Shown here piece after piece: positions 1 through 64,000 of a DNA stretch of 64,000 nucleotides; within the stretch, counting starts at the first letter, position 1; each line of letters opens with the position of its first letter. The stretch spans positions 4,096,001 to 4,160,000 of the forward strand of contig OY820905.2 in assembly GCA_963555755.3 (NCBI GenBank), written 5' to 3'. A model generated the notes under the pieces. The model was given only the letters and a program-made list of their open reading frames with translations, was not told the DNA's origin and searched no databases. The translations under genes were made by a program, and so were the position numbers. Source of the DNA: Nitrospirales bacterium. Its GTDB lineage: Bacteria; Nitrospirota; Nitrospiria; Nitrospirales; UBA8639.

Positions 1-1
1 T

Positions 2-133
2 CATCTGATGCGCATCATTCAAGGCTGGGAAGTCATCGTCAACGGTATCACTATGCCCCTGTGGGTCAGTATTGTCGGAGCCATCATTGCGGGCGGGTTA
101 GCTATTTTGATTTGGCGAGAGTCACGACAGTAA
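2..133 (+). CDS. 3' end of a small membrane protein (partial, runs in from window edge)
   Basis: Frame from base 2 reads HLMRIIQGWEVIVNGITMPLWVSIVGAIIAGGLAILIWRESRQ*; hydrophobic segment. Confidence 0.6.
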   Translation, partial: HLMRIIQGWEVIVNGITMPLWVSIVGAIIAGGLAILIWRESRQ

Positions 134-377
134 ACAAGGTCAAGTCCTAGGGCTCAAGGAAAATGAAAAGGCCCCTCGGCGGGGAACAAGTGGGGCCGCA
201 TACTGGAGGATGTGCTGCGGAATTCGATTCACAAGGTTTACTTGGAGGGGTTTGGGCTAGAGGGATCGCGGAAAATTTTTGCGGTTTGGGAAGCGTCAGT
301 TGAATGTCCATAATACAAAGAACCAGGGCACAATCCTATTCCTTATATTCCTTGCGCTCCAAGTCCAAAAAGGAAAA

Positions 378-587
378 GAAAAGGGGTCAAATCTTAAAAG
401 GGGTCAAATCTTTGGTTGACTAAAACTTTAGATTATGTCCCCTGCTCGGAAGAGAAGATCGCGCTCCCAGAAAAAAGCAGTGGATGAAAGAGCGACGAGA
501 AGTTTGAAACGAAACTCTCAACCAAAGATTTGACCCCTTTTTGACCCCTTTTCAACCAAAGATTTGACCCCTTTTTGACCCCTTTTC
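378..587 (+). mobile_element. Non-autonomous TIR element (GAAAAGGGGTCA family), copy 1
   Basis: Inverted ends AAAGGGGTCAAATCTTTGGTTGA / TCAACCAAAGATTTGACCCCTTT with partial tandem reiterations; core near-identical to copies at 4366, 8607, 10170. Confidence 0.85.
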
Positions 588-700
588 TTTTTAAAAAAAC
601 GACAGCCCCCCCAGATGAGTGGCTGGGCCGAGGAGTCCTCATTCGCCCTCCCCTTTGTTGGTGTCAGCCTGGTGTCAAGCAACCGGACAACCTGAGCAAG

Positions 701-740
701 AGAGACCCGACGAGACCCGACGAAACCCGATGAAACCAGA
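701..740. repeat. Four 10-bp tandem repeats (agagacccga/cgagacccga/cgaaacccga/tgaaaccaga), possible integrase arm-type sites
   Basis: 10-bp periodicity read directly, ~85 bp from the att repeat. Confidence 0.5.
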
Positions 741-823
741 TGAGGTGAACCCTGCATGAATGAGGGGTGGGAGAGGAAATCGTCAAGCCAGACAACGACT
801 TGAACGATTCCCTTATAAAGGGC

Positions 824-878
824 TGGTGCCGAAGGCGGGAGTTGAACCCGCACACCCGTGAGGGCACTAGAACCTGAA
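824..878 (-). repeat. att site: 55-bp duplication of the 3' part of tRNA-Leu(CAG)
   Basis: tggtgccgaaggcgggagttgaacccgcacacccgtgagggcactagaacctgaa identical to 12445-12499. Confidence 0.95.
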
Positions 879-1580
879 ACGACTGATGGCTATTGGCTGT
901 TGTTGTTCATGGTTGGCCAGAGTCGCATGAACAGGGGATTTTCTCAAGGTCCCTGTTACACCAAGCTATGGCAAGCATTGGCAAGCTACGGCAGCCACTT
1001 GACAATTTCTTGACAAAATTTGAATGCGTCCACCTGTGGGGTAGGGGGGGGCACCCTTGCGCCAAGTACCTCAGTCTCGGAGTGACAGTCATGTCCCCAG
1101 TCATACACAGCCGAATTTTTGCCAAACACCCATCGCTGTTCCCCATGACCCACCTCCTTGCGCATTCTCGCGCGTTTCAGATGTGTCCACACTGATGGAG
1201 GAAGACCAAACCGCGTCACAAACAGCAAGCCTCATCGTGTCGGCGGTGGGGCTTTTTACGTTGGTCACTTGTCACAAGTGGCCCTTCACACAGAAGTATG
1301 TGCTGCGGAATCTGATTCACAAGGTCGTCTAGGAGAGGTCCGGGCCGGGGGGCTTGCGTAAAATTGTGGTGGTGGAGCATAGCTGCCTCCTCTCCACCCG
1401 GCAATTTATCGCGCAACAGGTGGCCTAATCACTGGGGGCAGGTCACCCCGAAATTGGGGTATCAAAAAAACTGACAATGAATTTCTGGTCCCCGAGGGTA
1501 ACAGTAAGATTTCCTTCCGTTTAAATACAGGAATTTGGGGGGTTTTATTAATATTTCTGTCTTTCTTTGGGGTTTTTCCC

Positions 1581-1599
1581 CTGTCAGAAAATTTGACAG
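1581..1599. promoter_or_regulatory. Palindromic enhancer-like site CTGTCA-N7-TGACAG (degenerate copies at 1459-1477 and 1690-1708); likely PEP-CTERM activator box
   Basis: Perfect palindrome upstream of a sigma54 promoter and a PEP-CTERM gene. Confidence 0.55.
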
Positions 1600-1829
1600 T
1601 TTCTACCATACGTCATTGGACGTACTTGCTGTTCCTTGAGTTGAATCTTTGGTACCTACGCTCTCTTTTGGACAAATCGAAATTCTCCCCAGTAAAAACT
1701 TTTGACAGTTTTCGCAACGAGCTCCAAACCAAAAAAAAGTCTTCATCGAAATATTATCCACAAAAAAACATCTATATTCTCAACAAGTTAGCTCTTATTC
1801 GAGAGCGACCCATCACCTGATTTTAACCG

Positions 1830-1845
1830 TGGCATACGTTTTGCT
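1830..1845 (+). promoter_or_regulatory. sigma54 -24/-12 promoter
   Basis: TGGCATACGTTTTGCT fits TGGCA-N6-TTGC, 75 bp upstream of the PEP-CTERM gene. Confidence 0.8.
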
Positions 1846-1920
1846 TAGTATACAACGCAACAGCAATTTAAATGGGTCGCCATAATATTAATCACTCAAT
1901 TACACCAAGGAGGTATTGCC

Positions 1921-2712
1921 ATGAAACACTCATCCACCACCACAATGAACAGACAAACATCATCTTTACAAGGAAAGACCGCCCGTGCCAAGAGAGGGCT
2001 GATGCGCATAGCCCTGTGTCTGGTCGGGATGGCTTTCACGCTCCTGCCACTGCCAGCCCTTGCCTTAACCTGGAATTTGGCAGACGATTTCTCGCTCTCC
2101 AATCCAAACGCCCCGTGGGAGTACGGAAAGTACACCGGGGGGCTGGACCAGAACACGTTCCAGCAATATGCTAATTCAGAAATTTTTCCTCTTGGGGGGT
2201 CCGGCATACTCCACATTCATCGTAACTCCGGAACGGATGATCCCAACATCATAAAGAACGTTGGCATGGAAGACACTTGCTGTAGTGGTCCAATAACTTT
2301 TCATGCCGGTGCGGTGACGTTTGGGGCGACCTTTGGACCCGCAGTCGTGGTTTGGACCGCGCCATTTGCTGGGATGTTCCAGGTGGATGCCACGTTTGCA
2401 ACCGTTCAACCAGGCGTGAATGTCTTGCCTACTGCTCACGTTTTTAATGGGACTGTCTTTGTCAACCTAGCTGCCATCCCTGTCTTTGGTACCACCAGTG
2501 ATTATAGTGGGCTCTTGGCGCTGGGATTGGGCGAGGAGATCCACTTCGTGGTAGCCCCGACTACGGAAGGAGGGCAGAAGACGGTCGAAGTCTCGGCGAT
2601 CATCAACAGCATTCCGCGCACCAACCCTGTCCCCGAACCCAGCACGATGTTGCTGCTCGGATCAGGCTTAGTCGGACTCATTGGCTACCGGATGAAGAAA
2701 GCACAAGCGTAA
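1921..2712 (+). CDS. PEP-CTERM sorting domain surface protein
   Basis: Signal peptide (..LPALA); C-terminal VPEPSTMLLLGSGLVGLIGYRMKK; RBS aggagg. Confidence 0.92.
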   Translation: MKHSSTTTMNRQTSSLQGKTARAKRGLMRIALCLVGMAFTLLPLPALALTWNLADDFSLSNPNAPWEYGKYTGGLDQNTFQQYANSEIFPLGGSGILHIHRNSGTDDPNIIKNVGMEDTCCSGPITFHAGAVTFGATFGPAVVVWTAPFAGMFQVDATFATVQPGVNVLPTAHVFNGTVFVNLAAIPVFGTTSDYSGLLALGLGEEIHFVVAPTTEGGQKTVEVSAIINSIPRTNPVPEPSTMLLLGSGLVGLIGYRMKKAQA

Positions 2713-2742
2713 ACGCATAGTCGATAATTTAGTCACACAATC

Positions 2743-2780
2743 AAAGAGCCTCACCGTTTCGGCGGTGGGGCTCTTTCTCT
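2743..2780 (+). terminator. Intrinsic terminator (duplicated at ~10792-10829; related copy ~1227-1257)
   Basis: Hairpin aaagagcctcaccg-tttcgg-cggtggggctcttt followed by pyrimidines. Confidence 0.7.
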
Positions 2781-2866
2781 TGGCCGCATTCATCAAGGTC
2801 TGTCACTGACCCAGAGACAGAGCTACAGACCCTATTTTCAATAACTGGACAATACATCCCCAAGCC

Positions 2867-3282
2867 ATGAACATCAGAATAATTCAGTGGAATATTTCAA
2901 TGAAATGCAAGGCCGAAAAAATAGCGTACTGCTTATCCCGCTATATTCATGGCCCCACCATTATTACCTTGCAAGAAGTTTTAAAATCCACATATGCCCA
3001 GATTGCGTCTGTGCTGACCCCTCCTGGAAGAGCGTACAGTCTTGCTTTACGAAAAGCCGGAAACCATGAAGGAAGAAATCGTAAAATGGGTGTCGCGACA
3101 TTCGTTTTCGAAGGCAGAATACCTCATTACGAACTCGTATCACGTAGTATTTTTCCAGAAAGAACCTTGTTTTCGACATGCCAATTCGAGGGGAAGAATA
3201 TTTCCTTGTATCGCACAGGCTTTAGGCGTAACCCTCTCGGAGTTAGTCGGCGATCAACCACAATCAACCAAAAGGAGGTCCG
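2867..3282 (+). pseudogene. Truncated endonuclease/exonuclease/phosphatase-family gene joined to an XRE-HTH C-terminal remnant
   Basis: MNIRIIQWNI..ITLQEV EEP N-terminal motifs; another frame from ~3209 reads IAQALGVTLSELVG. Confidence 0.6.
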
Positions 3283-4470
3283 ATGGGACGGACAAAACGA
3301 AAGGACGGGTATTACGTCGAGTTTCCCGTCATTGACGATGGGAAGGTCTTGACGTTAGCGAGAGGCACGCCTGGTGCCAAGGTGAAACGGTGGCGCGTCG
3401 GGTGCCGTAACAAAACGATGGCTCAAGACCAGGAAACTATTATCAAGAACAAGCTTCTCAACGGAACAATGGTAAGCGTTCGGGCAAAGCTGGCAATAAT
3501 GACCTTCGGCCAATGGGCCAAAGAATATGTGGAGATTGAAGAAGTGAAGTGTCTCCGCTCCTACACTGAGCGATGCCAGCGAATTACCGTGGTCCTTGTT
3601 CCATTCTTCGGCAAGACATTGTTGCAGGACATTACGGCCAAAGATGTAGAAGCCTTCCGCCAGGAGCGGGGGGAGGGGCGTGCTGTGGCTACCGTCAATG
3701 TGGATCACAACCTATTGAAGCACATGTTAAAGCATGCCATGAAGCGCGATTTGATTATGAGGAATGTGGCGTCTTTGGTCACAGCGCCGAAACCAAAGAA
3801 CGCTCGCAATCGAGTGCTCGAACCTGACGAGTGGAACCGGCTCTATGGTGCCGCGCCCGAATGGTTCCAGCCAGTGCTGTTGACGGGCTACCACACGGGG
3901 ATGCGACTAGAGGAAATCCTGACGCTCACGTGGGATCGGGTGGATCTGGAGAAGGGCCGCATGTTCCTTCCTGGACATCTGACCAAAACAGGGCAGGATC
4001 GTACCGTCCCTTTGACGCCGATGCTTCGGAAGGAACTGCAACAACTCCGGGACTATGGTGGCGTTGCTCGAATTCAAGGCTTGGTGTTTCAGAAGGATGG
4101 CCAGAAGATTAACCACAGCTATCGCGTGGTGAAGGAGTTATGCGAGGAGCAGCACATTCCGAACTTCGTCTTCCATGACTTGCGGCATTGTGCTGTCACG
4201 AATTTAGCGGATTCTGGAGTAGAGATTGAGACGATCATGAAAATCGTCGGGCATTCCAGTATTGAAATGTTCCTACGTTACCGCACCATCACGGCGGATA
4301 AATTAGACACCGCCATGTCCAGCCTTAACACGCTAATAACACGGCGTCAAAACGCCGCTCGCCAAGAAAAGGGGTCAGAAAAGGGGTCAAATCTTTGGTT
4401 GACTAAAACTTTAGATTATGTCCCCTGCTCGGAAGAGAAGATCGCGCTCCCAGAAAAAAGCAGTGGATGA
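3283..4470 (+). CDS. Tyrosine recombinase/integrase, copy with last 7 aa replaced by 34 aa from the TIR element
   Basis: GMRLEE, HDLRH, GH..Y catalytic motifs; identical to 11332-12438 up to ..NAARQ. Confidence 0.85.
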   Translation: MGRTKRKDGYYVEFPVIDDGKVLTLARGTPGAKVKRWRVGCRNKTMAQDQETIIKNKLLNGTMVSVRAKLAIMTFGQWAKEYVEIEEVKCLRSYTERCQRITVVLVPFFGKTLLQDITAKDVEAFRQERGEGRAVATVNVDHNLLKHMLKHAMKRDLIMRNVASLVTAPKPKNARNRVLEPDEWNRLYGAAPEWFQPVLLTGYHTGMRLEEILTLTWDRVDLEKGRMFLPGHLTKTGQDRTVPLTPMLRKELQQLRDYGGVARIQGLVFQKDGQKINHSYRVVKELCEEQHIPNFVFHDLRHCAVTNLADSGVEIETIMKIVGHSSIEMFLRYRTITADKLDTAMSSLNTLITRRQNAARQEKGSEKGSNLWLTKTLDYVPCSEEKIALPEKSSG

Positions 4471-4529
4471 AAGAGCGACGAGGAGTTTGAAACGAAACTC
4501 TCAACCAAAGATTTGACCCCTTTTTTTTT
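4366..4529 (+). mobile_element. Non-autonomous TIR element, copy 2
   Basis: Same core and inverted ends as copy 1; sits at the integrase / P450 breakpoint. Confidence 0.85.
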
Positions 4530-4988
4530 ATCATGGTCGAGAACTCGAATTTCACCCTCCCTCCAGGACCCCATCATGCGCTGTGTATATTCCGCCGTGA
4601 CTTTCACCAACCCATCTATTTGATGGCAAGGAAAGCAGCGTTGGACTAACTGTCGTTGCCGAATCCAACTAGCACCTTCGCTAGACATTAACCCATTGCC
4701 AAGTACATTCCAGGTAAAATCCTTTGGGGGACGTGACAAATTCCTGCTAAAAATTCGATGATTGGTTGTCAGGACGGTTTCGATAAGCTCGGGATGACAT
4801 AACAGGTATGCCCTTATGCCGGGAAAGCGAAGGCCTACCACATCACCATACTCGCGCGCGCATTGGGAAACAAACCCTAACGGGTCTCTTCTATACTCTA
4901 GAAGGTTGCCAAAAATGGGGTTGCCTTTAGGCCCAGGCGGAAAGGATTTAGCCGTCACGTAAGCGTACCTTTTCAAAAGGATGTACAA
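4530..4988 (-). pseudogene. Cytochrome P450 N-terminal fragment, truncated by the TIR element
   Basis: PPGPKGNPIFGNLLEYRRDPL..YGDVV..GNGLMSSEGASWIRQRQLV; no heme-Cys region. Confidence 0.8.
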
Positions 4989-5023
4989 AGGAACAACTCA
5001 TTGAACTTGACTCCCCTGAAACT

Positions 5024-6097
5024 CTACTTCTGACGCCAAAGCAACAAATAACCGGTGATCAATTGAATCGAAATCCCAATCCCCACGACGACATAAAGCA
5101 GTTTTGTGAACAATCCTCCGAAATAACCCGCGTGAAGAGGGACATCAAGGTTAATGAAGCGTTGTCCCATTGACGCTGTACGACTGTCTTCTGTTCGAAT
5201 CACGTCTCCACTATGTGGGTCGATATAGACCACACTTGATCCCCTCGGATTGGTATCCTCGGAAAACCGCTTTCGGACTTGAAAAGGCTGCCTAGGTCCT
5301 AAGGGCATTCGAATCATGACGATTTTTCCACCAGAAAGTGTCGTATTCGCAATGTGTACAAGATCGGATACTCGCTGAGGCCTTAGAGGAGCCTCGGATA
5401 ATGTATGTGATGCCAGTGGAGGATTTCCGTTTGGGCCCTTGGCTAGGCTTTGAACCAAATTTCCAACTAGCGGAAAGGAGAAATAGACACCCGTTAAGGC
5501 AATAACCAGCACAACAATGGCTGAATGTATTCCCCACATATTATGCATATCCAAAACGGCATGCTTCCATCCTGAATTTAATCTGAGACGCCAAATGGTC
5601 TTGAGTGTGTTAGGTGATCTCCTCCACCATAGGATCAGGCCTGTTAGTGTCGAGACAATTAGTAGAATACTCCCCATGCCATTCAGAGTTATTCCAATAG
5701 GCCCTCCTAGAAATAGATCCATATGAAAAATTAATATAAACCCCATCAGTGATCCACTCATAGTCCTGGAACCTAAGATTTCACCGGAATACGGGTTAAC
5801 ATAGATGCGGGAATTCCACGAATTGATAAGTAGTTCGTAGACTCCTTCAGGTGACCTGGGGAACGTAATTGAGATGATTCGATCTGGAGAACGGGTACTT
5901 TGAACGTTGGTCATAATCTCTTCAAGAGATAAAATTTCCCCCTGCGGCGTAACTCGAAGCAGTTGAGGATTCAGCCATTCATCAATTTCGGAATGGAACA
6001 CGAGAATACTTCCTGTCGTACCCATCAGGAGAAAATATACGCCAATATACAGATTTAAATAACGATGAATACTATGAAAAATTCTTTGTGGCTGCAT
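5024..6097 (-). CDS. PepSY-associated TM helix protein (PiuB-like)
   Basis: IHRYLNL..TGSILVF, YVNPYSGEILG, FHMDL, MHNMWG, LHAG histidine motifs. Confidence 0.88.
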   Translation of the reverse strand: MQPQRIFHSIHRYLNLYIGVYFLLMGTTGSILVFHSEIDEWLNPQLLRVTPQGEILSLEEIMTNVQSTRSPDRIISITFPRSPEGVYELLINSWNSRIYVNPYSGEILGSRTMSGSLMGFILIFHMDLFLGGPIGITLNGMGSILLIVSTLTGLILWWRRSPNTLKTIWRLRLNSGWKHAVLDMHNMWGIHSAIVVLVIALTGVYFSFPLVGNLVQSLAKGPNGNPPLASHTLSEAPLRPQRVSDLVHIANTTLSGGKIVMIRMPLGPRQPFQVRKRFSEDTNPRGSSVVYIDPHSGDVIRTEDSRTASMGQRFINLDVPLHAGYFGGLFTKLLYVVVGIGISIQLITGYLLLWRQK

Positions 6098-6151
6098 AGC
6101 TTGGTTCCTAGATCACGAAGAAGTAAATATCCACGGGCTTACCCCCCCTGG

Positions 6152-8055
6152 CAGGGCCATTTCATTCTTTTTATAAGCAAGGGATTCCATGAGGTTTTTT
6201 GTGCCCTCTTTTTCAGGGCAGGGCCATGCGGATGGCTAAATGGGGCTTGCCCCAGAGCAGTCTACACGCCTGCGCGATATTGGTGTAGCCTTTCAGGCGT
6301 AAGAGACTGATGGCATAGCGTCTCAGACAGGTCATGACCATTGGGCCATTGAGACTTCGTATCTGACTCCTGTCTTCATCAAAGGTGACGTCCAACACAT
6401 AATGCTGCTTATTCTCCACACTCCAATGCTTTCGGTTTTGCGAGAGGATGGTCTTCGGCCCCGCCTTGTCTTTGGACTGACTCGTGACACCGCAGACCGC
6501 TTCGACGGTCGTGAGGCCCTGCTTGAGATGCGTCACTTCCCTCTCAATGCAGAAGACTTGCTGGACATGAGGAAAGTTGACATAGGCATTCAGGGAGTCA
6601 TCGCACCAGATCCTGCGGGTCGTGATCTGCCCATGGCCTTTCTCGGTGGTGGCATAATCGCACCGGCGTGCTCGCAACGCTAAGGCCTCAATGTCGTGCT
6701 TCAAGGTGGGCTGGTTTCCCTTGACGGTGAAGACGAAGTCGGCGCCGCGTTCGTGCACCAGGTACTCGGCAATCTCTTTCTGGGTGAGGAGCGCATCCGC
6801 CGTGATCACCTTCCCTGCGATCTCGAGCGCATCTAACAGGGGCCGCACGCAGGGGATCTCATTGGTCTTGGAGTGAACTTTTTTTGGGTGAGGTGGCGCC
6901 CGGCTTGATGGGTGACGGCGCTGAGGACGTGGGGCTGTTCGCTTGGGACCTTCGACGTCCCCCGCATGGTCTTCCCATCAATGGCAATGCCCTGATCCTC
7001 CCCGCCGAAGGTGTCCAGCCACCGGCCGAGCAGGGTATCGACTTCACAGGGGTCGACGGCCGTGATAAAGCGGTAAAGAGTGCTGCGGCTCGGGACGAGG
7101 TAGCGCCCCCCTCGCTGAGTACAGCCTAGCCGCTTGCGCATCGGCTGCGATAACTGCTGGGCCCAGTCCGAGATCGCTTCATAGCCGCGCGCGCCGCACA
7201 AGGTGGCACAGAACATGATCGCCGTGAGGGCGCGTCGGGTGTGCCGTTGCCCTTGCAAATGGCGGGGATCGGTCAGCTGCACCACATACGTAAAGAGGGA
7301 GTCCGTCTGTTTTGTATTCAATCTCATCTGAGGCGCTTCTCCTTTCTGATAGGGCTGATCAAGCATCGGGCGTGCAAGGATCTCTCGGGCTTGGGGATGC
7401 AGCCGCACGACTAGGATGCGCTTCGGTCTCTCATGCTGAACATAACACGTGTTCGACTTGCGAAACCCTCGTGTCAGACCGAGCTCGTGCCACCCGGCGG
7501 CCCGATAGCAGGTCCCGGTGAAGCGGGCAGGATCGACGAAGGTCTCTAAGAGGAGCAAGGGGTAGCCGTGGTACAGTTGCCAATCGGCCGAGATCCGTTT
7601 CGCGCAGAGCGACAGGACTTTCGAGGCGAGGTTCTTTTGCGAACAGCCCGGCAGCATGAGAAACCAGGTGTTGTTGGCCAGTAAATGGAGTCGTTGCCAT
7701 TGAAAACAGGGGGGCCAGCCGATCCAGTGGTCTCGCGGTCTCGATTTGAGGGCCGCCGCCGCAAACACCAGCAAGGCCAGCCAGCGATCCTGCACACAGG
7801 CGAGATATTGTATCGATTGGCCAATCAGCGGGGCATGACCGAGGTAGTGGTGTCTGTCGAGAAGGGTCTTGAAGGCGTCCTTTTCGTCTCGGACAATTGG
7901 GCGAACCACGACTTGCCTCAGATCAATGTCCGGCTGTCCGCTTGGCGATTCGTCTGGCATACAAAAGAGTATGCCGTAAACGAAAAGAAAAAGCCAGCCT
8001 AAATCGATTATTCCTTATTATCTATAAAGTTACACTTTAATATGAAATAGCCCTG
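6152..8055 (-). mobile_element. ISAs1-family insertion sequence
   Basis: IRs CAGGGCCATTTCAT / CAGGGCTATTTCAT; 10-bp target duplication CCCCCCCTGG at 6142-6151 and 8056-8065. Confidence 0.92.
6213..7960 (-). CDS. DUF4338 domain + ISAs1 DDE transposase, joined by a -1 frameshift at A AAA AAG (6878-6885)
   Basis: ORF1 has HHYLG..LETFVD..GTCYRAAGW then IAIDGKTMRG; -1 frame gives KVHSKTNEIP into ORF2 (ITADAL, VKGNQP, HWSVEN). Confidence 0.88.
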
Positions 8056-8606
8056 CCCCCCCTGGTCCGCCGCTCTAGCCTTGATAGATAACATCAGGTC
8101 AAAGCCGTCCGAGTGCAAAGAGCCCTGGTGAAATAGCCGACAACGACGGAACAGCTCTTTCCTTACATGGCATTAATTCTTCTCTTCAGCTCGCCGTCCT
8201 CCGCCCAGGATTTTCTTCAGCTTTTTTTCGAACACACTTCAGAGTATGCTTTGACACCGAGATGACTCAGACCACACCTTGCACGTCAATGCGAAGAATT
8301 GGGTGCTCGTCCAATTCGGCAAACACACGGTCCAATACGTCCCTTGAAAGAGCACGGTATCCTGGCGTAGTAGGCCGGTGGCCAAAAATTCGGTTCGCCC
8401 TCACGACGTGTTCCCTGTTAAGCAACAGACCAAAGATGATCCATGGGCCTACGTTATGTCCACAGGACATCCCTTTAAGACGTCACAATATTTCCTATTG
8501 ATTTGGAGAATATGGAAGTTCTGGAAGTCCATAGTTTAGCCAATGATCAATGGTGACTAATAAACGGAACGAAACGCCCGATTTGATTGAGAAGACAAAA
8601 AGATAC

Positions 8607-8824
8607 AAAAGGGGTCAAATCTTTGGTTGACTAAAACTTTGAAAAGGGGTCAAATCTTTGGTTGAAAAGGGGTCAAATCTTTGGTTGCCTAAAACTTTAG
8701 ATTATGTCCCCCTGCTCGGAAGAGAAGATCGCGCTCCCAGAAAAAAGCAGTGGATGAAGACGAGGAGTTTGAAACGAAACTCTCAACCAAAGATTTGACC
8801 CCTTTCTGACCCCTTTCCCCTTTC
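8607..8824 (+). mobile_element. Non-autonomous TIR element, copy 3
   Basis: Three left-end reiterations, stuttered right end; core has small indels. Confidence 0.85.
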
Positions 8825-8856
8825 TAAACCGTCTTTTTTCCCAAGGTTTATAACAC

Positions 8857-9159
8857 CTACCGAAGTTGTAGTTCTAGTTTTAAGCCAACTGCTTCCGCAG
8901 CCTTTTTCATAGTGTGCAACGTCACCGATTCATTTTCTGGATCTAGTAAGCGATCCAATTGAGATCGGCTGGTTTCCATGTGGGAAGCCATGGCTGCCTT
9001 CGATAGATTCTTTCGTTCCATGGCTTCGCTCAGTTTGTATGACAGTACTTTTTTAATCGCATCAGTTTGACAATCTTCGTACTGTCCTTCCGCTTTCAGT
9101 AATCCTTCAAGCGTGGACCCGGATCGTGGGTTAATCTTTTTCCGTTTCATATCGCTCAT
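8857..9159 (-). CDS. XRE-family antitoxin
   Basis: LSKAAMASHMETSRSQLDRLLDP HTH; overlaps the upstream toxin gene. Confidence 0.85.
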   Translation of the reverse strand: MSDMKRKKINPRSGSTLEGLLKAEGQYEDCQTDAIKKVLSYKLSEAMERKNLSKAAMASHMETSRSQLDRLLDPENESVTLHTMKKAAEAVGLKLELQLR

Positions 9160-9505
9160 GCTCCTTCTTGCGTTTGTTTGCGAGCTTTAATTCTTTTTCT
9201 GGGGTCTTTTGTGATTTCTTCACAAATCCATGAAGCAGCACCATTTCAGGACCACTCACATAGAAAAACACTCGTGCAATTCGTCCATCCGGTAAATCAC
9301 TGCGGACTTCACGAAGCCCAGCATAGCCTGATAAAGACCTACACAGTGGTTGGCCACAGGGCCAACCAAATTCGACGGTCATGATGTCCCTGCCGATGAT
9401 CTTCCGATTGGCACCAGCCAATTCCAACAGCCATTCCCTAACAGGCTCTTTCCCACTGGGAAGCCTGTAAAACATAGCTGTAATGACCTTCTGAACTTGA
9501 CTCAC
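9131..9505 (-). CDS. RelE/ParE-family (Gp49-like) toxin
   Basis: GKEPVREWL..LREVRS..ARVFF..LLHGFVKKSQKTP. Confidence 0.88.
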   Translation of the reverse strand: MSQVQKVITAMFYRLPSGKEPVREWLLELAGANRKIIGRDIMTVEFGWPCGQPLCRSLSGYAGLREVRSDLPDGRIARVFFYVSGPEMVLLHGFVKKSQKTPEKELKLANKRKKEHERYETEKD

Positions 9506-9652
9506 ATATTATAGTACCAAAAAAGGTACATTCCTGCAATCTTTTTTTCGAGGTTAAATATCCCAATGTCCCACTGAAGGTTGGCTTTTTCCGAAATGTG
9601 CCTTAGAGTTAAAAGTTGGCCAGAAAAGGTAAGGGAGAAACTCTCAAAAAGG

Positions 9653-9804
9653 GGTTCTGTCGCAAATAATAGAGTTGTGAGTTACGCCACTGGTTTTCAT
9701 GTTGGACCAAGTTGAAAAACTCCAGTAAAGTTGACAATTCTCGTCTGCGGGACACGGAGATAAAACCCCTTATTGCCTTCAAAAACATTGTTTGCGACAG
9801 AACC
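9653..9804. mobile_element. 152-bp MITE with IS6-like ends
   Basis: Inverted repeats GGTTCTGTCGCAAATAAT / GGTTCTGTCGCAAACAAT (17/18); no clear target duplication. Confidence 0.65.
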
Positions 9805-10169
9805 GAAAAAATCGCTTCCGTCAGCATACGTTAGGCCCCCTCTCGAAACGCGGCTATTTTTTCAGAGGTTTTTAAAATCTGGGGGGAATCTATCCCCTTC
9901 CTGCCAAGTTATTTGTTTGGCCATTTCTTTTTCAACTTCTCTACCAGCCACTGCCATTTCCCATGTTCGTGTGGTAATTTCAATATCCCATCCAAATTAG
10001 CTCCGGTAAGGTTTCCCCCTCCCTTCTGAATCTATCTTGAAAGACCCTGCGGTTGATGAATAGAGCCCCGTCCGATATTCTCCTGAGGCGTGTTGGAATG
10101 AACGCAGATTCGCTAGTCGACTTGCCGCCCCAAATCCCTTCATGAGGGTGCTATGCCCTGTGCGTTTTA

Positions 10170-10391
10170 GAAAAGGAAAAGGGGTCAAATCTTTAAAAGA
10201 AAAGGGGTCAAATCTTTGGTTGACTAAAAAAGGGGTCAAATCTTTGGTTGACTAAAACTTTAGATTATGTCCCCTGCTCGGAAGAGAAGATCGCGCTCCC
10301 AGAAAAAAGCAGTGGATGAAAGAGCGACGAGGAGTTTGAAACGAAACTCTCAACCAAAGATTTGACCCCTTTTTCTTTTTGACCCCTTTTC
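10170..10391 (+). mobile_element. Non-autonomous TIR element, copy 4
   Basis: Same core; right end abuts the start of the 2-kb duplication. Confidence 0.85.
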
Positions 10392-10761
10392 AGTCGTGGT
10401 TTGGACCGCGCCATTTGCTGGGATGTTCCAGGTGGATGCCACGTTTGCAACCGTTCAACCAGGCGTGAATGTCTTGCCTACTGCTCACGTTTTTAATGGG
10501 ACTGTCTTTGTCAACCTAGCTGCCATCCCTGTCTTTGGTACCACCAGTGATTATAGTGGGCTCTTGGCGCTGGGATTGGGCGAGGAGATCCACTTCGTGG
10601 TAGCCCCGACTACGGAAGGAGGGCAGAAGACGGTCGAAGTCTCGGCGATCATCAACAGCATTCCGCGCACCAACCCTGTCCCCGAACCCAGCACGATGTT
10701 GCTGCTCGGATCAGGCTTAGTCGGACTCATTGGCTACCGGATGAAGAAAGCACAAGCGTAA
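10391..10761 (+). pseudogene. 5'-truncated copy of the PEP-CTERM gene
   Basis: Identical to the C-terminal ~122 codons of 1921-2712; no signal peptide or promoter. Confidence 0.85.
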
Positions 10762-10915
10762 ACGCATAGTCGATAATTTAGTCACACAATCAAAGAGCCT
10801 CACCGTTTCGGCGGTGGGGCTCTTTCTCTTGGCCGCATTCATCAAGGTCTGTCACTGACCCAGAGACAGAGCTACAGACCCTATTTTCAATAACTGGACA
10901 ATACATCCCCAAGCC

Positions 10916-11331
10916 ATGAACATCAGAATAATTCAGTGGAATATTTCAATGAAATGCAAGGCCGAAAAAATAGCGTACTGCTTATCCCGCTATATTCATG
11001 GCCCCACCATTATTACCTTGCAAGAAGTTTTAAAATCCACATATGCCCAGATTGCGTCTGTGCTGACCCCTCCTGGAAGAGCGTACAGTCTTGCTTTACG
11101 AAAAGCCGGAAACCATGAAGGAAGAAATCGTAAAATGGGTGTCGCGACATTCGTTTTCGAAGGCAGAATACCTCATTACGAACTCGTATCACGTAGTATT
11201 TTTCCAGAAAGAACCTTGTTTTCGACATGCCAATTCGAGGGGAAGAATATTTCCTTGTATCGCACAGGCTTTAGGCGTAACCCTCTCGGAGTTAGTCGGC
11301 GATCAACCACAATCAACCAAAAGGAGGTCCG
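10916..11331 (+). pseudogene. Duplicate EEP-family/XRE remnant
   Basis: Identical to 2867-3282. Confidence 0.6.
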
Positions 11332-12438
11332 ATGGGACGGACAAAACGAAAGGACGGGTATTACGTCGAGTTTCCCGTCATTGACGATGGGAAGGTCTTG
11401 ACGTTAGCGAGAGGCACGCCTGGTGCCAAGGTGAAACGGTGGCGCGTCGGGTGCCGTAACAAAACGATGGCTCAAGACCAGGAAACTATTATCAAGAACA
11501 AGCTTCTCAACGGAACAATGGTAAGCGTTCGGGCAAAGCTGGCAATAATGACCTTCGGCCAATGGGCCAAAGAATATGTGGAGATTGAAGAAGTGAAGTG
11601 TCTCCGCTCCTACACTGAGCGATGCCAGCGAATTACCGTGGTCCTTGTTCCATTCTTCGGCAAGACATTGTTGCAGGACATTACGGCCAAAGATGTAGAA
11701 GCCTTCCGCCAGGAGCGGGGGGAGGGGCGTGCTGTGGCTACCGTCAATGTGGATCACAACCTATTGAAGCACATGTTAAAGCATGCCATGAAGCGCGATT
11801 TGATTATGAGGAATGTGGCGTCTTTGGTCACAGCGCCGAAACCAAAGAACGCTCGCAATCGAGTGCTCGAACCTGACGAGTGGAACCGGCTCTATGGTGC
11901 CGCGCCCGAATGGTTCCAGCCAGTGCTGTTGACGGGCTACCACACGGGGATGCGACTAGAGGAAATCCTGACGCTCACGTGGGATCGGGTGGATCTGGAG
12001 AAGGGCCGCATGTTCCTTCCTGGACATCTGACCAAAACAGGGCAGGATCGTACCGTCCCTTTGACGCCGATGCTTCGGAAGGAACTGCAACAACTCCGGG
12101 ACTATGGTGGCGTTGCTCGAATTCAAGGCTTGGTGTTTCAGAAGGATGGCCAGAAGATTAACCACAGCTATCGCGTGGTGAAGGAGTTATGCGAGGAGCA
12201 GCACATTCCGAACTTCGTCTTCCATGACTTGCGGCATTGTGCTGTCACGAATTTAGCGGATTCTGGAGTAGAGATTGAGACGATCATGAAAATCGTCGGG
12301 CATTCCAGTATTGAAATGTTCCTACGTTACCGCACCATCACGGCGGATAAATTAGACACCGCCATGTCCAGCCTTAACACGCTAATAACACGGCGTCAAA
12401 ACGCCGCTCGCCAAGTCACTGAAATCACTGCACTTTAA
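11332..12438 (+). CDS. Tyrosine recombinase/integrase (intact, 368 aa)
   Basis: R, HxxR, H, Y catalytic motifs; adjacent to the tRNA. Confidence 0.93.
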   Translation: MGRTKRKDGYYVEFPVIDDGKVLTLARGTPGAKVKRWRVGCRNKTMAQDQETIIKNKLLNGTMVSVRAKLAIMTFGQWAKEYVEIEEVKCLRSYTERCQRITVVLVPFFGKTLLQDITAKDVEAFRQERGEGRAVATVNVDHNLLKHMLKHAMKRDLIMRNVASLVTAPKPKNARNRVLEPDEWNRLYGAAPEWFQPVLLTGYHTGMRLEEILTLTWDRVDLEKGRMFLPGHLTKTGQDRTVPLTPMLRKELQQLRDYGGVARIQGLVFQKDGQKINHSYRVVKELCEEQHIPNFVFHDLRHCAVTNLADSGVEIETIMKIVGHSSIEMFLRYRTITADKLDTAMSSLNTLITRRQNAARQVTEITAL

Positions 12439-12444
12439 TTGAAT

Positions 12445-12530
12445 TGGTGCCGAAGGCGGGAGTTGAACCCGCACACCCGTGAGGGCACTAGAACCTGAAT
12501 CTAGCGCGTCTGCCATTCCGCCACTTCGGC
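12445..12530 (-). tRNA. tRNA-Leu(CAG)
   Basis: Reverse complement GCCGAAGTGGCGGAATGGCAGACGCGCTAGATTCAGGTTCTAG...GTTCAACTCCCGCCTTCGGCACCA; long variable arm, encoded CCA. Confidence 0.97.
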
Positions 12531-12757
12531 ACAAGTGAGACGGAATTATCAGCTTTTACATGGAGAGCGTCAAGGCAAGGGAGTCGATCGCGTTAGGGCC
12601 TTTGAAAAAGTTTGTCTTAAGGATGCCGAAAGGTTCGTGGGCAATGTTCTTTTATCACGTAATGCGTGAAGCGTGATCCGTGACCCGTAGGGAATAGATC
12701 AACAGTGTTTACTTCTCGCCTTACGGATTACGCATCACGTTTTACGACTATTGAGGT

Positions 12758-14260
12758 TTAGGAAGACGCGGTGTTAGACGGTACGGGGTTTGGTTCCAAA
12801 CAAGATTGCCTCCATAGGCCGCCGATTCCTGATGTGCCGTCGGTGGGTGTGAGGTCTTGGGTATCGCCAGCGATGATGATCCGTTCGCGAATCAAGCCGG
12901 CGGCGCCGAGTAACAACGGCGCGGGGATGTGTGGTGCATCTTCGGCAATCAGGACATCGAAGCGAACTCGTGTGAAGAGGGGATCGGCGACAAGCCGTCC
13001 GGGTGTGGCGATCACGAGGCGTTTGTTTTGAATAAACGCTTGTCGATTGGTGGCTTCGCCCGCAGCGAGCATTTCGCGAATTTTTTTTGTCCCGCCAAGG
13101 CGAGTAATATCAGTCTTCAATTCCTCGTATTCAGGCCGCATGTCTTTCGGAATAGCGGCTTCGGGTAATAATTCGCGAATGCGGGCTTGAGCGATTTCGA
13201 CTTCTTTCATCAGATCCGCAATTTTTTCTGTGTGGATCGTGCGATACTCCGCAAGAGTGTCCACGTTCTTTCCCATGGTCTGCATGCCCAGGCGCTTCCA
13301 GACCGGCAGATTTTCGTAATCGGCTACAAGCGTGTCGATGTCTTTGATCTTGCCTTGAAAGTCGCTCACCTCTGACAGTAGTCGCCATTCAAGCAACTTC
13401 ACTTCGTTAAGGTCACGCTGCTTTTGGCCCTTGTACGCCAGGATGGGTGTTAACTCGCGAAACCGGTCGTATTTGCTTTGAAGCGCATTTTTGTGTGACC
13501 GCGACTTCGCGAAAAAGGTATGCATCTGAACTTCAAACCCAAGCTCTTGTAAGGAGATGCCGGAACCTTGGGATAGCACTGGAATCTCGTAACAACTTAA
13601 CAAGCTCTTAAATGGAAGCGCGGCATTGCGAAAGGTCTTCGCGAAAAATCCCAGCAATTCGCTCACGACTTGATGACTGGGTGCGATCAGCAACACTCGT
13701 TTGTTTTTCCGAATGAGTTCGACAGCCAAGGTCCCGAGCTTGGTCCATCGGGCAGATTGATCATCGCTCCACACCGTCGTCAATATAGCGGCGGATGCGC
13801 CGGTACGAGCAAACCCATCGCCTCCGGCTTGTTCCGGGTCGAGCCAGGGCGCTAACCGCTCGGCGGGTCCTAACGCATAGGACTCGGGTTTCACGGCCAT
13901 CTCGCTCAACCGTTTCGAGGCCGTGACAAAAAACCCGGACGTGTCCGGCACGATCGTATTATCCTCGACCGATTGTCCCAGGGTGTCCAGGGTTTGAATC
14001 AGGATGTCGTCCCCAATGCGACGAAGCGAAAATCCTTCCGTGGGCTCAAGATCCCCGGGCGGGACGATTGTGAGGGGGATGTCTTCAAGAACTGGCATCC
14101 GCGATGGCAGGGTCAGTGTATAGAGATGCAAGCTTCCGGCTTTCCCGAGTTTTTTCGTGTGCGGTGACTCGATGGGATCATCCAGCCCTTGGGCGATGGC
14201 CTCTTCCTTTTCCGTCCCGAGCTGTGTGGAGAAATACTGGAGAAGGTCAAGAAGTTTCAT
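12758..14260 (-). CDS. Degenerate DNA2/UPF1-like (AAA) helicase-domain protein
   Basis: VLLIAPSH, LVIAT, FDVLIAEDA, IIIAGDTQDL resemble SF1 motifs; no Walker A seen; coiled-coil insert. Confidence 0.65.
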   Translation of the reverse strand: MKLLDLLQYFSTQLGTEKEEAIAQGLDDPIESPHTKKLGKAGSLHLYTLTLPSRMPVLEDIPLTIVPPGDLEPTEGFSLRRIGDDILIQTLDTLGQSVEDNTIVPDTSGFFVTASKRLSEMAVKPESYALGPAERLAPWLDPEQAGGDGFARTGASAAILTTVWSDDQSARWTKLGTLAVELIRKNKRVLLIAPSHQVVSELLGFFAKTFRNAALPFKSLLSCYEIPVLSQGSGISLQELGFEVQMHTFFAKSRSHKNALQSKYDRFRELTPILAYKGQKQRDLNEVKLLEWRLLSEVSDFQGKIKDIDTLVADYENLPVWKRLGMQTMGKNVDTLAEYRTIHTEKIADLMKEVEIAQARIRELLPEAAIPKDMRPEYEELKTDITRLGGTKKIREMLAAGEATNRQAFIQNKRLVIATPGRLVADPLFTRVRFDVLIAEDAPHIPAPLLLGAAGLIRERIIIAGDTQDLTPTDGTSGIGGLWRQSCLEPNPVPSNTASS

Positions 14261-14796
14261 GGTGTGAGTTCGTGAGAAGGATCCAGTGCTTGTTGTACGC
14301 ACATGGCCACGCAAGCGAGCCCGCCGGTTATGGGTTGTCGATTAAAGGCACACCCACGATGGTCAGCGCATGTTGTGATAAAAGGAATCTTTGCCAAAAA
14401 GTCGAGGTCTTCTAACACTTGAGCATGAATCTGGCCGTCCTCTGATGCTGAAAGAATCACCACTCGATTGTGATTATCATCTTCCAGAATGGCCGCCTTG
14501 GGCGATGGCGCGATCATCGATCGCGCTGCACGGACTTGTGGTAATTCCACGCTCAGTTTCACCAAGTTCTTCGGAGCCTGAATAGGCTGGTGACTCAGCC
14601 GGATATTAAGCGAGGTCAGATTGGGGGTATCAGGATCGATCTTTGCGGCGCCTTTAACAATGGAACTGTGGAGTCGTTCGGCAAGGGCGACGCTGCCCGT
14701 TAACATCCCAAGCGCCAGGATTCCTATCCCCACAATCCCCAAAATGCCAAAAATCCCCAAAATGCCAAAAATGATTGTCCTTTTGTGTGTGGTCAT
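14257..14796 (-). CDS. Hypothetical membrane-anchored protein
   Basis: MTTHKRTIIFGILGIFGILGIVG N-terminal TM; Cys-rich C-terminus; overlaps the next start codon. Confidence 0.6.
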   Translation of the reverse strand: MTTHKRTIIFGILGIFGILGIVGIGILALGMLTGSVALAERLHSSIVKGAAKIDPDTPNLTSLNIRLSHQPIQAPKNLVKLSVELPQVRAARSMIAPSPKAAILEDDNHNRVVILSASEDGQIHAQVLEDLDFLAKIPFITTCADHRGCAFNRQPITGGLACVAMCVQQALDPSHELTP

Positions 14797-14893
14797 AGAG
14801 GCATTGTAGTCAAGGCTTGAAGCCGGTGTCGAGGAAGGGCGGGAAACGTGAGGAATATTGCAGGGTGGGCTATGCCCACCATTTATTTTTGTA

Positions 14894-15137
14894 CGGGGTT
14901 TCGTCCTCGCGCGACGAGGCCCTTTTGTTTCGGCAAAAGGACCCAAAACCATTTTTGCCCGTGCGCGGCCCCTCCGACCCTGCCGGAGCAGGTTCTCCGG
15001 GGTGCCTGGTCCACCGCCCCGAATCAAGATGGCTCGGAAACTCGCTCCGAGGTGCAAGGCCACCTCTCCGCTCAGACAGCCCTCGCCAAAGCAGTAGGAT
15101 TCGGGACGGCGGCCCAGCCGCGCCCAACGCAGGTGAA
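14894..15137 (+). repeat. Structured ~240-bp dispersed repeat, copy A
   Basis: Shares cttttgtttcggcaaaag...aaaacca...ccgaatc...ctcgctccg...ctcgcc...gattcgg with seven other copies. Confidence 0.8.
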
Positions 15138-15263
15138 TGGCAGGGCATAAAAAATCAAGCCCCGCACTGGGTAGTGCGGGGTTTATGAATCACAATGGGG
15201 TGTGGCGATAGATCAAACTAGAAAAACCGAAGTGTTTGTTTTTATCTTTTCATTCTGCAGGCA

Positions 15264-15461
15264 TCCCCGCCTTCGGATGCGGCGGAGCCGGAGCCCCGAA
15301 TCGACTTTTTGGCGAGGGTTGTTTGAGCGGAGCGAGTTCCCTCGCCATGTTATTCGGGGCGTAGGCGGAGGGACCCCCTTGGGGTCGCATACGGGCGGAA
15401 ATGGTTTTGGTCACTTTTGCCGAAACAAAAGTGACTCGGCGTGTGGGGGCGAAACCCCACA
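15264..15461 (-). repeat. Structured repeat, copy B
   Basis: Reverse-complement copy of the same family. Confidence 0.8.
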
Positions 15462-15522
15462 TTATAATTCTTGTGCCTAACCTGGCACGTTCCAGAAATA
15501 ACTACAGATTTCTCCCTCCGGT

Positions 15523-15646
15523 CGAAATGACAAGGGAGAGGCGAAATGACAAGGGAGAGGCGAATGACAAAGGAGAGGCGAAATGACAAGGGAGAGGCGA
15601 ATGACAAAGGAGAGGCGAAATGACAAGGGAGATGCGAAATGACAAG
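15523..15646 (+). repeat. Tandem repeat of 18/19-bp unit CGAAATGACAAGGGAGAGG (6 units plus a partial)
   Basis: Read directly; the unit begins with the REP end CGAAATGACA. Confidence 0.9.
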
Positions 15647-15712
15647 AAAAATTTCACATAGCCTCTCTGCTTACTCCAAAGCGGTCATATTCTCGCTAAA
15701 CGATTGCAAAAA

Positions 15713-15741
15713 TTGACATTTCCATGAGTGGTCCTTATGAT
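15713..15741 (+). promoter_or_regulatory. sigma70 promoter for rplI-glyA
   Basis: TTGACA-N17-TATGAT. Confidence 0.7.
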
Positions 15742-15780
15742 TCGATCTTTCGTCTAAGAACTAAGGGAGGGGTATGTACG

Positions 15781-16338
15781 ATGAAGGTGATCCTTCAAGA
15801 AAATGTGGATAATTTGGGCTATGTGGGCGATATCTTGGATGTGGCCAGTGGGTATGCCCGGAACTATCTGTTGCCTCACAAGAAGGCCTTGGAAGCCAAC
15901 ATGCGGAATGTGAAGTCGTTAGAGCATGCCAAACGCGTGACTGGGCATAAGGCCAAGCAAGTGGAGCAAGGGTTGAAAGGCGAAGCGGAGAAATTGTCAG
16001 GGGTGTCGCTGACGTTTCCGGTGCAGACAGGAAAAGATGATAAGCTGTTTGGATCGATTACCTCCAAGGATATTGAGGAAGGGTTAATGGCTGAAGGCTT
16101 TGAGGTGGACCGGCGCAAAATTCAACTTCCCCAGCCATTGAAAGAATTGGGGGCTTCTACCGTGGATATCAAATTGTTTCGAGATATCACGGCACAAATT
16201 ACCGTCACCTTGGTGAAAAGGGGTGGTGGTGCACCAGCTGCCGAGGGTGAATCTTCCGAGGAAACTAAAACGAGTGAACCCTCGGAACCAGAAGAATCCG
16301 ACAATGAGTCTTCTGACACCACGGAACCTCAAGAATAA
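15781..16338 (+). CDS. rplI: 50S ribosomal protein L9 with acidic C-terminal tail
   Basis: [39 protein letters not shown]. Confidence 0.96.
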
Positions 16339-16340
16339 AT

Positions 16341-17618
16341 ATGGGACATGCCGTCGGCACGTTAAAAGCGATCCAGGAAACCGATCCGGAAGTCTATGCG
16401 GCGATTCGGGCGGAGGAGAGGCGTCAGCGGGATAAATTGGTACTGATTGCTTCGGAGAATTATGCCAGCCAGGCAGTGCAGGCTGCGCAAGGGTCGCTGA
16501 TGACCAATAAGTATGCCGAGGGGTATCCGGGACGCCGCTATTATGGTGGCTGCAAATACGTCGATGTGGTTGAAGAGTTAGCCATCGAACGGGCCAAACA
16601 ATTATTCGGGTGTGAGCATGTGAATGTGCAGCCGCATTCCGGCTCAACCGCCAACATGGCGGCCTATCTTTCCGTCCTCAAGCCAGGCGATACGATTTTG
16701 GGGATGGCCCTTTCTGAAGGTGGCCATCTGACGCACGGATCGAAGGTCAGTTTTTCTGGAAAGATTTTTCAATCGTATGCGTATGGCCTCAATCCTAAAA
16801 CCGAACTGATTGACTACGATGCCGTGCAACAATTGGCTGAAGAATGTCGGCCTCGTATGCTCGTGGTGGGTGCCAGTGCCTATTCTCGAATCATAGATTT
16901 TGAACGGTTCAAACGCATCGCTGACTCGGTCGGCGCGTATGTTCTCGTCGATATCGCGCACATTTCCGGGCTGGTAGCCACCGGCCTTCACCCCAGTCCG
17001 ATGCCCCATGCGGACTTTGTCACGACGACCACGCATAAGACGTTGCGCGGTCCGCGGGCAGGGATGGTGATGTGCAAAGCCGAGCATGCCAAAGCTGTGG
17101 ACAAGATCATCTTCCCCGGTCTCCAGGGTGGACCGCTGATGCATGTGATCGCGGCCAAAGCCGTGGCGTTTCAAGAAGCCCTCACTCCAGAATTTAAGTC
17201 CTATCAGGAACAGGTATTAGCGAATGCGAAGGCCTTAGCACAGGGCTTTATCGAGCGTAACTATCATGTGGTGTCTGGCGGTACGGATACGCATTTATTC
17301 CTCATGAATCTGAACTCAAAAGGTGTGACAGGGAAAGATGCCGAATCGGCCTTGGATGCCTCAGGAATTATCCTGAATAAAAATGCCGTGCCCCATGATG
17401 AGCGACCTCCGGCCGTGACGAGCGGTATTCGCATTGGAACGCCCATTGTGACCACACGAGGCATGGGTCTGGCGGAAATGTCTCAACTCGTGGCTTGGAT
17501 CGACGAAGTGATTCAGCATAGTACTGACCGTCGCCTACACCGACGAATTGCCAAAGACGTGAAAGCCTTGTGTGGTCGCTTTCCTATTTTTCAAACCTCT
17601 CCATTGACATCAGCGTAA
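16341..17618 (+). CDS. glyA: Serine hydroxymethyltransferase
   Basis: [32 protein letters not shown]. Confidence 0.98.
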
Positions 17619-17821
17619 TCGCCATCGTCTCTGCTCATGCTACTGCTACTGCCCCATCTCCACAGTCGTTTCTGCGGGTGTGAAGGGTGAATATAGTGAT
17701 TTCAGATAAGTTCCATAAACTCGAAACCCGAATATCGAAATCCGGATTTACGCCATCAGTAGCGAAAATGGAAGCTAAGTGAAATAACCATATGGTTTTC
17801 AACGATCAAGGACGGTAACGC

Positions 17822-18286
17822 GTGCGATGCCCCTTTTGCAGCCGATTTGACGACAAGGTCATTGATTCTCGAACCGCTCGTGAAGGCGAAGTGATTCGCC
17901 GACGACGGGAATGCTTGGACTGCAAGCGTCGATTCACGACGTATGAGCGCATCGAAGAGAATCTTCCGGCCATCGTCAAAAAAGACAATCGCCGAGAAAC
18001 CTTTGATCGGACCAAGATCATGGCTGGATTAAAAAAAGCATGTGAAAAACGGCCGATTAGCAGCGCTACGCTTGAAGCTTCGGTTGACCGCATTGAAAAA
18101 CGCCTTCAAGAATATGGCGAATCCGAAGTGCCAGCCCGGGTTGTGGGGGAAGAGGTGATGCGGGAATTACATCAACTCGATCAAGTGGCCTATGTCCGAT
18201 TTGCCTCGGTGTATCGCGAGTTCAAAGACATCGATCAATTTATGGAGACGATCAAGGCTCTGGCCCAGGATCGTGGGAAACTCTAG
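17822..18286 (+). CDS. nrdR: Transcriptional repressor NrdR
   Basis: MRCPFC..VIDSR..RRRREC..RFTTYE; ATP cone; [12 protein letters not shown]. Confidence 0.97.
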
Positions 18287-18533
18287 GGAATATGCGTGAA
18301 GCGTATCTCGTGAACCGTGAAGCGTTGTTCGTGAACCGTGAAGCGGTACTCGCTTCCCGGTTCCCGCTTCAGGCTTTTCTCTGGCCTGCGAAAATATCGG
18401 ATGGATCCCCGCTGAAAACTTGCCGGGATGACGGCTTAGGAGTTTTGTCCGAGTATTTCTTTTCCCTCAGAACGCTTCACGCGTTACCAGATAGGCTTCA
18501 CATCTTTGTCTCACCAGCGATGAACAACTAGCC

Positions 18534-19700
18534 ATGCCCTCCTCTGTCACCTCTGCTAAACGGTCTACATCTCGTCGGCCATCCGCGTCTACTCTCAAAC
18601 CAAAGCCCCAATCCAAACCTGTTCGCCGACGGTCGGCTCCTCCCACCCGTGTGGCCATCATTGGAGGGGGTAGGGGTGGAAGAGCCTTGATGGAAATTTT
18701 TGCCCAAGATCCGTTGGCTCGTATCGTCGGTTTGGCTGAAACCAAAACCCGAAGCTCAGGCACGAAGTTAGCCAAACTGTTTGGCGTGCCGGTCACCCGG
18801 GACTATCGTGAGTTGCTCAAGCTCAAAGATGTGGATTTAATCATCGATGTGACGGGCAATATGGAAGTGGGGCAAGCCTTGCAGAGGGTCAGGCGGCCAA
18901 AGTTAGCGATCATCGGAGGGGCGAGCGCCAAATTCATGTGGCAACTCATTGAAGCGCGAATTCGGGCCACGACGGAAATTGAACACACACTGATTCGGTA
19001 TCAATCGTTGTTTCGGCGGTTTGTCAAAGAGGAAACCAAACGGGCCGTGCATGAAGAACGCACGCGCATTGCTGCTGACATTCATGACGGCTTGGTACAA
19101 ACATTAGTCGGGGTTAATTTTAAAATGGAACTGTGCGCCGAGATTGTCCGGCAGGATCCCATGAAATGCTCGAATTTGATGCGGGAAGCCAAAGCCCAGT
19201 TGAAGCATGGGATTCAGGAAACACGGCAGGTCGTGTTTAACTTGCGTCCCGGGCAGGAAGAAAAGCTCGATTTATTTTCCGCGTTATCGAACTTTTTGAA
19301 AACCTTTAAAGAGCAACAGCACGTACAAGTGGAGTTTGACTATCAGGGGGATGATTCGTCATTACTATCCAAGACCAAGGTGTTTCTCTTTCGAATTGTT
19401 CAGGAGGCGTTGCACAATACCGCCAAACATGCCAAGGCTGCTCGGGTGTTTGTGCACATTGTTGTGAATCATGATATGCTCATAGCCTCGATTCGTGACG
19501 ATGGCGTGGGGTTCGATGTTCAGGCGGTGTTTCGCGATCCGGACAAGTGGGATCATTTTGGGCTTCGAGGCATGAAAGAACGAGCCAAGCTTCTCGGAGG
19601 GGAAGCGCGGCTGCAATCCAGCAAAGGGCGCGGAACCACCGTGACGGTTCGTATTCCTGTCGGCAGAAAGGATGTGGTTCGGAATGGTCAAAAAAATTAG
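18534..19700 (+). CDS. Cytoplasmic NarX/UhpB-type histidine kinase with N-terminal Rossmann-like domain
   Basis: VAIIGGGRGG; ERTRIAADIHDG; QEALHNTAKHA; DDGVGF. Confidence 0.88.
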   Translation: MPSSVTSAKRSTSRRPSASTLKPKPQSKPVRRRSAPPTRVAIIGGGRGGRALMEIFAQDPLARIVGLAETKTRSSGTKLAKLFGVPVTRDYRELLKLKDVDLIIDVTGNMEVGQALQRVRRPKLAIIGGASAKFMWQLIEARIRATTEIEHTLIRYQSLFRRFVKEETKRAVHEERTRIAADIHDGLVQTLVGVNFKMELCAEIVRQDPMKCSNLMREAKAQLKHGIQETRQVVFNLRPGQEEKLDLFSALSNFLKTFKEQQHVQVEFDYQGDDSSLLSKTKVFLFRIVQEALHNTAKHAKAARVFVHIVVNHDMLIASIRDDGVGFDVQAVFRDPDKWDHFGLRGMKERAKLLGGEARLQSSKGRGTTVTVRIPVGRKDVVRNGQKN

Positions 19701-20358
19701 GGTCTTGATCACTGACGATCATCGTGTCGTGCGCGAAGGCTTGTCAGCCATCCTTGATACGAAAGACGAAATTGAAATTGTGGGTGAAGCCAGTGATGGT
19801 GGTGAGGCCGTGGAAAAAGCCCGGGAATTATTGCCAGACGTGATTGTGATGGATGTGAGCATGCCGGGTATGAACGGCGTGGAAGCCACACGGATCATTA
19901 AAAAGGAACTGCCACAAATCGGGATCATTGCCCTGACCATGTATGACGATCAACGATATATTTTTGACCTCGTGCGGGCTGGGGCCACCGGCTATTTGTT
20001 CAAAGATTCGGATTCAACCGAAATCTTGGCTGCCATTCGTGCCGTTTCAAAAGGCGAATCGCTGATCCATCCCTCGGTTGCCAGCAAAATTTTAGCAGAA
20101 TTTACTTTGCTCGCCGATGGCAAAGGTAAAAGGAAGTCCTCACTCGAACACAATCTGACCGAGCGAGAGATCACGGTCCTTCGGTTAGTCGCGGATGGAA
20201 AAACCAACAAAGAGATTGCGAATGTTCTTGATCTCAGCGAGAAAACCATCAAAAATCACGTCCGAAATATCTTCCATAAACTCCATGTCTACGATCGAAC
20301 CCAAGCCGCGATTTTGGCGATCCGCAAGGGGATTATTGAGTTGGAGCCGTATCCCTAA
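19684..20358 (+). CDS. NarL/LuxR-family response regulator
   Basis: Receiver domain (DDH, MDVSMP) plus LTEREITVL..TNKEIA HTH. Confidence 0.93.
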   Translation: MVKKIRVLITDDHRVVREGLSAILDTKDEIEIVGEASDGGEAVEKARELLPDVIVMDVSMPGMNGVEATRIIKKELPQIGIIALTMYDDQRYIFDLVRAGATGYLFKDSDSTEILAAIRAVSKGESLIHPSVASKILAEFTLLADGKGKRKSSLEHNLTEREITVLRLVADGKTNKEIANVLDLSEKTIKNHVRNIFHKLHVYDRTQAAILAIRKGIIELEPYP

Positions 20359-20680
20359 ATCGTCGCTCGTTGCATGTCGCTCGTGAATCATTTCGTCGTT
20401 TGTATCTCGTATTTCTTTTCACGCCCCTTCCCTCAAACCCGCAGGGTGAATGGCTGTCAACTGCCGTTTCTCGGTATCTATCTTTTCCCCCGCCTGCCAA
20501 CCCCCCAGATGAATCCTTACTAACAACCGGCGGGGATAACGGTTAGGGTCCGTCACGAAATACGAGATGCGAATGACGGTTTTTCACCCTCACCCTGTCC
20601 ATTGAACTCTCTCATTCCTCTTTCGGTAACGATAGTGATCCACGGGGTCGTAGCCCAACCTTCAAGAACTGCAAGCAGCT

Positions 20681-20707
20681 TAAGCAGTTCTAAAAAATTG
20701 CCGATAA
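20681..20707 (+). promoter_or_regulatory. Possible sigma28 promoter
   Basis: TAAG-N15-GCCGATAA. Confidence 0.5.
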
Positions 20708-20967
20708 ATTAATATGAAACTACTTCAAAGTGGTGTGATGTGTGGTTCCCGGCCAGAAGAAAAAAAACGTTGCTAGTCGCTGAGCACTAAGGAGTTCTTT
20801 TTCTTCACAAGCAACTAGGGACAAACTGGAGACTAGCCGATCATGAGCCAAGCAGAAAATATAGAGACCACCGGACGGATGCCCGCTTAAACCCTGGGGG
20901 CATGACGACAGGGGCGAGAAACGAAATACGAGATACGAACGACGGGATGCGAACCAGGGGAGTGCCC

Positions 20968-22765
20968 ATGAACAAACGAATCTTAGTCATCGACGATAAC
21001 AAGGCTATTCATGAGGATTTTCGGAAAATCCTCTGCACTAGTAAGAGCACCGCCAAATTGGGTGACTTAGAATCGGAGTTGTTTGAAGAGGCGGAGTCGG
21101 GGGCTCACCAAGAGGGTTTTGAGTTGGAGTCTGCCGATCAAGGACAAGCCGGGTGGGAACTGGTCAAGACAGCGGTGCAGGAAGATCGCCCGTTTGCCGT
21201 CGCCTTTGTGGATATGCGGATGCCGCCTGGATGGGATGGCGTGGATACGATCGAACATATTTGGCAGATCGACCCCGAGATGCAGATCGTCATCTGCACG
21301 GCCTATTCGGATCTTGCCTGGGAAGATGTCATGCGTCGGTTAGGGAACATGGACAAGCTGCTGATTCTTCGAAAGCCTTTTGACAACATTGAGGTGCAGC
21401 AACTGGCCACAGCCCTGTCACAAAAATGGGATCTCGCCAAGGAAGGGCGTGAACTGCTCACTGAACTGGAGCGGCGAGTCAGGCTGCGAACGGGTCAGTT
21501 ATGCGAGAAAAATGAAGAACTGGTTCGCTCCAATCAGGAGCTACAGCAGTTTGCCCAAATTGCCTCGCATGATCTCCAGGAACCCTTGCGGAAAATTCAA
21601 ACCTTTGGCGATCGACTCCGCACCAAATGTGGGGACGGCCTCGATGAGGTGGGGAAAGATTATCTGGGCCGGATGCAAGGTGCCGCGGAGCGCATGCAAA
21701 CACTCATTCAGGATTTATTAAGCTATGCACGAGTCACGAGCAAGGGACAGCCCTTTCAGTCTGTTGACCTTCAGAACATTGTCCAAGGCGTGTTGTCGGA
21801 TTTGGAGATACGTCTGGAGACCACGGGGGGGCGGGTGAATATGGACGCACTTCCCCGTATCGAGGCAGATCCACTGCAAATGCGCCAATTGTTTCAGAAC
21901 CTCATCGGGAATGCGTTGAAATATCACAAACCGAATGTGCCGCCGATTGTCAAAGTATCGGCCCAGCCCATTGAGGGAAATCTGAACCTGTCCCCAGAAG
22001 CGTCGACGGGGGAGCGGTGTTGGCAGATCGTGGTGGAAGACAATGGGATTGGCTTTGAGCAAGAATACGAAGAACGCATTTTTGCCATGTTTCAGCGGCT
22101 TCATGGTCGGGGTGAGTACGAAGGCACGGGCGTGGGACTTGCCATCTGCCGAAAAATCATTGAACGACATGGAGGAACGATTACCGCCAAAGGCGTGCCT
22201 GAACAAGGCTCAACGTTCACCATCACCTTCCCCGTGCAACACGCGCAGGAAGAATTAGCAGCGGTGCTTCAACAGTGGCTTCCACTGGCTCTTGAAGAAT
22301 TGGACCGTGTGGAGGGGGACTCGTTAGGGGTGAATGCTGAGGATAAAGGTTCTGCGCCATCCGATTTGGCTTCACCGATTTCATCCACGATCCTTGAGGA
22401 TGATCCTGATCCTCCTTTGGATCGAGCGGTCTTAGCCGACCTTCGGAAATTGGGTGGGGATGAAGATCCCGGGTTCCTCGATGCGATCATCGATCAATTT
22501 TTGCAGGATGCCCCTCGCCATGTTGAGGCCATTGAACAGGCAATGACGCAAGGAAATCCTGACGCGCTGATGAACGCAGCCCATTCGTTTAGGGGGGGGC
22601 GGAAACATGGGCGCCCAACCACTCGCCGCGTGGTGTTTGAAATTGGAAGAAATGGGTCGGCACGGGACGGTGGCTGGTTCGGATGTGGTGTTCTCCAAAA
22701 TAAAAAATGAGTGGAACCGTCTGGAAAAAGCTTTACAGACTGAAAAGACCAATCAGCTGGCCTGA
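20968..22765 (+). CDS. REC-HisKA-HATPase kinase with C-terminal Hpt domain, frameshifted at a G8 tract (22592-22599)
   Basis: SHDLQEPLR, NLIGNALKY, GTGVGLAIC; AAHSFRG continues as GNMGAQPLAAWCLKLEE in a shifted frame to TGA at 22765. Confidence 0.8.
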
Positions 22766-22783
22766 GGGGGAAAGAAAGCTATC

Positions 22784-23183
22784 ATGCAAATAACCGAACG
22801 AGTCGTTGGTCTGGATAATATTCTTTCGCTGAGTGGGAAAGTTGTGTATGAGGCGAGAAAAGATTTTCAACAGGCCTTCTAGGAAGCCAAAGAGAAAATT
22901 CCCCCGAAAACTCGTGCTCAATATGGAAGGGTTGACCTATCTTGATAGTTCTGGGCTGGGGATGCGTGTCGTAGGTTGTGAGCAAGCCAAGCTACTCAAT
23001 CTTGCCTTCTGTTTAGTGAATCCTGTTGGTGCCCTGAGGCAAATTTTTGATTTGGCCCAGCTTCCGGCAATGATGCCTGTGCATGACACTAAAGGGCACC
23101 TCTACAAACCAGGCATTTTTTGTGAGGGCAAGGAAGCCGCGCGCGGAAAACCGGAGTGTATGGGCGAATACATGAGGATGTGA
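22784..23183 (+). pseudogene. STAS-domain anti-sigma-factor antagonist, disrupted
   Basis: MQITER..LSLSGK..DFQQAF* then LVLNMEGLTYLDSSGLGM in another frame. Confidence 0.7.
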
Positions 23184-23902
23184 GCACGCGGCTGACGCCG
23201 CCATCACGGAAAAGGACGGTTTTTAGAGGTGCCCTAAAGAACAAGCCCTCCGCCTGACCCCCTCCATACGGATCATACAGAATATATGGTTCTCTATGAA
23301 TTTTGTAGGAACCCCGTGCCAATAATAGAGGACCCATCTGTGGCCACTAGACCCCCAGGGAGCTCATGGGCGAGCCATCCGGGTTTCTAGATTTTTCTGG
23401 GGCTTCATCAATCCGTATCGGTCGGTTGGCCGGATTCTCCTCTGCAGGTGATGGAAGAACATCCCTTGGGAAGCGGTACTCGGGAGGCTCCCCCTTTGGA
23501 AAAGGGGGGGAGGGGGGATTGTACGATAACCATACCCTCACACACCAAGCTTGCACTGTCTGAGCGACTAGGGCCGCCCCCGAGTCAGGATGGGGGCCGT
23601 TGGTGCCGGCACCCGCTTTGCCCCTTCGGTTGGATCGGCAGCCACGCCGGGGGAACCCGCTTTGTGGGAGGCAAGAAATGTGCAGAACTTGCCTGTTCCG
23701 GATCAGAAAATCCCCCCAAGCCCCCCTTTTCCCAAGGGGGGACCAGGCGGGGAATTATTCAACCCATTCACCCTCCCGGTGACGCGAAGAGCCTTTTGTC
23801 TTTGGCTACCGGCAATGGCCGGGACTCGAAAAACGAGGATTGAGCTTCACGCCACTCATTGGGCAATTGATCCGAATGCGACTCCTAGAACCATATATTC
23901 TG

Positions 23903-25931
23903 GTGCGACCAGGCAAGGCTGGTCTGATGGGAAAGGAGGCTGCGAGGACTCTTTGAAAATCAGTTCATGGTCCAGTGGGTGCAAAACCCACCCAACCAAA
24001 GCGGAGCCCGGCAGGGTGGTAGCAAGCCTTGCGCCAGCGCGGGTAACCGTTATGGCGATGCGTAGGCATGCGAGCGTATGGGCCGCAGGAAATGCAGCCT
24101 CGAAAAGTGGAATATCCTGGATGTCTAGGGGCTCGGAATCTCTGAAGACCACGGCGTCGTCGCCGGTATGGGGCAAGGCGGCGGGGCATCCGGCGGGGTG
24201 AACGACTGGGGCACGTACGAAGAGGATGATCCAGGAACCTGGGAGGCCCTCATTTCTCCCTGGGAGATACCCGGTGCCACGGGGACCCGGTGACCACTCT
24301 CCGACGAACACGCGGACGCGGGTGCCTGCGTGACTCGGTGTAGAACAAGCACTCGCCTCAGGGTAGGCCGACGGCAAGGGGAACCGGAGCTGCGGCTGAG
24401 GGGGATGAGGGAGTCGGAGGGCGGCATAGGAGCGACAACGTCGGGGAACGGGGTGGTGCCTGGACCGGACCGAGCAAAGGCTGCCCGTGTTGATAGGAAC
24501 GTCAGGAGGGAACCATGACCAAGGCATTGATGTGGGATTCCATGTCACCGGAACTTTTGACGGTAGCGGAACGAGCGAAACGGGAACCCGAAGGACGATG
24601 TCACGCCTTGGCCCATCTCATCGATGTGCCAGCTCTGACACGCGCCTACCGACGACTCCGCAGGAATGCCGCGGTAGGTGTGGATGGTATCACCAAGGAG
24701 CAGTATGGGCAGGAGCTGGAGCGGAATCTCCAGGATCTGCATCACCGGCTGAAGACGAAGCGGTATCGTCATCAACCGATTCTCCGGGGATATGTGCCAA
24801 AGGGGCAGGGTCGGCACAGGCCGATTGGGATATCGGCGACAGAGGACAAAGTGGTCCAAGGGGCGCTGCGGGACGTATGGGAGGCCATATACGAGACGGA
24901 GGTTACCGATAGCTCGTATGGGTTTCGACCGAAACGCGGTGCGCATGACGCGCTTCGGACTTTGAACCGAGCGGGGCATGGTGGGGAAATGAACTGGATC
25001 GTGGAGGCGGACATCGTCTCGTACTTTGACAGCTTGGATCGCACCAAGCTGAAGGAGATGATTCAGAAACGGGTCGCCGATGGGGCGCTCATGCGGCTCA
25101 TTGGCAAATGCTTGAATGTGGGCGTGCTGGACGGCGAGGTGTATTCCGAGCCGGACGTGGGCACGGCCCAAGGCTCGGTCCTCTCCCCGCTCCTCGGGAA
25201 CATCTACCTCCATTACGTGCTCGATCTCTGGGTAGAATCCGAAGTGAAGCCACACCTCCGGGGGAAGTGCATCTTCGTCCGGTATTGTGATGACTTCATC
25301 TTTGGTTTCGAATGCCAGGACGATGCGGAGTGGGTGATGCTGCTGCTGGGAAAGCGGATGGGAACATATGGACTGACCCTGCATCCGGACAAGACTCGCC
25401 TGTTGTACTTTGGGCGACCGTTCAAGGGGCAGCAGGCAGGCAAGGGGCCGGCCAGTTTCGATTTCCTCGGGTTCACGCTGTAGTGGAAGCGGTCCCGATA
25501 TGGACGCTGGATCTTGGCATTCAAGACCCGAGGTGCACGCCTCACGCGGGCCATTCGGTCTGTGTACGACCGGTGCCGACGCCATCGGCACCGGTCGGTG
25601 AAGGAGCAGCACATGGCGCTCGTGAGGCACGTGCGCGGCCACATGAACTATTTTGGCGTGAACGGGAATATCCGTAGCCTGCATCTTCTTCTGGTGCAGG
25701 TTCAACGTGCCTGGTTCAAGTGGCTTCGGCGTCGCAGCCAACGGACGCGCCTCACGTGGGAGAGGTATCAGGACCTGTTACGGGACTTTCCTCTTCCCCG
25801 TCCACGGATCGTCGTCCAGATCTGGGGGCGGTAACCCGCGAGCCATATCAGCGGAGGAGCCGGATGGTCGAAATGTCCTTGTCCGGTTCTGGCGAGGGCC
25901 TCGGCTGGGTGACTGGCCGGGGCTACTCTAC
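23903..25931 (+). mobile_element. Group II intron (probably class E-like)
   Basis: 5' GTGCG; domain V GAGCCGGATGGTCGAAATGTCCTTGTCCGGTTC at ~25857; 3' end CTACTCTAC; removal restores the TIR exactly. Confidence 0.92.
24515..25834 (+). pseudogene. ltrA: Group II intron reverse transcriptase/maturase with in-frame TAG at 25481-25483
   Basis: SYGFRPKR, QGSVLSPLLGNIYLH, YCDD, FDFLGF; same frame continues to GHMNYFGV (domain X). Confidence 0.88.
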
Positions 25932-26047
25932 TATGATCCCTCCATACTCGCCTCGACGACCTGACCGACAATCTCTTTAGGTCATTGGTTGCGGCTCATT
26001 TCTTTCCAATGCTACCATGACTTTCCTGACATCAAAGGAGAGTCCTT

Positions 26048-26302
26048 ATGGCCAACGTCACGTTACTTGTTTCCTCTTCATGTGCTGCCTGTCCATCCGC
26101 AAAAAGTCTGTGGAAGCAGATGCGGGTCAAACATAATTTTAGTTATCGGGAAATCGACATTAGTTCGCCAGACGGGCAGGAACTGGCCGAACGTCATTCG
26201 GTCCGCGCAGTGCCCGCCTCGATCATTAATGGCCGGTTGACCTTTGTGGGTGTGCCGACTCGTCAAAGTATCGAGAAAGCTCTCGCCGGACGGAGCGGAT
26301 AG
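26048..26302 (+). CDS. Thioredoxin/glutaredoxin-like protein
   Basis: CAAC motif, VRAVP..INGRLTFVGVP; RBS. Confidence 0.85.
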   Translation: MANVTLLVSSSCAACPSAKSLWKQMRVKHNFSYREIDISSPDGQELAERHSVRAVPASIINGRLTFVGVPTRQSIEKALAGRSG

Positions 26303-26462
26303 CTCAATCAGGTGTCCTTCTATGGTTACTACTTAGGCGGATGGACTGAAGGCCGAAGGCGTTTAGGTGTTAATCATGAGCGATCCTACAACACTTCGGG
26401 CATTTTGAGCGATAACCTTCAGTCTTTAGCCTTCAGCCTAAATCCCTGAGGAGTCACATTCT

Positions 26463-26648
26463 ATGGAACGCACCCGCCCATTTGGTATGGATGAGGATGA
26501 GCCGGATATTGAGCTGCCGGAACTTCCTCAGTTAAATACTGGCCCTCCGCCGGAATGCTCTTTCTGTGGGGAACCCATGAAGTTTATCGATGCCGAGTGG
26601 GGATGTATCGACTGTAACGGCGAATTCATCGGTCCGGAGACCGGGTAA
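26463..26648 (+). CDS. Small zinc-ribbon-like protein
   Basis: CSFC..CIDC; RBS gaggag. Confidence 0.6.
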   Translation: MERTRPFGMDEDEPDIELPELPQLNTGPPPECSFCGEPMKFIDAEWGCIDCNGEFIGPETG

Positions 26649-26849
26649 CCCAACCGGGTGGGTCTCTATTCCCTACCCACCAAAAATAGGCTGCCAATCC
26701 TCCAATGCCACGACTCAGGTTATTTCCCTATTGTCTCATGATGGCGTTGCAGTGGTGCTCGAATCCTCACGTATTCCCCAATAGGCTCCGGTTCTGCGTT
26801 CCTCGAGCCTTGTCCTGAGGCAAAAATGAAGCAACCTGAGTAGTGACCG

Positions 26850-29800
26850 ATGCTGTATGTGATTACGGGGCCTCTGTATTCTGACCTTGAAGACGCGTTA
26901 GCCAACCATCTCCAATCGTTTCGATCTCATTCCCCAATTGCTCCTCTAACCATTGCCGTGCCTTCTGAGTTTGTCCGACTTCGTCTGCAATGGGCATTGT
27001 GTGCCGAACGGGACCTGTCACTCTTTAACGTCCATCTCTTGACCTTTTTTCAGGTAGCGCTGCGTGTGGTAGAAGAGCAAGGGCCACCCGTAGCCTGTGC
27101 GTTTCGATCGGACAGTTTTTTTCGTGAATGGATTCACCACCTCTTACAGCGGCGAAAGGCTCTGGTGCCAGATTTGGCACGGCTCATCGATATGCCGGGA
27201 GCATGGGCGGCCTTGTGGAACACCATCAAAGATTTGAAGGATGGCTCAGTGGATGCGGTGTTCGCTCGTGAAGCTCTGAAGCAAACCGTCCACGAACACG
27301 ATCCCGTTTGCCAATCTGTCTTGAAACTGTACGATTGGTATCGCCAAGAACAGCAGCAACGACAGGCTGTTGACTGTGATGATGTGGCCAGAATCGCCAG
27401 CGCGGGCGTGGCGTCTTCGACCTTTCTCTCCCAACAGGCACACATCTGGTATTACGGTTTTTACGACCTGACTCAGGTACAACTGGATCTCTTTCATGCC
27501 ATTGCCCAGACCTATCCGACCACGGTGTATTTTCCCGTTGTCCGGGATCACCCGGCCTATCACTTTGCCCAGCAATTTTTTGATCGACATCTCCTCGGAT
27601 TGAGCGCTGGAAGGATTCAGTCTCTTTCAGGTTCTGGCGAGAGCTCTCCTCTCCGGGCGCTCTTTACGAAGAATGGTTCAGGAATTCAGAGCACACGACT
27701 CAACAGTGAGGAGCCAGAGGTTGCGCCTAGTCAGGAGAAGTTTCTGCCGGTTTGCCAGATCATTCACGTGTCCGGAGCAGATGATGAGATGACGGTCGTG
27801 GCTAAAGAAATTTTACGGTACGCGGAAGACCATCAAGTGCCTTGGCATGAAATCGGTGTGGTGGGACGAACGTTGTCGGGCTATGAACGTCTCCTGCCTC
27901 GCGTCTTTCGGGAGCATGGGATTCCGTTTAACACCACCATGCAGCGATCAATTGCCGAGTTCCCCTTTGTTCAAGCCCTGTTGAGGCTTCTCATGCTTCC
28001 GGTCTCACACTTCCAGCGTGATCACGTCATGGATGTTCTCACGTCACCCTGTTTCCGATGGGCTGCGCGTGGTCTTGATGGTGACTCCCCACGGCCCGAT
28101 CTTTGGGATCGCGTGAGTCGGCGGCTAGGCATTACCAAGGGGCGTGACGAATGGGCTCGGTTTATCCGGGTGTTGAAAAAAGAAGGTGGGAAGCATGAAG
28201 GCCGACAGAACGCGTTGAACCCGAATACAATATCCCACGAACAGATTCACGCTTGTGAACATACCCTGCGAGTGTTGTTCGATGCGTTAAACCGGGTTCC
28301 ACAACGCGCCTCCTATGATGTGTTTGTTGATCATGCCTTGAAACTGGTGGAAGAATTTTTCGTTCCGTCCCACCCTGAGCTCCACAGGAAGTTGCCTACT
28401 TTCAATATCTGGAACGAGTTCGATTCAACCGATCGAGGTCACACAGACGACCCGGTGATCTCTCAAGCGGTCTACGATCAATTCGCAGAGATTCGAATGC
28501 TGAGTCAGATCTCCGACGAGGTGTCCTTTTCGGAATTTGTTGAAACGGTCGAGCGATTCATGCAGGGCGCCACGGTGCCGCTGCATCCAACCACTGACAT
28601 CATTGATGGTGTGTGGGCGTTGGATGCCATGGCCGCACGGGGTTTTTCTTTTCGTGTGTTGTTTGTTGTGGGAGTCAACGAGCATGTCTTTCCGCGACAC
28701 ATTCGAGAAGATGCATTTCTGCGTGATCCGGTACGCCGATTTTTGGATGTGAATTTGGGATTCAAAATGTCGGAGAAAGCCTCAGCCTACGAAGAAGAGC
28801 AACTGTTATTTTATCTATTAATCAATTCAGCCAGTGAGGCCGTGACGCTGTTGACGCAACGTTCCAGTCAACAGGATCGGTCATCCATTCCGTCCTGGTA
28901 TGTGGCCGAGGTGCAACGCTGTGTTGGCGATCTTCCTATTACGGTCGTTCCCAAACGGGGAAGCGAGAAGCGCCGGGTCTTGCCTCAGTATGCGGATACA
29001 TGGCTGACCCCACAGGAGATGCGGGTGCAGTGGCTGTTGGATCATCGTCTCCCCCGTGTCCCCTTCAACCTAGAAACAGCAGTTGGATCACAAAAGTCCG
29101 CGCAAGATCTTGGCGCACCTGGCAAAATAAAAAAAGGTCTCATCACCACCGAGGTGACCACGAAATTTTTTATTTCACCATGCACACCAATATCTCACAC
29201 ATCTGTTTTGCGCCCAACTGCCGTTTCTAGGTTCAATCGTGATGCCCTGGGGTGGGCTATTGTTCAAGGAGGTATTGCCGCGCTTGCCTGTCATGAATCT
29301 TCCTCTCCGCAGTTAAATCGTTTTGACGGATTAACCGGGAGTTTGTCTGAGTGTTGGGAGGACATGCAAAGACGAGGGATGTCCCCAACCGCTCTTGAGC
29401 ATTATGCGCTTTGTCCCTTTAAATTTTTTGCCAAACAGATTCTCAGGTTGGAAGCTATCGGGCTGCCTGAATTAGGTTCTGGAATCGGACCGCGTGAAGC
29501 CGGCAATCTGTTGCATTCCGTGTTGCGGGACGGTGTGGTGGCGTTAGTCGCCCAGGATGCCTTTCGAAATTCGCAGGAGTCCGCTCGTGCTGATGTCGCT
29601 GGAATCGTGAAGCAGGTGACTGATCGGGTGTTCCGCAACTATGAGCAGTGGGCCCCAACCGGATATCCCTTGCTTTGGGAACTGCAACAGGAACAGCTTT
29701 GTGGTGTGGCCAGTCAGGTCATTCTCCAGGATCTTTTTGATGGGGAGGGAGATTGGATGCCCGTTGGGTTTGAGGAAGCTGTGACAGGTGAGATGACCGT

Positions 29801-30395
29801 GATGCTGGGACATGAACCACACCAGATACCCCTTGTCGGTCGAATCGATCGCGTGGATTGGTCGGCTTCGCAACAACAGTCTCGCATCATCGATTACAAG
29901 TACAAAATGTCGGCACGATCCATTCCGACTTCTCAGGCTCTTGCTCGTGAGGTGGTTCGCGGTAAACAGCTGCAACCGCCGCTGTATTTGATATTGGCTG
30001 AAGGTGGAAATCTGTCTGTCTCGCGAATGATAAACCGTGAACCTGACGAAACCCCTTCTTGTGCGGGTGTGTGGTTATATTTCATCACGCCAAATACTTC
30101 GGAATCCGCAGGGCCACTCACGCGCGTGGCGTTCACCCAAGAGATGTGGAAATCGTTGAAGCCGCAATTTGAGACGACCATGAATGTCGTGCTTGGCGGC
30201 ATCCAACGTGGGAAGTATTTCATCGTGCCTGGAAACCATTGTGAGATGTGTGACTATCGCACCATCTGTCATCGCACGCATCCCATGAGTCGCTGGCGTG
30301 CCAAGGCTGATCGGGTGCAAACCAAGGGGCATCGAGATATCCGTTTTATCAAACCGGAAAAATTGTCGGAGTCAGGCAAGGCAGCATCAAAATAA
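26850..30395 (+). CDS. addB: AddB/RexB-like helicase-nuclease subunit B
   Basis: CPFKFF, GRIDRVD..IIDYK..QPPLY, CEMCDYRTIC Fe-S cysteines; upstream of addA. Confidence 0.85.
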   Translation: MLYVITGPLYSDLEDALANHLQSFRSHSPIAPLTIAVPSEFVRLRLQWALCAERDLSLFNVHLLTFFQVALRVVEEQGPPVACAFRSDSFFREWIHHLLQRRKALVPDLARLIDMPGAWAALWNTIKDLKDGSVDAVFAREALKQTVHEHDPVCQSVLKLYDWYRQEQQQRQAVDCDDVARIASAGVASSTFLSQQAHIWYYGFYDLTQVQLDLFHAIAQTYPTTVYFPVVRDHPAYHFAQQFFDRHLLGLSAGRIQSLSGSGESSPLRALFTKNGSGIQSTRLNSEEPEVAPSQEKFLPVCQIIHVSGADDEMTVVAKEILRYAEDHQVPWHEIGVVGRTLSGYERLLPRVFREHGIPFNTTMQRSIAEFPFVQALLRLLMLPVSHFQRDHVMDVLTSPCFRWAARGLDGDSPRPDLWDRVSRRLGITKGRDEWARFIRVLKKEGGKHEGRQNALNPNTISHEQIHACEHTLRVLFDALNRVPQRASYDVFVDHALKLVEEFFVPSHPELHRKLPTFNIWNEFDSTDRGHTDDPVISQAVYDQFAEIRMLSQISDEVSFSEFVETVERFMQGATVPLHPTTDIIDGVWALDAMAARGFSFRVLFVVGVNEHVFPRHIREDAFLRDPVRRFLDVNLGFKMSEKASAYEEEQLLFYLLINSASEAVTLLTQRSSQQDRSSIPSWYVAEVQRCVGDLPITVVPKRGSEKRRVLPQYADTWLTPQEMRVQWLLDHRLPRVPFNLETAVGSQKSAQDLGAPGKIKKGLITTEVTTKFFISPCTPISHTSVLRPTAVSRFNRDALGWAIVQGGIAALACHESSSPQLNRFDGLTGSLSECWEDMQRRGMSPTALEHYALCPFKFFAKQILRLEAIGLPELGSGIGPREAGNLLHSVLRDGVVALVAQDAFRNSQESARADVAGIVKQVTDRVFRNYEQWAPTGYPLLWELQQEQLCGVASQVILQDLFDGEGDWMPVGFEEAVTGEMTVMLGHEPHQIPLVGRIDRVDWSASQQQSRIIDYKYKMSARSIPTSQALAREVVRGKQLQPPLYLILAEGGNLSVSRMINREPDETPSCAGVWLYFITPNTSESAGPLTRVAFTQEMWKSLKPQFETTMNVVLGGIQRGKYFIVPGNHCEMCDYRTICHRTHPMSRWRAKADRVQTKGHRDIRFIKPEKLSESGKAASK
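29064..29236. mobile_element. In-frame palindromic MITE inside addB
   Basis: IR CCTAGAAACAGCAGTTGG / CCTAGAAACGGCAGTTGG; TTCAA repeated at 29064-29068 and 29232-29236; net +168 bp. Confidence 0.85.
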
Positions 30396-33300
30396 TGAAT
30401 CAACCTCTCGCGGATCAATCAGCCCGTGAACGCGCCGCCACGGCTGCGGATGTGAATATCGTCGTGACCGCTGGTGCTGGAACAGGCAAGACGACCCTCC
30501 TCATTGACCGTCTGACCCACTTGTTGTTGCGGCCTCGTGATCGGGTCACACTCAACCAGATCGTGGCCTTGACCTTCACGAATAAAGCGGCCAGTGAAAT
30601 GAAGTTGCGGCTTCGGCAACGCCTCCTGGTGATGCAAGAACTCAGCCGGGGAGGATCCAATCACGCGGAACCCTTACGCTATGAAGCCCGAGTCATCAGA
30701 GATCTCCAAGCCTTGTATGGTCTGACCGATCAACAAGTGGCGGATGTCGCCGAGCAGACGCTCTATGATGTAGAACGTGCTCATCTCGAAACCATCCATA
30801 GCTTTGCGGCATACGTGCTGCGGTTGTTTCCGGTCGAGGCTGGTGTTGATCCGTCGTTTCAAGAGGATGATGGCACGCAGTTCAACGCCCATTTTCATCG
30901 GGAATGGACTCGGTGGTTGGATCATGAATTAGACAAGGCTAGTCCCAATCGTGAAATCTGGCGCGCCATTTTACAGTTGGTCAGTCTTGATGATTTGCAA
31001 ACTTTTGCTCGGGCCTTGATGGATGAATTTATTCCACTGACAAGCCTGGCCACATTACACATGGCAGATGCGTTTCCACACGTGGTTCGAACCTGGATCA
31101 GTGGGTTGATCGAAACGGCACGGGATTTACGAACCGCTCACCCGAAGGATCAAACACTCGAGACGATGTTGGACGATGCGATCGTTCAACTGAATGCGCT
31201 CACTCGAGACGGTCAGACAGAAAAGAGTGAGGAGGGGTCCCGGCTCACTCGACCGATTCCCGCGCAGACGAAGTCTTGGTCAGATGAAGACTATGAACAG
31301 GCTCGATCCATTCTGAAAGTGGCACGCGCGAGTCAAAATCCGATCCCGAAACCCTTGTGGGATTTTCTAGGCCTCTTGTTCCCCTTTGTCGAAGAATGCC
31401 AACGGACATTTCTCAAGGCCGGCTGGCTGTCGTTTAACGGGCTCTTAACCAAGGCACGGGACCTGCTTCGTGATTCGCCACGGGTACGACGAGAAATCAA
31501 ACAGCAATTCCACGCGATTTTGGTTGATGAGTTTCAGGATACGGACCCGGTTCAATACGAACTGATTTTGTACTTGGCCGAAGACTCGAAATACGATGCA
31601 CGTGCGTGGTCGCAGGTCCGGTTGGCGCCGGGCAAGCTCTTCATTGTGGGCGATCCCAAACAATCGATTTATGCGTTTCGACGAGCGGATATCGAAGCCT
31701 ATGATTCCGTCATTCATGATCTCGTGTTGGGCCAAGCAACCAGCGGAGAACAACTGACCTTGCGCAGTAATTTTCGCTCTCATGCAGGTGTGCTAGAGCC
31801 TGTAAATGCGTGCTGTCGGAAGTGGTTTCCCCACGAGGCGGTCAAGGGGGTTCAGCCTCGGTATGAAGATCTCTTGCCGGTTGAATCAGAATCCGTACCC
31901 TCCCAGGATGAAGGTGTGCAAGTCCGATTAGTGCGATTTCTTGAAGATACCGTGGATACCGAGGCCGCCACTCGCGCCGAGGCGCAGGAGCTCGCTCGCT
32001 GGCTCGCCGAAGACGTGTTCGATCAACAACACATTCTTATCAACGATGCTGCTGTGGCAATCCAACCGCGACATGTGGCGATCTTGTTTCGTACGCTCAC
32101 GCATTTGCACGTGTATGTCGAAGCGCTTCGACAGTGTGGCATTCCCTATGTGACCGAAGGCGAAAAACATTTTTTTGAGCGTCAAGAAATTATCGATTGC
32201 ATCAATCTATTACAGGTGTTGGCCGATCCGTATGATCGTGTGGCTCTTGCCGGGGTCCTTCGTTCGCCGCTAGGGGGGTGTTCCGATGATGTGGTGGCCA
32301 AACTTCTTCGCGCAGGGCATTTGGATGATTGGCAGAAGAAGCCCTTGTCATCTGATACGCCAGCGATTTTTGGCGTCTTGCAAAATCTGTGTGGAGAGGT
32401 GTTGACGCAGCCAGTGGCCGACGTCTTGGACCGTATTTTTAGAACCACGCCCTTCATCGAATTAACGGCAGCCTCGATGGATGGAGAACAAGCTGTGGCG
32501 AATGTGTGCAAGCTTCAAGACATTACGGAAGCTTTTGCTCAACAATCTGGTGCAGGATTTCGGAGCGTGGTCAACACGCTCACTCAATGGATTCATGATC
32601 CGCCGCCGGAAGCGGAAAGTTCCTTGATTGATGATGAGTCTGATGCCCTGCCATCACCTGGCGCCGTGCGGCTTATGAGCATTCATAAAGCCAAGGGCTT
32701 GGAATTCCCTATGGTCATTTTGGCGGGCTTGCACCGAGGGGCCGACCCCAAGGGGAAATCGATTTGGGTCGATCATGATTGGCTGACTGATTGTTTGGGC
32801 ATGCAGCTAGGCTCGTATTATTCGCTGGGGGGGGTGTATCTTGAAAGTAAGATGGATGCGCGGCAGCGTGCCGAGCAGATTCGTCTACTGTATGTGGCCA
32901 TGACGCGTGCGCAACGCCGCCTGGTGTTGTTCGCGGGATTGCCCACGACGGCGGGCGTCGTCCCTCGAGGGTTACTGGGGATGATTGTGAAAGGTCTGGG
33001 AATTGATCCTGAGGTGTTCAACACGTCCGAACAGCATTCCATTCATCACACATTAAGTGTCGGAGGGGCCGTGGTTTCGCTCGATGTGGTGACGGTCTCC
33101 AAGGGAACACAGTATAGCCAACAACAGAAGCCTCAGGCATGGCAGACTCTTGATGCCGATGCCGTCGAGCAGCCGTCCCCGTGGATTCAACGATACGAGC
33201 GAATGGTTGCTGGACAGGGGCGGTTGCTTTTTGTGACACCAACAAGTTTGAAAAAGATTGACTCGAAGTTGTCCTCTGGGGGTGAACAGGAAGGGCCTGT

Positions 33301-33880
33301 CCCTATCCAACCTTTCGCGTCACAGTTTGCCGGTCATCGGTCTCGCGATCGTCAGGCTCTGGTGGGCACTCTGGCACATCGGGTGTTGCAAAGCTGGAAT
33401 TTTCAAGACGATCCTGAGAAACTTCCTGCCTGGATTGAAGACCTCTGTCGCCGAGGCATCCCTGATGATTGGCAAGACGAGGCGCAGGATCTTGCGAACG
33501 AATTGAGGGACGTGTTTAATAGCTTTGTTCGCACCGCCCCCTATGCCATTCTTCGTCAAGCTGAGATCCTGGGACGAGAAGTACCTATTTCTGTTCCTTG
33601 GCGTGAGAGGGGTTCTTCTGGTGCCACCGTGGAACACAGTTCACCCGCTGTCTTGCATGGCGTCATCGATGTCGTGTATCGCTGGAAAAAACAAGTTTGG
33701 GTGGCCGATTATAAAACGAATGTCCTTGATCAGTACTCGCCAGATTTTATCAATCGGTTAGTTGCCAAGTACCGTGTGCAAACGATAGCCTATCGGGAGT
33801 CCCTACGTGGGGTCTTTGCGGATACGCCAGTCAGGGCCCACGTCATATTTTTGCGCAATGGGGTTTCAGTTGAAGTGTGA
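30395..33880 (+). CDS. addA: AddA-like UvrD helicase/nuclease subunit A
   Basis: AGAGTGKT, LVDEFQDT, VGDPKQSIYAFRRAD, SIHKAKGLEF, YVAMTRA, GVID..DYKT. Confidence 0.9.
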   Translation: MNQPLADQSARERAATAADVNIVVTAGAGTGKTTLLIDRLTHLLLRPRDRVTLNQIVALTFTNKAASEMKLRLRQRLLVMQELSRGGSNHAEPLRYEARVIRDLQALYGLTDQQVADVAEQTLYDVERAHLETIHSFAAYVLRLFPVEAGVDPSFQEDDGTQFNAHFHREWTRWLDHELDKASPNREIWRAILQLVSLDDLQTFARALMDEFIPLTSLATLHMADAFPHVVRTWISGLIETARDLRTAHPKDQTLETMLDDAIVQLNALTRDGQTEKSEEGSRLTRPIPAQTKSWSDEDYEQARSILKVARASQNPIPKPLWDFLGLLFPFVEECQRTFLKAGWLSFNGLLTKARDLLRDSPRVRREIKQQFHAILVDEFQDTDPVQYELILYLAEDSKYDARAWSQVRLAPGKLFIVGDPKQSIYAFRRADIEAYDSVIHDLVLGQATSGEQLTLRSNFRSHAGVLEPVNACCRKWFPHEAVKGVQPRYEDLLPVESESVPSQDEGVQVRLVRFLEDTVDTEAATRAEAQELARWLAEDVFDQQHILINDAAVAIQPRHVAILFRTLTHLHVYVEALRQCGIPYVTEGEKHFFERQEIIDCINLLQVLADPYDRVALAGVLRSPLGGCSDDVVAKLLRAGHLDDWQKKPLSSDTPAIFGVLQNLCGEVLTQPVADVLDRIFRTTPFIELTAASMDGEQAVANVCKLQDITEAFAQQSGAGFRSVVNTLTQWIHDPPPEAESSLIDDESDALPSPGAVRLMSIHKAKGLEFPMVILAGLHRGADPKGKSIWVDHDWLTDCLGMQLGSYYSLGGVYLESKMDARQRAEQIRLLYVAMTRAQRRLVLFAGLPTTAGVVPRGLLGMIVKGLGIDPEVFNTSEQHSIHHTLSVGGAVVSLDVVTVSKGTQYSQQQKPQAWQTLDADAVEQPSPWIQRYERMVAGQGRLLFVTPTSLKKIDSKLSSGGEQEGPVPIQPFASQFAGHRSRDRQALVGTLAHRVLQSWNFQDDPEKLPAWIEDLCRRGIPDDWQDEAQDLANELRDVFNSFVRTAPYAILRQAEILGREVPISVPWRERGSSGATVEHSSPAVLHGVIDVVYRWKKQVWVADYKTNVLDQYSPDFINRLVAKYRVQTIAYRESLRGVFADTPVRAHVIFLRNGVSVEV

Positions 33881-33978
33881 GGGGTTAGAGGGTAAAGAGT
33901 GAGGAGAGGGAAAGGATTTTTTTGACTGTAACGTCTGACTCCTTACTATTTTCCAAACAGAAAAAGGAGAACGAAACG

Positions 33979-34470
33979 ATGATGAGTTACCGGGGAGGGA
34001 CATTGGGCTGTGTGTTGATCGGAGTGGTGCTGCTGGGCGCATGCTCGAGCACACCGAAAACGGTGAAACAGCCTACACTTAACGCGCCGTTAAACGCGGA
34101 CCCAACGGCCATATCCGCCGTCAATGAAGGCAACCAACTCTTTGCCTCGGGTCGATGGCAACCCGCCAAGGCGCAATATGAAAAAGCCCTACAAGCCCAG
34201 GACACCATTGCCGAAGCACATTATAATTTAGCCTTGACCTTAGATCGTTTGGGAGACCGGGAAACCGCTGACAAGCACTATATCGAAGCCGCCAACCTGG
34301 CTCCTGGGCATAAAATCATTTGGAATTCACGAAAATTTCGTCGCTACGGTGATGTGAGGGTAGAGAAGAGCAATGCCGCTGCACCAGGACTCCCGTCGAT
34401 AGGTGGAGCCAATCCAGGTAGTTTAGGCGGTGGTGGAAGAGGGGGAGGGATTGGGGCTGGAGGTCTCTAG
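33979..34470 (+). CDS. TPR-repeat lipoprotein
   Basis: Lipobox LGAC; AEAHYNLAL TPR; Gly-rich tail. Confidence 0.8.
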   Translation: MMSYRGGTLGCVLIGVVLLGACSSTPKTVKQPTLNAPLNADPTAISAVNEGNQLFASGRWQPAKAQYEKALQAQDTIAEAHYNLALTLDRLGDRETADKHYIEAANLAPGHKIIWNSRKFRRYGDVRVEKSNAAAPGLPSIGGANPGSLGGGGRGGGIGAGGL

Positions 34471-34471
34471 T

Positions 34472-35284
34472 TTAACGAGTCTTCCGATATCCCTGGAGAA
34501 TCATGATCCCTCCAAGGAGCACCATAGGGACGCTCAAGAGCTGTCCCATGGTTAACGGCCCGAGTAAGAATCCAAGATGGGCATCCGGCTCACGAAACAG
34601 TTCCACGAAACTTCGGAATAATCCATAGCCCCCGATGAAGCCCCAAAACACGGTGCCCGGGGGCGTGTCACGACGCCCGACCATCCACAGTAGAAGAAAC
34701 AAGGCCACCCCTTCGAGTCCAGCTTCGTACAGTTGCGACGGGTGCCTACAAGCATCCCCGCCTCGTGGGAAGACCATGCACCAGTCGACATCCGTCGATC
34801 GGCCATAGAGTTCTCCATTTATAAAGTTGCCCATCCGGCCAAATCCTAATCCGATCGGGACAGCTTGGGCGGCCAAGTCTGCGATGGTGTACACGGCAAA
34901 GCCCTTGCGGCGACAGAAAAACCAAATGGCTACGCAGGTGCCTAGTAATCCGCCGTGAAAAGACATCCCACCTTCCCAGACCGCTAAAATGCTTAATGGG
35001 TGTTCTAAGTAGTACCCCGCGTTGTAAAACAGGGTATAGCCAAGCCGTCCGCCCAGAAACACCCCTAACGCGGCATAGACAATCAAGTCAGATAATTGGT
35101 CCTGGCTGAGAGAAATGTTTTTGGCCCGTGCACGTGCTCGGATTAAAAAATAGGCCCCAGTGAGTCCCAACAGATACATGAGCCCATACCAGCGAAACTT
35201 CAGCGGCCCAAGGCTAAAAAAAACAGGATCAATCTCTGGAAAAGGAATGGCGGAGAGTAGGGGGAAATCGAAAGCAAACGGCAT
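34472..35284 (-). CDS. lgt: Prolipoprotein diacylglyceryl transferase
   Basis: RWYGLMY, GGMSFHGG, GRMGNFINGELYGR, HPSQLYE. Confidence 0.97.
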   Translation of the reverse strand: MPFAFDFPLLSAIPFPEIDPVFFSLGPLKFRWYGLMYLLGLTGAYFLIRARARAKNISLSQDQLSDLIVYAALGVFLGGRLGYTLFYNAGYYLEHPLSILAVWEGGMSFHGGLLGTCVAIWFFCRRKGFAVYTIADLAAQAVPIGLGFGRMGNFINGELYGRSTDVDWCMVFPRGGDACRHPSQLYEAGLEGVALFLLLWMVGRRDTPPGTVFWGFIGGYGLFRSFVELFREPDAHLGFLLGPLTMGQLLSVPMVLLGGIMILQGYRKTR

Positions 35285-35428
35285 CAATACAATATCCTAA
35301 CTGAGAGTTACGGAATGAGCGATAAAAAATGCGGCTTCCGATAGTCGGGACGCTGCTGCATCCTAGGGGGGAGCCAGTAGTTTTTCAAGGAAGAAGGGGA
35401 AGGTGGCGTTGCCTTGAGAAATAAATTG

Positions 35429-35563
35429 GTCATTCCCGACATTTTTTATCGGGAATCCAGGTTTTCCCTCTCACACTTCAACCCCTCTTTTGTCATTTCG
35501 ACCCATGGGAGAAATCTCTCGTTCGGTAATGGGGGGAGATTTCTCGCTCCGCTCGAAATGACA
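35429..35563. repeat. REP-like palindrome cluster (similar cluster at 35940-36076)
   Basis: gtcattcccgac..atcgggaatccag plus gtcatttcgacc..gagaaatct / agatttctc..cgaaatgaca. Confidence 0.75.
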
Positions 35564-35599
35564 AATAAGTTTTCTTGTAAATGGTTGAAAAGTTTTTAT

Positions 35600-35872
35600 G
35601 TGGGGTGTCGTCCCCACGCGACGAGGCACTTGTGTTTCGGCAAAAGTGCCCAAAACCACGTTTGCCCGTGCATGGCCCTGCGGGTGTCTCTGCCTCCGCC
35701 CCGAATCCTTCGACTCCGCTCAGGACAGGTCAGATCAGATGGCTGCGCAACTCGCGGAATCTATCCTGAGCCCTTCGACAAGCTCAGGCCAGGCCTTGTC
35801 GAAGGGCTCAAACAGTGCTCGCCAAAGGGGTCGATTCGGTGCTCCGTCTCCGCCGCGCACGAAGGCGGGGCC
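35600..35872 (+). repeat. Structured repeat, copy C, with nested ccttcgac..ctcagg palindromes
   Basis: Same family as copy A. Confidence 0.8.
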
Positions 35873-36129
35873 GAAGTGACATTTCTATATGTTGAAGGGA
35901 TGGGAAAGGTTTGTTAAGTTGAGGTCGTTTAATTTTTCACGTCATTCCCGACATTTTTAATCGGGAATCCAGGTTTTTCCCTCTCACCCTTCAACCCTTC
36001 CTTCGTCATTTCGACCCTTGGGAGAAATCTCTCGTTCGACAATGAGGGGAGATTTCTCGCTCCGCTCGATATGACAATCAATGATTATGTAAGGTTGCTC
36101 CTTCATTTTCTGCCTCGATCTTGGGACTC

Positions 36130-36246
36130 CGCGTTGGGCGAGGCGGAGGGCTGCGCACAGGCGAGAATGGTTTTGGGTCCTTGCGCCGAAACAAAAGGCC
36201 TGCCCTGAGTCTTGGCGAGGGGACCTCGTCGCGCGGGGGGGGGGGG
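36130..36246 (-). repeat. Structured repeat, copy D (shortened; remainder at 38825-38846 beyond the IS)
   Basis: atggttttgggtcc..gccgaaacaaaagg..cctcgtcgcgcg | IS | aaccccgc. Confidence 0.7.
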
Positions 36247-38824
36247 CAATGGCATTCGGTTTGGTTCGAACGAACAATCTGCCTTCTCTGTTATCAGCGG
36301 AACTGGTTGATTGATCAGGGCTTCTGAACCGAAGTCGCCCTGGTGTCCTTTTTCGCTTGACTTCTTTTCCGTCTTCTGAGAGACTATCCTCGATGAAGAC
36401 TGTGGACACCTTACCCAAGACGACCTTTAGCGGGCGGCGGTTCACCCGCAAGCAGTTGGCGCAGGTCCAAGAAACCGTCCAGCTGTTCCCCCACCTGAGT
36501 CGGAAGGAATTGGCCCTCACCGTCTGTGAGCATCTCAGCTGGACCACGCCGACGGGCCACAACAAGATTCATTCCTGTTTGACCTTGCTGACCGAGCTGG
36601 AAGCGCACGGGATCGTGACTCTGCCGGCCACGCGCCACAAGCGCGCGCCGGGACACCCCATCCCTGCGTTTCACGAGCCGCCCCCCACCGAGCCACTCAC
36701 CGACACCCTCGCCGCCGTGGCCCCAATTACCCTGCACCGGGTGGTCTCGAAAGAGGAACGCGAGAGCTGGAAAGCCTACCTGCAGACCTATCATTATTTG
36801 GGCTATAAACACCCGATCGGGGCCCAGCTGGGCTATCTGGTGAGATCGGCCGCCCAGCCGTACCCGCTGGGCTGTCTGCTGTTTTCGGCCTCGGCCGCCT
36901 GGGCGCTGGCCCCCAGAGATCACTGGATTGGCTGGGACGTGACGCACCGGAGGAAGCTCCTGCCATTGGTGTTGCGCAATGATCGGTTTTTGATCTTTCC
37001 GTGGATTGACGTGCCGAATCTCGCCAGCCATGTGCTGGCGCGGGCCACCAAGCAGATCGGGGACGACTGGGTTGAAGTCTACGGTTATCGCCCGGTGCTG
37101 ATTGAAACGTTCATCGATCCCTCCCGGTTTGCCGGGACCTGTTATCGAGCGGCCAATTGGCACTTCGTGGGCTACACCGAGGGGCGCGGGCGGTTTGGCT
37201 CAACGTCGGACCGTCCACCCACGACAAAAGAGATTTTTCTCTATCCGCTCCAACCCGACTGGCGCGCGTGCCTGACTGCCGGGCATCGAGCCGTCACGGT
37301 GAAGACACGCTATCGCAACGACGTGCGAGCCAGTCGCACACGGTCCGTCGGGGAAGGGTTTGTCGCCTGGTGGAAACAGGTGGTCCACATCCTCCACGAC
37401 GTGGCGGCCCAGTACGATGACCAGTGGCGCGTCCGGAAACGGGTGATCGATTCCCTGATCCTGATGCTGTTGATCTTTCGGTTGGTGTCGTCAACCAACT
37501 CCCAAAGTTACGGCACCACCATTGATGACTTGTGGGACAGTTGCGACAACCTGGCGCTCGCGCTCCCGCAACCCCACAGCATCGCGCCGGCGTCCTTTTG
37601 TGTCGCACGTCGCAAACTGGACGAAGCCATTTTCCAGTCCGTCAACCGGAACATTCTGGACGCCTATGCCCCACACGACTCCAACGACACCTGGTTGGGC
37701 CATCGGGTGTTTGCCGTCGATGGCTCCAAGCTTACACTGCCCCGCGCGTTGCGGGCGTGTGGCTACCCCTTGCCCTCTGACAATGCACACTATCCTCAAG
37801 GGTTGCTGAGTTGCCTCTACCACCTCACGTCGCAAGTGCCCTGGGATTTCGACCTCGTCGCGCATGGCAACGAGCGACGGTGCGCCCTGCGGCACCTGGC
37901 TGTGCTGAAGCCCAACGATGTCGTGGTGTACGATCGAGGCTATTTCTCCTACGTCCTGCTGCATCAGCACTGGACCGCCGGGATCCACGCCGTGTTTCGT
38001 CTCCAAGACAGCGGGTTCAAGGAGATTCAAGAGTTTTTTGCCGGCCCGGACACCGACACCACGGTCACCCTCTTCCCCGCCGCACGCACGCAACGAGACA
38101 TCCGGGCGGTCTATCCTGATCTCGCCATCATCCCGTTGAGCCTGCGGCTTCTGAAATATGAGATGGCCGGCAGCCGATTTTGCTTGGGCACCACCCTGGT
38201 CGGCCCCCAGCAGCGGTATCCGCTCCAGGAGTTCATGGATCTCTACCATGCCCGTTGGGGCATCGAGGAACTCTACAAGGTGAGCAAGCGCCTGTTCCTC
38301 ATCGAGGAGTTTCATGCCAAAACCGAGCGCGGCGTCAAACAAGAGCTCTTCGCGCATTTCGTCCTGATCACCATGAACCGGCTGTTCGCCAATCGGGCGG
38401 ACCACGCACTCAATCCCGAAGCCCCCGCAGCTGAGCCCATGGCCCCTCCCGGATCGTCCATAGTTGGAACCGGCACCGGGGCGAGGCGGACATTCAAGAC
38501 CAACTTCAAACATTGCCTTCACGTGTTTGCGCGAAGCTTCGAAGATCTGCTCGTGCTCCATGCTCGGATGCAGACCGCCGTCCAACGGGCCTTCGAGTCC
38601 ATTGTGAGTCACTACCAACGGGTGAGGCCGGGCCGATCCTATCCTCGAACATCCATGAAACCGGAGTCCACGTGGCATCCACCCAAAAAGAACAGCCAGT
38701 CCAAGAACCCCACAGGGTCGATGGCCTCTATCTGAAAGTCCCTTAAGCACATGGAATCCGTTTCTTAAACGAATGAGCCAAATCCTTAAACGAATGCCGC
38801 CCATTCCTTAAACGAATGCCATTG
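36247..38824 (+). mobile_element. IS4-family insertion sequence
   Basis: TIR CAATGGCATTCG at both ends; flanked by G12 and G13. Confidence 0.9.
36393..38735 (+). CDS. DUF4338 domain fused to IS4 DDE transposase
   Basis: YHYLGY..IETFID..GTCYRAANW then FAVDGS, YDRGY, YHARWGIEELYK. Confidence 0.9.
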   Translation: MKTVDTLPKTTFSGRRFTRKQLAQVQETVQLFPHLSRKELALTVCEHLSWTTPTGHNKIHSCLTLLTELEAHGIVTLPATRHKRAPGHPIPAFHEPPPTEPLTDTLAAVAPITLHRVVSKEERESWKAYLQTYHYLGYKHPIGAQLGYLVRSAAQPYPLGCLLFSASAAWALAPRDHWIGWDVTHRRKLLPLVLRNDRFLIFPWIDVPNLASHVLARATKQIGDDWVEVYGYRPVLIETFIDPSRFAGTCYRAANWHFVGYTEGRGRFGSTSDRPPTTKEIFLYPLQPDWRACLTAGHRAVTVKTRYRNDVRASRTRSVGEGFVAWWKQVVHILHDVAAQYDDQWRVRKRVIDSLILMLLIFRLVSSTNSQSYGTTIDDLWDSCDNLALALPQPHSIAPASFCVARRKLDEAIFQSVNRNILDAYAPHDSNDTWLGHRVFAVDGSKLTLPRALRACGYPLPSDNAHYPQGLLSCLYHLTSQVPWDFDLVAHGNERRCALRHLAVLKPNDVVVYDRGYFSYVLLHQHWTAGIHAVFRLQDSGFKEIQEFFAGPDTDTTVTLFPAARTQRDIRAVYPDLAIIPLSLRLLKYEMAGSRFCLGTTLVGPQQRYPLQEFMDLYHARWGIEELYKVSKRLFLIEEFHAKTERGVKQELFAHFVLITMNRLFANRADHALNPEAPAAEPMAPPGSSIVGTGTGARRTFKTNFKHCLHVFARSFEDLLVLHARMQTAVQRAFESIVSHYQRVRPGRSYPRTSMKPESTWHPPKKNSQSKNPTGSMASI

Positions 38825-39001
38825 GGGGGGGGGGGGGAACCCCGCATAAATAAAATTCTGGATTCCCGCTAACTATCTGCGGGAATGACAGCAATTGTAA
38901 TTCCTTCTTCCATCCTCACCCCAATGTGGTATAAATGACTGTTTGGCCTTTTTTCGGTTTGGCTTTTTTAAATCCTACGAGAAATCTAAAAGCGTAATTT
39001 C

Positions 39002-42000
39002 ATGATCAATTACCTCAAAGCGCTACCGCCGAATATCGTCTATACCGTGGCTCCCAAAGAGTATGTGGTGCGAGGGTATGATTATTTCCATAAGGAACGG
39101 CTTGAATCCTTTCGGTGGGAGCACGATGGCTCTCTCTTAACAGCGGTGGTGATGGGGACCCGGAGATATGCGGTTGATTTTATGTTATTGGACGATAAGC
39201 TGGATTTTCTCTGTAACTGTCCGGCTTGGGCACCGACTACCCAGTGTAAGCATGTGATCTGTGCATTGCTGACAATTATTAACTTGCTCGACCCCATTCA
39301 TTTTAACGTGGCTCGGCACCAACCGGGCCGGCTAGAGAAACTCCGAGGGGCGTTGTTGTCCGGTGGCAGTGGACGCGGGCAGTTGCTCCGGTCGCCTTTT
39401 TCTCCTCCAAGCCCGGCCCCGCCCAAATCCGATGATTTTGAATTGGTGATTCATCTCCGAGAACAGTACCCCGAGCTGTCGGTTCGCAATCATGGGCAAC
39501 GTGTCTACACGCTTCGTGGGGTGCCAGAAACCCTGGCATATTTTATTGGCGATTTTTACCATTCGTTTTCCATTCATCGCGATCGATTGGCGCAACATCT
39601 TCAAGCGGCGGGAAACCAGTATCCTTTGGTCTTTGAATCCGATGGGGAAGGGATGCGGCTGACGTGGGAAGGGTTTCACCGGTGTGAGACGTACACTGAA
39701 TTACATATGGTCGATGGGCAGGTCACGCTTCGCCCGTTGTATGTACTCGACCGTACCGTGAGGAAGCGAGTGAAATTATTTTGGGACTATGCCGTGGATC
39801 TGGAGCGTCAGATTTTGGTCAAGGTGGAAGAGCCGAATGAATGGGATCTGCAAGCCATGCTCTATAACGAATGGATCTATGGCCTCGAAGCGTTGGATGA
39901 TGAGGAAATCTTTGCATTCTCCCGGGCGTATCGATCCTGGGAGCGAACTCTGAATCGCACAGAGTCTCCTTGGAATCCGTTCAAGTTCGGACTATTCGAG
40001 CGACGTCCGATAGAGCTCCCGCTGCGGCGCGCGCAATTGATGCCCATTCATATTCCTACACAACACTTGCCGGCTACACGGCAACGGTTGATCCTCAAAG
40101 TGAATGGGGTGGTGACGCCACTTTCTCCAGAACACGATACCCCGACTCTTCAACAACCTCGCTATCGATTGGTGGTGCATCCGGTCCAAGATGGTTTGGA
40201 GCCATTGGCTTCCGGGCAAACGATGGCGGTCATTCGAGCGGAGTGCTGGTGGGGGGATTATTGCGCCCCTCCCCATGAACCCACGTTTAGCTTTTTTACC
40301 TGCCTGGAGGGGTACCGCAGTTTGCCGGCTCCTTTGCGGGCCCAAAAACGTCAGAAAATTTTGTGCGAAACATTTATCAAACTTCTGACGGTATCACAGA
40401 CATCAAAGGTCGAGGGTCTTCTTCGAACCGCGCTTTCGCAAGGAGACTTTCAACGGCAGAATATCAAACGGACTGCGAAGCATATGCTCAAACAGTTTTT
40501 TTCTGTGTTTGGAGAGCCGGAAGTTCGGCTGCAGTTTCACCAAGGTCGGTGGCAGCTGTTGACGGTGGACAAAGCCCAAGAGGCCCGGATGTATATATTG
40601 CCCTATGAACAATTTGGCCCGCAGGTGTTTGACAACATGATGCGGCATGATGAAATGCGGTTGCGTCTGGATATTCTGCATCAAGGCTTGCCGCAGTTAT
40701 ATGAATCGTGTCAGGCCGCAGGCATTGAATTGTTTTACCACACCAAGCCGGTGGCTTTGCCAGAGTGGGAATTGTCCCTGGATGCGCACCGTCCTGAGGG
40801 AATCGATTGGTTTGAATTGCGTCCTGAAATCCGGTGCAACGGCAAGTTGATGACCGAGGCCGCGGTTCAACAATTCATGCAAGGACAAGGCATCATCGAA
40901 GGAGATGATGTCGTGCAGATCTTTCCCACCAAAACGCAAGCAGCGCTTCGGGCTCTTTCGTCGTTTTATCGACAGGAGCCATCCAGCAAGGGAATGAAAA
41001 AGGAATGGGTGCGCGTGCCCCGGTTGCAGATCTTTGATTGGATTGCGTTACGGAAGCAAGGAGTGAAAATCACCTTGCCACCAGAGGATGAAGCGATTAT
41101 CGATCGGTTGACTCACTTTGAACACATTGAGGTGCCACCGATTCCCAAACGCCTCACAGCCAAACTGCGGACCTACCAAAAAAATGGCTATGCCTGGTTG
41201 GGGTTTTTGTACCAACACCGATTTGGAGCATGTCTGGCCGATGATATGGGCCTTGGAAAAACCGTGCAGGCCATCAGTCTGTTGGGCGGCATCAAAGAAA
41301 GCATTATTCCGTCCCTGACGAGTCAGCCTGTCCCGCATTTGGTCGTGCTGCCGCCGAGTCTACTCTTCAATTGGGAACAAGAGATTCAAAAATTTTACCC
41401 ATCCTTACGAGTGCAGATGTATGTCGGCGCTGATCGATCGCCAAAATTTGAGGGGTGTGATGTGGTGTTGACCACGTACGGCGTGGTTCGGAGAGATATT
41501 GCGACGTTGGAAACCATCCCCTTTCATATCATTGTCTTTGATGAAGCGCAGGCCGTTAAAAATATTCATGCGGAGACGACCAGCGCAGTCCGCCGTCTGA
41601 AAGGGGCGTTTAAGATGGTGATGACTGGTACGCCGTTGGAAAATCACATCGGCGAATATTATTCACTCATCGATCTGTGCCTTCCCGGACTGCTCGGGGA
41701 CTATGACAAAATCAAGTCGAAAATCACCTCCGCCTCCTCGTCCTTCCTGGAAGTGCTCACGCGGCGAACGAAGCCTTTCGTATTGCGGCGCACCAAAGAA
41801 CAAATCCTGAAAGAATTGCCGCCTAAGACCGAAACCGATGTGTATTTAGATCTTACCGAGCGACAGAAGTCACTCTATCAACACACCATTGCGCAAATCC
41901 GTCCAACCATCGATGACGCCTATCGCACCAAAACGCATGCACAAGCCCGTATCATTGCGCTCACGGCCATTTTGAAATTACGCCAAATCTGCCTATCGCC

Positions 42001-42550
42001 CAAATTGCTTCAATCTGATACGCATGATTCCTCGCCAAAGATTACGTTTGTCGTCGAGCGATTAGCCGAACTCATGGAGGCAGGGCATAGTGCGCTCGTC
42101 TTTTCGCAATTCACCTCATTTTTAGATTTGGTCGAAGCCGCGCTAGTCAGTCACCACATTCCGCACGTTCGTTTAGATGGCTCCACGCCCACGCCTAAAC
42201 GCCGAATCATGGTCCAACAGTTTCAAGAAGGCAAAGACGCTTCCGTGTTCTTGCTCAGCTTAAAAGCCGGAGGGCAAGGACTGAACCTCACCAAGGCCTC
42301 CTATGTGTTTCACTTGGATCCGTGGTGGAACCCCGCGGTTGAAAACCAAGCCTCCGATCGCACACACCGAATCGGCCAAACGCAAAAGGTGTCTATCTTG
42401 CGCATCCTCATGCGCCATTCCGTCGAAGAGAAAATGATGGCCTTAAAACAGAAAAAATCCGCCCTCTACGAAGCTGTCCTCGAAGGCACCACTCACCGAG
42501 GCGGAAGTGCGTCAATCACCAAAGAAGATTTCGATTTTCTTCTGGCGTAG
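39002..42550 (+). CDS. SWIM zinc-finger SNF2-family helicase
   Basis: CNC..CKH; LADDMGLGKT, DEAQ, TGTPLEN, DPWWNPAVENQASDRTHRIGQ. Confidence 0.93.
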   Translation: MINYLKALPPNIVYTVAPKEYVVRGYDYFHKERLESFRWEHDGSLLTAVVMGTRRYAVDFMLLDDKLDFLCNCPAWAPTTQCKHVICALLTIINLLDPIHFNVARHQPGRLEKLRGALLSGGSGRGQLLRSPFSPPSPAPPKSDDFELVIHLREQYPELSVRNHGQRVYTLRGVPETLAYFIGDFYHSFSIHRDRLAQHLQAAGNQYPLVFESDGEGMRLTWEGFHRCETYTELHMVDGQVTLRPLYVLDRTVRKRVKLFWDYAVDLERQILVKVEEPNEWDLQAMLYNEWIYGLEALDDEEIFAFSRAYRSWERTLNRTESPWNPFKFGLFERRPIELPLRRAQLMPIHIPTQHLPATRQRLILKVNGVVTPLSPEHDTPTLQQPRYRLVVHPVQDGLEPLASGQTMAVIRAECWWGDYCAPPHEPTFSFFTCLEGYRSLPAPLRAQKRQKILCETFIKLLTVSQTSKVEGLLRTALSQGDFQRQNIKRTAKHMLKQFFSVFGEPEVRLQFHQGRWQLLTVDKAQEARMYILPYEQFGPQVFDNMMRHDEMRLRLDILHQGLPQLYESCQAAGIELFYHTKPVALPEWELSLDAHRPEGIDWFELRPEIRCNGKLMTEAAVQQFMQGQGIIEGDDVVQIFPTKTQAALRALSSFYRQEPSSKGMKKEWVRVPRLQIFDWIALRKQGVKITLPPEDEAIIDRLTHFEHIEVPPIPKRLTAKLRTYQKNGYAWLGFLYQHRFGACLADDMGLGKTVQAISLLGGIKESIIPSLTSQPVPHLVVLPPSLLFNWEQEIQKFYPSLRVQMYVGADRSPKFEGCDVVLTTYGVVRRDIATLETIPFHIIVFDEAQAVKNIHAETTSAVRRLKGAFKMVMTGTPLENHIGEYYSLIDLCLPGLLGDYDKIKSKITSASSSFLEVLTRRTKPFVLRRTKEQILKELPPKTETDVYLDLTERQKSLYQHTIAQIRPTIDDAYRTKTHAQARIIALTAILKLRQICLSPKLLQSDTHDSSPKITFVVERLAELMEAGHSALVFSQFTSFLDLVEAALVSHHIPHVRLDGSTPTPKRRIMVQQFQEGKDASVFLLSLKAGGQGLNLTKASYVFHLDPWWNPAVENQASDRTHRIGQTQKVSILRILMRHSVEEKMMALKQKKSALYEAVLEGTTHRGGSASITKEDFDFLLA

Positions 42551-42625
42551 TACTTGTTTATGGCTTGCCGAAAAGAATCGCGTCATTTCCGACATCCTTA
42601 ATCGGGAATCCAGGTTTATTTTAAT

Positions 42626-42846
42626 CGGGGTTTCGCCCCCGAGCGACGAGGCACTTTTGTTTCGGCAAAAGGACCCAAAACCACTTCCGCCCGTGCGCGG
42701 TCCCTCCGAGCCTGCTCAGAAGCAGGCTCTCCGGGATGCCTCCGCCTCCGTCCCGAATCAAGATGGCGAGGGAACTCGCTCCGCTCAAACAGCCCTCGCC
42801 GAGAGGTCGATTCGGGACTCCGGCTCCGCCGCGTCCGAAGGCGGGC
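42626..42846 (+). repeat. Structured repeat, copy E
   Basis: Same family; preceded by a REP at 42581-42613. Confidence 0.8.
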
Positions 42847-42978
42847 AGTCATTACAGAAATAGTTTTTTATTGAACATCACTCGTTCATTGTCTTGTCAG
42901 GTCTTAGGGCATATACTTTCAACCTTGTGACAAAAAGAGTAGAAGATCTGTATTGCGGTAGTAGAGTAGGGGGACAAG

Positions 42979-43248
42979 ATGCCAGCTATTTCGATGTTCT
43001 ATGGAATTATTATTTACATGTATTTCCTTGATAACAAGCAGCATCAAAGACCGCATATTCATGTCAAATATCAGGAACATGAAGTTATTGTTGCCATCCC
43101 GGATGGTGGGGTTCTTGAAGGGAGTATCCCCAACCCAAAAATGAAGTTGCTCCAAGCTTGGGTTGAGTTGCATAAGGAAGAATTGGAAGCGGACTGGGAA
43201 CTTGCTGTGTCTGGTCAACAGCCTTTTAAGATTGAACCGTTGAGGTAA
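42979..43248 (+). CDS. DUF4160 family protein (putative toxin)
   Basis: MPAISMFYGIIIYMYF..HQRPHIHVKY. Confidence 0.88.
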   Translation: MPAISMFYGIIIYMYFLDNKQHQRPHIHVKYQEHEVIVAIPDGGVLEGSIPNPKMKLLQAWVELHKEELEADWELAVSGQQPFKIEPLR

Positions 43249-43251
43249 ATT

Positions 43252-43485
43252 ATGAATCCAAGAATTGTAGAAGTAATGCCCACCGATGATTACAAACTCA
43301 AGTTGGTTTTTACCAATGGGGAGCGAGGGGTGTATAACTGTTTCGACTTGTTAGACTTTGGCGTGTTTCAAGAGCTGCAGGATAAGAACTATTTCAAGCA
43401 AGCCAAAGTGTTGGACGGAACTGTGGTCTGGCCTCATGAGCAAGATATCTGTCCCGATACCCTCTATCTCGATTCAGAAAAATAG
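43252..43485 (+). CDS. DUF2442 family protein (putative antitoxin)
   Basis: YKLKLVFTNGE..GTVVWPHEQDICPDTLY. Confidence 0.88.
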   Translation: MNPRIVEVMPTDDYKLKLVFTNGERGVYNCFDLLDFGVFQELQDKNYFKQAKVLDGTVVWPHEQDICPDTLYLDSEK

Positions 43486-43602
43486 GGAGGTCGGGTGAAT
43501 GGGTAATCAGGCAAGGTAAGGTCTCTATTGTTCTTTCTAATCCTTCCAAGTATTTGAGTTATTCCTCCAGTCGTAACCGGGAATCCAGAATTAATTTTAT
43601 TC

Positions 43603-43872
43603 AGGGTTTTGCCCTCGAGCGACGAGGCCCCTTCGACTGGGCTCAGGGCAGGCCTTTTGTTTCGGCAAAAGTGCCCAAAACCACTTCCGCCCGTTCACGG
43701 TCCCTCCGGGCCTGCTTCGAAGCAGGTTCTCCGGGATGCCTCCGCCTCCGTCCCGAATCAAGATGGCGAGGGAACTCGCGGAGTCTATCCTGAGCTTGTC
43801 GAAGGACTCAAACAGTCCTCGCCCGAGAGGTCGGATTCGGGGCGATGGCCCAGTCGCGCCCAACGCGGTGAA
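43603..43872 (+). repeat. Structured repeat, copy F
   Basis: Same family, with two nested palindrome insertions. Confidence 0.8.
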
Positions 43873-44240
43873 GGGCCAAGACTAGAGTGCCAAATGAACA
43901 GAAAGGAGGAGCATCCCATCGATATCGCAGTCATGTCGAGCCCTCGACTAATTTTCAACGTGGCTGACCCACAGAGGTTACCTTAGGAGTAAATGGCTGA
44001 CAGAAAAGGGTAGCGTTCTCTTTTTCAGGTGCAACCGAGGACCAGGTGGCGTTCGCAGTCCGCTGGATGGTATATGAACCCATTCAAGGAGGGGTGTTAT
44101 GCCGATCCGCATAAGATGCTGAAATAATTGGACTCATGCGTATAACCAATTGAAACGACAACAGTTCCGGCGTATTCTTCAGAAATATCGATGGCGTGTT
44201 ATACGGATATAAACCCGAAGATCCTTCTCTTACACGGATC

Positions 44241-44260
44241 CATCTAAACATTGTTAGGTG
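44241..44260 (+). other. attI-like integron recombination site
   Basis: CATCTAAACATT-GTTAGGTG; GTTRRRY core complementary to the cassette R'' CACCTAAC. Confidence 0.55.
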
Positions 44261-44288
44261 TACAAAACTGGAGTGCAATTTCAAATCC

Positions 44289-44792
44289 ATGGAACTAAAA
44301 ATCAAATCAATGCTTGCAGTATTTTTGCTATTAACTTCTGGCGCTGCCTTGGGAATAGAGCAATCTTTTATCGCTGATACAGAGCGATTTGGCGTTCGTT
44401 TATTTTTAGTTCCAGACGCAGATGCATTTGTCGAAATGTGGTCAAAGCCAGAAACACCAAAATTGACCGTATTCAAACAAACAACAGTTAACACTAAATT
44501 CGCGGGCATCATTCTTTATTGGGGTGGTGGTGCCAATTCCAATGGCGAGTGTAATATTCAATTGCAAACCACGGTCTTAGAGAGAGGCACTGTTCTCGCA
44601 ACAGGCCCAGAAATGCCCGTATGCTCTCGGCACCAACCGCCCAAACCAAGTGTCTTGTCACTTTCTGACACAATCATCGACCTTATTGCATCCGGTGACC
44701 CAACGCAATTGGTCGTTCAAGTAAAAGTAACCGACAAAATCAATAACGAAACCTTGTTGGTTGAGGCGCCTATTGAAGTGGTGGCAGAGTGA
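44289..44792 (+). CDS. Secreted hypothetical protein (integron gene cassette)
   Basis: Signal peptide; bounded by GTTAGGT and an attC. Confidence 0.75.
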   Translation: MELKIKSMLAVFLLLTSGAALGIEQSFIADTERFGVRLFLVPDADAFVEMWSKPETPKLTVFKQTTVNTKFAGIILYWGGGANSNGECNIQLQTTVLERGTVLATGPEMPVCSRHQPPKPSVLSLSDTIIDLIASGDPTQLVVQVKVTDKINNETLLVEAPIEVVAE

Positions 44793-44796
44793 GCGC

Positions 44797-44898
44797 ACCT
44801 AACAAGGCATTGCACTCGGACTCCGCCTACTGTCACATTTTTTGCGAAAAGCGCAAAAAATGCGCCAGCAGGCTACGCCAGTGAATGCGGCGTTAGGT
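44797..44898 (+). other. Integron attC site
   Basis: ACCTAAC...GTTAGGT; GCATTGCACT / AGTGAATGC with extrahelical base; central hairpin; starts 4 bp after the stop codon. Confidence 0.88.
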
Positions 44899-45124
44899 TT
44901 CGAAGAGGACTGGCTAGTTGGAAGATGTACGGTCTACATTGGTGGATCCGGCTATCACACTGTCGGGATTTCGAATATGGATTCACGGTCGAGAGTGTCC
45001 GGAAAGGGGGACGTTCCTTTTTTGAAGGCGCATGAATTGGGGGCAAGCATGAGTATTGAGTTCGTAGAGTTTCCCCTCCAAGCCCAATTTGAAAACTTGG
45101 TTTGTTTCTTTCTTGAGTGTCTTA

Positions 45125-45317
45125 CCGCCTTCGGGCGCGGCGGAGCCTCCGTACCGAATCGACCTCTCGGCGAGGGCTGTTTGAGCGGAGCGAGTTCCCT
45201 CGCCATCTTATTCGGTACGGAGGCGGAGGAACCCCCATGGGGCCGCGCACGGGCGAAAATGGTTTTGGGCACTTTTGCCGAAACAAAAGTGCCTCGTCGG
45301 CGGGGGCGAAACCCCGC
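45125..45317 (-). repeat. Structured repeat, copy G
   Basis: Same family; REP at ~45376-45408. Confidence 0.8.
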
Positions 45318-45523
45318 ATTAATAATTTTGACTAGAAATCTGGCAAATAGTAGATGGCGAGGAAGAGGGGAAGACCTGGATCCCCGATAAAGGATGTCGG
45401 GGATGACAGCAATGGCGGCAAAGTAAATGATTCGTATGCGTGAATCCTCGGTGGGAAATTCAGAAATTGCGGAAAAACGGAAATGGATCTATAATGGTTC
45501 CATAATAGAACCATTTGGAGGCT

Positions 45524-45763
45524 ATGATGTCCGTCAATCTTTCTGTCAAAAATGTCCCAAAGGAATGGGTGGAGCAATTACGGCAACGAGCCCACAAGCA
45601 TCATCGCTCGCTTCAAGGTGAACTGCTGGCCATACTTGAGGAAAGCGTGAATCAGCAAGACAAGATTTCTCCACAAGGCCTCTTAGCAGAAGTACGGCAA
45701 CGTGGACTGCGCACACCAAAAGAGTCGGTGGCAATGATTCGCAAGGATCGTGATGGCCACTAA
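45524..45763 (+). CDS. FitA/Arc-like ribbon-helix-helix antitoxin
   Basis: NLSVKNVP..LRQRAHKHHRSLQGELLAILE. Confidence 0.87.
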   Translation: MMSVNLSVKNVPKEWVEQLRQRAHKHHRSLQGELLAILEESVNQQDKISPQGLLAEVRQRGLRTPKESVAMIRKDRDGH

Positions 45764-46136
45764 GGTCATTGATACATCAGCCTTGGCCGCCGTCGTGTTT
45801 GCTGAACCCGATGGTCAGCGGATTGCGGCTCAAATGGAAAATCATGATCTCCTTGCTCCATTCCTACTACCCTTTGAGTTGGCGAATGTTTGTCTCATGA
45901 AGATTCGAAGGCATCCTGCCCAAAAAACGTTATTGTTGGGTGGTTTTGAGATGGTCGGTCGTCTGCCGCTGACGTTCATGGCGGTCAACATGACTGAGGT
46001 CCTTGGCCTAGCCCAAGACAAGGCTCTGACAGCTTACGATGCTTCTTTTTTCTGGTTAGCGAAGACGCTCGATGTCGAATTGATGACCTTGGATAAGACC
46101 TTAGCTAAGGCGTTTGCATCTCGAAAAGGCAAATAG
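45753..46136 (+). CDS. vapC: VapC PIN-domain toxin
   Basis: VIDTSAL, FELAN, LTAYDA, LMTLD. Confidence 0.88.
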   Translation: MATKVIDTSALAAVVFAEPDGQRIAAQMENHDLLAPFLLPFELANVCLMKIRRHPAQKTLLLGGFEMVGRLPLTFMAVNMTEVLGLAQDKALTAYDASFFWLAKTLDVELMTLDKTLAKAFASRKGK

Positions 46137-46217
46137 GGCCTGCTTGCCAGGCAGGGGGTATTAATGAGTTTGTCCTTCCCCTCCATTTGAAAAAATTAGT
46201 TTGTTTCTTGAGTGCCT

Positions 46218-46537
46218 TGCCGCCTTCGGGCGCGGCGGAGCCTCCGTACCGAATCGACCTCTCGGCGAGGGCTGTCTGAGCGCAGCGAGTTCCCGAGCCA
46301 TCTTATCGGTACGAAGGCGAAGGCACCCGGAAGAGAATGATCAAAACGTCCGTCTGCGGCGTTTTCGGCCCTTTGTCGTGCTCACGTACTAACGCGTACG
46401 CTGCGCGCGCCAAAGCGCCTGCGGCCTTGCTGACGAACGTTTTGATCATTCTCTGTAGGGCCGCCCACGGGCGAAAATGGTTTTGGGCACTTTTGCCGAA
46501 ACAAAAGTGCCTCATCGTGTGGGGGCGAAACCCTGCA
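46218..46537 (-). repeat. Structured repeat, copy H, containing a 123-bp inverted-repeat insert (46332-46454)
   Basis: Same family; insert bounded by AGAGAATGATCAAAACGT and its complement. Confidence 0.8.
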
Positions 46538-46851
46538 TAATATTTCTTGAAACACACAGACCGATTAGCTAACAAGAATAGGGGCGAAGAAAAACCTGGA
46601 TCCCCGATTAAGGATGTCGGGGATGACCTCAAGGAAAATTGGTGTGTGGTGCACACTCCACCATCCCTTCTCAAACAGATTTCTCACATCCGTTCGAAAT
46701 GACAACGGTTTCGGAATTTGCCTCCCCCCTTTCCTACAAGGTAGAGTTTATCAGTCAGAATTGACGTCATAGGTTTTAAATCAATCTAACAATGTTGTTA
46801 AAAGTTACAGGGGCATGAGCGTTTACCCTGATTATAGAAAGGACGAGTTTT

Positions 46852-47739
46852 ATGAGTGATGAACAAGCACAGCAACCGACTCCCGCGCCGGCACCGGCTG
46901 AGGAAAAGCTTCTTCCGGGGGTGAAGTATATTGTGGCGGTGAGTAGTGGGAAGGGTGGGGTTGGGAAGTCCACGGTGGCGACGAATTTGGCCGTGGCGTT
47001 AGGTCAGTCCGGGGTTAGCGTGGGGTTGATGGATGCCGATATTTATGGTCCCAATATTCCCATGATGATGGGTGTGCCAGAGCCTCCGGGTAAAGCGGAG
47101 GGTAAAATTTTGCCGGCTGAGGCGCATGGCGTAAAAATTATTTCAATGGCATTTTTTGTGCCGGAAGAAACGGCGGTGGTGTGGAGAGGGCCAATGGTGC
47201 ATACGGCCCTTCTCCAATTTTTTCGTGATGTGGAGTGGGGAGAGCTAGATTATCTCCTCATTGACTTGCCGCCGGGCACAGGAGATGCCCAATTGAGCAT
47301 TTCTCAGATGGTGCCGATGACGGGAGCGATCTCGGTTACCACTCCGCAGGAGGTCGCACTGTATGATGTGCGCAAAGGGCTGAGGATGTTTCAGAAGGTC
47401 AATGTGCCGCTCCTGGGCATTATTGAAAACATGAGCTTTTTTGTTTGTGGTCATTGCGGGGAACGGACGGAGATTTTTTCGTTTGCTGGCGGGGAGCGGG
47501 CGGCGAAAAAATTTGACATTCCGTTTTTGGGTCGGATTCCTTTGGATCCCGCCATTCGTGAGTGTAGCGATGCTGGGACTCCGATTGTGGTCGCGAATCC
47601 CGATTCCCCCCAATCCAAGGCCTTTGTCAAAATTGCGGCGGCTTTACGGAATCAAATTGAGAGTCAAGCCAGTGACAAATCCGGGTCTTCGGTGAGCGAT
47701 ATGTTGAAAAAGTTGAAAGAGCCGATGGGGCTGAATTAA
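46852..47739 (+). CDS. apbC: Mrp/NBP35 (ApbC) Fe-S cluster carrier ATPase
   Basis: SGKGGVGKST, DADIYGP, WRGPM, DLPPGTGD, ENMS..CGHC. Confidence 0.93.
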   Translation: MSDEQAQQPTPAPAPAEEKLLPGVKYIVAVSSGKGGVGKSTVATNLAVALGQSGVSVGLMDADIYGPNIPMMMGVPEPPGKAEGKILPAEAHGVKIISMAFFVPEETAVVWRGPMVHTALLQFFRDVEWGELDYLLIDLPPGTGDAQLSISQMVPMTGAISVTTPQEVALYDVRKGLRMFQKVNVPLLGIIENMSFFVCGHCGERTEIFSFAGGERAAKKFDIPFLGRIPLDPAIRECSDAGTPIVVANPDSPQSKAFVKIAAALRNQIESQASDKSGSSVSDMLKKLKEPMGLN

Positions 47740-47871
47740 GCCAAAGCAGGTATTCAAGGCTAAAAATGATTTGAAAATCCCCCTATCCCCCTTTTTCAAA
47801 GGGGGAACTTTCGATGTTAGTGTTGATAGAATATTCTTTTTGGAGACGAGATTAAATTGAGGAGGATTAGG

Positions 47872-48177
47872 ATGTCGGAACGAGTGACAGTGGCGAATAC
47901 GACTGAATTGACTGTTGGGACGGGGATCGTAGCTGAGGTCAACGGGAAAAGTTTGGCGGTATTCAATGTCGAGGGAACATTTTATGTGATTGATAATACC
48001 TGTATTCATCGAGGCGGCCCGTTAGGTGAAGGCGATCTTGAGGGCGAGGTGGTGACCTGTCCCTGGCACGGGTGGGAGTATAATGTGAAAACCGGTGTGT
48101 CGGTGAACAATCCCTCTGCATGTGTGGCTTCGTATCCGGTTGTGGTGGAAGGGGATGAAGTGAAGGTCAATCTGTAG
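47872..48177 (+). CDS. Rieske 2Fe-2S ferredoxin
   Basis: CIH..CPWH. Confidence 0.92.
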   Translation: MSERVTVANTTELTVGTGIVAEVNGKSLAVFNVEGTFYVIDNTCIHRGGPLGEGDLEGEVVTCPWHGWEYNVKTGVSVNNPSACVASYPVVVEGDEVKVNL

Positions 48178-48288
48178 CCGGATGGGGAGAGACGTGAGAC
48201 GTCATCCGTGAGGCGTGATGGGTAAAGCGTAGGAGAAAACAAAAGGGTTTCTTTTACGCATGACGCTTCACGTATCACGCTTGACGAA

Positions 48289-50238
48289 TTACGACTCGCG
48301 TTTGACGAGAACCTGATACAGGGCTTCGCTGAGTTCCTCTAAGCGAAACGGTTTGGCGACCATTCCCTGAAATCCATAGGAGAGGTGATTCGAGAGAACC
48401 GGGTCGTTGGAATAGCCACTGGAGACAATGGCTCGGATATCGGGGTCGAGGAGCCGGAGCCTGTGAATCGTGTCTTTTCCTCCCATTCCTCCGGGAATCA
48501 TTAAATCGAGAATGACTGTGGAAAACGGTTGGCGTAAGTCCAGAGCTTTGGCATACCGCGCAATCGCTTCTTCTCCATGTTGTGTCACCTCTACGGTATA
48601 TCCTAAGTGCCCGAGCATTTGTTCGAGGATGACGCAAATGGCTTCCTCATCATCCATGACCAGGATTTTCCCCTGTCCCAGTCGAATGCCACCGGATTCT
48701 GGAATTTGTGGCACCGCTTGAACGGTTGCGGCCGGCAAATAGATCGTAAACACCGTCCCTTTCTCCACCGTTGACGTGACCTCCATCTGTCCATTGTGGC
48801 TGGTAATAATTGAATAGGTGGTAGCCAATCCCAGCCCACTTCCCTGTCGTTTGGTGGTGAAGTACGGGTCAAAAATTCGCACCAGATCTTCGTTCGAAAT
48901 TCCGTGCCCCGTATCCTTGATACGAATTCGAACGTAAGCATTGTCCTCAAAGTACAGGCCGGCATTCTTTGGGAGCTCAGCGGGGTGCAAGTTCTCCGCT
49001 TCAATTTCCAATGTTCCGCCTTGGGGCATGGCTTGTTGGGCGTTGAGAATAAGATTGTGGAAGGCCTGATGGAGTTGGCTCTCATCGGCATACAGGTCCC
49101 ACAGGTCATTGGGAAATCGGTATTCGCTCCGAATCTTCCCCTCCCGTAAGATAAGTTGGGTTGCATTCTCCAATATTGGTACCAACCTGACCGGCTTTTT
49201 GACCGGGTGCCCTCCTTTGGCAAATGTCAGAAGCTGATGCGTGAGGCCCTTGGCAAGCAAGGAAGCTTTTTCCGCTTCGAGTAATTGGGAAAAGGCCCGA
49301 GTCTCTGTAGAGAGTGACAATTTCGCGAGCGAAATATTGCCCAGAATGGACATCAGGAGGTTGTTGAAATCATGGGCAATGCCTCCGGCTAACGTGCCGA
49401 TGGACTCTAGCTTGCTGGCTTTCTGGAGTTCATGCTCAATTTTGATCCGCTCGGACATATCACGAATCACCACGACTGCCCCCAAGACCGTCCCATTTTT
49501 ATGACAGATAGGCGACGCGCTGCACATGACCATTGTATGGGTCCCGTTTCGATTCAGGAGGCGGCGATAGTACAGGGGTTTCATGACTTGGCCCAGGGCG
49601 AGCACCTGCTTAACGAGGTGATCATCCTGATCGGGGTGGTCCGGGTGTACTAAATGAAACACTTCATCAATGGTGCGGCCAAGCACGTGTGTCAGATTAT
49701 GGCCGATCAGGTGTAGGGCCACGGGGTTGATGGAGTGGACGATGCCGTTAATATCTGTCGTGATGACGCCATCCACAATACACGCAAGGGTCACGGATGA
49801 TCGTTCTTGTTCCGCGGCCAGCTCTTCCTCGGCTTGGGCCAGTCGGTGTTCTCGCTCAAGTTGTTGAAGATTGTGGAGGACGACCGAGGGAAGGAGCTCC
49901 AATGCGGATTCATCTTTGGTGATGTAATCCCGCGCTCCACTTTTGAGCATTTTGACCGCGAGTTGCTCATCACCATAGCCCGTGACGACAATAAACGGAA
50001 CGGTGGGGTGGTGTTCTTTCATCGCGTGGATGAGCTCGTCTCCATTCATGTCCGGGAGGTGCAGGTCGAGAAGCATCAGGGTGATAGGGTGGGCGGACAA
50101 TTGTCGCAGGGCTTCTTCACCGGTTGTGGCGACCCGCGAGTTCAGGCCCTCGCGATGCAAATACCGTTGAATGAGAAGGCCCAGGTCAGGGTCATCATCG
50201 ACGATGAGGATGGTAGGAAGAGAGCCAGATGCCTTCAT
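48289..50238 (-). CDS. Hybrid histidine kinase (REC-PAS-HisKA-HATPase-REC)
   Basis: GGIAHDFNNLL, FDPYFTTK..GSGLGL, two receiver domains. Confidence 0.93.
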   Translation of the reverse strand: MKASGSLPTILIVDDDPDLGLLIQRYLHREGLNSRVATTGEEALRQLSAHPITLMLLDLHLPDMNGDELIHAMKEHHPTVPFIVVTGYGDEQLAVKMLKSGARDYITKDESALELLPSVVLHNLQQLEREHRLAQAEEELAAEQERSSVTLACIVDGVITTDINGIVHSINPVALHLIGHNLTHVLGRTIDEVFHLVHPDHPDQDDHLVKQVLALGQVMKPLYYRRLLNRNGTHTMVMCSASPICHKNGTVLGAVVVIRDMSERIKIEHELQKASKLESIGTLAGGIAHDFNNLLMSILGNISLAKLSLSTETRAFSQLLEAEKASLLAKGLTHQLLTFAKGGHPVKKPVRLVPILENATQLILREGKIRSEYRFPNDLWDLYADESQLHQAFHNLILNAQQAMPQGGTLEIEAENLHPAELPKNAGLYFEDNAYVRIRIKDTGHGISNEDLVRIFDPYFTTKRQGSGLGLATTYSIITSHNGQMEVTSTVEKGTVFTIYLPAATVQAVPQIPESGGIRLGQGKILVMDDEEAICVILEQMLGHLGYTVEVTQHGEEAIARYAKALDLRQPFSTVILDLMIPGGMGGKDTIHRLRLLDPDIRAIVSSGYSNDPVLSNHLSYGFQGMVAKPFRLEELSEALYQVLVKRES

Positions 50239-50281
50239 AGCAAATATTCAAAGGGGACAATGAGGAGGAAACGGTTGTTCC

Positions 50282-50737
50282 TTAACGTGGGTTATTGATG
50301 TGGTTAAACTGCACCTGACTCAAGACGTGACGTAATGCGTTGATCTCCACCGGCTTGTTCAGATGGTAGGTGCATCCTAAGGCCTGGAAGGATGCAAGTT
50401 CTTGGGAATCATTAGTGGTCGTCACTATGGTCAAGGGCACGGTCTTCAACATGCGACTGGTTTGTATCTCTCTGAGGACTTCCTGGCCACTCATCTTTGG
50501 CATGCAACCATCCAAAAATAGGAGGTGAGGATTCCGGCGTGCCCAGGACGTACTCTTGCTCACTTTTAGTAAAAAGTCCAGGACTTCTTGCCCATCCCGG
50601 AATCGGTGGCAGGTCTTCCAATTTCCACACCGTTTCAGAATGCGTTCGAGGAGGGACGCATGTCCCTCATCGTCTTCGGCAATGAGGATGACGGGGGAGT
50701 TGGAACCTGGGACCGTATCGACTGGTTCAGAGGTCAT
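50282..50737 (-). CDS. Single-domain response regulator
   Basis: ILIAEDD, LFLDGCMPKMSG, KP. Confidence 0.87.
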   Translation of the reverse strand: MTSEPVDTVPGSNSPVILIAEDDEGHASLLERILKRCGNWKTCHRFRDGQEVLDFLLKVSKSTSWARRNPHLLFLDGCMPKMSGQEVLREIQTSRMLKTVPLTIVTTTNDSQELASFQALGCTYHLNKPVEINALRHVLSQVQFNHINNPR

Positions 50738-51159
50738 AGCCTTGCCAAACGTTCATTTGTAGAGGCCAATGTCGAAAAGTCCAGCCTGGAGGTGAGTCAT
50801 AAATTTCCAACAGTTACCTTGGGATTTTTGAGTTCGGACGTGGGAAAGATAAACGAATTTCCACTTAGTGGTTTTTCTTCTGGGGGGGAACCGTACCAAA
50901 GGGCTCAAAAAATGTAAATCGGTATATTTGTCATGGACATAACGTCTTTTGTCCAACATGGAGTTGAAGCGCGGGTGTCGAGTTTTTCGTCCTTGATGAT
51001 CCGTCATTCCCTTTGCATAATGGGGTCGTTTCGAAACCCGTCAGGTAGTAGGCGGGAAACGGTAGGCAACCATCTCCCTCTGTTTCATGTTTTCCGTTTC
51101 ACGCTTGCGCGCCAGAGCGCTACAGCGCGCAGGCACGAAGGCCAATTAGGTTATCTCAG

Positions 51160-52074
51160 ATGAATGTGATCCCCATTTCCACGTTAAACCATCGCGCCAA
51201 TCGAGATGCCCAAGGTGAGCCCCGGAAGCGGTTGCCGGCTTGGTTCAAGGTGAAAGTGCAGCGAGGAACGCATTATCAGGAAATGCGGCGTCTGGTTGAT
51301 GCGCAAGGGTTACATACAATATGCGAAGAAGCGCGATGTCCGAATATTTGGGAATGTTGGAATAATCGGACGGCGACCTTTTTACTGCTGGGGGATGTGT
51401 GTACCCGGCGGTGCCATTATTGTTCGGTGGAAACGGGAAAGCCGGGCGCGGTTGATGAGGCAGAGCCACGTCGTGTTGCCGAGGCGGTGGAGTCGCTGCA
51501 ATTGCGTCATGCCGTGCTCACCTCGGTGAACCGGGATGATCTGAAAGACGGTGGTGCATCAATCTTTGCTGCAACGATTCACGAGATTCGACGTACAATC
51601 CCGTCTTGTAAGGTCGAAGTGTTGATCCCTGATTTTCAAGGCAGCGAGTCTGCACTTGAACACTTGATGAGTGCGGCTCCTGACATTTTGAACCATAACG
51701 TGGAGACTGTGCCTCGTCTCTTTCCTGCGGTACGGCCTCAAGGAAAATACGCGCGTTCGTTAGAATTACTCGATCGGGCCAAGCGCCTGGGGGCCAAGAC
51801 CAAATCCGGCATGATGGTGGGCATGGGAGAAACGTTTGAAGAAGTTCTGCTGGTTCTTGAAGATCTGCGCTCCGTGGATTGTGATATCGTCTCGATTGGG
51901 CAATACCTTCAGCCCACGAAAGAGCATCGGATCGTGGAGCGATATTACATGCCTCAAGAGTTTGATGAACTGAAAGCACGTGGTACTGCCCTCGGGTTTC
52001 AGCATGTGGAGTCAGGTCCCCTGGTGCGCAGTTCCTATCATGCCGAACAGCAAGTCGAGGGATTGGCACTGTAA
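51160..52074 (+). CDS. lipA: Lipoyl synthase
   Basis: CEEARCPNIWEC, CTRRCHYC, GPLVRSSYHA. Confidence 0.97.
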   Translation: MNVIPISTLNHRANRDAQGEPRKRLPAWFKVKVQRGTHYQEMRRLVDAQGLHTICEEARCPNIWECWNNRTATFLLLGDVCTRRCHYCSVETGKPGAVDEAEPRRVAEAVESLQLRHAVLTSVNRDDLKDGGASIFAATIHEIRRTIPSCKVEVLIPDFQGSESALEHLMSAAPDILNHNVETVPRLFPAVRPQGKYARSLELLDRAKRLGAKTKSGMMVGMGETFEEVLLVLEDLRSVDCDIVSIGQYLQPTKEHRIVERYYMPQEFDELKARGTALGFQHVESGPLVRSSYHAEQQVEGLAL

Positions 52075-52182
52075 GGTGTGACACCTGTTCGACCGACTTC
52101 TGGACATTGCATAATCCTGGGCATAGCCTATAATGAGTTCGAAAGGTTTATCTGAAACCAAAGGGTGTTTTGTTTTGTCCTC

Positions 52183-54315
52183 ATGCGCCTCAAACGCTGG
52201 CTCCTCCTCGCTCCACTCCTGTTAACCGTCTTCCTCCTCCAATCCTATTTTTGGGTTCCAACTTACGAAAAACAAGCGACAGGTAATCCGAAACGCTTGG
52301 TTACGTACATCGAAGGGTCGATTGGTGATGCGAAGGTTCTCAATCCGATATTAAATGCGGATTCGGCCAGCTCGAATATTGTCGGCCATGTCTTTGAAGG
52401 GTTGTTGGATCTTGATGAAAATCTGAACCTGCGTGGTCGCCTGGCTACGAAATGGACCCTATCCGAAAAAGCCTATTTGTTTGTCAGCCCGTCAAATCGC
52501 TTTCCTGACGGCACGGAGGTTTCTGGGCCTCGGTTGGTCAACCGGATTCGATCCGCTCTTCAACGAGCCTCTTTTTCGGTATTGGCTGAAAATGTCAAAG
52601 GCATGGAAGTCGTGCCTCCCACGAGCCTGACACAAAAGATTCCCATTCAAGAGAAGGGTGAAGATGGAAAGCCCAAACGAGGCGAAGTCGAGATTACCTT
52701 CAATATGCCGGAGCGAGTGGCCTTTTCATTACACCAGGTGGATCAAGACTTTTTTGCTAGGCTCATGCCGGTGATTGGCGACCGCTATTTGGAGAACTTT
52801 CCCTATGAGAAGTTTGTCCAGTTCCCCGATGGAATCACACCGGAAATCAAAGCCCAAGTTCGGGCTCAATTGTCAGGAATTTTCCCAGTCGCGGAACACA
52901 ATCCGATCATCGAATTTTCCCTACGAAAAGGCGTCCGTTTTCATGATGGGCATGAGTTTGATGCTGGAGATGTGAAATTTACCTATGAAGCCATCATGAA
53001 TCCAAATAATCTTTCACCACGCACCTCTGATTTTGAACCGATTAAATTTGTGAAAATTCTTGATTCACACAAGGTGCAAGTTGTGTATAAACGGTTATTC
53101 TCCCCTGCGATTAATGCCTGGATGATGGGGATCTTGCCTGAGCACTTACTCAATAAAAAGGCAATGCAGCAGGAAATGGAGAGACGCGAATTATCGGATG
53201 CCGCGCGTGAGGCGTTTGGTATGCGTGATAGTCAGTTTAATCGTCATCCAGTGGGTAGTGGCAGCTATCGGTTTGTTGAATGGCAAAGTGATGAGTTTAT
53301 TCATTTGGAACGATTTGAAACCTATTGGGAAGGCCCAGCAGAATATCATGACTTCTTCATGCGCATCATTCCAGATTTCTTCACGCAAGAAGTGGAGTTC
53401 CATGCGGGGGCGGTGGATGACTATAGTGCTCAGCCGCATCAGGTGGCTCGTTATAAACAGGATGCCCAATATCAAAATTTTTCAAGTTTGGGATTTGGGT
53501 ATACCTATATCGGCTATAACAATCGTCGTCCCTTGCTCTCGGATCCTGAAGTGAGAAGGGCCCTAGGCATGGCGATCAATGTTGAGGAGTTCATTAAATA
53601 TCTGCTGTATGGTGAAGGGGAACGTATTACTGGGCCGTATCCGAAGAATACCCAATGGAATGATCCGAGCGTGGCCCCTTTGCCGTATGACCCAGAAGGG
53701 GCGAAGGCGATATTATTGAAATTAGGTTGGGAAACCAATGCCGATGGGTGGTTGGAAAAGGACGGGAAAATTTTCGAATTTAATCTTATCACCAATAATG
53801 GGAATCCGATTCGAAAAAATATAATGATCATTGCGCAAAATGCCTGGAAAAAGATCGGGGTGAAATGTAATACACAGGTCTTTGAATGGGCAGTATTTCT
53901 CAAGGATTTTGTCAATACGGCACAATTTGATGCGGTCGTGTTGGGTTGGGGTATGGGAGTCGATCCCGATTTATTTCAATTGTGGCACTCGAGTGAGGCT
54001 GGTCCGCAACAATTAAATTTTGTGGGATATAATAATCCCAAAGCAGACGACTTAATCGTCAGGATTCGACAGGAATATGACGTGGCTCGGCAGCGAGACA
54101 TGGCTCATCAATTGCACGAACAAATATATGAGGACCAACCCTATACGTTTCTCTATGCACCCTTAGAAACAAAGGTCTTGGATAAAAAAATTGTCCTCGT
54201 TCATCGTGGAGAAGATGGTCAGGAAACCTATGAAAAAATTTACCCAACCAAAACCGGGAATATTTCGTATTATTTTAAAAAATGGCGAAAACTCGAAATG
54301 ACTCCGAACTTTTAA
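52183..54315 (+). CDS. Peptide ABC transporter substrate-binding protein (family 5)
   Basis: LRKGVRFHDG..DVKFT, PVGSGSY, VRRAL. Confidence 0.9.
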   Translation: MRLKRWLLLAPLLLTVFLLQSYFWVPTYEKQATGNPKRLVTYIEGSIGDAKVLNPILNADSASSNIVGHVFEGLLDLDENLNLRGRLATKWTLSEKAYLFVSPSNRFPDGTEVSGPRLVNRIRSALQRASFSVLAENVKGMEVVPPTSLTQKIPIQEKGEDGKPKRGEVEITFNMPERVAFSLHQVDQDFFARLMPVIGDRYLENFPYEKFVQFPDGITPEIKAQVRAQLSGIFPVAEHNPIIEFSLRKGVRFHDGHEFDAGDVKFTYEAIMNPNNLSPRTSDFEPIKFVKILDSHKVQVVYKRLFSPAINAWMMGILPEHLLNKKAMQQEMERRELSDAAREAFGMRDSQFNRHPVGSGSYRFVEWQSDEFIHLERFETYWEGPAEYHDFFMRIIPDFFTQEVEFHAGAVDDYSAQPHQVARYKQDAQYQNFSSLGFGYTYIGYNNRRPLLSDPEVRRALGMAINVEEFIKYLLYGEGERITGPYPKNTQWNDPSVAPLPYDPEGAKAILLKLGWETNADGWLEKDGKIFEFNLITNNGNPIRKNIMIIAQNAWKKIGVKCNTQVFEWAVFLKDFVNTAQFDAVVLGWGMGVDPDLFQLWHSSEAGPQQLNFVGYNNPKADDLIVRIRQEYDVARQRDMAHQLHEQIYEDQPYTFLYAPLETKVLDKKIVLVHRGEDGQETYEKIYPTKTGNISYYFKKWRKLEMTPNF

Positions 54316-54397
54316 GGTTCCTTCACTAAATTGGGAAAGTCGGGAGGAAGGATTTTTCTTGCCATAGATTTTTTACGCGTACGAAGATTAAGAAAAT

Positions 54398-55360
54398 ATG
54401 CTGGCCTACATCGGTCGAAATATTGCACTTCGGGTCGTTCTGCTCTTTATTGTCTCGGTGCTGATTCATGGATTGATCCATCTCGCGCCAGGTGAACCGA
54501 GTGCGGTGGACCCCTCCAATCCGCGAATGAAGCCGCAGGATATTGCCAAAATTCGAGCGGCGTTTCATTTGGACGATCCCTTGTATCTTCAGTATGTCTA
54601 TTGGGTGAGAGATCTCGCCCGAGGGGAGTTGAAGTCGTTTAAGGATAATCAGCCAGTCCTCGGGAAAATTTGGCGACGGTTTTTAAATTCCCTCCCGCTT
54701 TTTATATGTTCAACGTTAATTGTATGGACGTTAGCCTTTCCAGTGGGGATTCAAGCCGCGATTCGAAGGGGTGCAGTGTTTGACCGGTCAAGTACATTGG
54801 TCGCCTATGCGTTGATCTCCTTTCCAGGATTCTTTTTGTCGTACATCATGATCTTAGGTGTTGTTGAAGTATTTCATGTGCCGGTTATTGGGCTCAGAAC
54901 TTTTGGAATGGAAGGGGCGACAGGAGCCTTTCAATTTATGGATCGGGTGTGGCATTTGGTGCTTCCCTCTTTATTGGGAGCTCTAGGTGGGATTGCTATT
55001 CTTTCTCGATATGTCCGTTCTCAAATGCTTGAGGTGGTGAGCCAAGATTATGTTCGGACTGCCAAAGCGAAGGGGTTGCACCAGGATGTGGTCATTTATC
55101 GGCATGCTCTGAGAAACGCCCTGCTGCCCTTTATTACGATGTTTGGTCTGCTCATCCCTGGGTTAGTTGGCGGATCGGTAATTTTTGAAACGATTTTTGC
55201 CTGGCCGGGGCTCGGGCTTCTTGGGTATGAGGCCATTCTCTCGAGAGACTTTCCTGTTATTCTCACATTAAATGTGTTTGGCGCGATGTTGACGTTGCTT
55301 GGGACGCTTGTCTCAGATGTGTTGTATGGGGTGGCCGATCCCAGAATTCGGTTGGAATAA
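54398..55360 (+). CDS. Peptide ABC permease (OppB/DppB-like)
   Basis: DYVRTAKAKGL..HALRNA; DPRIR. Confidence 0.92.
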   Translation: MLAYIGRNIALRVVLLFIVSVLIHGLIHLAPGEPSAVDPSNPRMKPQDIAKIRAAFHLDDPLYLQYVYWVRDLARGELKSFKDNQPVLGKIWRRFLNSLPLFICSTLIVWTLAFPVGIQAAIRRGAVFDRSSTLVAYALISFPGFFLSYIMILGVVEVFHVPVIGLRTFGMEGATGAFQFMDRVWHLVLPSLLGALGGIAILSRYVRSQMLEVVSQDYVRTAKAKGLHQDVVIYRHALRNALLPFITMFGLLIPGLVGGSVIFETIFAWPGLGLLGYEAILSRDFPVILTLNVFGAMLTLLGTLVSDVLYGVADPRIRLE

Positions 55361-55399
55361 TCTGGGCAGGAATATGAAACACTCATTGGCATCAAAAGT

Positions 55400-56380
55400 A
55401 TGAACACCGTGAATCGTCCTGTTGCCTCGGTAGATGCCGAAAAGCTTCCTCCACCTGAGACACCGTGGCAAGAATTTATCCGGGTGTATAAAAAAGATCG
55501 GTTGGCAGTCGTGAGTTCGATTGTCCTGGCCATTCTGGTGGTCGTGGGTATCAGCGGGAAAGTGTTCACTGAATGGGTGGTCGTGTTCGATGCGGAAGTC
55601 GTTCGGCTTCCCGATAAGTTTCTTCCTCCGTTGTCTACGCCATCTGTTGATATCATTCCTGCCCCAGACCTTCCCCAATTGGGTGTCTACGTATTTGGAA
55701 CGGATGAATTGGGGCGTGACGTGTTTGCTCGAATGCTCCAAGGGTCTTTTGTTTCACTGTCCATTGGATTCGTCGCGGTGGGGATATCCGTGGTCGTTGG
55801 AATTTTATTAGGGGGGCTTGCGGGGTTTTTTGGCAATATACAATTACTGAAAATTATGACCGTCGATACGCTCATCATGCGGTTTACAGATGTCATGCTC
55901 TGTATCCCAACGTTTTTTCTGATTTTGACCGTGGTCGCACTGCTCCCGCCAAGTATATACAACATCATGATTGTGATTGGGTTGTTCGGGTGGATGGGTA
56001 CGTGTCGGTTTGTCCGTGCAGAAATATTGGCGTTGCGGCAGCAAGATTTCGTGGTGGCGGCTGAAGCCCTTGGCCTACCTAAAGCAAGAATAATTTTTCG
56101 TCATTTGGTTCCGAATGCACTTGCTCCAGTGTTGGTCTCGACCACGATTGGTGTCGCGACAGCAATACTGACCGAATCGGGGCTGAGTTTTTTAGGATTT
56201 GGCGTTCAACCGCCGTATGCCACATGGGGAAATATTTTGACGGACGGGAAAGGTTTTATCTTTGATGCACCCTGGTTGTTCGTGATTCCAGGTATGGCTA
56301 TTTTTGTAGTTGTGCTCGCGTTTAATATAGTAGGCGAAGGGCTTCGTGAAGCGCTCAACCCGAAACTGCGGAGACGATAA
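55400..56380 (+). CDS. Peptide ABC permease (OppC/DppC-like)
   Basis: GTDELGRD; LSFLGFG. Confidence 0.92.
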   Translation: MNTVNRPVASVDAEKLPPPETPWQEFIRVYKKDRLAVVSSIVLAILVVVGISGKVFTEWVVVFDAEVVRLPDKFLPPLSTPSVDIIPAPDLPQLGVYVFGTDELGRDVFARMLQGSFVSLSIGFVAVGISVVVGILLGGLAGFFGNIQLLKIMTVDTLIMRFTDVMLCIPTFFLILTVVALLPPSIYNIMIVIGLFGWMGTCRFVRAEILALRQQDFVVAAEALGLPKARIIFRHLVPNALAPVLVSTTIGVATAILTESGLSFLGFGVQPPYATWGNILTDGKGFIFDAPWLFVIPGMAIFVVVLAFNIVGEGLREALNPKLRRR

Positions 56381-56383
56381 ACA

Positions 56384-57376
56384 TTGAATTCCTCAAACAG
56401 CCATCTTCTCGATGTTTCTCACCTCTATACCTCCTTCTTCTCGGATAAGGGTGAGATTCGAGCGGTGGAGGATGTGAGCTTTTCTATTCAGCCTGGGCAA
56501 ACGTTGGCGCTGGTTGGAGAATCGGGCTGTGGGAAATCCGTTATGGCATTGTCCATCATGCAGTTGTTAGATTATCCCGGAAGGGTCGTGAGTGGAAAGA
56601 TTGTCTTTAAAGGGCACGACTTGTTGACCTTGCCGAATAAAGAAATCCGCAAGGTACGCGGCAACCAAATTGGGATGGTCTTTCAAGAGCCAATGACGTC
56701 ACTTAATCCCGTCTTCACGATCGGCGATCAAATCGGTGAGGTGTTGGAAATTCATACCACCCTGTCTAGACATGAAGTCCGGCAAGAAGTCATCCGCTTA
56801 CTGGAGAAAGTCCACATCCCTTCGGCAGAACAGCGTATCAATCAATATCCGCATGAAATGTCGGGAGGCATGAAACAACGTGTAATGATTGCGATGGCGT
56901 TAGCGTGCAAGCCTGATCTCCTCATTGCCGATGAACCGACCACGGCCTTGGATGTCACGATTCAAGCGCAGATTTTAGAATTGCTCAAAGAGCTGCAACA
57001 AGAAATGGGCATGGCAATTTTGCTCATCACCCATAATCTTGGGGTGGTCGCTCAGTTTGCCCAGGACGTCATCGTGATGTACGCCAGTCGAATCGTGGAG
57101 CGTGCCAGTGTGTCGAAGCTCTTTGCCAACCCATCGCATCCGTACACGCGAGCGCTGTTGCGCTCGTTACCGAAACCTGGCCTGCGAGAGAAAAGGCTTG
57201 AGTCGATCCACGGTACGGTTCCCTCGCCGTTGGTCTATCCCAAAGGTTGTCATTTTTCGACGCGGTGCCCAGAGGTCTTGGAATGTTGCGCTGAGGAAGA
57301 ACCGCCATTGGTTCAGATAGAGTCTGACCATGAGGCTGTGTGTTGGTTGCACGATTCCAAAATTTTGAAGGTCTAA
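56384..57376 (+). CDS. Peptide ABC ATP-binding protein (OppD-like)
   Basis: [25 protein letters not shown]-terminal Cys motif. Confidence 0.93.
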
Positions 57377-57521
57377 GGATCTGAGAGAAAATAACTTGAA
57401 TAATTTCGCGCCAAGATTTGGGTTGGATTTGGACGGAACGATTGAGAAAAACCCGAGGCATAGCACAGCTATGTTGAGGGTTTTTCGATTGAGGCCCGTT
57501 CAAAGATGGCCCGAAGATTGG

Positions 57522-59759
57522 ATGCGAAATTATTCAAGTTATTTTCTCTCAGATCCTAAAGCCAGAGAGAGAGTATTCTTGAGAGTCCTGGGTTCCCTCA
57601 TTGTCGTAATAGGCGCATTGAATGGCTGCACTGGTGAAGTGTGGAATAATCCGTATCCAGCACAGGAAAACGATAAGAATATTCTGTATTCCGATTTTGG
57701 ATCACGTCCCAAACATCTTGATCCCGTGCGTTCATATAGTTCCAATGAATACGCGATCATTGGCAATATTTATGAACCCCCGTTGCAATATCACTACCTG
57801 AAACGTCCGTATACCTTGGTGCCATTAACGGCAACTGAGATGCCCAAGCCGGTTTTTCTCGACAGGGTAGGCAATCGTCTGCCGGACGATGCGTCGGTTG
57901 AGGATATTGCCTTCAGTCTGTACGAAATCCGAATTCAACCGGGCATTCGCTATCAACCACATCCAGCTCTAGCGGTAGATAGTGAAGGGCACTACATGTA
58001 TCACACCCTTGAGCGTGATGTTCTTGCTGGAATTCACACTCTTTCGGATTTTGAGCACGTGGGGACTCGGGAACTCCTGGCGGAAGATTATGTGTATCAA
58101 ATTAAACGCATGGCACATCCGTCCTACAGCTGTCCGATCTTCGGTCTGATGACCGAATATATCGATGGATTGGCTGAATATGCCAAAACGCTGAAGACAG
58201 TTCATGATTCAAACTTTCAGCAAGGGAACTCTCCTGGTTGGTTCGATCTGCGTCAGCATGACTTTCCTGGCGTAGAAGTGGTGGACCGCTATACGTACCG
58301 CATTCGAATCAAAGGGAAGTATCCGCAGTTCAAATACTGGTTGGCTATGCCGTTTTTTGCGCCCATGCCTTGGGAGGCCGAGCGGTTTCATGCCCAGCCT
58401 GGAATGAAAGACAAAAACTTGACTCTCCACTGGTACCCTATTGGGACCGGGCCGTATATGCTGACGGTCAATAATCCCAATCTCCGCATGGTCATGGAAC
58501 GCAATCCGAATTTTCACGGCGAGACGTATCCAACCGAAGGGATGCCAGGAGATGAAGCAAAGGGGCTGTTGAACGACGCTGGGCAACCCATGCCGTTTAT
58601 TGAACAGGTCGTCCAAAGTCTGGAAAAAGAATCCATTCCGCGCTGGAATAAATTCCTCCAAGGTTATTACGACGTCTCTGGTATTGTTTCAGATACGTTC
58701 GATCAGGCTGTCAAGATTGGTGGGGGCGGAGAGCTCTCTCTGACTGAGGAAATGCAGACCAAGGGGATTCGACTTTCTACAGCGGTCGCGACTTCCACAT
58801 ATTATTTTGGGTTCAATATGCTCGACCCGGTTGTTGGACAGCCAGCTGGCGAAAAAGGCAAATTTCTCCGGCAAGCCATTGCCATTGCCGTTGACTATGA
58901 AGAATACATCTCGATTTTTTTGAACGGTCGCGGCATTGCCGCCCAGAGCCCCCTTCCACCTGGGATCTTTGGATACCGGGAAGGTGAGGCCGGGATCAAT
59001 CCGATGGTGTATGAGTGGAAGAACAATCGCCCGGTACGCCGTTCGTTACATGAGGCAAAGGCCTTACTAGAGAAGGCCGGGTATCCGGAAGGTCGACATG
59101 CCAAGACAGGCGAGCCTTTGAAGTTGTTTTTTGATGTCACGGCAAGCGGTCCGGACGACAAAGCCCGATTAAATTGGTGGCGAAAACAGTTTGCCAAGTT
59201 GAATATTGAACTGATTGTCAGGGGGACGGATTACAACCGCTTCCAGGACAAGATGCTCAAGGGAACGGCGCAGTTGTTTCAGTGGGGGTGGAATGCCGAC
59301 TACCCTGATCCCGAAAACTTTTTATTTTTACTCTACGGACCCAATGGCAAGAAAAAATACAAGGGGGAAAACGCCGGCAACTATCAGAGCGAGAAGTTCG
59401 ATGACCTCTACGAGAAGATGAAAAATATGGATAATAGTCCGACTCGGCAAGCCCTTGTCGACCAAATGGTCAAAATCCTGAGGGTGGATTCCCCCTGGCT
59501 TTGGGGAATCCACCCCAAGAGTTTTAGTCTCTATCACGACTGGTTTTTCAACTCTAAGCCAAACCTGATGGCGAATAACACACTGAAATACAAACGCATT
59601 GACCCGTCGTTGCGCATGGAAAAGCGGAGAAGCTGGAATCAACCTATTACATGGCCCCTTTGGGGCGGGACCGCGGTCTTGCTTGCGAGTCTGATCCCGG
59701 CAGTAGTCAGTTTCCGTCGACGCCAGCGCGCACGGCCACAAACAGGAGTTCAGGGATGA
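57522..59759 (+). CDS. Peptide ABC substrate-binding lipoprotein (start uncertain)
   Basis: Lipobox LNGC; PIGTGPY; WNADYPDPENFL. Confidence 0.88.
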   Translation: MRNYSSYFLSDPKARERVFLRVLGSLIVVIGALNGCTGEVWNNPYPAQENDKNILYSDFGSRPKHLDPVRSYSSNEYAIIGNIYEPPLQYHYLKRPYTLVPLTATEMPKPVFLDRVGNRLPDDASVEDIAFSLYEIRIQPGIRYQPHPALAVDSEGHYMYHTLERDVLAGIHTLSDFEHVGTRELLAEDYVYQIKRMAHPSYSCPIFGLMTEYIDGLAEYAKTLKTVHDSNFQQGNSPGWFDLRQHDFPGVEVVDRYTYRIRIKGKYPQFKYWLAMPFFAPMPWEAERFHAQPGMKDKNLTLHWYPIGTGPYMLTVNNPNLRMVMERNPNFHGETYPTEGMPGDEAKGLLNDAGQPMPFIEQVVQSLEKESIPRWNKFLQGYYDVSGIVSDTFDQAVKIGGGGELSLTEEMQTKGIRLSTAVATSTYYFGFNMLDPVVGQPAGEKGKFLRQAIAIAVDYEEYISIFLNGRGIAAQSPLPPGIFGYREGEAGINPMVYEWKNNRPVRRSLHEAKALLEKAGYPEGRHAKTGEPLKLFFDVTASGPDDKARLNWWRKQFAKLNIELIVRGTDYNRFQDKMLKGTAQLFQWGWNADYPDPENFLFLLYGPNGKKKYKGENAGNYQSEKFDDLYEKMKNMDNSPTRQALVDQMVKILRVDSPWLWGIHPKSFSLYHDWFFNSKPNLMANNTLKYKRIDPSLRMEKRRSWNQPITWPLWGGTAVLLASLIPAVVSFRRRQRARPQTGVQG

Positions 59760-60733
59760 TCGCTTATGTGATCCGTCGAGTGATGTATGCCATCCCGATT
59801 CTTATCGGGGTCAACTTGATTACGTTTACCTTGTTCTTTGTTGTCAATCCCCCAGACAATATGGCGCGTCTTCACCTTGGTCTTCGACATGTGACGGACG
59901 CGAGCATTGAAAAGTGGAAATCTCAGCATGGATACGACAAACCATTGATCATCAACTATGAAGAGTCGGGACTCGCAACGTTGACTGAAACCGTCTTCTT
60001 TAACAAGTCAGTCAAGCTGTTCGTATTTGATTTTGGTGTGTCCGATAACGGACGTGATATTTCTTACGATATCAGCCAGCGGATGTGGCCAAGTCTCGCC
60101 ATTGCCGTGCCTTCCCTCATGATTGCCCTCATGGTGAATATCTCGTTTGCCCTGCTGCTCTCATTCTTTCGTGCGAGCTATATCGATCTGTGGGGGGTGG
60201 TGTTTTGCGTCATGATGATGTCAATCTCTGCCTTGTTTTATTATATTGGCGGCCAATTTTTGATTGGCAAACTTTTGCATCTGGTCCCCATCTCAGGATA
60301 TGACACCGGATTGGATGCCACCAAGTTCCTTCTGTTACCGGTCATCATCGGAGTCATCGCAGGAATTGGCTCGCTCACCCGTTGGTATCGCACGTTCTTT
60401 CTGGAGGAAATCAATAAGGACTTCGTGCGAACTGCTCGAGCAAAAGGATTGTCCGAAGTCGTGGTCCTGTTCCGCCATGTGTTACAGAATGCGCTCATCC
60501 CCATCCTGACCGGGATTGTGGCGGCCCTGCCGTTGTTGTTTATGGGTAGCCTTATTCTCGAGTCGTTCTTTGGTATCCCTGGTCTTGGTAGCTATACCAT
60601 CGATGCCATTAATCAACAGGATTTTGCCATTGTCCGCGCCATGGTGTTTCTTGGTTCTGTCCTGTATATCGTAGGGCTTGTCCTCACTGATATTTCCTAC
60701 ACCTTCGTTGATCCCAGGGTGCGATTACAGTAA
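59756..60733 (+). CDS. Peptide ABC permease
   Basis: DFVRTARAKGL; DPRVRL. Confidence 0.92.
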   Translation: MIAYVIRRVMYAIPILIGVNLITFTLFFVVNPPDNMARLHLGLRHVTDASIEKWKSQHGYDKPLIINYEESGLATLTETVFFNKSVKLFVFDFGVSDNGRDISYDISQRMWPSLAIAVPSLMIALMVNISFALLLSFFRASYIDLWGVVFCVMMMSISALFYYIGGQFLIGKLLHLVPISGYDTGLDATKFLLLPVIIGVIAGIGSLTRWYRTFFLEEINKDFVRTARAKGLSEVVVLFRHVLQNALIPILTGIVAALPLLFMGSLILESFFGIPGLGSYTIDAINQQDFAIVRAMVFLGSVLYIVGLVLTDISYTFVDPRVRLQ

Positions 60734-62163
60734 TGCTTTCGACCTTTCTCGATGTTGACTTCGTGTTGCTGTGGACTGACGCGCTGATATATCTCCTGGT
60801 CGGCGCAGTCATAGGGGTGTGGTGGTATGCCCGATCACGTGAGCATTTGCTTGCCCCATGGCGGCAGGTGCTGAGGAAACCATTGGGAATGAGTGCGTTA
60901 CTGGTGTTGGGGATCTATCTTTTTATTGGTCTGGCCGACTCGGTTCATTACAAGCCTCGCATTGGGGAAGATGCACAAGGAAAGCCCCAATATGCCGCAC
61001 AGATCTGGAGTGGGTTAGATGCCGCTCTCACGCCATTACGTGACAGAGGTGAAAAGACATATTCCGCTCCGTTTGCCGTGCATTTATATATGAAGGAAAC
61101 GATCGAGGACAGCAGCGGGACGAAACGACGGGAATATCCAAGACTCAAATTTGGTGGTAGGCACCTCAGTGACCCAGCGCGCGAACATTCAGATGATATC
61201 CTGCAACGCATCGTCATTGGCATTGCCACGGGAGTAGGGGGTGCCATCGCCATTGTTCTCCTCGTGGCAGGGACTCTCTCGATTCGTTGTAAGGAAACAT
61301 TGAGCACCGTGTTCGTGACCATGGTCAAAGGCCAACGCGATCTTCCGTGGCGGAGTCTGTTCGGCACGCTTCTGGGTCTCACGATCTTTATGGGTGTCCT
61401 GTGGAACACAGCGGGCTCCTATCATGTGTTTGGCACTGACAAAGTGGGTGAGGATGTCCTGTATCAGTCGCTCAAAAGCATCAGAACCGGCCTTCTCATT
61501 GGGACACTCACCACTTTGGTGATGCTACCTTTTGCCATCCTGCTCGGGATCATGGCTGGATTTTTCAAAGGCTGGATCGATGATGTCATCCAATATATCT
61601 ATACCACCTTGAATTCCATTCCCGGTGTGTTGTTGATCGCGTCAGCGGTCCTCATGATGTTGGTCTATATGGAAACGCATCCGGGAATGTTCGGCACGGG
61701 CGTGGAGCGTGCTGATTTTCGTCTGTTATTTTTGTGCGTCATCTTGGGCGTCACGAGTTGGACGGGGTTATGCCGATTGCTACGGGCCGAGACCCTGAAG
61801 TTAAGCGAATTGGAATATGTCCAGGCGGCCACGGCGTTGGGGGTAACGCACTTCACGATCATTTTTCGTCATGTCCTGCCTAACGTCATGCATATTGTGC
61901 TCATTGCGATCGCGATGGATTTCAGCGGTCTTGTGTTGGCCGAAGCGGTCCTGTCCTATCTCAATATCGGAGTCGATCCCACTACGTACAGCTGGGGGAA
62001 TATGATCAATAGCGCCCGTCTTGAAATGGCTCGCGAACCCATTGTGTGGTGGTCTCTGTTCGCGTCATTTTTCTTCATGTTCCTGCTTGTGCTCAGCGCG
62101 AATCTCTTTGCCGATGCGGTTCGGGATGCCTTTGACCCGCGTCTCAGGGAACATCAAGGATGA
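60733..62163 (+). CDS. Peptide ABC permease
   Basis: GTDKVGED; EYVQAATALG; DAFDPR. Confidence 0.9.
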   Translation: MLSTFLDVDFVLLWTDALIYLLVGAVIGVWWYARSREHLLAPWRQVLRKPLGMSALLVLGIYLFIGLADSVHYKPRIGEDAQGKPQYAAQIWSGLDAALTPLRDRGEKTYSAPFAVHLYMKETIEDSSGTKRREYPRLKFGGRHLSDPAREHSDDILQRIVIGIATGVGGAIAIVLLVAGTLSIRCKETLSTVFVTMVKGQRDLPWRSLFGTLLGLTIFMGVLWNTAGSYHVFGTDKVGEDVLYQSLKSIRTGLLIGTLTTLVMLPFAILLGIMAGFFKGWIDDVIQYIYTTLNSIPGVLLIASAVLMMLVYMETHPGMFGTGVERADFRLLFLCVILGVTSWTGLCRLLRAETLKLSELEYVQAATALGVTHFTIIFRHVLPNVMHIVLIAIAMDFSGLVLAEAVLSYLNIGVDPTTYSWGNMINSARLEMAREPIVWWSLFASFFFMFLLVLSANLFADAVRDAFDPRLREHQG

Positions 62164-64000
62164 GCACCGCTCCTTTACTTCATGTCGAGCGCCTCACAAC
62201 CGTGTTCGGGTCAGGAGACCAACAGGTTCGGGCAGTCGACAATTCCAATTTCACAATTGGTCGGGGCGAAACCTTCGCGTTGGTTGGTGAATCGGGGTGT
62301 GGAAAGTCCATGACGGCCTTGTCGCTGATGCGATTGGTTCCAGAACCCGCTGGGCGCATAGTCAATGGGCACGTGAGACTCGAGAACCTCGATATTCTCG
62401 CTCTTCCTGAAATGGAAATGCGCTCCATACGAGGTAGACGCATGGCGATGATATTCCAAGAACCCATGACTTCGCTCAATCCAGTCATGACTATCGGTAG
62501 CCAGATCGGTGAATCTCTGAAACTTCATCTCAATATGAAGGGTCACGAACAACAGAAGCGCACGATTGAATTGCTGGACCAGGTGAGAATACCGGATGCC
62601 TCACGCCGATTGCAGGAATATCCACATCAACTGTCCGGCGGGATGAAGCAACGGGTCATGATTGCGATGGCGTTGGCAGCGAAGCCTGAGCTTCTGATCG
62701 CCGATGAGCCTACCACAGCGTTGGATGTGACCATCCAGGCTCAGATTCTGTCTCTGCTCAAGTCGTTGCAACAAGAAACAGGCATGAGCATCTTGCTCAT
62801 CACCCACGATCTTGGTGTCGTAGCCGAAATGGCGGATCGGGTTGCCGTCATGTATGCCGGGCAAATTGTGGAACAGTCCCCGAAACAGGACTTCTTTAAT
62901 CGGCCCAGGCATCCGTATAGTCAAGCGCTCTTTCAGTCCTTACCCACCTATGAAAAACGCGATCAGACTCTCAGTGTTATTCGGGGGTTTGTCCCCAAAC
63001 TTCACCAAAAATTTACTCATTGTCGATTTGCCGATCGCTGTGATCATGTGTTTGATCATTGCCGGGAAGCTGTACCTCAGTGGAAGGAAATGGAACACCA
63101 GAGCGGTGTCCGATGTTTTCTGTATGATGGCCAAGAACAGAATGTCAAAAGTACTGATCCCGGCACTGTCGTCACTCCTTCCTGCGATGTTTACACACCC
63201 ACATCCGATACAATCCTACTCGATGTCCATGATTTGAAAGTTCACTTTCCGATCCAAAAGGGTCTATTCAAGCGGACAGTGGGATATGTGCGAGCCGTAG
63301 ATGGTGTCAGTCTTCAGATACCGGTTGGCCGCACGTTGGCGCTGGTGGGTGAGTCGGGATGCGGCAAGACGACGATGGGGAAGGGGATCCTACAACTGAT
63401 TCGCCCTACATCTGGAAGGGTGAACTTTGAGGAAAGTGAACTGACCTCACTGGATAGCAGGCGCCTACGTGCTCGTCGGAAGGACATGCAAATTATTTTC
63501 CAAGACCCGTTTTCATCAATGAATCCTCGTATGCTGGTAAGCGATATTATTGCCGAAGGACTCGTGACCCAAGGGGTTGGGCGTGAAGAATGCAACAAAA
63601 AAGTGGAAGAGTTGCTACAGCAGGTTGGGCTGCATCCTGAGATGAAGAAGCGATATCCACATGAGTTCTCCGGGGGGCAACGGCAACGGATAGCCATCGC
63701 ACGTGCCCTGGCCGTCAAACCAAAGCTGATTGTCTGCGATGAGCCCACCAGTGCCCTGGATGTGTCGGTTCAGGCTCAGATACTGAACTTGTTGAAAGAT
63801 CTGCAGCGTACACTGGGACTGACCTATCTCTTCATTACGCACAATATTTCAGTGGTTGCGTATCTTGCTGATGAAATCGCGGTCATGTACTTAGGCCGTA
63901 TCGTGGAATATGGTTCCGTGGCTAAGGTACTGAACGAGCCTCAGCATCCCTATACACAGGCCCTCCTTTCAGCTGTTCCCAGAATTGATGCAGATAGCGG
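62160..64000 (+). CDS. Peptide ABC ATP-binding protein with two ATPase domains (runs off the window; absent from the ORF track)
   Basis: [20 protein letters not shown]; second GESGCGKT at ~63350; [16 protein letters not shown]. Confidence 0.88.

Follow-up and report, generated by a model that had tools for sequence, protein, structure and literature searches.

The closest described relatives of the repeats analysed here are the TIRYT elements, or TIRtrons, which were named by Di Nocera et al. (2013; PMC3733652) and correspond to TnpA-Y1 subclass 2.1 of Quentin et al. (2018; PMC6006769). As portrayed in the consulted portions of these papers, TIRtrons share with the present elements a Y1 HUH transposase, a C-terminal DnaA-like helix-turn-helix (HTH) and terminal inverted repeats (TIRs) of the form GGGG[AT][CG]A[CG]; the TIRs also occur as dimers or groups. 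The class is already known (PMC3733652); what is new is its junction anatomy. Beyond what those portions describe, the present elements have end stutter (partial reiterations of their own ends), a carried 4-5-nt outer tag, kilobase duplications and deletions, and cargo arrays. The freely readable main texts searched yielded no description of the TIRYT insertion mechanism or its products.

REPtrons (TnpA-REP; Corneloup et al., 2021, PMC8266576) and the peel-and-paste IS200/IS605 elements (PMC5027513) have the same catalytic core and 5'-phosphotyrosine chemistry. In the consulted accounts their enzymes recognise hairpins and make guide-selected cuts on one strand, whereas linear TIRs at both ends, a position-set cut, a variable tag and no precise-excision signature were found here. 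Fork coupling is known for IS608, and the TnpA-REP 5'-phosphotyrosine is described as resolved by an added attacking oligonucleotide, with a 3'-OH that may prime replication (PMC8266576). IS26/IS6 copy-in (He et al., 2015, PMC4471558) is alike in outcome, with same-orientation cargo arrays, cointegrates, adjacent deletions and inversions, and most copies without matching flanks; as described there it differs in its DDE enzyme, attack by the element 3'-OH, a fixed 8-bp duplication and lack of stutter. The present enzyme is of the HUH type, and the offsets are variable and of kilobase size. In IS91/ISCR elements and Helitrons an HUH enzyme joins the donor 5' end to a target 3'-OH, flanks are captured and no short duplication is made. 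Those elements carry a single ori end and a single ter end, with Y2 or RepHel enzymes, whereas the present elements have two equivalent inverted ends and a Y1 enzyme.

The window, a 64,000-nucleotide stretch of a Nitrospirales genome (G000), contains four same-orientation copies of a MITE (Table 1), located where an earlier note on this sequence had placed them. Their cores, from GGGG to CCCC, span 134-138 bp; the approximately 145 bp given in that note becomes 138 bp on measurement. The 138-nt cores of copies 2 and 4 are identical, copy 1 differs from them by one substitution, and copy 3 by one substitution and small indels. Each copy has its own set of partial end reiterations, as had been observed, with the stutter of copy 1 beginning near 368 rather than 378 and the right end of copy 2 missing its final C. 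The reported lack of a short target-site duplication was reproduced: the best direct repeat across each copy, with trimming of up to 8 nt allowed, was 0-4 nt, which is chance level. The interruption of the integrase and P450 genes by copy 2 (the latter after about 153 codons) and of the PEP-CTERM gene by copy 4, which starts within it, was likewise borne out. Copy 1 is placed just outside the integrase island, and its left flank matches C1:4037002-4036440 of G000 (97%) up to window position 369. In G000 the 20-mer end was counted 68 times (≤1 mismatch) and its reversed control 0 times; comparable tandem duplications were present at 18 of 20,000 random positions and at 0 of 1,905 GGGGTGA/GGGGACA/GGGGAGA sites. 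The repeats and their stutter are thus not attributable to chance.

Table 1. Features of the window and contigs bridging its junctions (window coordinates).
Feature	Position	Strand	Remarks
MITE copy 1, stuttered ends	368..587	+	core 400-537
att direct repeat, 55 bp, 3' part of tRNA-Leu	824..878	-	100% to 12444-12498; left end of integrase island
Intact PEP-CTERM gene	1921..2712	+	copy 4 right-end target point at 2342/2343
First 2,025-bp target copy	2342..4366	+	PEP-CTERM 3' half, small ORFs, integrase truncated 7 codons short of its stop
MITE copy 2	4366..4531	+	core 4383-4520; left end of composite block
Cargo C	4532..8606	.	about 2.16 kb not counting IS
Cargo C: P450 N-terminal fragment	4530-4988	-	
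Cargo C: PepSY-TM gene	5024-6097	-	
Unrelated high-copy IS, 1.9 kb	6151..8055	-	DruA-like and DDE_Tnp_1 ORFs
MITE copy 3, three left ends	8607..8823	+	core 8669-8802
Cargo D, 1.35 kb	8824..10169	.	
Cargo D: Gp49/RelE-like toxin and HTH antitoxin pair	8857-9505	-	
MITE copy 4	10170..10391	+	core 10232-10369; right end of composite block
Second 2,025-bp target copy	10391..12415	+	continues into intact integrase 11332-12438
tRNA-Leu(CAG) and right att repeat of island	12444..12530	-	
X1 contigs	8800-9653; 8056-8636; 4496-6141		bridge window junctions, including copy 3
X2 contig	9775-10224		bridges copy 4 junction; X2 also bridges copy 3
X8 contig	2670-4986		bridges copy 2
X9 contig	10344-10743		bridges copy 4 junction

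The element had been read as a linker between unrelated fragments. Instead of four separate joins, the window holds one block inserted with a 2-kb target duplication that had been missed: the order copy 2-cargo-copy 3-cargo-copy 4 is flanked by two identical 2,025-bp target copies, and depth over this segment is roughly doubled (2x) in both X1 and X2. The IS within cargo C, also missed earlier, has about 38 matches in G000 and a 10-bp duplication, and is missing from an X1 contig. The rest of the cargo C P450 gene is absent from G000, and in the genus relatives G002-G006 cargo C and D matched only at short repeats, so that these genomes gave no donor site. A plasmid collection searched for empty sites gave 1 of 72,556 records at E≤1e-30, and no empty allele of the window was found in X9, X13, X11 or X10 at depth 2-5. 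Contigs from four studies, matching the window with 0-1 differences, bridge junctions of copies 2-4, with copy 1 bridged by none of the listed pieces; the junctions of three copies are thus confirmed at the level of contigs, and X1 and X2 may be the source sample.

The suggested link to a Y1/HUH transposase was borne out by a full-length element with the same ends in G000 (C1:761.6-762.6 kb). Its ORF (C1:761652-762611) encodes a 319-aa Y1 HUH transposase matching Y1_Tnp (E 7.9e-12) and, as a C-terminal DnaA-type HTH, Bac_DnaA_C (E 7.7e-10). H60-Y61-H62 and Y119 do not vary among the relatives aligned (25 of 25); PDB searches matched DnaA chains and no Y1 structure. GGGGTCA TIRs lie on both sides of the gene, their eighth base being A versus the published C/G, and such TIR pairs accompany 50 of 75 relatives (75 of 77 were used, the partial matches L165 and L189 being omitted). 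The MITE ends are identical to 25 and 27 nt of the two ends of this element, from which we infer that the 319-aa protein moves the MITE. This partner has a Y1 core carrying HUH and Tyr, a DnaA-like HTH and GGGG TIRs, all features of subclass 2.1, and the window repeats are non-autonomous TIRYT/TIRtron elements. The gene between the TIRs is a Y1 and a fixed short target duplication is absent, which sets them apart from DDE MITEs and IS6 and agrees with the earlier view that they do not insert like a DDE MITE. IS200/IS605 membership was rejected on the presence of TIRs and the lack of a fixed tetranucleotide, REP/REPtron membership on linear TIRs without a GTAG tag, and IS91/ISCR membership, judged on general family features, on symmetric TIRs with both ends stuttering and changing flanks. 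TIRYT proteins are widespread: a relative was encoded in 552 of 603 scanned stretches, with about 1,300 estimated.

Across six TIR families in G000, 46 of 92 ends were stuttered, compared with 14 of 72 in other assemblies. The outer start of the duplicated unit is fixed while its inner end falls anywhere: 78 of 81 perfect steps are compatible with a start 4-5 nt outside GGGG (-4/-5). Perfect steps were 7-57 nt long (11-13 nt in 57 of 81), 57 of 81 units end directly after GGGGTCA, and the longest unit measured 434 nt (C1:2167734-2168168). The outer 4-mer was of 34 kinds among 117 ends (position -5 was G in 42%); the cut is therefore set by position and not by sequence. Outside G000 the pattern is looser, with -4/-5 included in just 7 of 22 stutter steps from other taxa (range 3-13). 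An ordering of units from longer to shorter outward, judged by eye, was inconsistent (about 8 steps for and 6 against) and was discarded.

Of 32 traceable ends, 16 lose flank homology to uninterrupted alleles 3-6 nt ahead of GGGG. Where the offset is 4-5, 9 of 10 junctions have G as the final flank base, and traced breakpoints fall exactly at element ends. The check proposed earlier, whether the two flanks of a copy come from different loci, found none of the 16 traceable elements to be colinear within 300 bp, with strain pairs in agreement; traced flanks are biased towards duplicated DNA, only about five strain comparisons are free of this bias, and the filter used missed the traced right flank of copy 4. 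One junction was kept and the other changed in four close-strain pairs (L064/L096, L022/L105, L076/L117 and L081/L083, the last differing by a 207-bp nested deletion), and in L117 two sites that lie 50 kb from each other in G000 are joined, with their order inverted. Besides the window, a second block has a duplication of at least 617 bp (C1:87773-88389/94384-94999) and a third has 662 bp replaced (C1:2217813-2226497 versus alleles L076/L117). Five apparently colinear rows (offsets -347 to -3,428 and +2,684) were repeats, stutter or a contig listed twice, and duplications at L193 and L190 lay within repeated modules; none was accepted as a target duplication. Among 50 autonomous elements of other taxa, 10 had a duplication of ≥4 nt, versus 324 of 2,450 shuffled pairs. 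The comparison of traced elements for colinearity revealed no reciprocal junction pair. For an older family-4 element (C1:1146649-1147659), G006 has the element at the orthologous intergenic position (88%) and G002-G004 keep the neighbouring genes colinear, which shows that some copies do not connect distant loci; it is the one colinear case from four further 12-14-kb regions, none of which gave an empty site at base level.

That the ends lie beside different DNA in different copies and strains is likely the result of ends that are cut and re-joined independently. On balance, the evidence favours a mechanism in which each end is nicked, kept as a 5'-phosphotyrosine and ligated to whichever 3'-OH lies close by, producing stutter, adjacent deletions and IS26-like cointegrate arrays of reversed polarity. 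The enzyme would nick 4-5 nt outside each GGGG and hold the element 5' end on its tyrosine until a 3'-OH is close. Were this the flank's own 3'-OH, and were polymerase to lengthen it ahead of re-ligation, an incomplete copy of the end would be left in place (stutter, 7-434 nt); were it located elsewhere, at a nick or on a nascent strand, the end concerned would gain a new flank and the other keep its old one, as an adjacent deletion or inversion. If both ends were joined to 3'-OHs on opposite strands and the donor flanks primed copying, the element would be duplicated as a cointegrate through a Shapiro-type intermediate whose polarity is reversed. On this view the window arose when a circle carrying C, copy 3 and D became fused into the island; copies 2 and 4 would be the two daughters, and the duplicated 2,025 bp would be the stretch separating the two 3'-OHs. 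The identity of copies 2 and 4, which copies 1 and 3 do not share, counts for this model. Leading-strand and Okazaki ends at one fork would give offsets of kilobase scale, and a two-step route through the sister chromosome would give the same product. Only three blocks gave measurable offsets, and an IS6-like element interrupts one of these; the Okazaki scale is therefore offered as a suggestion.

The same enzyme could act with opposite polarity, the element 3'-OH freed 4-5 nt beyond CCCC attacking target phosphotyrosines at loosely chosen cuts (copy-in of IS26-like polarity) and stutter arising when an end inserts into a sister copy of itself. This would yield the same junction sequences, so that sequence alone is compatible with both polarities, and TnpA-REP is described as cleaving both 5' and 3' of its REP (PMC8266576). 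The terminal G of the flanks could then be a target-cut preference, but the frequency of G at -5 means that it may be 1-nt microhomology. Opposite polarity also requires frequent cuts at many differing inner positions of the second copy, and units ending after GGGGTCA are more simply explained by a polymerase stalled at bound protein; we consider it unlikely. A minor possibility of much the same order is that the transposase does no more than nick, that stutter, deletions and captures are the work of host repair and replication slippage at nicked or protein-blocked ends, and that the arrays are built by homologous recombination between copies. Unit number does differ on the same flank (L079 vs L123, L099 vs L109), which slippage could explain, 138-bp direct repeats are able to recombine, and copies are long stable at one site. 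Slippage would not, however, set the outer start at -4/-5, and the REPIN-like GGGGTCAGACTCGA family shows 1/21. No Ku was found in the 99% complete G000 and junction microhomology is mostly 0-2 nt, which speaks against host repair here and equally against the earlier proposal of a linker acting through fragment capture or end joining; nor is abortive end synthesis supported as a process standing by itself. The data fit transposase-made junctions.

Improbable, in our judgement, is ordinary precise MITE insertion followed by unrelated deletions, IS activity and island recombination, with the 2-kb duplication produced by homologous integration of a circle. The copies do cluster in IS-rich islands and one element sits in a colinear site, but the breakpoints of traced cases at element ends and the lack of colinear flanks oppose it, and a circle with the 2-kb segment would itself require both ends to be joined 2 kb apart. 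Tandem repeats can be mis-assembled and TIRs are typical of DDE elements; an assembly artefact or a DDE-type MITE is nevertheless scarcely credible given the contig bridges, stutter in independent assemblies, the lack of a fixed duplication and Y1 as the only gene found between these TIRs.

Returning to independent joining of 5'-phosphotyrosine-held ends, a broader and more tentative reading is that TIRYT may use a third HUH mode, a two-ended reverse-polarity copy-in. Its 5' ends would be welded to fork 3'-OHs without target cutting, and Okazaki-scale duplications or deletions would therefore result; 150-bp satellites would build IS26-like cargo arrays in many phyla. With a defined cut site, a cognate enzyme-MITE pair in one genome and a predicted set of products, namely stutter, adjacent deletion and a cointegrate whose long duplication varies in length, the junctions offer a direct test of mechanism. 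If the proposal is true, a sequence-independent end-joining transposase reshuffles kilobase gene fragments, and independent cutting and re-joining of ends would be an undescribed bacterial route for shuffling kilobase pieces of genome. Such transposition would leave no classic signature and would therefore be missed by IS annotation.

Four short non-autonomous elements (MITEs) lie in the window in the same orientation, as the earlier note had claimed, each with its own set of partial end copies. Core comparison found copies 2 and 4 identical, with slight differences in copies 1 and 3. Direct repeats across the copies were just 0-4 nt, which bears out the claimed absence of a short target duplication. 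A 2,025-bp segment overlooked in that note was present twice and identical, and its depth was about twofold: 244 versus 117-132 for single-copy sequence in run X1, and 415 versus 208-222 for most single-copy pieces in run X2. The locus order is therefore A-B-[copy2-C-copy3-D-copy4]-B-E, with B the duplicated target and C and D cargo, and the whole lies within an integrase island. The A-B join gives an intact PEP-CTERM gene and the B-E join an intact integrase. Each block junction had one base in common with the element's outer tag (the bases outside GGGG, numbered from -1). Segment C contained a P450 fragment, the rest of that gene being absent from the genome, and an unrelated 1.9-kb IS. Junctions of copies 2-4 were spanned, at contig level, by contigs of four studies, two of whose runs possibly represent the source sample.

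Positions of elements and repeats (window coordinates, or C1 for the main contig of the source genome)
Feature	Position	Remarks
MITE cores, copies 1-4, same orientation, bounded by GGGGTCAAATCTTTGGTTGA inverted repeats	400-537; 4383-4520; 8669-8802; 10232-10369	From sequence
55-bp tRNA-Leu repeat, integrase island boundary	824-878; 12444-12498	
Duplicated segment B	2342-4366; 10391-12415	
IS in the window	6151-8055	~38 copies; 10 bp duplicated; an X1 contig shows the site empty; first ORF a DruA-like domain fused to a DDE_Tnp_1-associated domain
Further intergenic repeat families	14883-15473; 35434-36239; 42587-46632	~100-300 bp; both orientations
319-aa transposase gene	C1:761652-762611	
Second block	C1:88-97 kb	
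Third block	C1:2217.8-2226.5 kb	
Apparent hot spot	C1:4036426-4036440	Left junction of copy 1; different MITE subtype in strain contigs, 13 bp away; opposite strands of homologous DNA; contigs L121, L078, L101, L119; two other strains with copies downstream of the same gene
Group II intron-like sites (examples)	C1:240707; 245518; 687526; 1381868; 2166623; 2226023	
1.46-kb IS, ends CAATACTGTTCACTTAGAT (examples)	C1:176576-178050; 361620-363155	21 copies in C1
GGGGTCAGACTCGATT repeats	C1:1067280-1067352; 1851029-1851103; 1949511-1949582	~72-bp inverted doublets; stutter 1/21
235-aa Y1 gene, no long C-terminus	C1:1284.9 kb	Near one GGGGTCAGACTCGATT end

The genome contained 17 Y1_Tnp matches. One, a 319-aa protein, sits between the same TIRs as the MITE, supporting the suspected Y1/HUH link; the MITE ends are identical to 25 nt (right) and 27 nt (left) of its element. 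The protein has Y1_Tnp and Bac_DnaA_C domains, and HUH and Tyr were invariant in 25/25 relatives. Judged by sequence, the element fits TIRYT (a Y1 HUH transposase with a C-terminal DnaA-type HTH, between TIRs) and subclass 2.1, as described in PMC3733652 and PMC6006769. Its nearest protein matches were from Nitrospirales assemblies. TIRYT genes were seldom on plasmids in the collection searched (for RAYT groups, compare PMC5581495). A 20-mer of the MITE end occurred 68 times in the genome (reversed control, none) and in 8 of 40 relatives.

Tandem partial reiterations of the ends (stutter) were surveyed at 185 ends: 92 from six families of this genome, 21 from a REPIN-like family, and 72 from other assemblies. 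Of these, 46, 1, and 14 ends, respectively, carried perfect tandem units. Controls gave 18/20,000 random positions, 0/1,905 similar G-run sites, and 11/592 uncatalogued GGGGTCA sites. Units were 7-57 nt long (11-13 nt in 57/81), with one of 434 nt in a second family, and 78/81 steps could start at -4 or -5. The outer bases move along with the element yet vary: 117 ends had 34 different four-mers, position -1 being A in 91% and position -5 a purine in 90%. An uninterrupted allele was available for 32/166 ends; homology to it ended 3-6 nt before GGGG in 16 of the 32, and in the others substitutions or short units obscured the boundary. Unit number differed beside the same flank in two contig pairs (L079/L123 and L099/L109), where either units lengthen or shorten in place or short-read assembly differs. 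In distant taxa, TIR pairs accompanied 50/75 genes and stutter 18/100 ends; just 7/22 steps included -4/-5, so the offset is family-specific.

Among 50 autonomous elements, short duplications occurred at chance level (10/50 versus 324/2,450 shuffled). A flank could be traced for 16 of 30 full elements, a set skewed toward repeated DNA, and 0/16 were colinear within 300 bp. Two further blocks are similar to the one in the window. The second block contained four MITEs of identical type, two of which flank a 420-bp fragment from inside a gene. It also had a duplication of at least 617 bp, which an IS6-like element interrupts and which would measure 845 bp in full. A stretch of 662 bp that strain contigs L076/L117 carry is replaced in this genome by the third block. 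Among strain contigs 97-99% alike, one end was retained and the other re-joined in three pairs (L064/L096, L022/L105, and L076/L117), and L081/L083 showed a nested 207-bp deletion. L117 also contained an inversion-type join between sites 50 kb apart. A family-4 element common to this genome and one genus relative was intergenic, with colinear neighbours and different immediate flanks; it counts against the generality of distant-DNA joining.

PMC8266576 describes HUH enzymes as forming a 5'-phosphotyrosine and leaving a 3'-OH, which can serve as a primer or help to resolve the linkage; TnpA-REP is reported there to use an attacking oligonucleotide supplied to it. If the 5' strand of each end were nicked at -4/-5 and then joined to any 3'-OH, this single step would account for stutter units with a fixed outer edge and a free inner one, for one-end swaps, and for the lack of both homology and a fixed duplication. 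Two such joins, with copying from the donor flanks, would produce a cointegrate with the element doubled, and the identity of copies 2 and 4 fits such doubling. IS26 likewise doubles its element in a cointegrate (PMC4471558) but with opposite polarity, the polarity here being a proposal that sequence cannot fix. The three block offsets were -2,025, at most -617, and +662 bp. These match the scale of Okazaki fragments. The Y1 enzyme of IS608 operates at replication forks (PMC5027513). The three cases would fit joining at forks, short of proof; a two-step sister-chromosome route may instead have produced the offsets. A search for Ku in this genome found none.

In C1, 16 group II intron-like 5' ends were detected, and every one came after TGACC of a GGGGTCA-type end, in several families; an RT-bearing inner intron was nested inside these intron-like sequences. 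The 1.46-kb IS, which we take to be IS4-like, was nearly always within GGGTCAGGTCT of another TIRYT-type repeat, with ~11 bp duplicated.

The MITE and transposase system is a TIRYT member, and the class is already known. No published account of TIRYT insertion products was found in openly readable main texts, the scope of the search. The outcome resembles that of IS26, by a route likely undescribed for HUH enzymes. The GGGGTCAGACTCGATT repeats and the short Y1 gene serve as a natural control on what the HTH contributes.

Follow-up and report, generated by a model that had tools for sequence, protein, structure and literature searches.

A recent 2,025-bp target-site-like duplication with TIRtron mini-element ends at its new junctions in a Nitrospirales genome

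The window analysed here is a 64,000-nucleotide stretch from a Nitrospirales bacterium (contig OY820905.2, positions 4,096,001 to 4,160,000), and it contains a small integrase island. The integration site of the island is a tRNA-Leu(CAG) gene (12445-12530, minus strand), and a 55-nt plus-strand copy of the 3' part of tRNA-Leu (824-878) is inferred to be its attL-like left end. An intact gene for a 263-aa PEP-CTERM protein (1921-2712) and two copies of a tyrosine integrase gene lie between them on the plus strand. The original 368-aa integrase copy (11332-12438) has the C-terminus found in three relatives, whereas the left copy (3283-4470, 395 aa) shares its first 361 aa with it and takes its last 34 aa from a mini-element, element 2. 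The island is an insertion hot spot.

A segment, here called D, occurs at 2342-4366 (copy 1) and again at 10391-12415 (copy 2), both on the plus strand. Compared base by base, the copies show no mismatch over 2,025 bp, their identity stops exactly at both borders, where an extension by even one base is impossible on either side, and a whole-genome search placed D at exactly two positions in the 4.62-Mb genome. The 6,024-bp block inserted between the copies is bounded by miniature TIRtron elements (MITEs). Copy 1 ends at G4366, followed directly by AAAAGGGGTCA of element 2, and TGACCCCTTTT of element 4 leads directly into C10391, the first base of copy 2, so that the terminal G/C can be assigned to either side. 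Both new junctions, namely the right border of copy 1 and, read on the minus strand, the left border of copy 2, have the form G/AAAAGGGGTCA (the slash marking the breakpoint), which is the junction form of this TIRtron end family, G/N4-GGGGTCA at both breakpoints; the right border of copy 2 is ancestral. A 1,659-nt read-derived contig inside D reached depths of 172, 109, 287, 415 and 48 in five runs, compared with 81-98, 47-65, 126-139, 153-223 and 18-32 for single-copy neighbour contigs in the same runs, which represent at most three samples and two studies, possibly including the source sample, and contain no record across the whole block. This roughly twofold depth, accompanied by contig breaks at the borders of D, argues against misassembly, so that the locus passes the depth test proposed in the preliminary description. 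The duplication is thereby confirmed as real, recent and target-site-like, with element ends at both new junctions, and the preliminary description was right about the repeat, its recency and its borders at elements 2 and 4, including the terminal base shared by both sides.

Relatives and intact reading frames indicate that the allele preceding this event had one copy of D. The C-terminus of the integrase continues as in copy 2 in all three relatives that carry the gene, two of which run on into the same tRNA, and the PEP-CTERM gene is intact only across copy 1, so that the left border of copy 1 appears to be ancestral. On this evidence the insert separates two direct repeats of a segment of which the ancestor had one copy, the arrangement described as Dup-IS-Dup for IS481 in Pseudomonas fluorescens SBW25 (Ngan et al. 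2024, PMC11708052), and the integrase island would have been the target of the block insertion.

The block begins with element 2 (4367-4529; core 4379-4524 plus one 12-nt end repeat) and ends with element 4 (10171-10390; core 10228-10373 with tandem end repeats). Element 3 (8607-8816), in the middle, is diverged by one substitution, a 1-nt insertion and a 5-nt deletion and has tandem left-end repeats, while element 1 (373-590; core 396-541, with tandem partial end repeats) lies outside the duplication, its core differing from those of elements 2 and 4 at one of 146 nt. The 146-nt core has 14 near-full copies in the genome (73-100% identity), among which elements 2 and 4 are the sole identical pair, and the outer end repeats of these two differ. 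Short, gene-less, multicopy and with ends common to an autonomous element, these units of about 150 bp are classed, from their sequence, as gene-less TIRtron derivatives. Cargo 1 (4530-8606, minus strand) comprises a P450 gene truncated at element 2 (Pfam positions 1-131 of 462 remain), a PepSY-TM gene (5024-6097) and a multicopy insertion sequence (6150-8055) with a DDE_Tnp_1/DDE_Tnp_1_assoc pair, presumably of ISAs1 type; a search for its donor found no match to 4530-6149 in 200 other genomes of the order. Cargo 2 (8817-10170, minus strand) holds a Gp49-like/HTH gene pair (8857-9505), likely a toxin-antitoxin system, and a dispersed 156-bp repeat, and relatives were found for these two components only.

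A candidate enzyme is encoded elsewhere in the source genome (contig C1, 761.65-762.61 kb) by an intact gene that we assign, by domain content and ends, to the TIRtron/TIRYT family (Di Nocera et al. 2013, PMC3733652; subclass 2.1 of Quentin et al. 2018, PMC6006769). Its 319-aa product combines Y1_Tnp and Bac_DnaA_C: profile searches identified a Y1 HUH domain (PF01797, E 7.9e-12) and a C-terminal DnaA-C/HTH domain (PF08299, E 7.7e-10, residues 227-293), and the HUH motif (H60-H62) and the tyrosine Y119 are invariant across five paralogues in the genome. Terminal inverted repeats enclose the gene, with GGGGTCAAATCTTTGGTTGA on both sides, and its ends are identical to the MITE ends over 25 and 27 nt (19 and 27 for element 3). 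These traits resemble those published for the family, namely a Y1-HUH protein of about 320 aa, a DnaA-C-like HTH, GGGG[AT][CG]A inverted repeats and gene-less TIR families (PMC3733652, PMC6006769). The published end consensus GGGGWSAS holds in the majority of members; the TIRYT/MITE end fits the first seven of its eight positions, the eighth base being an A outside the consensus, and other end families of the genome (GGGGTCAG) fit all eight. Among the subclasses of Y1 transposase-like genes, TIRYT ranks second in size and occurs in 14.9% of strains (PMC6006769), and a plasmid collection yielded one TIRYT match at E<1e-30. Membership of IS200/IS605 was rejected given the 319-aa length with a DnaA-C tail and the inverted ends, as was a classical DDE insertion sequence or composite transposon, since 21 paired elements show no fixed short target duplication (0 nt in 16, maximum 5) and no common length. 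A role for TIRYT at the D locus is suggested by end identity and junction form, its activity being predicted.

G occupies position -5 at 53 of 80 outermost ends, compared with 25.5% expected. The source genome also contains partial end repeats in tandem, as well as local duplications (12-430 bp) anchored at one end, which suggests that ends join one at a time. Among its 22 two-copy direct repeats no more than 60 kb apart, five (280, 436, 617, 2,025 and 2,174 bp) adjoin such an end in the same orientation, when an end would meet a random repeat boundary in 0.7-0.8% of cases under a null that leaves out the island clustering common to ends and duplications. Both breakpoints lie at ends in one of the 22, the D locus, and the other four have one border without a recognisable element end. 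The same is true of a 1,237-bp, 99.9% duplication adjoining a TIRYT left end in Paraglaciecola (locus L129), which is single copy in all five fetched relatives with the gene. The search for kb-scale duplications at other elements that had been recommended thus uncovered one-ended cases and no second two-ended one: none was present at 152 external loci (290 candidate ends) from metagenome, genome and viral collections, mostly short-read contigs in which such a repeat would collapse, in 15 regions of the long-contig genomes G120, G119, G121 and G010, or at seven tandem-end sites of G022. An apparent two-ended pair at C1:2226062/2226199 proved to be a D-E-D-E duplication of the one-ended kind with another element lying inside it.

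On balance, we think it probable that the duplication arose in one TIRYT-catalysed replicative insertion in which each outer end of the block was joined on its own, the two to opposite strands at points 2,025 bp apart; both new junctions are element ends, and a replicative insertion with breaks 2 kb apart was among the options first put forward for the locus. From general HUH chemistry, TIRYT would cut 4-5 nt outside GGGG and hold the element's 5' end, and the target partner of each 5' end would be a 3' end, most often a G. If the top strand were joined at the right edge of D and the bottom strand at the left edge, replication of the stretch between the two joins would then give A-D-block-D-B. 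Two routes could lead to this product. In the first, a cointegrate, a donor circle [element-cargo 1-element 3-cargo 2] would be fused in and the element copied along with D, as the status of elements 2 and 4 as the only identical pair among 14 copies suggests. The different outer repeats of these elements would call for extra local events on the cointegrate route. In the second, each end would be joined to a different sister arm in the wake of a replication fork, and a duplication about as long as one Okazaki fragment would then be accounted for. IS608 works on the lagging-strand template, and the single-stranded DNA between Okazaki fragments measures 1.5-2 kb (PMC5027513). Unpaired intact ends in the source genome have the lagging-strand-template sense in 46 of 51 cases (27 of 31 loci; background 0.54-0.61), a count in which the 'F4' end family is confounded by an IS4-like element and which becomes 38 of 39 without it. 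This bias was not reproduced in G022 (4 of 7 sites) or in G010 (about 4 of 12 by hand count), and consequently lends the fork route weak support; the extra end repeats of paired ends showed no strand bias (17/26 versus 14/22).

Recombination between the D copies is predicted to release an 8,049-bp circle with D as new cargo flanked by element ends and to restore the empty site. Neither a donor circle nor an empty allele of this strain was seen in the read-derived contigs, runs X1 and X2 containing only diverged pieces. A joint '10376 to 4376' occurs at single-copy depth and may be a repeat-mapping effect, and in runs X18 and X22 the cargo lies slightly below the flank in depth, for which collapsed alleles or GC bias could be responsible; neither observation enters the argument. 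The restriction of two-ended breakpoints to a single locus counts against an insertion with separately joined ends.

The circle capture followed by homologous recombination that the preliminary description had also proposed survives as a live rival, unlikely and not preferred, in the form of a two-step route to the same final sequence. The block would insert at one edge of D, its other outer end would join the far edge and release a circle [block + D], and RecA-type crossing-over in D would return this circle to a chromosome copy without the insertion. The genome has many one-ended joins, and a 39-bp piece lies between a right and a left end at C1:2226205-2226243; however, the route requires that the cell also carry an uninterrupted allele and that three events take place before a single substitution in 2,025 bp. 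The contigs contain no circle-specific signal, and the depth of the cargo matches that of the flank or falls a little short of it. Unequal crossing-over in the middle element, between alleles A-D-[E2-cargo1-E3]-B and A-[E3-cargo2-E4]-D-B, would produce exactly A-D-E2-C1-E3-C2-E4-D-B, and it would accord with an element 3 unlike the outer pair and with an insertion hot spot. We nevertheless judge it improbable, given that two lineages would each need an insertion, the sites lying 2 kb apart, followed by DNA transfer between them and a crossover within about 140 bp, and that the two D copies show no difference, nor do the cores of elements 2 and 4.

It is quite improbable that a host process (fork collapse or template switching) started the duplication and the block was patched into the break, as proposed for IS481 (PMC11708052), despite that Dup-IS-Dup precedent and the unrecognisable second border of L129 and of four cases in the source genome. 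The edges of D share no repeat or homology, and both target ends finish with a G, in line with the enrichment of that base at junctions of the family, which suggests selection by the enzyme. Template switching as a pure polymerase event, an earlier suggestion, is disfavoured, since the two junctions occupy the position fixed for the family and show just 1 nt of homology. The resemblance noted between tttggaccc beside the left breakpoint and the element end tttgacccc exists (7/9) but is weak: such a match occurs at most 10 nt from a random site 1.6-3.1% of the time, the pseudo-end is 4 nt out of register with the true end, and inspection did not reveal the motif at other flank junctions having an uninterrupted copy, so that guidance of the breakpoint was rejected in favour of probable chance. 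An assembly artefact or a product of the neighbouring integrase is highly improbable, for although the region is rich in repeats and no single read or contig crosses the block, D has twofold depth with contig breaks at both borders in five runs, and the breakpoints lie away from the att-like sites (824-878, 12445-12499), one of them inside the integrase gene.

With DDE enzymes it is the 3' ends of the element that are joined, at a short stagger of fixed length; in the replicative cointegrates of Tn3 and IS26 both element and target are copied during fusion, and alternative transposition of maize Ac, an inter-sister event, reportedly generates tandem duplications. Compared with these, the polarity proposed here would be reversed and the stagger free. 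IS608 is not known to generate a target duplication. The TIRtron enzyme shares Y1-HUH chemistry with IS200/IS605 elements such as IS608 and with Replitrons. However, IS608 uses one strand and hairpin ends (PMC5027513), and Replitrons are eukaryotic and have direct terminal repeats, Replitron-1 inserting after RG, its ends showing read-through and its target duplications varying in length (bioRxiv 10.1101/2022.12.15.520654), whereas TIRtron ends are inverted, and a two-ended event must therefore use both strands. As in the IS481 case, a new element lies between copies of a long segment, short target duplication is absent and clean loss by recombination is possible; that case involved a DDE transposase, a single insertion sequence, 59,943 bp and a REP-cluster site (PMC11708052), whereas the present duplication, of 2,025 bp, involves an HUH family and a composite with cargo, and one-ended cases recur. 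Long, variable target duplications of unsettled mechanism also accompany IS1549/IS1634 (8-514 bp; DDE elements; PMC2266710) and restriction-modification insertions (tens to about 420 bp among the rows seen; PMC2853133), neither of which is HUH-based. The relevant passages of PMC3733652 and PMC6006769 are silent on how TIRtrons insert and on their target duplication, junction position and cargo, and the kb-scale duplication at both composite ends, the G at -5 and the tandem end repeats go beyond what they describe. Our literature search found Dup-IS-Dup for DDE transposases and none described for TIRtrons, and no transposition mechanism or measured TIRYT activity.

The locus supplies an intact TIRYT gene, a matching mini-element, a putative cut position and a fresh two-ended product, and so makes testable the question of how an HUH enzyme moves an element with inverted ends. 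Tentatively, TIRtrons might be widespread two-strand HUH replicative transposons whose ends join independently and duplicate targets up to the size of an Okazaki fragment; recombination would then turn the duplications into cargo, build element-cargo-element strings and move kilobases of host DNA, and the present locus would be this cycle caught mid-way. If kb-scale duplication is the rule, it would offer a scarless route to gene duplication or capture once the repeat collapses, and would bear on the unexplained long target duplications of other elements. Separate joining of the two ends of a block to opposite strands, the probable event at this locus, would give TIRtrons a way to duplicate host genes and carry them off.

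Both copies of the duplicated segment (D), at 2342-4366 and 10391-12415 of the window, proved identical over all 2,025 bp when aligned base by base, which bears out the duplication noted in the preliminary description, the identity being not extendable at either border, and a genome-wide search returned no third copy. Depth was also checked for the single copy that would betray a misassembly: in read-derived contigs from five public runs (at most three samples from two studies, possibly including the source sample, hence not an independent population sample, and with no record spanning the block between the copies), D is covered roughly twice as deeply as the sequence beside it, and contigs end at its borders. 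Simple misassembly is ruled out by this depth and these contig breaks.

The surroundings of D indicate how the locus was probably arranged before the event. A PEP-CTERM gene (1921-2712) is intact only where it runs into copy 1 from the left, and an integrase with a normal terminus (368 aa, adjoining tRNA-Leu) only where it leaves copy 2 on the right; all three relatives having the integrase gene share the C-terminus seen at copy 2, and in two of them it adjoins the same tRNA. Because of these outer borders and the relatives' integrase ends, we infer the order left flank (A)-D-right flank (B), within a small tRNA-Leu island whose left side carries a 55-nt tRNA copy (824-878), which would make D/element 2 (4367-4529) and element 4 (10171-10390)/D the new junctions. 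The event cost no gene function; the left integrase copy carries 34 additional residues read from the element. A second, shorter tRNA-Leu att-like remnant about 4 kb upstream (contig C1 of this genome, G000:C1:4092628-4092760, compared with window 596-878) suggests nested older islands at this tRNA. The reading frame upstream of the integrase (2867-3352) has no Pfam or NCBIfam match; our impression is of a start like an endonuclease/exonuclease/phosphatase domain, fused to an HTH-like stretch.

Searching the genome with Pfam yielded 17 Y1-transposase matches. One of them, a 319-aa candidate TIRYT (Y1_Tnp plus Bac_DnaA_C) at C1:761.65-762.61 kb, shares its ends with the window elements, with full identity over 25 and 27 nt. 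By domain content and inverted GGGGTCA ends, this gene appears to match TIRYT/TIRtron, subclass 2.1, as described in parts of PMC3733652 and PMC6006769. The 146-nt core occurs in 14 near-full copies, elements 2 and 4 being the sole identical pair. Tandem GGGGTCA pairs are present in 203 of 401 phylum genomes searched, and since there are 80 in this genome versus at most 27 in any other (counts that include some simple repeats outside this genome), the end family is unusually active here. The left flank of element 1 (window 1-369) has a 563-bp, 96.6% inverted paralogue at G000:C1:4036440-4037002, which runs on without the element. GGGTCAGGTCT sequences are repeatedly occupied by an IS4-like DDE element (~1.49 kb; G000:C1:176560-178040 and about 17 other places), which apparently targets one TIRtron end family, and a repeated element of ~2.7 kb breaks window-family ends within the GGGG run (G000:C1:2223298-2226040; also 240691, 245502, 687542 and 802705), with like interruptions in two outside loci, L096 and L182. 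Hairpin-type repeats scattered over window 14880-15650, 35430-36240 and 42580-46630, together with a 37-bp tandem array, are unrelated to the duplication.

The sequence at the two new junctions is G|AAAAGGGGTCA, once on each strand, and position -5 is G in 53 of 80 outermost ends. This G is often common to target and end where an uninterrupted flank copy exists; because it is donor-derived in several self-end repeats, the cut can be placed only approximately, 4-5 nt outside GGGG. A fixed short duplication is absent in 21 paired elements. Partial self-copies often follow ends, and local duplications, 12-430 bp long, are anchored at an end by one border and free at the other, which argues that ends are joined singly, one by one. 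Direct repeats in two copies within 60 kb number 22 in this genome; five of them (280, 436, 617, 2,025 and 2,174 bp) abut an end in target-duplication orientation and a sixth (457 bp) abuts one in the other orientation, where a random boundary would fall at an end in 0.7-0.8% of cases, a lenient null as ends and repeats share islands; only the window's repeat has both borders at ends. The 2,174-bp duplication (99.7%; G000:C1:387742-394188) covers most of a gene that we take to be putA-like, its left copy stopping at a TIRtron-type end and its other border lying at another repeat. The 617-bp duplication abuts the first of four 148-bp sister-family MITEs set between short cargo pieces (G000:C1:87773-96860), the repeats there starting with GTTAGAT, presumably akin to integron attC cores.

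The preliminary description proposed to seek similar kb-scale duplications at other element copies; no second two-ended case was found in 152 fetched outside loci, of which 118 had candidate ends (290 in all), 15 regions of four long-contig genomes and seven sites in another genome, G022. The loci contained one kb-scale case, a 1,237-bp, 99.9% repeat in Paraglaciecola: an intact TIRYT abuts it with its left end and interrupts nrdD with its right end; the repeat's other border lacks an element end, and the duplicated gene is single-copy in all five fetched relatives having it. The 15 regions held one-ended repeats only (50-430 bp), and the G022 sites no such repeats. At L180:7402-11012 (genome G119), two tandem TIRYT genes, 99.6% identical, have a cargo gene of 1.4 kb between them and form a composite built from autonomous copies.

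HUH enzymes retain the 5' side of the cut as a phosphotyrosine, according to parts of PMC5027513. Inverted ends put the two 5' ends on opposite strands. If one were joined at 4366 to a 3' end of the top strand, and its partner at 2342 to a 3' end of the bottom strand, replication would then yield A-D-block-D-B. A single enzyme-driven, two-ended event of this kind is probable, if far from assured, and in this form the earlier proposal of replicative insertion with breaks 2 kb apart becomes our preferred reading; its companion, capture of D on a circle followed by recombination, is retained as unlikely. Crossing-over between two insertions seems more doubtful still, and least credible is that the block was patched into a host-made break. 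The two-ended event could take two routes. If a circle carrying a single active element was the donor, its free 3' ends would prime synthesis first across that element and afterwards across D, leaving two identical outer elements, as observed; that elements 2 and 4 differ in their outer repeats tells against this route. Alternatively, with the ends joined to a fork's two sister arms, normal replication would copy D, and a size of ~2 kb would be natural; the end-linked repeats found are all <=2.2 kb, but few.

With the origin at 2.71 Mb and terminus at 0.57 Mb by GC skew (dnaA at 2.92 Mb), GGGGTCA lies on the lagging-template sense at 42 of the 51 unpaired ends; a stricter partner search raises this to 46 of 51 (27 of 31 loci), as against 0.54-0.61 for control words. 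This bias would fit HUH action at forks, shown for IS608 in the parts of PMC5027513 consulted; it is limited to one genome, G022 (4/7) and G010 (about 4/12, counted by hand) speaking against it elsewhere.

The cargo fits repeated capture: its P450 gene is truncated by an element end, and a search of 200 genomes from the order failed to find 4530-6149. The adjoining 6150-8055 is a multicopy IS, presumably ISAs1-type, with about 30 near-identical copies; since contigs of two public runs (X19 and X22) link 6141 directly to 8056, it is missing from some samples and is either younger than the block or polymorphic.

Like architecture is reported, in the parts of the sources consulted, for IS481 (an IS between 60-kb copies; PMC11708052), IS1549/IS1634 (8-514-bp repeats; PMC2266710) and restriction-modification genes (long duplications around them; PMC2853133), and variable duplications for Replitron-1 (bioRxiv 2022.12.15.520654). 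Literature searches, most subscription papers being outside their reach, found neither a mechanism nor a long duplication for TIRYT/TIRtron. The duplication is real, and its architecture is one already known from other elements.

What the first reader, a model, noticed from the sequence alone, without database searches (positions are those of the whole stretch)
23262..25947. Group II intron whose homing site is a transposon terminal inverted repeat
Seen: removing 23903-25931 restores AGAACCATATATTCTG|TATGATCC, the exact inverse of 23270-23293, with an 8-bp duplication CTCCATAC outside. A loop in the intron (CGGAAT, 24134-24139) can pair with the 5' exon end ATTCTG with one G-U pair, as expected for EBS1-IBS1. 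The left TIR is therefore an identical, unoccupied target on the other strand. Inference: the intron exploits a multicopy element end as a renewable target and probably immobilises the host element.
Basis: partly seen in the sequence, partly recalled or inferred. Interest (0 to 1): 0.72.

Follow-up and report, generated by a model that had tools for sequence, protein, structure and literature searches.

The report
Intron homing into ISL3-type MITE ends
A group II intron (a mobile, self-splicing type of RNA element) sits at the same base inside the end-repeat of a small transposon family in all three of its copies in this genome and in its closest relatives with visible flanks; it likely uses these many repeat ends as landing sites and would disable each end it hits, a habit already described for one rhizobial intron.

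Summary
Confirmed. A 2029-nt subgroup IIB intron (23903-25931) splits the right 24-bp terminal inverted repeat (TIR) of a 641-bp MITE with an 8-bp target duplication. The genome holds 73 such ends, related to those of an ISL3 element. All 3 of 3 intron copies sit at the same TIR base, in three different host elements. So do the relatives with visible flanks: three metagenome sites and contigs of two runs. Covariation across 18 EBS1 types confirms the proposed EBS1 and adds EBS2, EBS3 and delta-delta'. The protein groups with class E and lacks an endonuclease. All copies are co-oriented with replication (p about 0.1), which may explain the empty left TIR. Splicing and immobilisation are inferred, not shown. 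The strategy is published for RmInt2/ISRm17 (class D), and this scan noted it before on other DNA (51 notes, at least 29 genomes). This is a new member, from a different intron lineage and with a different host family.

The parts
23262..23269 (+). Left 8-bp target-site duplication
   Evidence: identical to 25940-25947
23270..23293 (+). Left TIR of the MITE; an exact, unoccupied intron target on the minus strand (head-on to replication)
23270..23902 (.). Body of the 641-bp MITE (633 bp here plus 25932-25939); no transposase; two intron-free copies in the genome differ at 8 and 9 positions
23490..23739 (.). Pair of REP-like palindromic repeats inside the MITE (arms 23490-23527 and 23702-23739); 85 blast hits in the genome
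23887..23902 (+). Inner 16 bp of the right TIR = 5' exon; IBS2 CCAT 23891-23894, IBS1 ATTCTG 23897-23902
23903..25931 (+). Group II intron, subgroup IIB architecture, 2029 nt, three copies in the genome (99.7% identical)
24096..24096 (+). delta' (A), partner of delta T24133
   Evidence: Watson-Crick in 17 of 18 EBS1 types
24107..24110 (+). EBS2 (GTGG), four pairs with IBS2
24134..24139 (+). EBS1 (CGGAAT)
24201..24201 (+). EBS3 (A), pairs with T25932
   Evidence: pairs in 10 of 12 types with a known 3' exon
24515..25834 (+). Intron-encoded RT/maturase, 439 codons, YCDD motif, no endonuclease domain; in-frame TAG at 25481-25483 leaves 322 aa
25851..25928 (+). Domains V and VI; bulged branch-point A at 25925
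25932..25939 (+). Outer 8 bp of the right TIR = 3' exon
25940..25947 (+). Right 8-bp target-site duplication

Best explanation
This is a class E-related group IIB intron that sits between bases 8 and 9 from the tip of the shared terminal repeat of an ISL3-related MITE family, where its EBS1, EBS2 and EBS3 match the flanks; it likely got there by retrohoming into the lagging-strand template, and it would destroy that transposon end. Shown: intron boundaries; three copies at one TIR base in three different hosts; EBS positions by covariation; no endonuclease domain; co-orientation with replication; a shared stop in the protein gene. Inferred: the spliced RNA-protein particle pairs with 11 bases of the TIR, the protein reads further TIR bases, the RNA reverse-splices into single-stranded DNA at the fork and is copied from a nascent-strand primer, as established for RmInt1 and RmInt2. 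An element with two matching ends offers one target on each strand, and the co-oriented one is taken. Splicing acts on RNA only, so it cannot restore the DNA end. The three copies most likely spread while an intact protein was at hand, either their own before the stop was homogenised by gene conversion, or a helper copy since lost. They are now probably stranded.
For: 3 of 3 copies share only 17 nt of 5' and 5 nt of 3' flank, essentially the TIR. L011, L012 and L078/L079 (about 90% identical DNA) have the 3' exon TATGATCC, and L078/L079 also a TIR-type 5' exon. A 2067-nt contig of run X8 and two contigs of X12 run through the TIR remnants. These introns form one clade, 100/100. EBS1 pairs 5.44 of 6 against 2.82 shuffled and EBS2 4.67 against 2.69, each 0 of 10000 shuffles; EBS3 52 of 10000. 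An ISL3 transposase has ends 17-21 of 24 identical to the TIR, with subterminal similarity to the MITEs; a second such element is L134. 379 genome sites satisfy the pairing rule, 32 TIR ends do, and only TIR ends are occupied. 32 of 34 RT loci in the genome are co-oriented with replication, and in both elements with two exact ends and an intron the co-oriented end is filled.
Against: Only 3 of 20 exact targets are filled, and 3 of 3 co-oriented has p = 0.105. The protein is truncated in all copies; no intact copy, amber tRNA or PylS was found in the genome. No spliced joint appeared in two RNA runs, which are contigs only and cover the intron partly. L078 pairs only 4 of 6 in EBS1. Six of the 10 clade members are proteins without DNA context. 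Only 1 of the 3 intron-bearing elements keeps a matching duplication. Neither full-length ISL3 element has a duplication, so the helper transposase is assigned by end similarity only. The class E call rests on one class E and one class D reference; classes F and G were not included.
Confidence: 0.82

Rival explanations
1. One chance insertion into a TIR, later copied at DNA level by recombination or gene conversion between MITE ends or by composite transposition.
For: Two of three host elements lack a matching duplication, and the right flank of the copy at C1:3543877 is duplicated elsewhere. Variable sites among copies are incongruent (3 sites against 2). All copies share a stop that should block retrohoming.
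Against: Shared flanks are only 17 and 5 nt. Relatives about 10% diverged occupy the same base with other flanks. All three EBS match the site.
Confidence: 0.06
2. The intron is still active with a split or read-through protein: RT domains (322 aa) plus a thumb/X peptide restarted at the in-frame TTG at 25514, or leaky amber read-through.
For: The stop is fixed in 3 of 3 copies and in contigs of four runs. The downstream frame stays open for 116 codons and still matches TIGR04416.
Against: The six closest long relatives (P0002-P0007) all have Tyr there and are 439 aa. No CUA-anticodon tRNA among 46 and no PylS over the cut-off. Few targets are filled.
Confidence: 0.1
3. The intron targets the motif in autonomous ISL3 elements or elsewhere, and the MITE ends are bystander sites rather than its main reservoir.
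For: EBS1 pairs perfectly with the ATTCCG variant, which none of the occupied sites has. The target of L078 equals the right end of the ISL3 element in L134 from position -14 to +8.
Against: All sites seen with an inner flank are non-coding elements; 73 ends against one full-length ISL3 with this TIR in the genome.
Confidence: 0.12

Closest known systems
[quoted passage not shown]
   Same: IIB ribozyme, endonuclease-less protein, target inside a terminal inverted repeat, two opposite-strand targets per element, lagging-template bias, only four EBS2/IBS2 pairs.
   Different: RmInt2 is class D; this protein groups with the class E intron S.me.I4 (100/99) and the intact relative L011 is 27% identical to RmInt1. 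The host here is a set of non-coding MITEs with different cores that share ISL3-type ends, and the commonest (308 bp) has only one matching end. The site is conserved across a clade, not one strain. The protein gene is broken and mobility is untested.
RmInt1 in ISRm2011-2, and the general 'hiding in mobile elements' pattern (PMC5894124 passages; PMC7306698 one passage)
   Same: A multicopy mobile element serves as the homing reservoir; the intron is proposed to curb its host.
   Different: RmInt1 interrupts an IS transcript, which splicing can in principle repair (own knowledge). An insertion in a TIR breaks a DNA cis-site that splicing cannot repair (inference).
Bacterial class E introns (S.me.I4 on pRmeGR4b, named class E in PMC5894124)
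   Same: Nearest named relative: 44.5% identity to L011, same Rfam model RF02005, sister group in the tree.
   Different: Distant sister lineage; no TIR target described for class E in the searches run.

Membership tests
Group II intron | 5' GUGYG and 3' AY boundaries with precise insertion | tested here: met
Group II intron | Domain I core, domain V, domain VI with bulged A | tested here: met
   RF02005 119.7 bits; fold z -3.2. RF00029 did not reach its cut-off here.
Group II intron | Self-splicing activity | tested here: inconclusive
   No spliced joint in contigs of RNA runs X9 and X16, with partial cover
Subgroup IIB | EBS1, EBS2, EBS3 and delta-delta' | tested here: met
   covariation
Mobile (autonomous) group II intron | Intact RT/maturase ORF | tested here: not met
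   TAG at codon 323 in 3 of 3 copies; TIGR04416 265.8 bits, below the cut-off of 300
Bacterial class E IEP | Groups with class E, not class D, in an RT tree | tested here: met
   100/99 with S.me.I4; only one class E and one class D reference, no F or G; the tree tool flagged long branches meeting
Bacterial class E IEP | No endonuclease domain | tested here: met
   Intact relative L011 is 439 aa with RVT_1 only
RmInt2-type TIR-homing introns | All copies at one position inside terminal inverted repeats | tested here: met
   3 of 3 copies; 4 of 4 clade rows with flanks
RmInt2-type TIR-homing introns | Bias for the lagging-strand template | tested here: inconclusive
   3 of 3 co-oriented, p = 0.105; 32 of 34 RT loci genome-wide
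RmInt2-type TIR-homing introns | Retrohoming shown experimentally | not testable with these tools
   needs a mobility assay
RmInt2 itself (class D) | Class D protein close to RmInt1 | tested here: not met
   L011 27% to RmInt1; separate clade
MITE | Short, multicopy, TIRs, target duplication, no transposase | tested here: met
   641 bp, 3 copies, 8-bp duplications; longest stop-free stretch 150 codons; one MITE ORF had no NCBIfam hit
ISL3-derived | Ends shared with an ISL3 transposase element | tested here: met
   C1:3186453-3187876 (PF01610; ends) and L134
ISL3-derived | 8-bp, AT-rich target duplication (family trait recalled) | tested here: met
   64% AT over the 19 distinct perfect duplications, against 49% in the genome
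ISL3-derived | Mobilised by that transposase | not testable with these tools
   The candidate helper is in two overlapping ORFs and lacks a duplication
IS1595-derived (considered) | Transposase bounded by this TIR | tested here: not met
   The IS1595 gene at C1:3591643-3592587 is a separate 1016-bp IS (38 copies) with its own ends, nested in a MITE

The most novel reading that the evidence does not exclude
A class E-related intron radiation has specialised more than once on the cis-acting ends of transposons: this clade on ISL3-type TIRs, and a neighbouring clade on a conserved end motif next to IS91-type transposases (probably oriIS). EBS loops are retuned to each end, so the introns act as irreversible, DNA-level brakes on their hosts. 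The three copies here kept spreading or persisting with a broken protein, through help in trans or a split maturase.
Probability: 0.3. Interest if true: 0.62.

Novelty: new member of a known kind. Interest (0 to 1): 0.4.

Why it matters
It shows that homing into transposon ends, so far described for one class D intron in one rhizobial strain, also occurs in a separate intron lineage and is kept across a clade. The target is tied to a whole family of MITEs that share only their ends. The TIR occurs in 31 of 101 genomes of the host family while the intron is rare, which gives a natural system to test whether such introns curb transposons at DNA level. The mapped EBS set makes that test straightforward. 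The mechanism itself is not new.

Tried and rejected
IS1595 as the parent family: rejected, the transposase is a nested IS. The stop as an assembly error: rejected, contigs of X1, X2, X9 and X16 that cover 25483 show no other letter there. Amber recoding: no CUA tRNA among 46, no PylS over the cut-off. A strand-specific T>G signature of retrohoming: suggested by 11 of 11 transversions among copies, but not seen on longer branches or in other introns. Some of these differences may be assembly errors, since run contigs show only the ancestral base at 23946 and 25034. A minimum-energy fold of domain I was uninformative (z -0.36). No promoter-like site was found on the plus strand upstream. Full-length intron not found in 60 relatives (two partial hits; L092 had no clear boundary), in 400 phylum genomes, in 100 family genomes (best 45% protein identity) or in viral contigs. 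Splicing from RNA runs: contigs only, partial cover, no joint. Depth suggested about three intron copies in X1 and two in X2, but depth is no copy number. Checking the oriIS label of the sister clade against named IS91 elements failed: one element had unrelated ends and three showed no such motif, at least two of them cut short by a neighbouring gene; the label remains recalled. PMC12584367 (abstract only) concerns a groEL intron and was set aside. PMC7923331, PMC8643678 and PMC13181058 (passages) gave background only.

Full report
Observation. Of 30 boundary pairs tried, only removal of 23903-25931 restores the inverse of 23270-23293, and CTCCATAC flanks both ends. The insert starts GTGCG, ends AC, matches Rfam group-II-D1D4-6 at 119.7 bits, folds into domains V and VI with a bulged A seven bases from the end and encodes an RT.

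The host. With the intron removed the element is 641 bp. Two intron-free copies lie elsewhere in the genome with their own 8-bp duplications and differ at 8 and 9 positions, three of them in the TIRs. It has no transposase, so it is a MITE. The intron-free genome has 73 TIR-like ends (at most 6 mismatches, at most 1 in the outer 8 bases), mostly in a 308-bp family (17 clustered copies) plus 328-bp and 641-bp types with different cores. I first took the parent for IS1595, but that transposase is a separate nested IS. An ISL3 element at C1:3186453-3187876 has ends 17 and 21 of 24 identical to the TIR and shares subterminal sequence with the MITEs. A homologue in G449 (L134, 84% identical) has the same ends. 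Neither has a target duplication and the G000 gene is in two overlapping ORFs, so ISL3 parentage rests on end similarity. The TIR (up to 3 mismatches) occurs in 31 of 101 genomes of the family, with no reversed-pattern control hits.

Other copies. The genome has three copies, 99.7% identical. All are at AGAACCATATATTCTG|TATGA, in a 641-bp, a 308-bp and a 148-bp composite element. They share only 17 nt of 5' and 5 nt of 3' flank. Only the window element keeps a matching duplication; the other two look rearranged. Among 86 related loci, the four closest (L011, L012, L078, L079; about 90% DNA identity) all have the 3' exon TATGATCC. L078 and L079 are one site, in a MITE with TIR-type ends; L011 and L012 lack the 5' flank. 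A 2067-nt contig of run X8 aligns over 23885-25939 with 33 differences and an unrelated sequence further upstream, and two contigs of X12 cover the two junctions separately. In the tree these proteins form a 100/100 clade of 10 rows; 4 of 4 rows with DNA context are in the TIR and 6 have none.

Recognition. Domain I of the window intron and 45 loci was aligned. I dropped tandem-flanked loci (L076, L077), the genome duplicates (L002, L003) and loci with under 16 nt of flank, leaving 34 distinct pairs and 18 EBS1 types. EBS1 (24134-24139) pairs 5.44 of 6 with the exon against 2.82 +/- 0.30 shuffled. The EBS2 segment gives a run of 4.67 against 2.69 +/- 0.26 (0 of 10000 shuffles each; a one-base shift was allowed in both). 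EBS3 (24201) pairs in 10 of 12 (52 of 10000), and delta-delta' is Watson-Crick in 17 of 18. The positions were picked after viewing the alignment, one row was shifted by hand and relatives are not independent, so these are not strict p-values. In the window EBS2 is GTGG (24107-24110), four pairs. L078 pairs only 4 of 6 in EBS1. Of the 73 ends, 32 satisfy all three pairings and 20 are exact; 3 are filled. 379 genome sites satisfy the pairing rule but only TIR ends are filled, which suggests the protein reads more of the TIR (inference). The 308-bp family has one matching and one non-matching end.

Strand. GC skew puts the origin near 2.71 Mb, dnaA lies at 2.92 Mb and the terminus near 0.57 Mb. 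All three copies lie right of both origin estimates on the plus strand, co-oriented with the fork. Ten of the 20 exact targets are co-oriented, so p = 0.105. Genome-wide, 32 of 34 RT loci are co-oriented. In both intron-bearing elements with two exact ends, the co-oriented end is filled. This fits lagging-template homing by endonuclease-less introns (PMC4615759, passages; moderate bias for class E in PMC8919778, section 10) and offers a reason for the empty left TIR.

The protein. The frame is 439 codons with YCDD and no endonuclease. All three copies carry TAG at codon 323, where close relatives have TAT. Contigs of four runs from three studies show no other base there; X1 or X2 may be the source sample. 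The closest intact protein is 95% identical (P0002). There is no intact copy in the genome (next RT 42%, frameshifted), no amber tRNA and no PylS. Polarised by outgroups, three derived sites join the window copy with one copy and two join it with the other. This is what gene conversion would give, but assembly errors could too. I therefore favour past homing followed by loss of function. The tree groups the clade with the disrupted intron of pRmeGR4b, which PMC5894124 (passages) names class E S.me.I4, at 100/99 and apart from RmInt1. No class F or G references were included and long branches were flagged.

Effect on the host. The split end keeps the outer 8 bases, but only 1 of the next 16 matches the TIR. 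DDE transposases need the inner repeat (own knowledge) and splicing cannot repair DNA, so this end is predicted dead. No intron-bearing MITE was seen at two sites, but with three copies that is weak evidence.

Comparison. RmInt2 does the same in the inverted repeats of ISRm17, and the authors state the two-target, lagging-strand argument explicitly (PMC4615759). That lead came from earlier notes of this scan, which list 51 findings with these words in at least 29 genomes; none matched this sequence. Nine library searches (listings only, unless named above) showed no paper on an intron in ISL3-type or MITE ends. The library lacks most subscription papers and I read no supplements, where such cases may be tabulated.

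Wider family. More distant relatives target other mobile DNA: Y2 (IS91), IS66 and integrase-core genes. A separate 97/93 clade has a conserved 5' exon motif in 17 loci that I recall as the IS91/ISCR oriIS. A Y2 transposase ends 275 nt from it in L049, but in L053 and L056 the transposase points the other way, and my check against named elements failed.

Verdict. Real and well supported; it works like RmInt2 but is not class D. New member of a known kind, interest 0.40.

Noticed in passing
window 23093-23235: A second, unrelated 143-bp MITE with 18-bp inverted ends sits just upstream, at the 3' end of a STAS-domain ORF; 122 full-length hits in the genome.
   Followed up: partly
G000:C1:1007631-1009850, 1022143-1029102, 3054536-3060616, 4584715-4587056: A different group II intron family sits inside the 308-bp MITE at two internal sites (after MITE positions 123-126 and 207), with further introns nested in two cases. 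The MITE family therefore hosts at least two intron lineages.
   Followed up: partly
L005, L014, L015, L022, L023, L025, L026, L048, L053-L056, L070, L075, L081, L083, L088: A neighbouring intron clade inserts at a conserved motif resembling the IS91/ISCR oriIS (recalled), with EBS2 CCTAT/CTAT; Y2 transposases lie nearby in L049, L053 and L056. The label is not verified.
   Followed up: partly
G000:C1:3545914-3547623 and 1009851-1011850: The 3' half of a gene that looks like csrA (judged by eye from its translation) and about 1.7 kb of neighbouring DNA are duplicated next to the second intron copy; the MITE there has unmatched flanks, pointing to recombination between MITE copies.
   Followed up: partly
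G000:C1:2522230 and 2535617: 308-bp MITEs are inserted in two ISL3 transposase genes whose own ends also begin GGATCA.
   Followed up: no
three intron copies, window 23946-25623: All 11 differences among the copies are transversions, against about half on longer branches; some may be assembly errors.
   Followed up: partly
G000 whole genome: About 690 kb (15%) is repeated DNA, with 34 group II RT loci and 70 IS1595-type matches. ARAGORN lists 46 tRNAs but no tRNA-Asn.
   Followed up: no
L018, L058, L076, L077: Head-to-tail or closely repeated intron copies in relatives.
   Followed up: no
L065:435-658: A relative is inserted near the end of a 228-bp REP-like inverted-repeat element.
   Followed up: no
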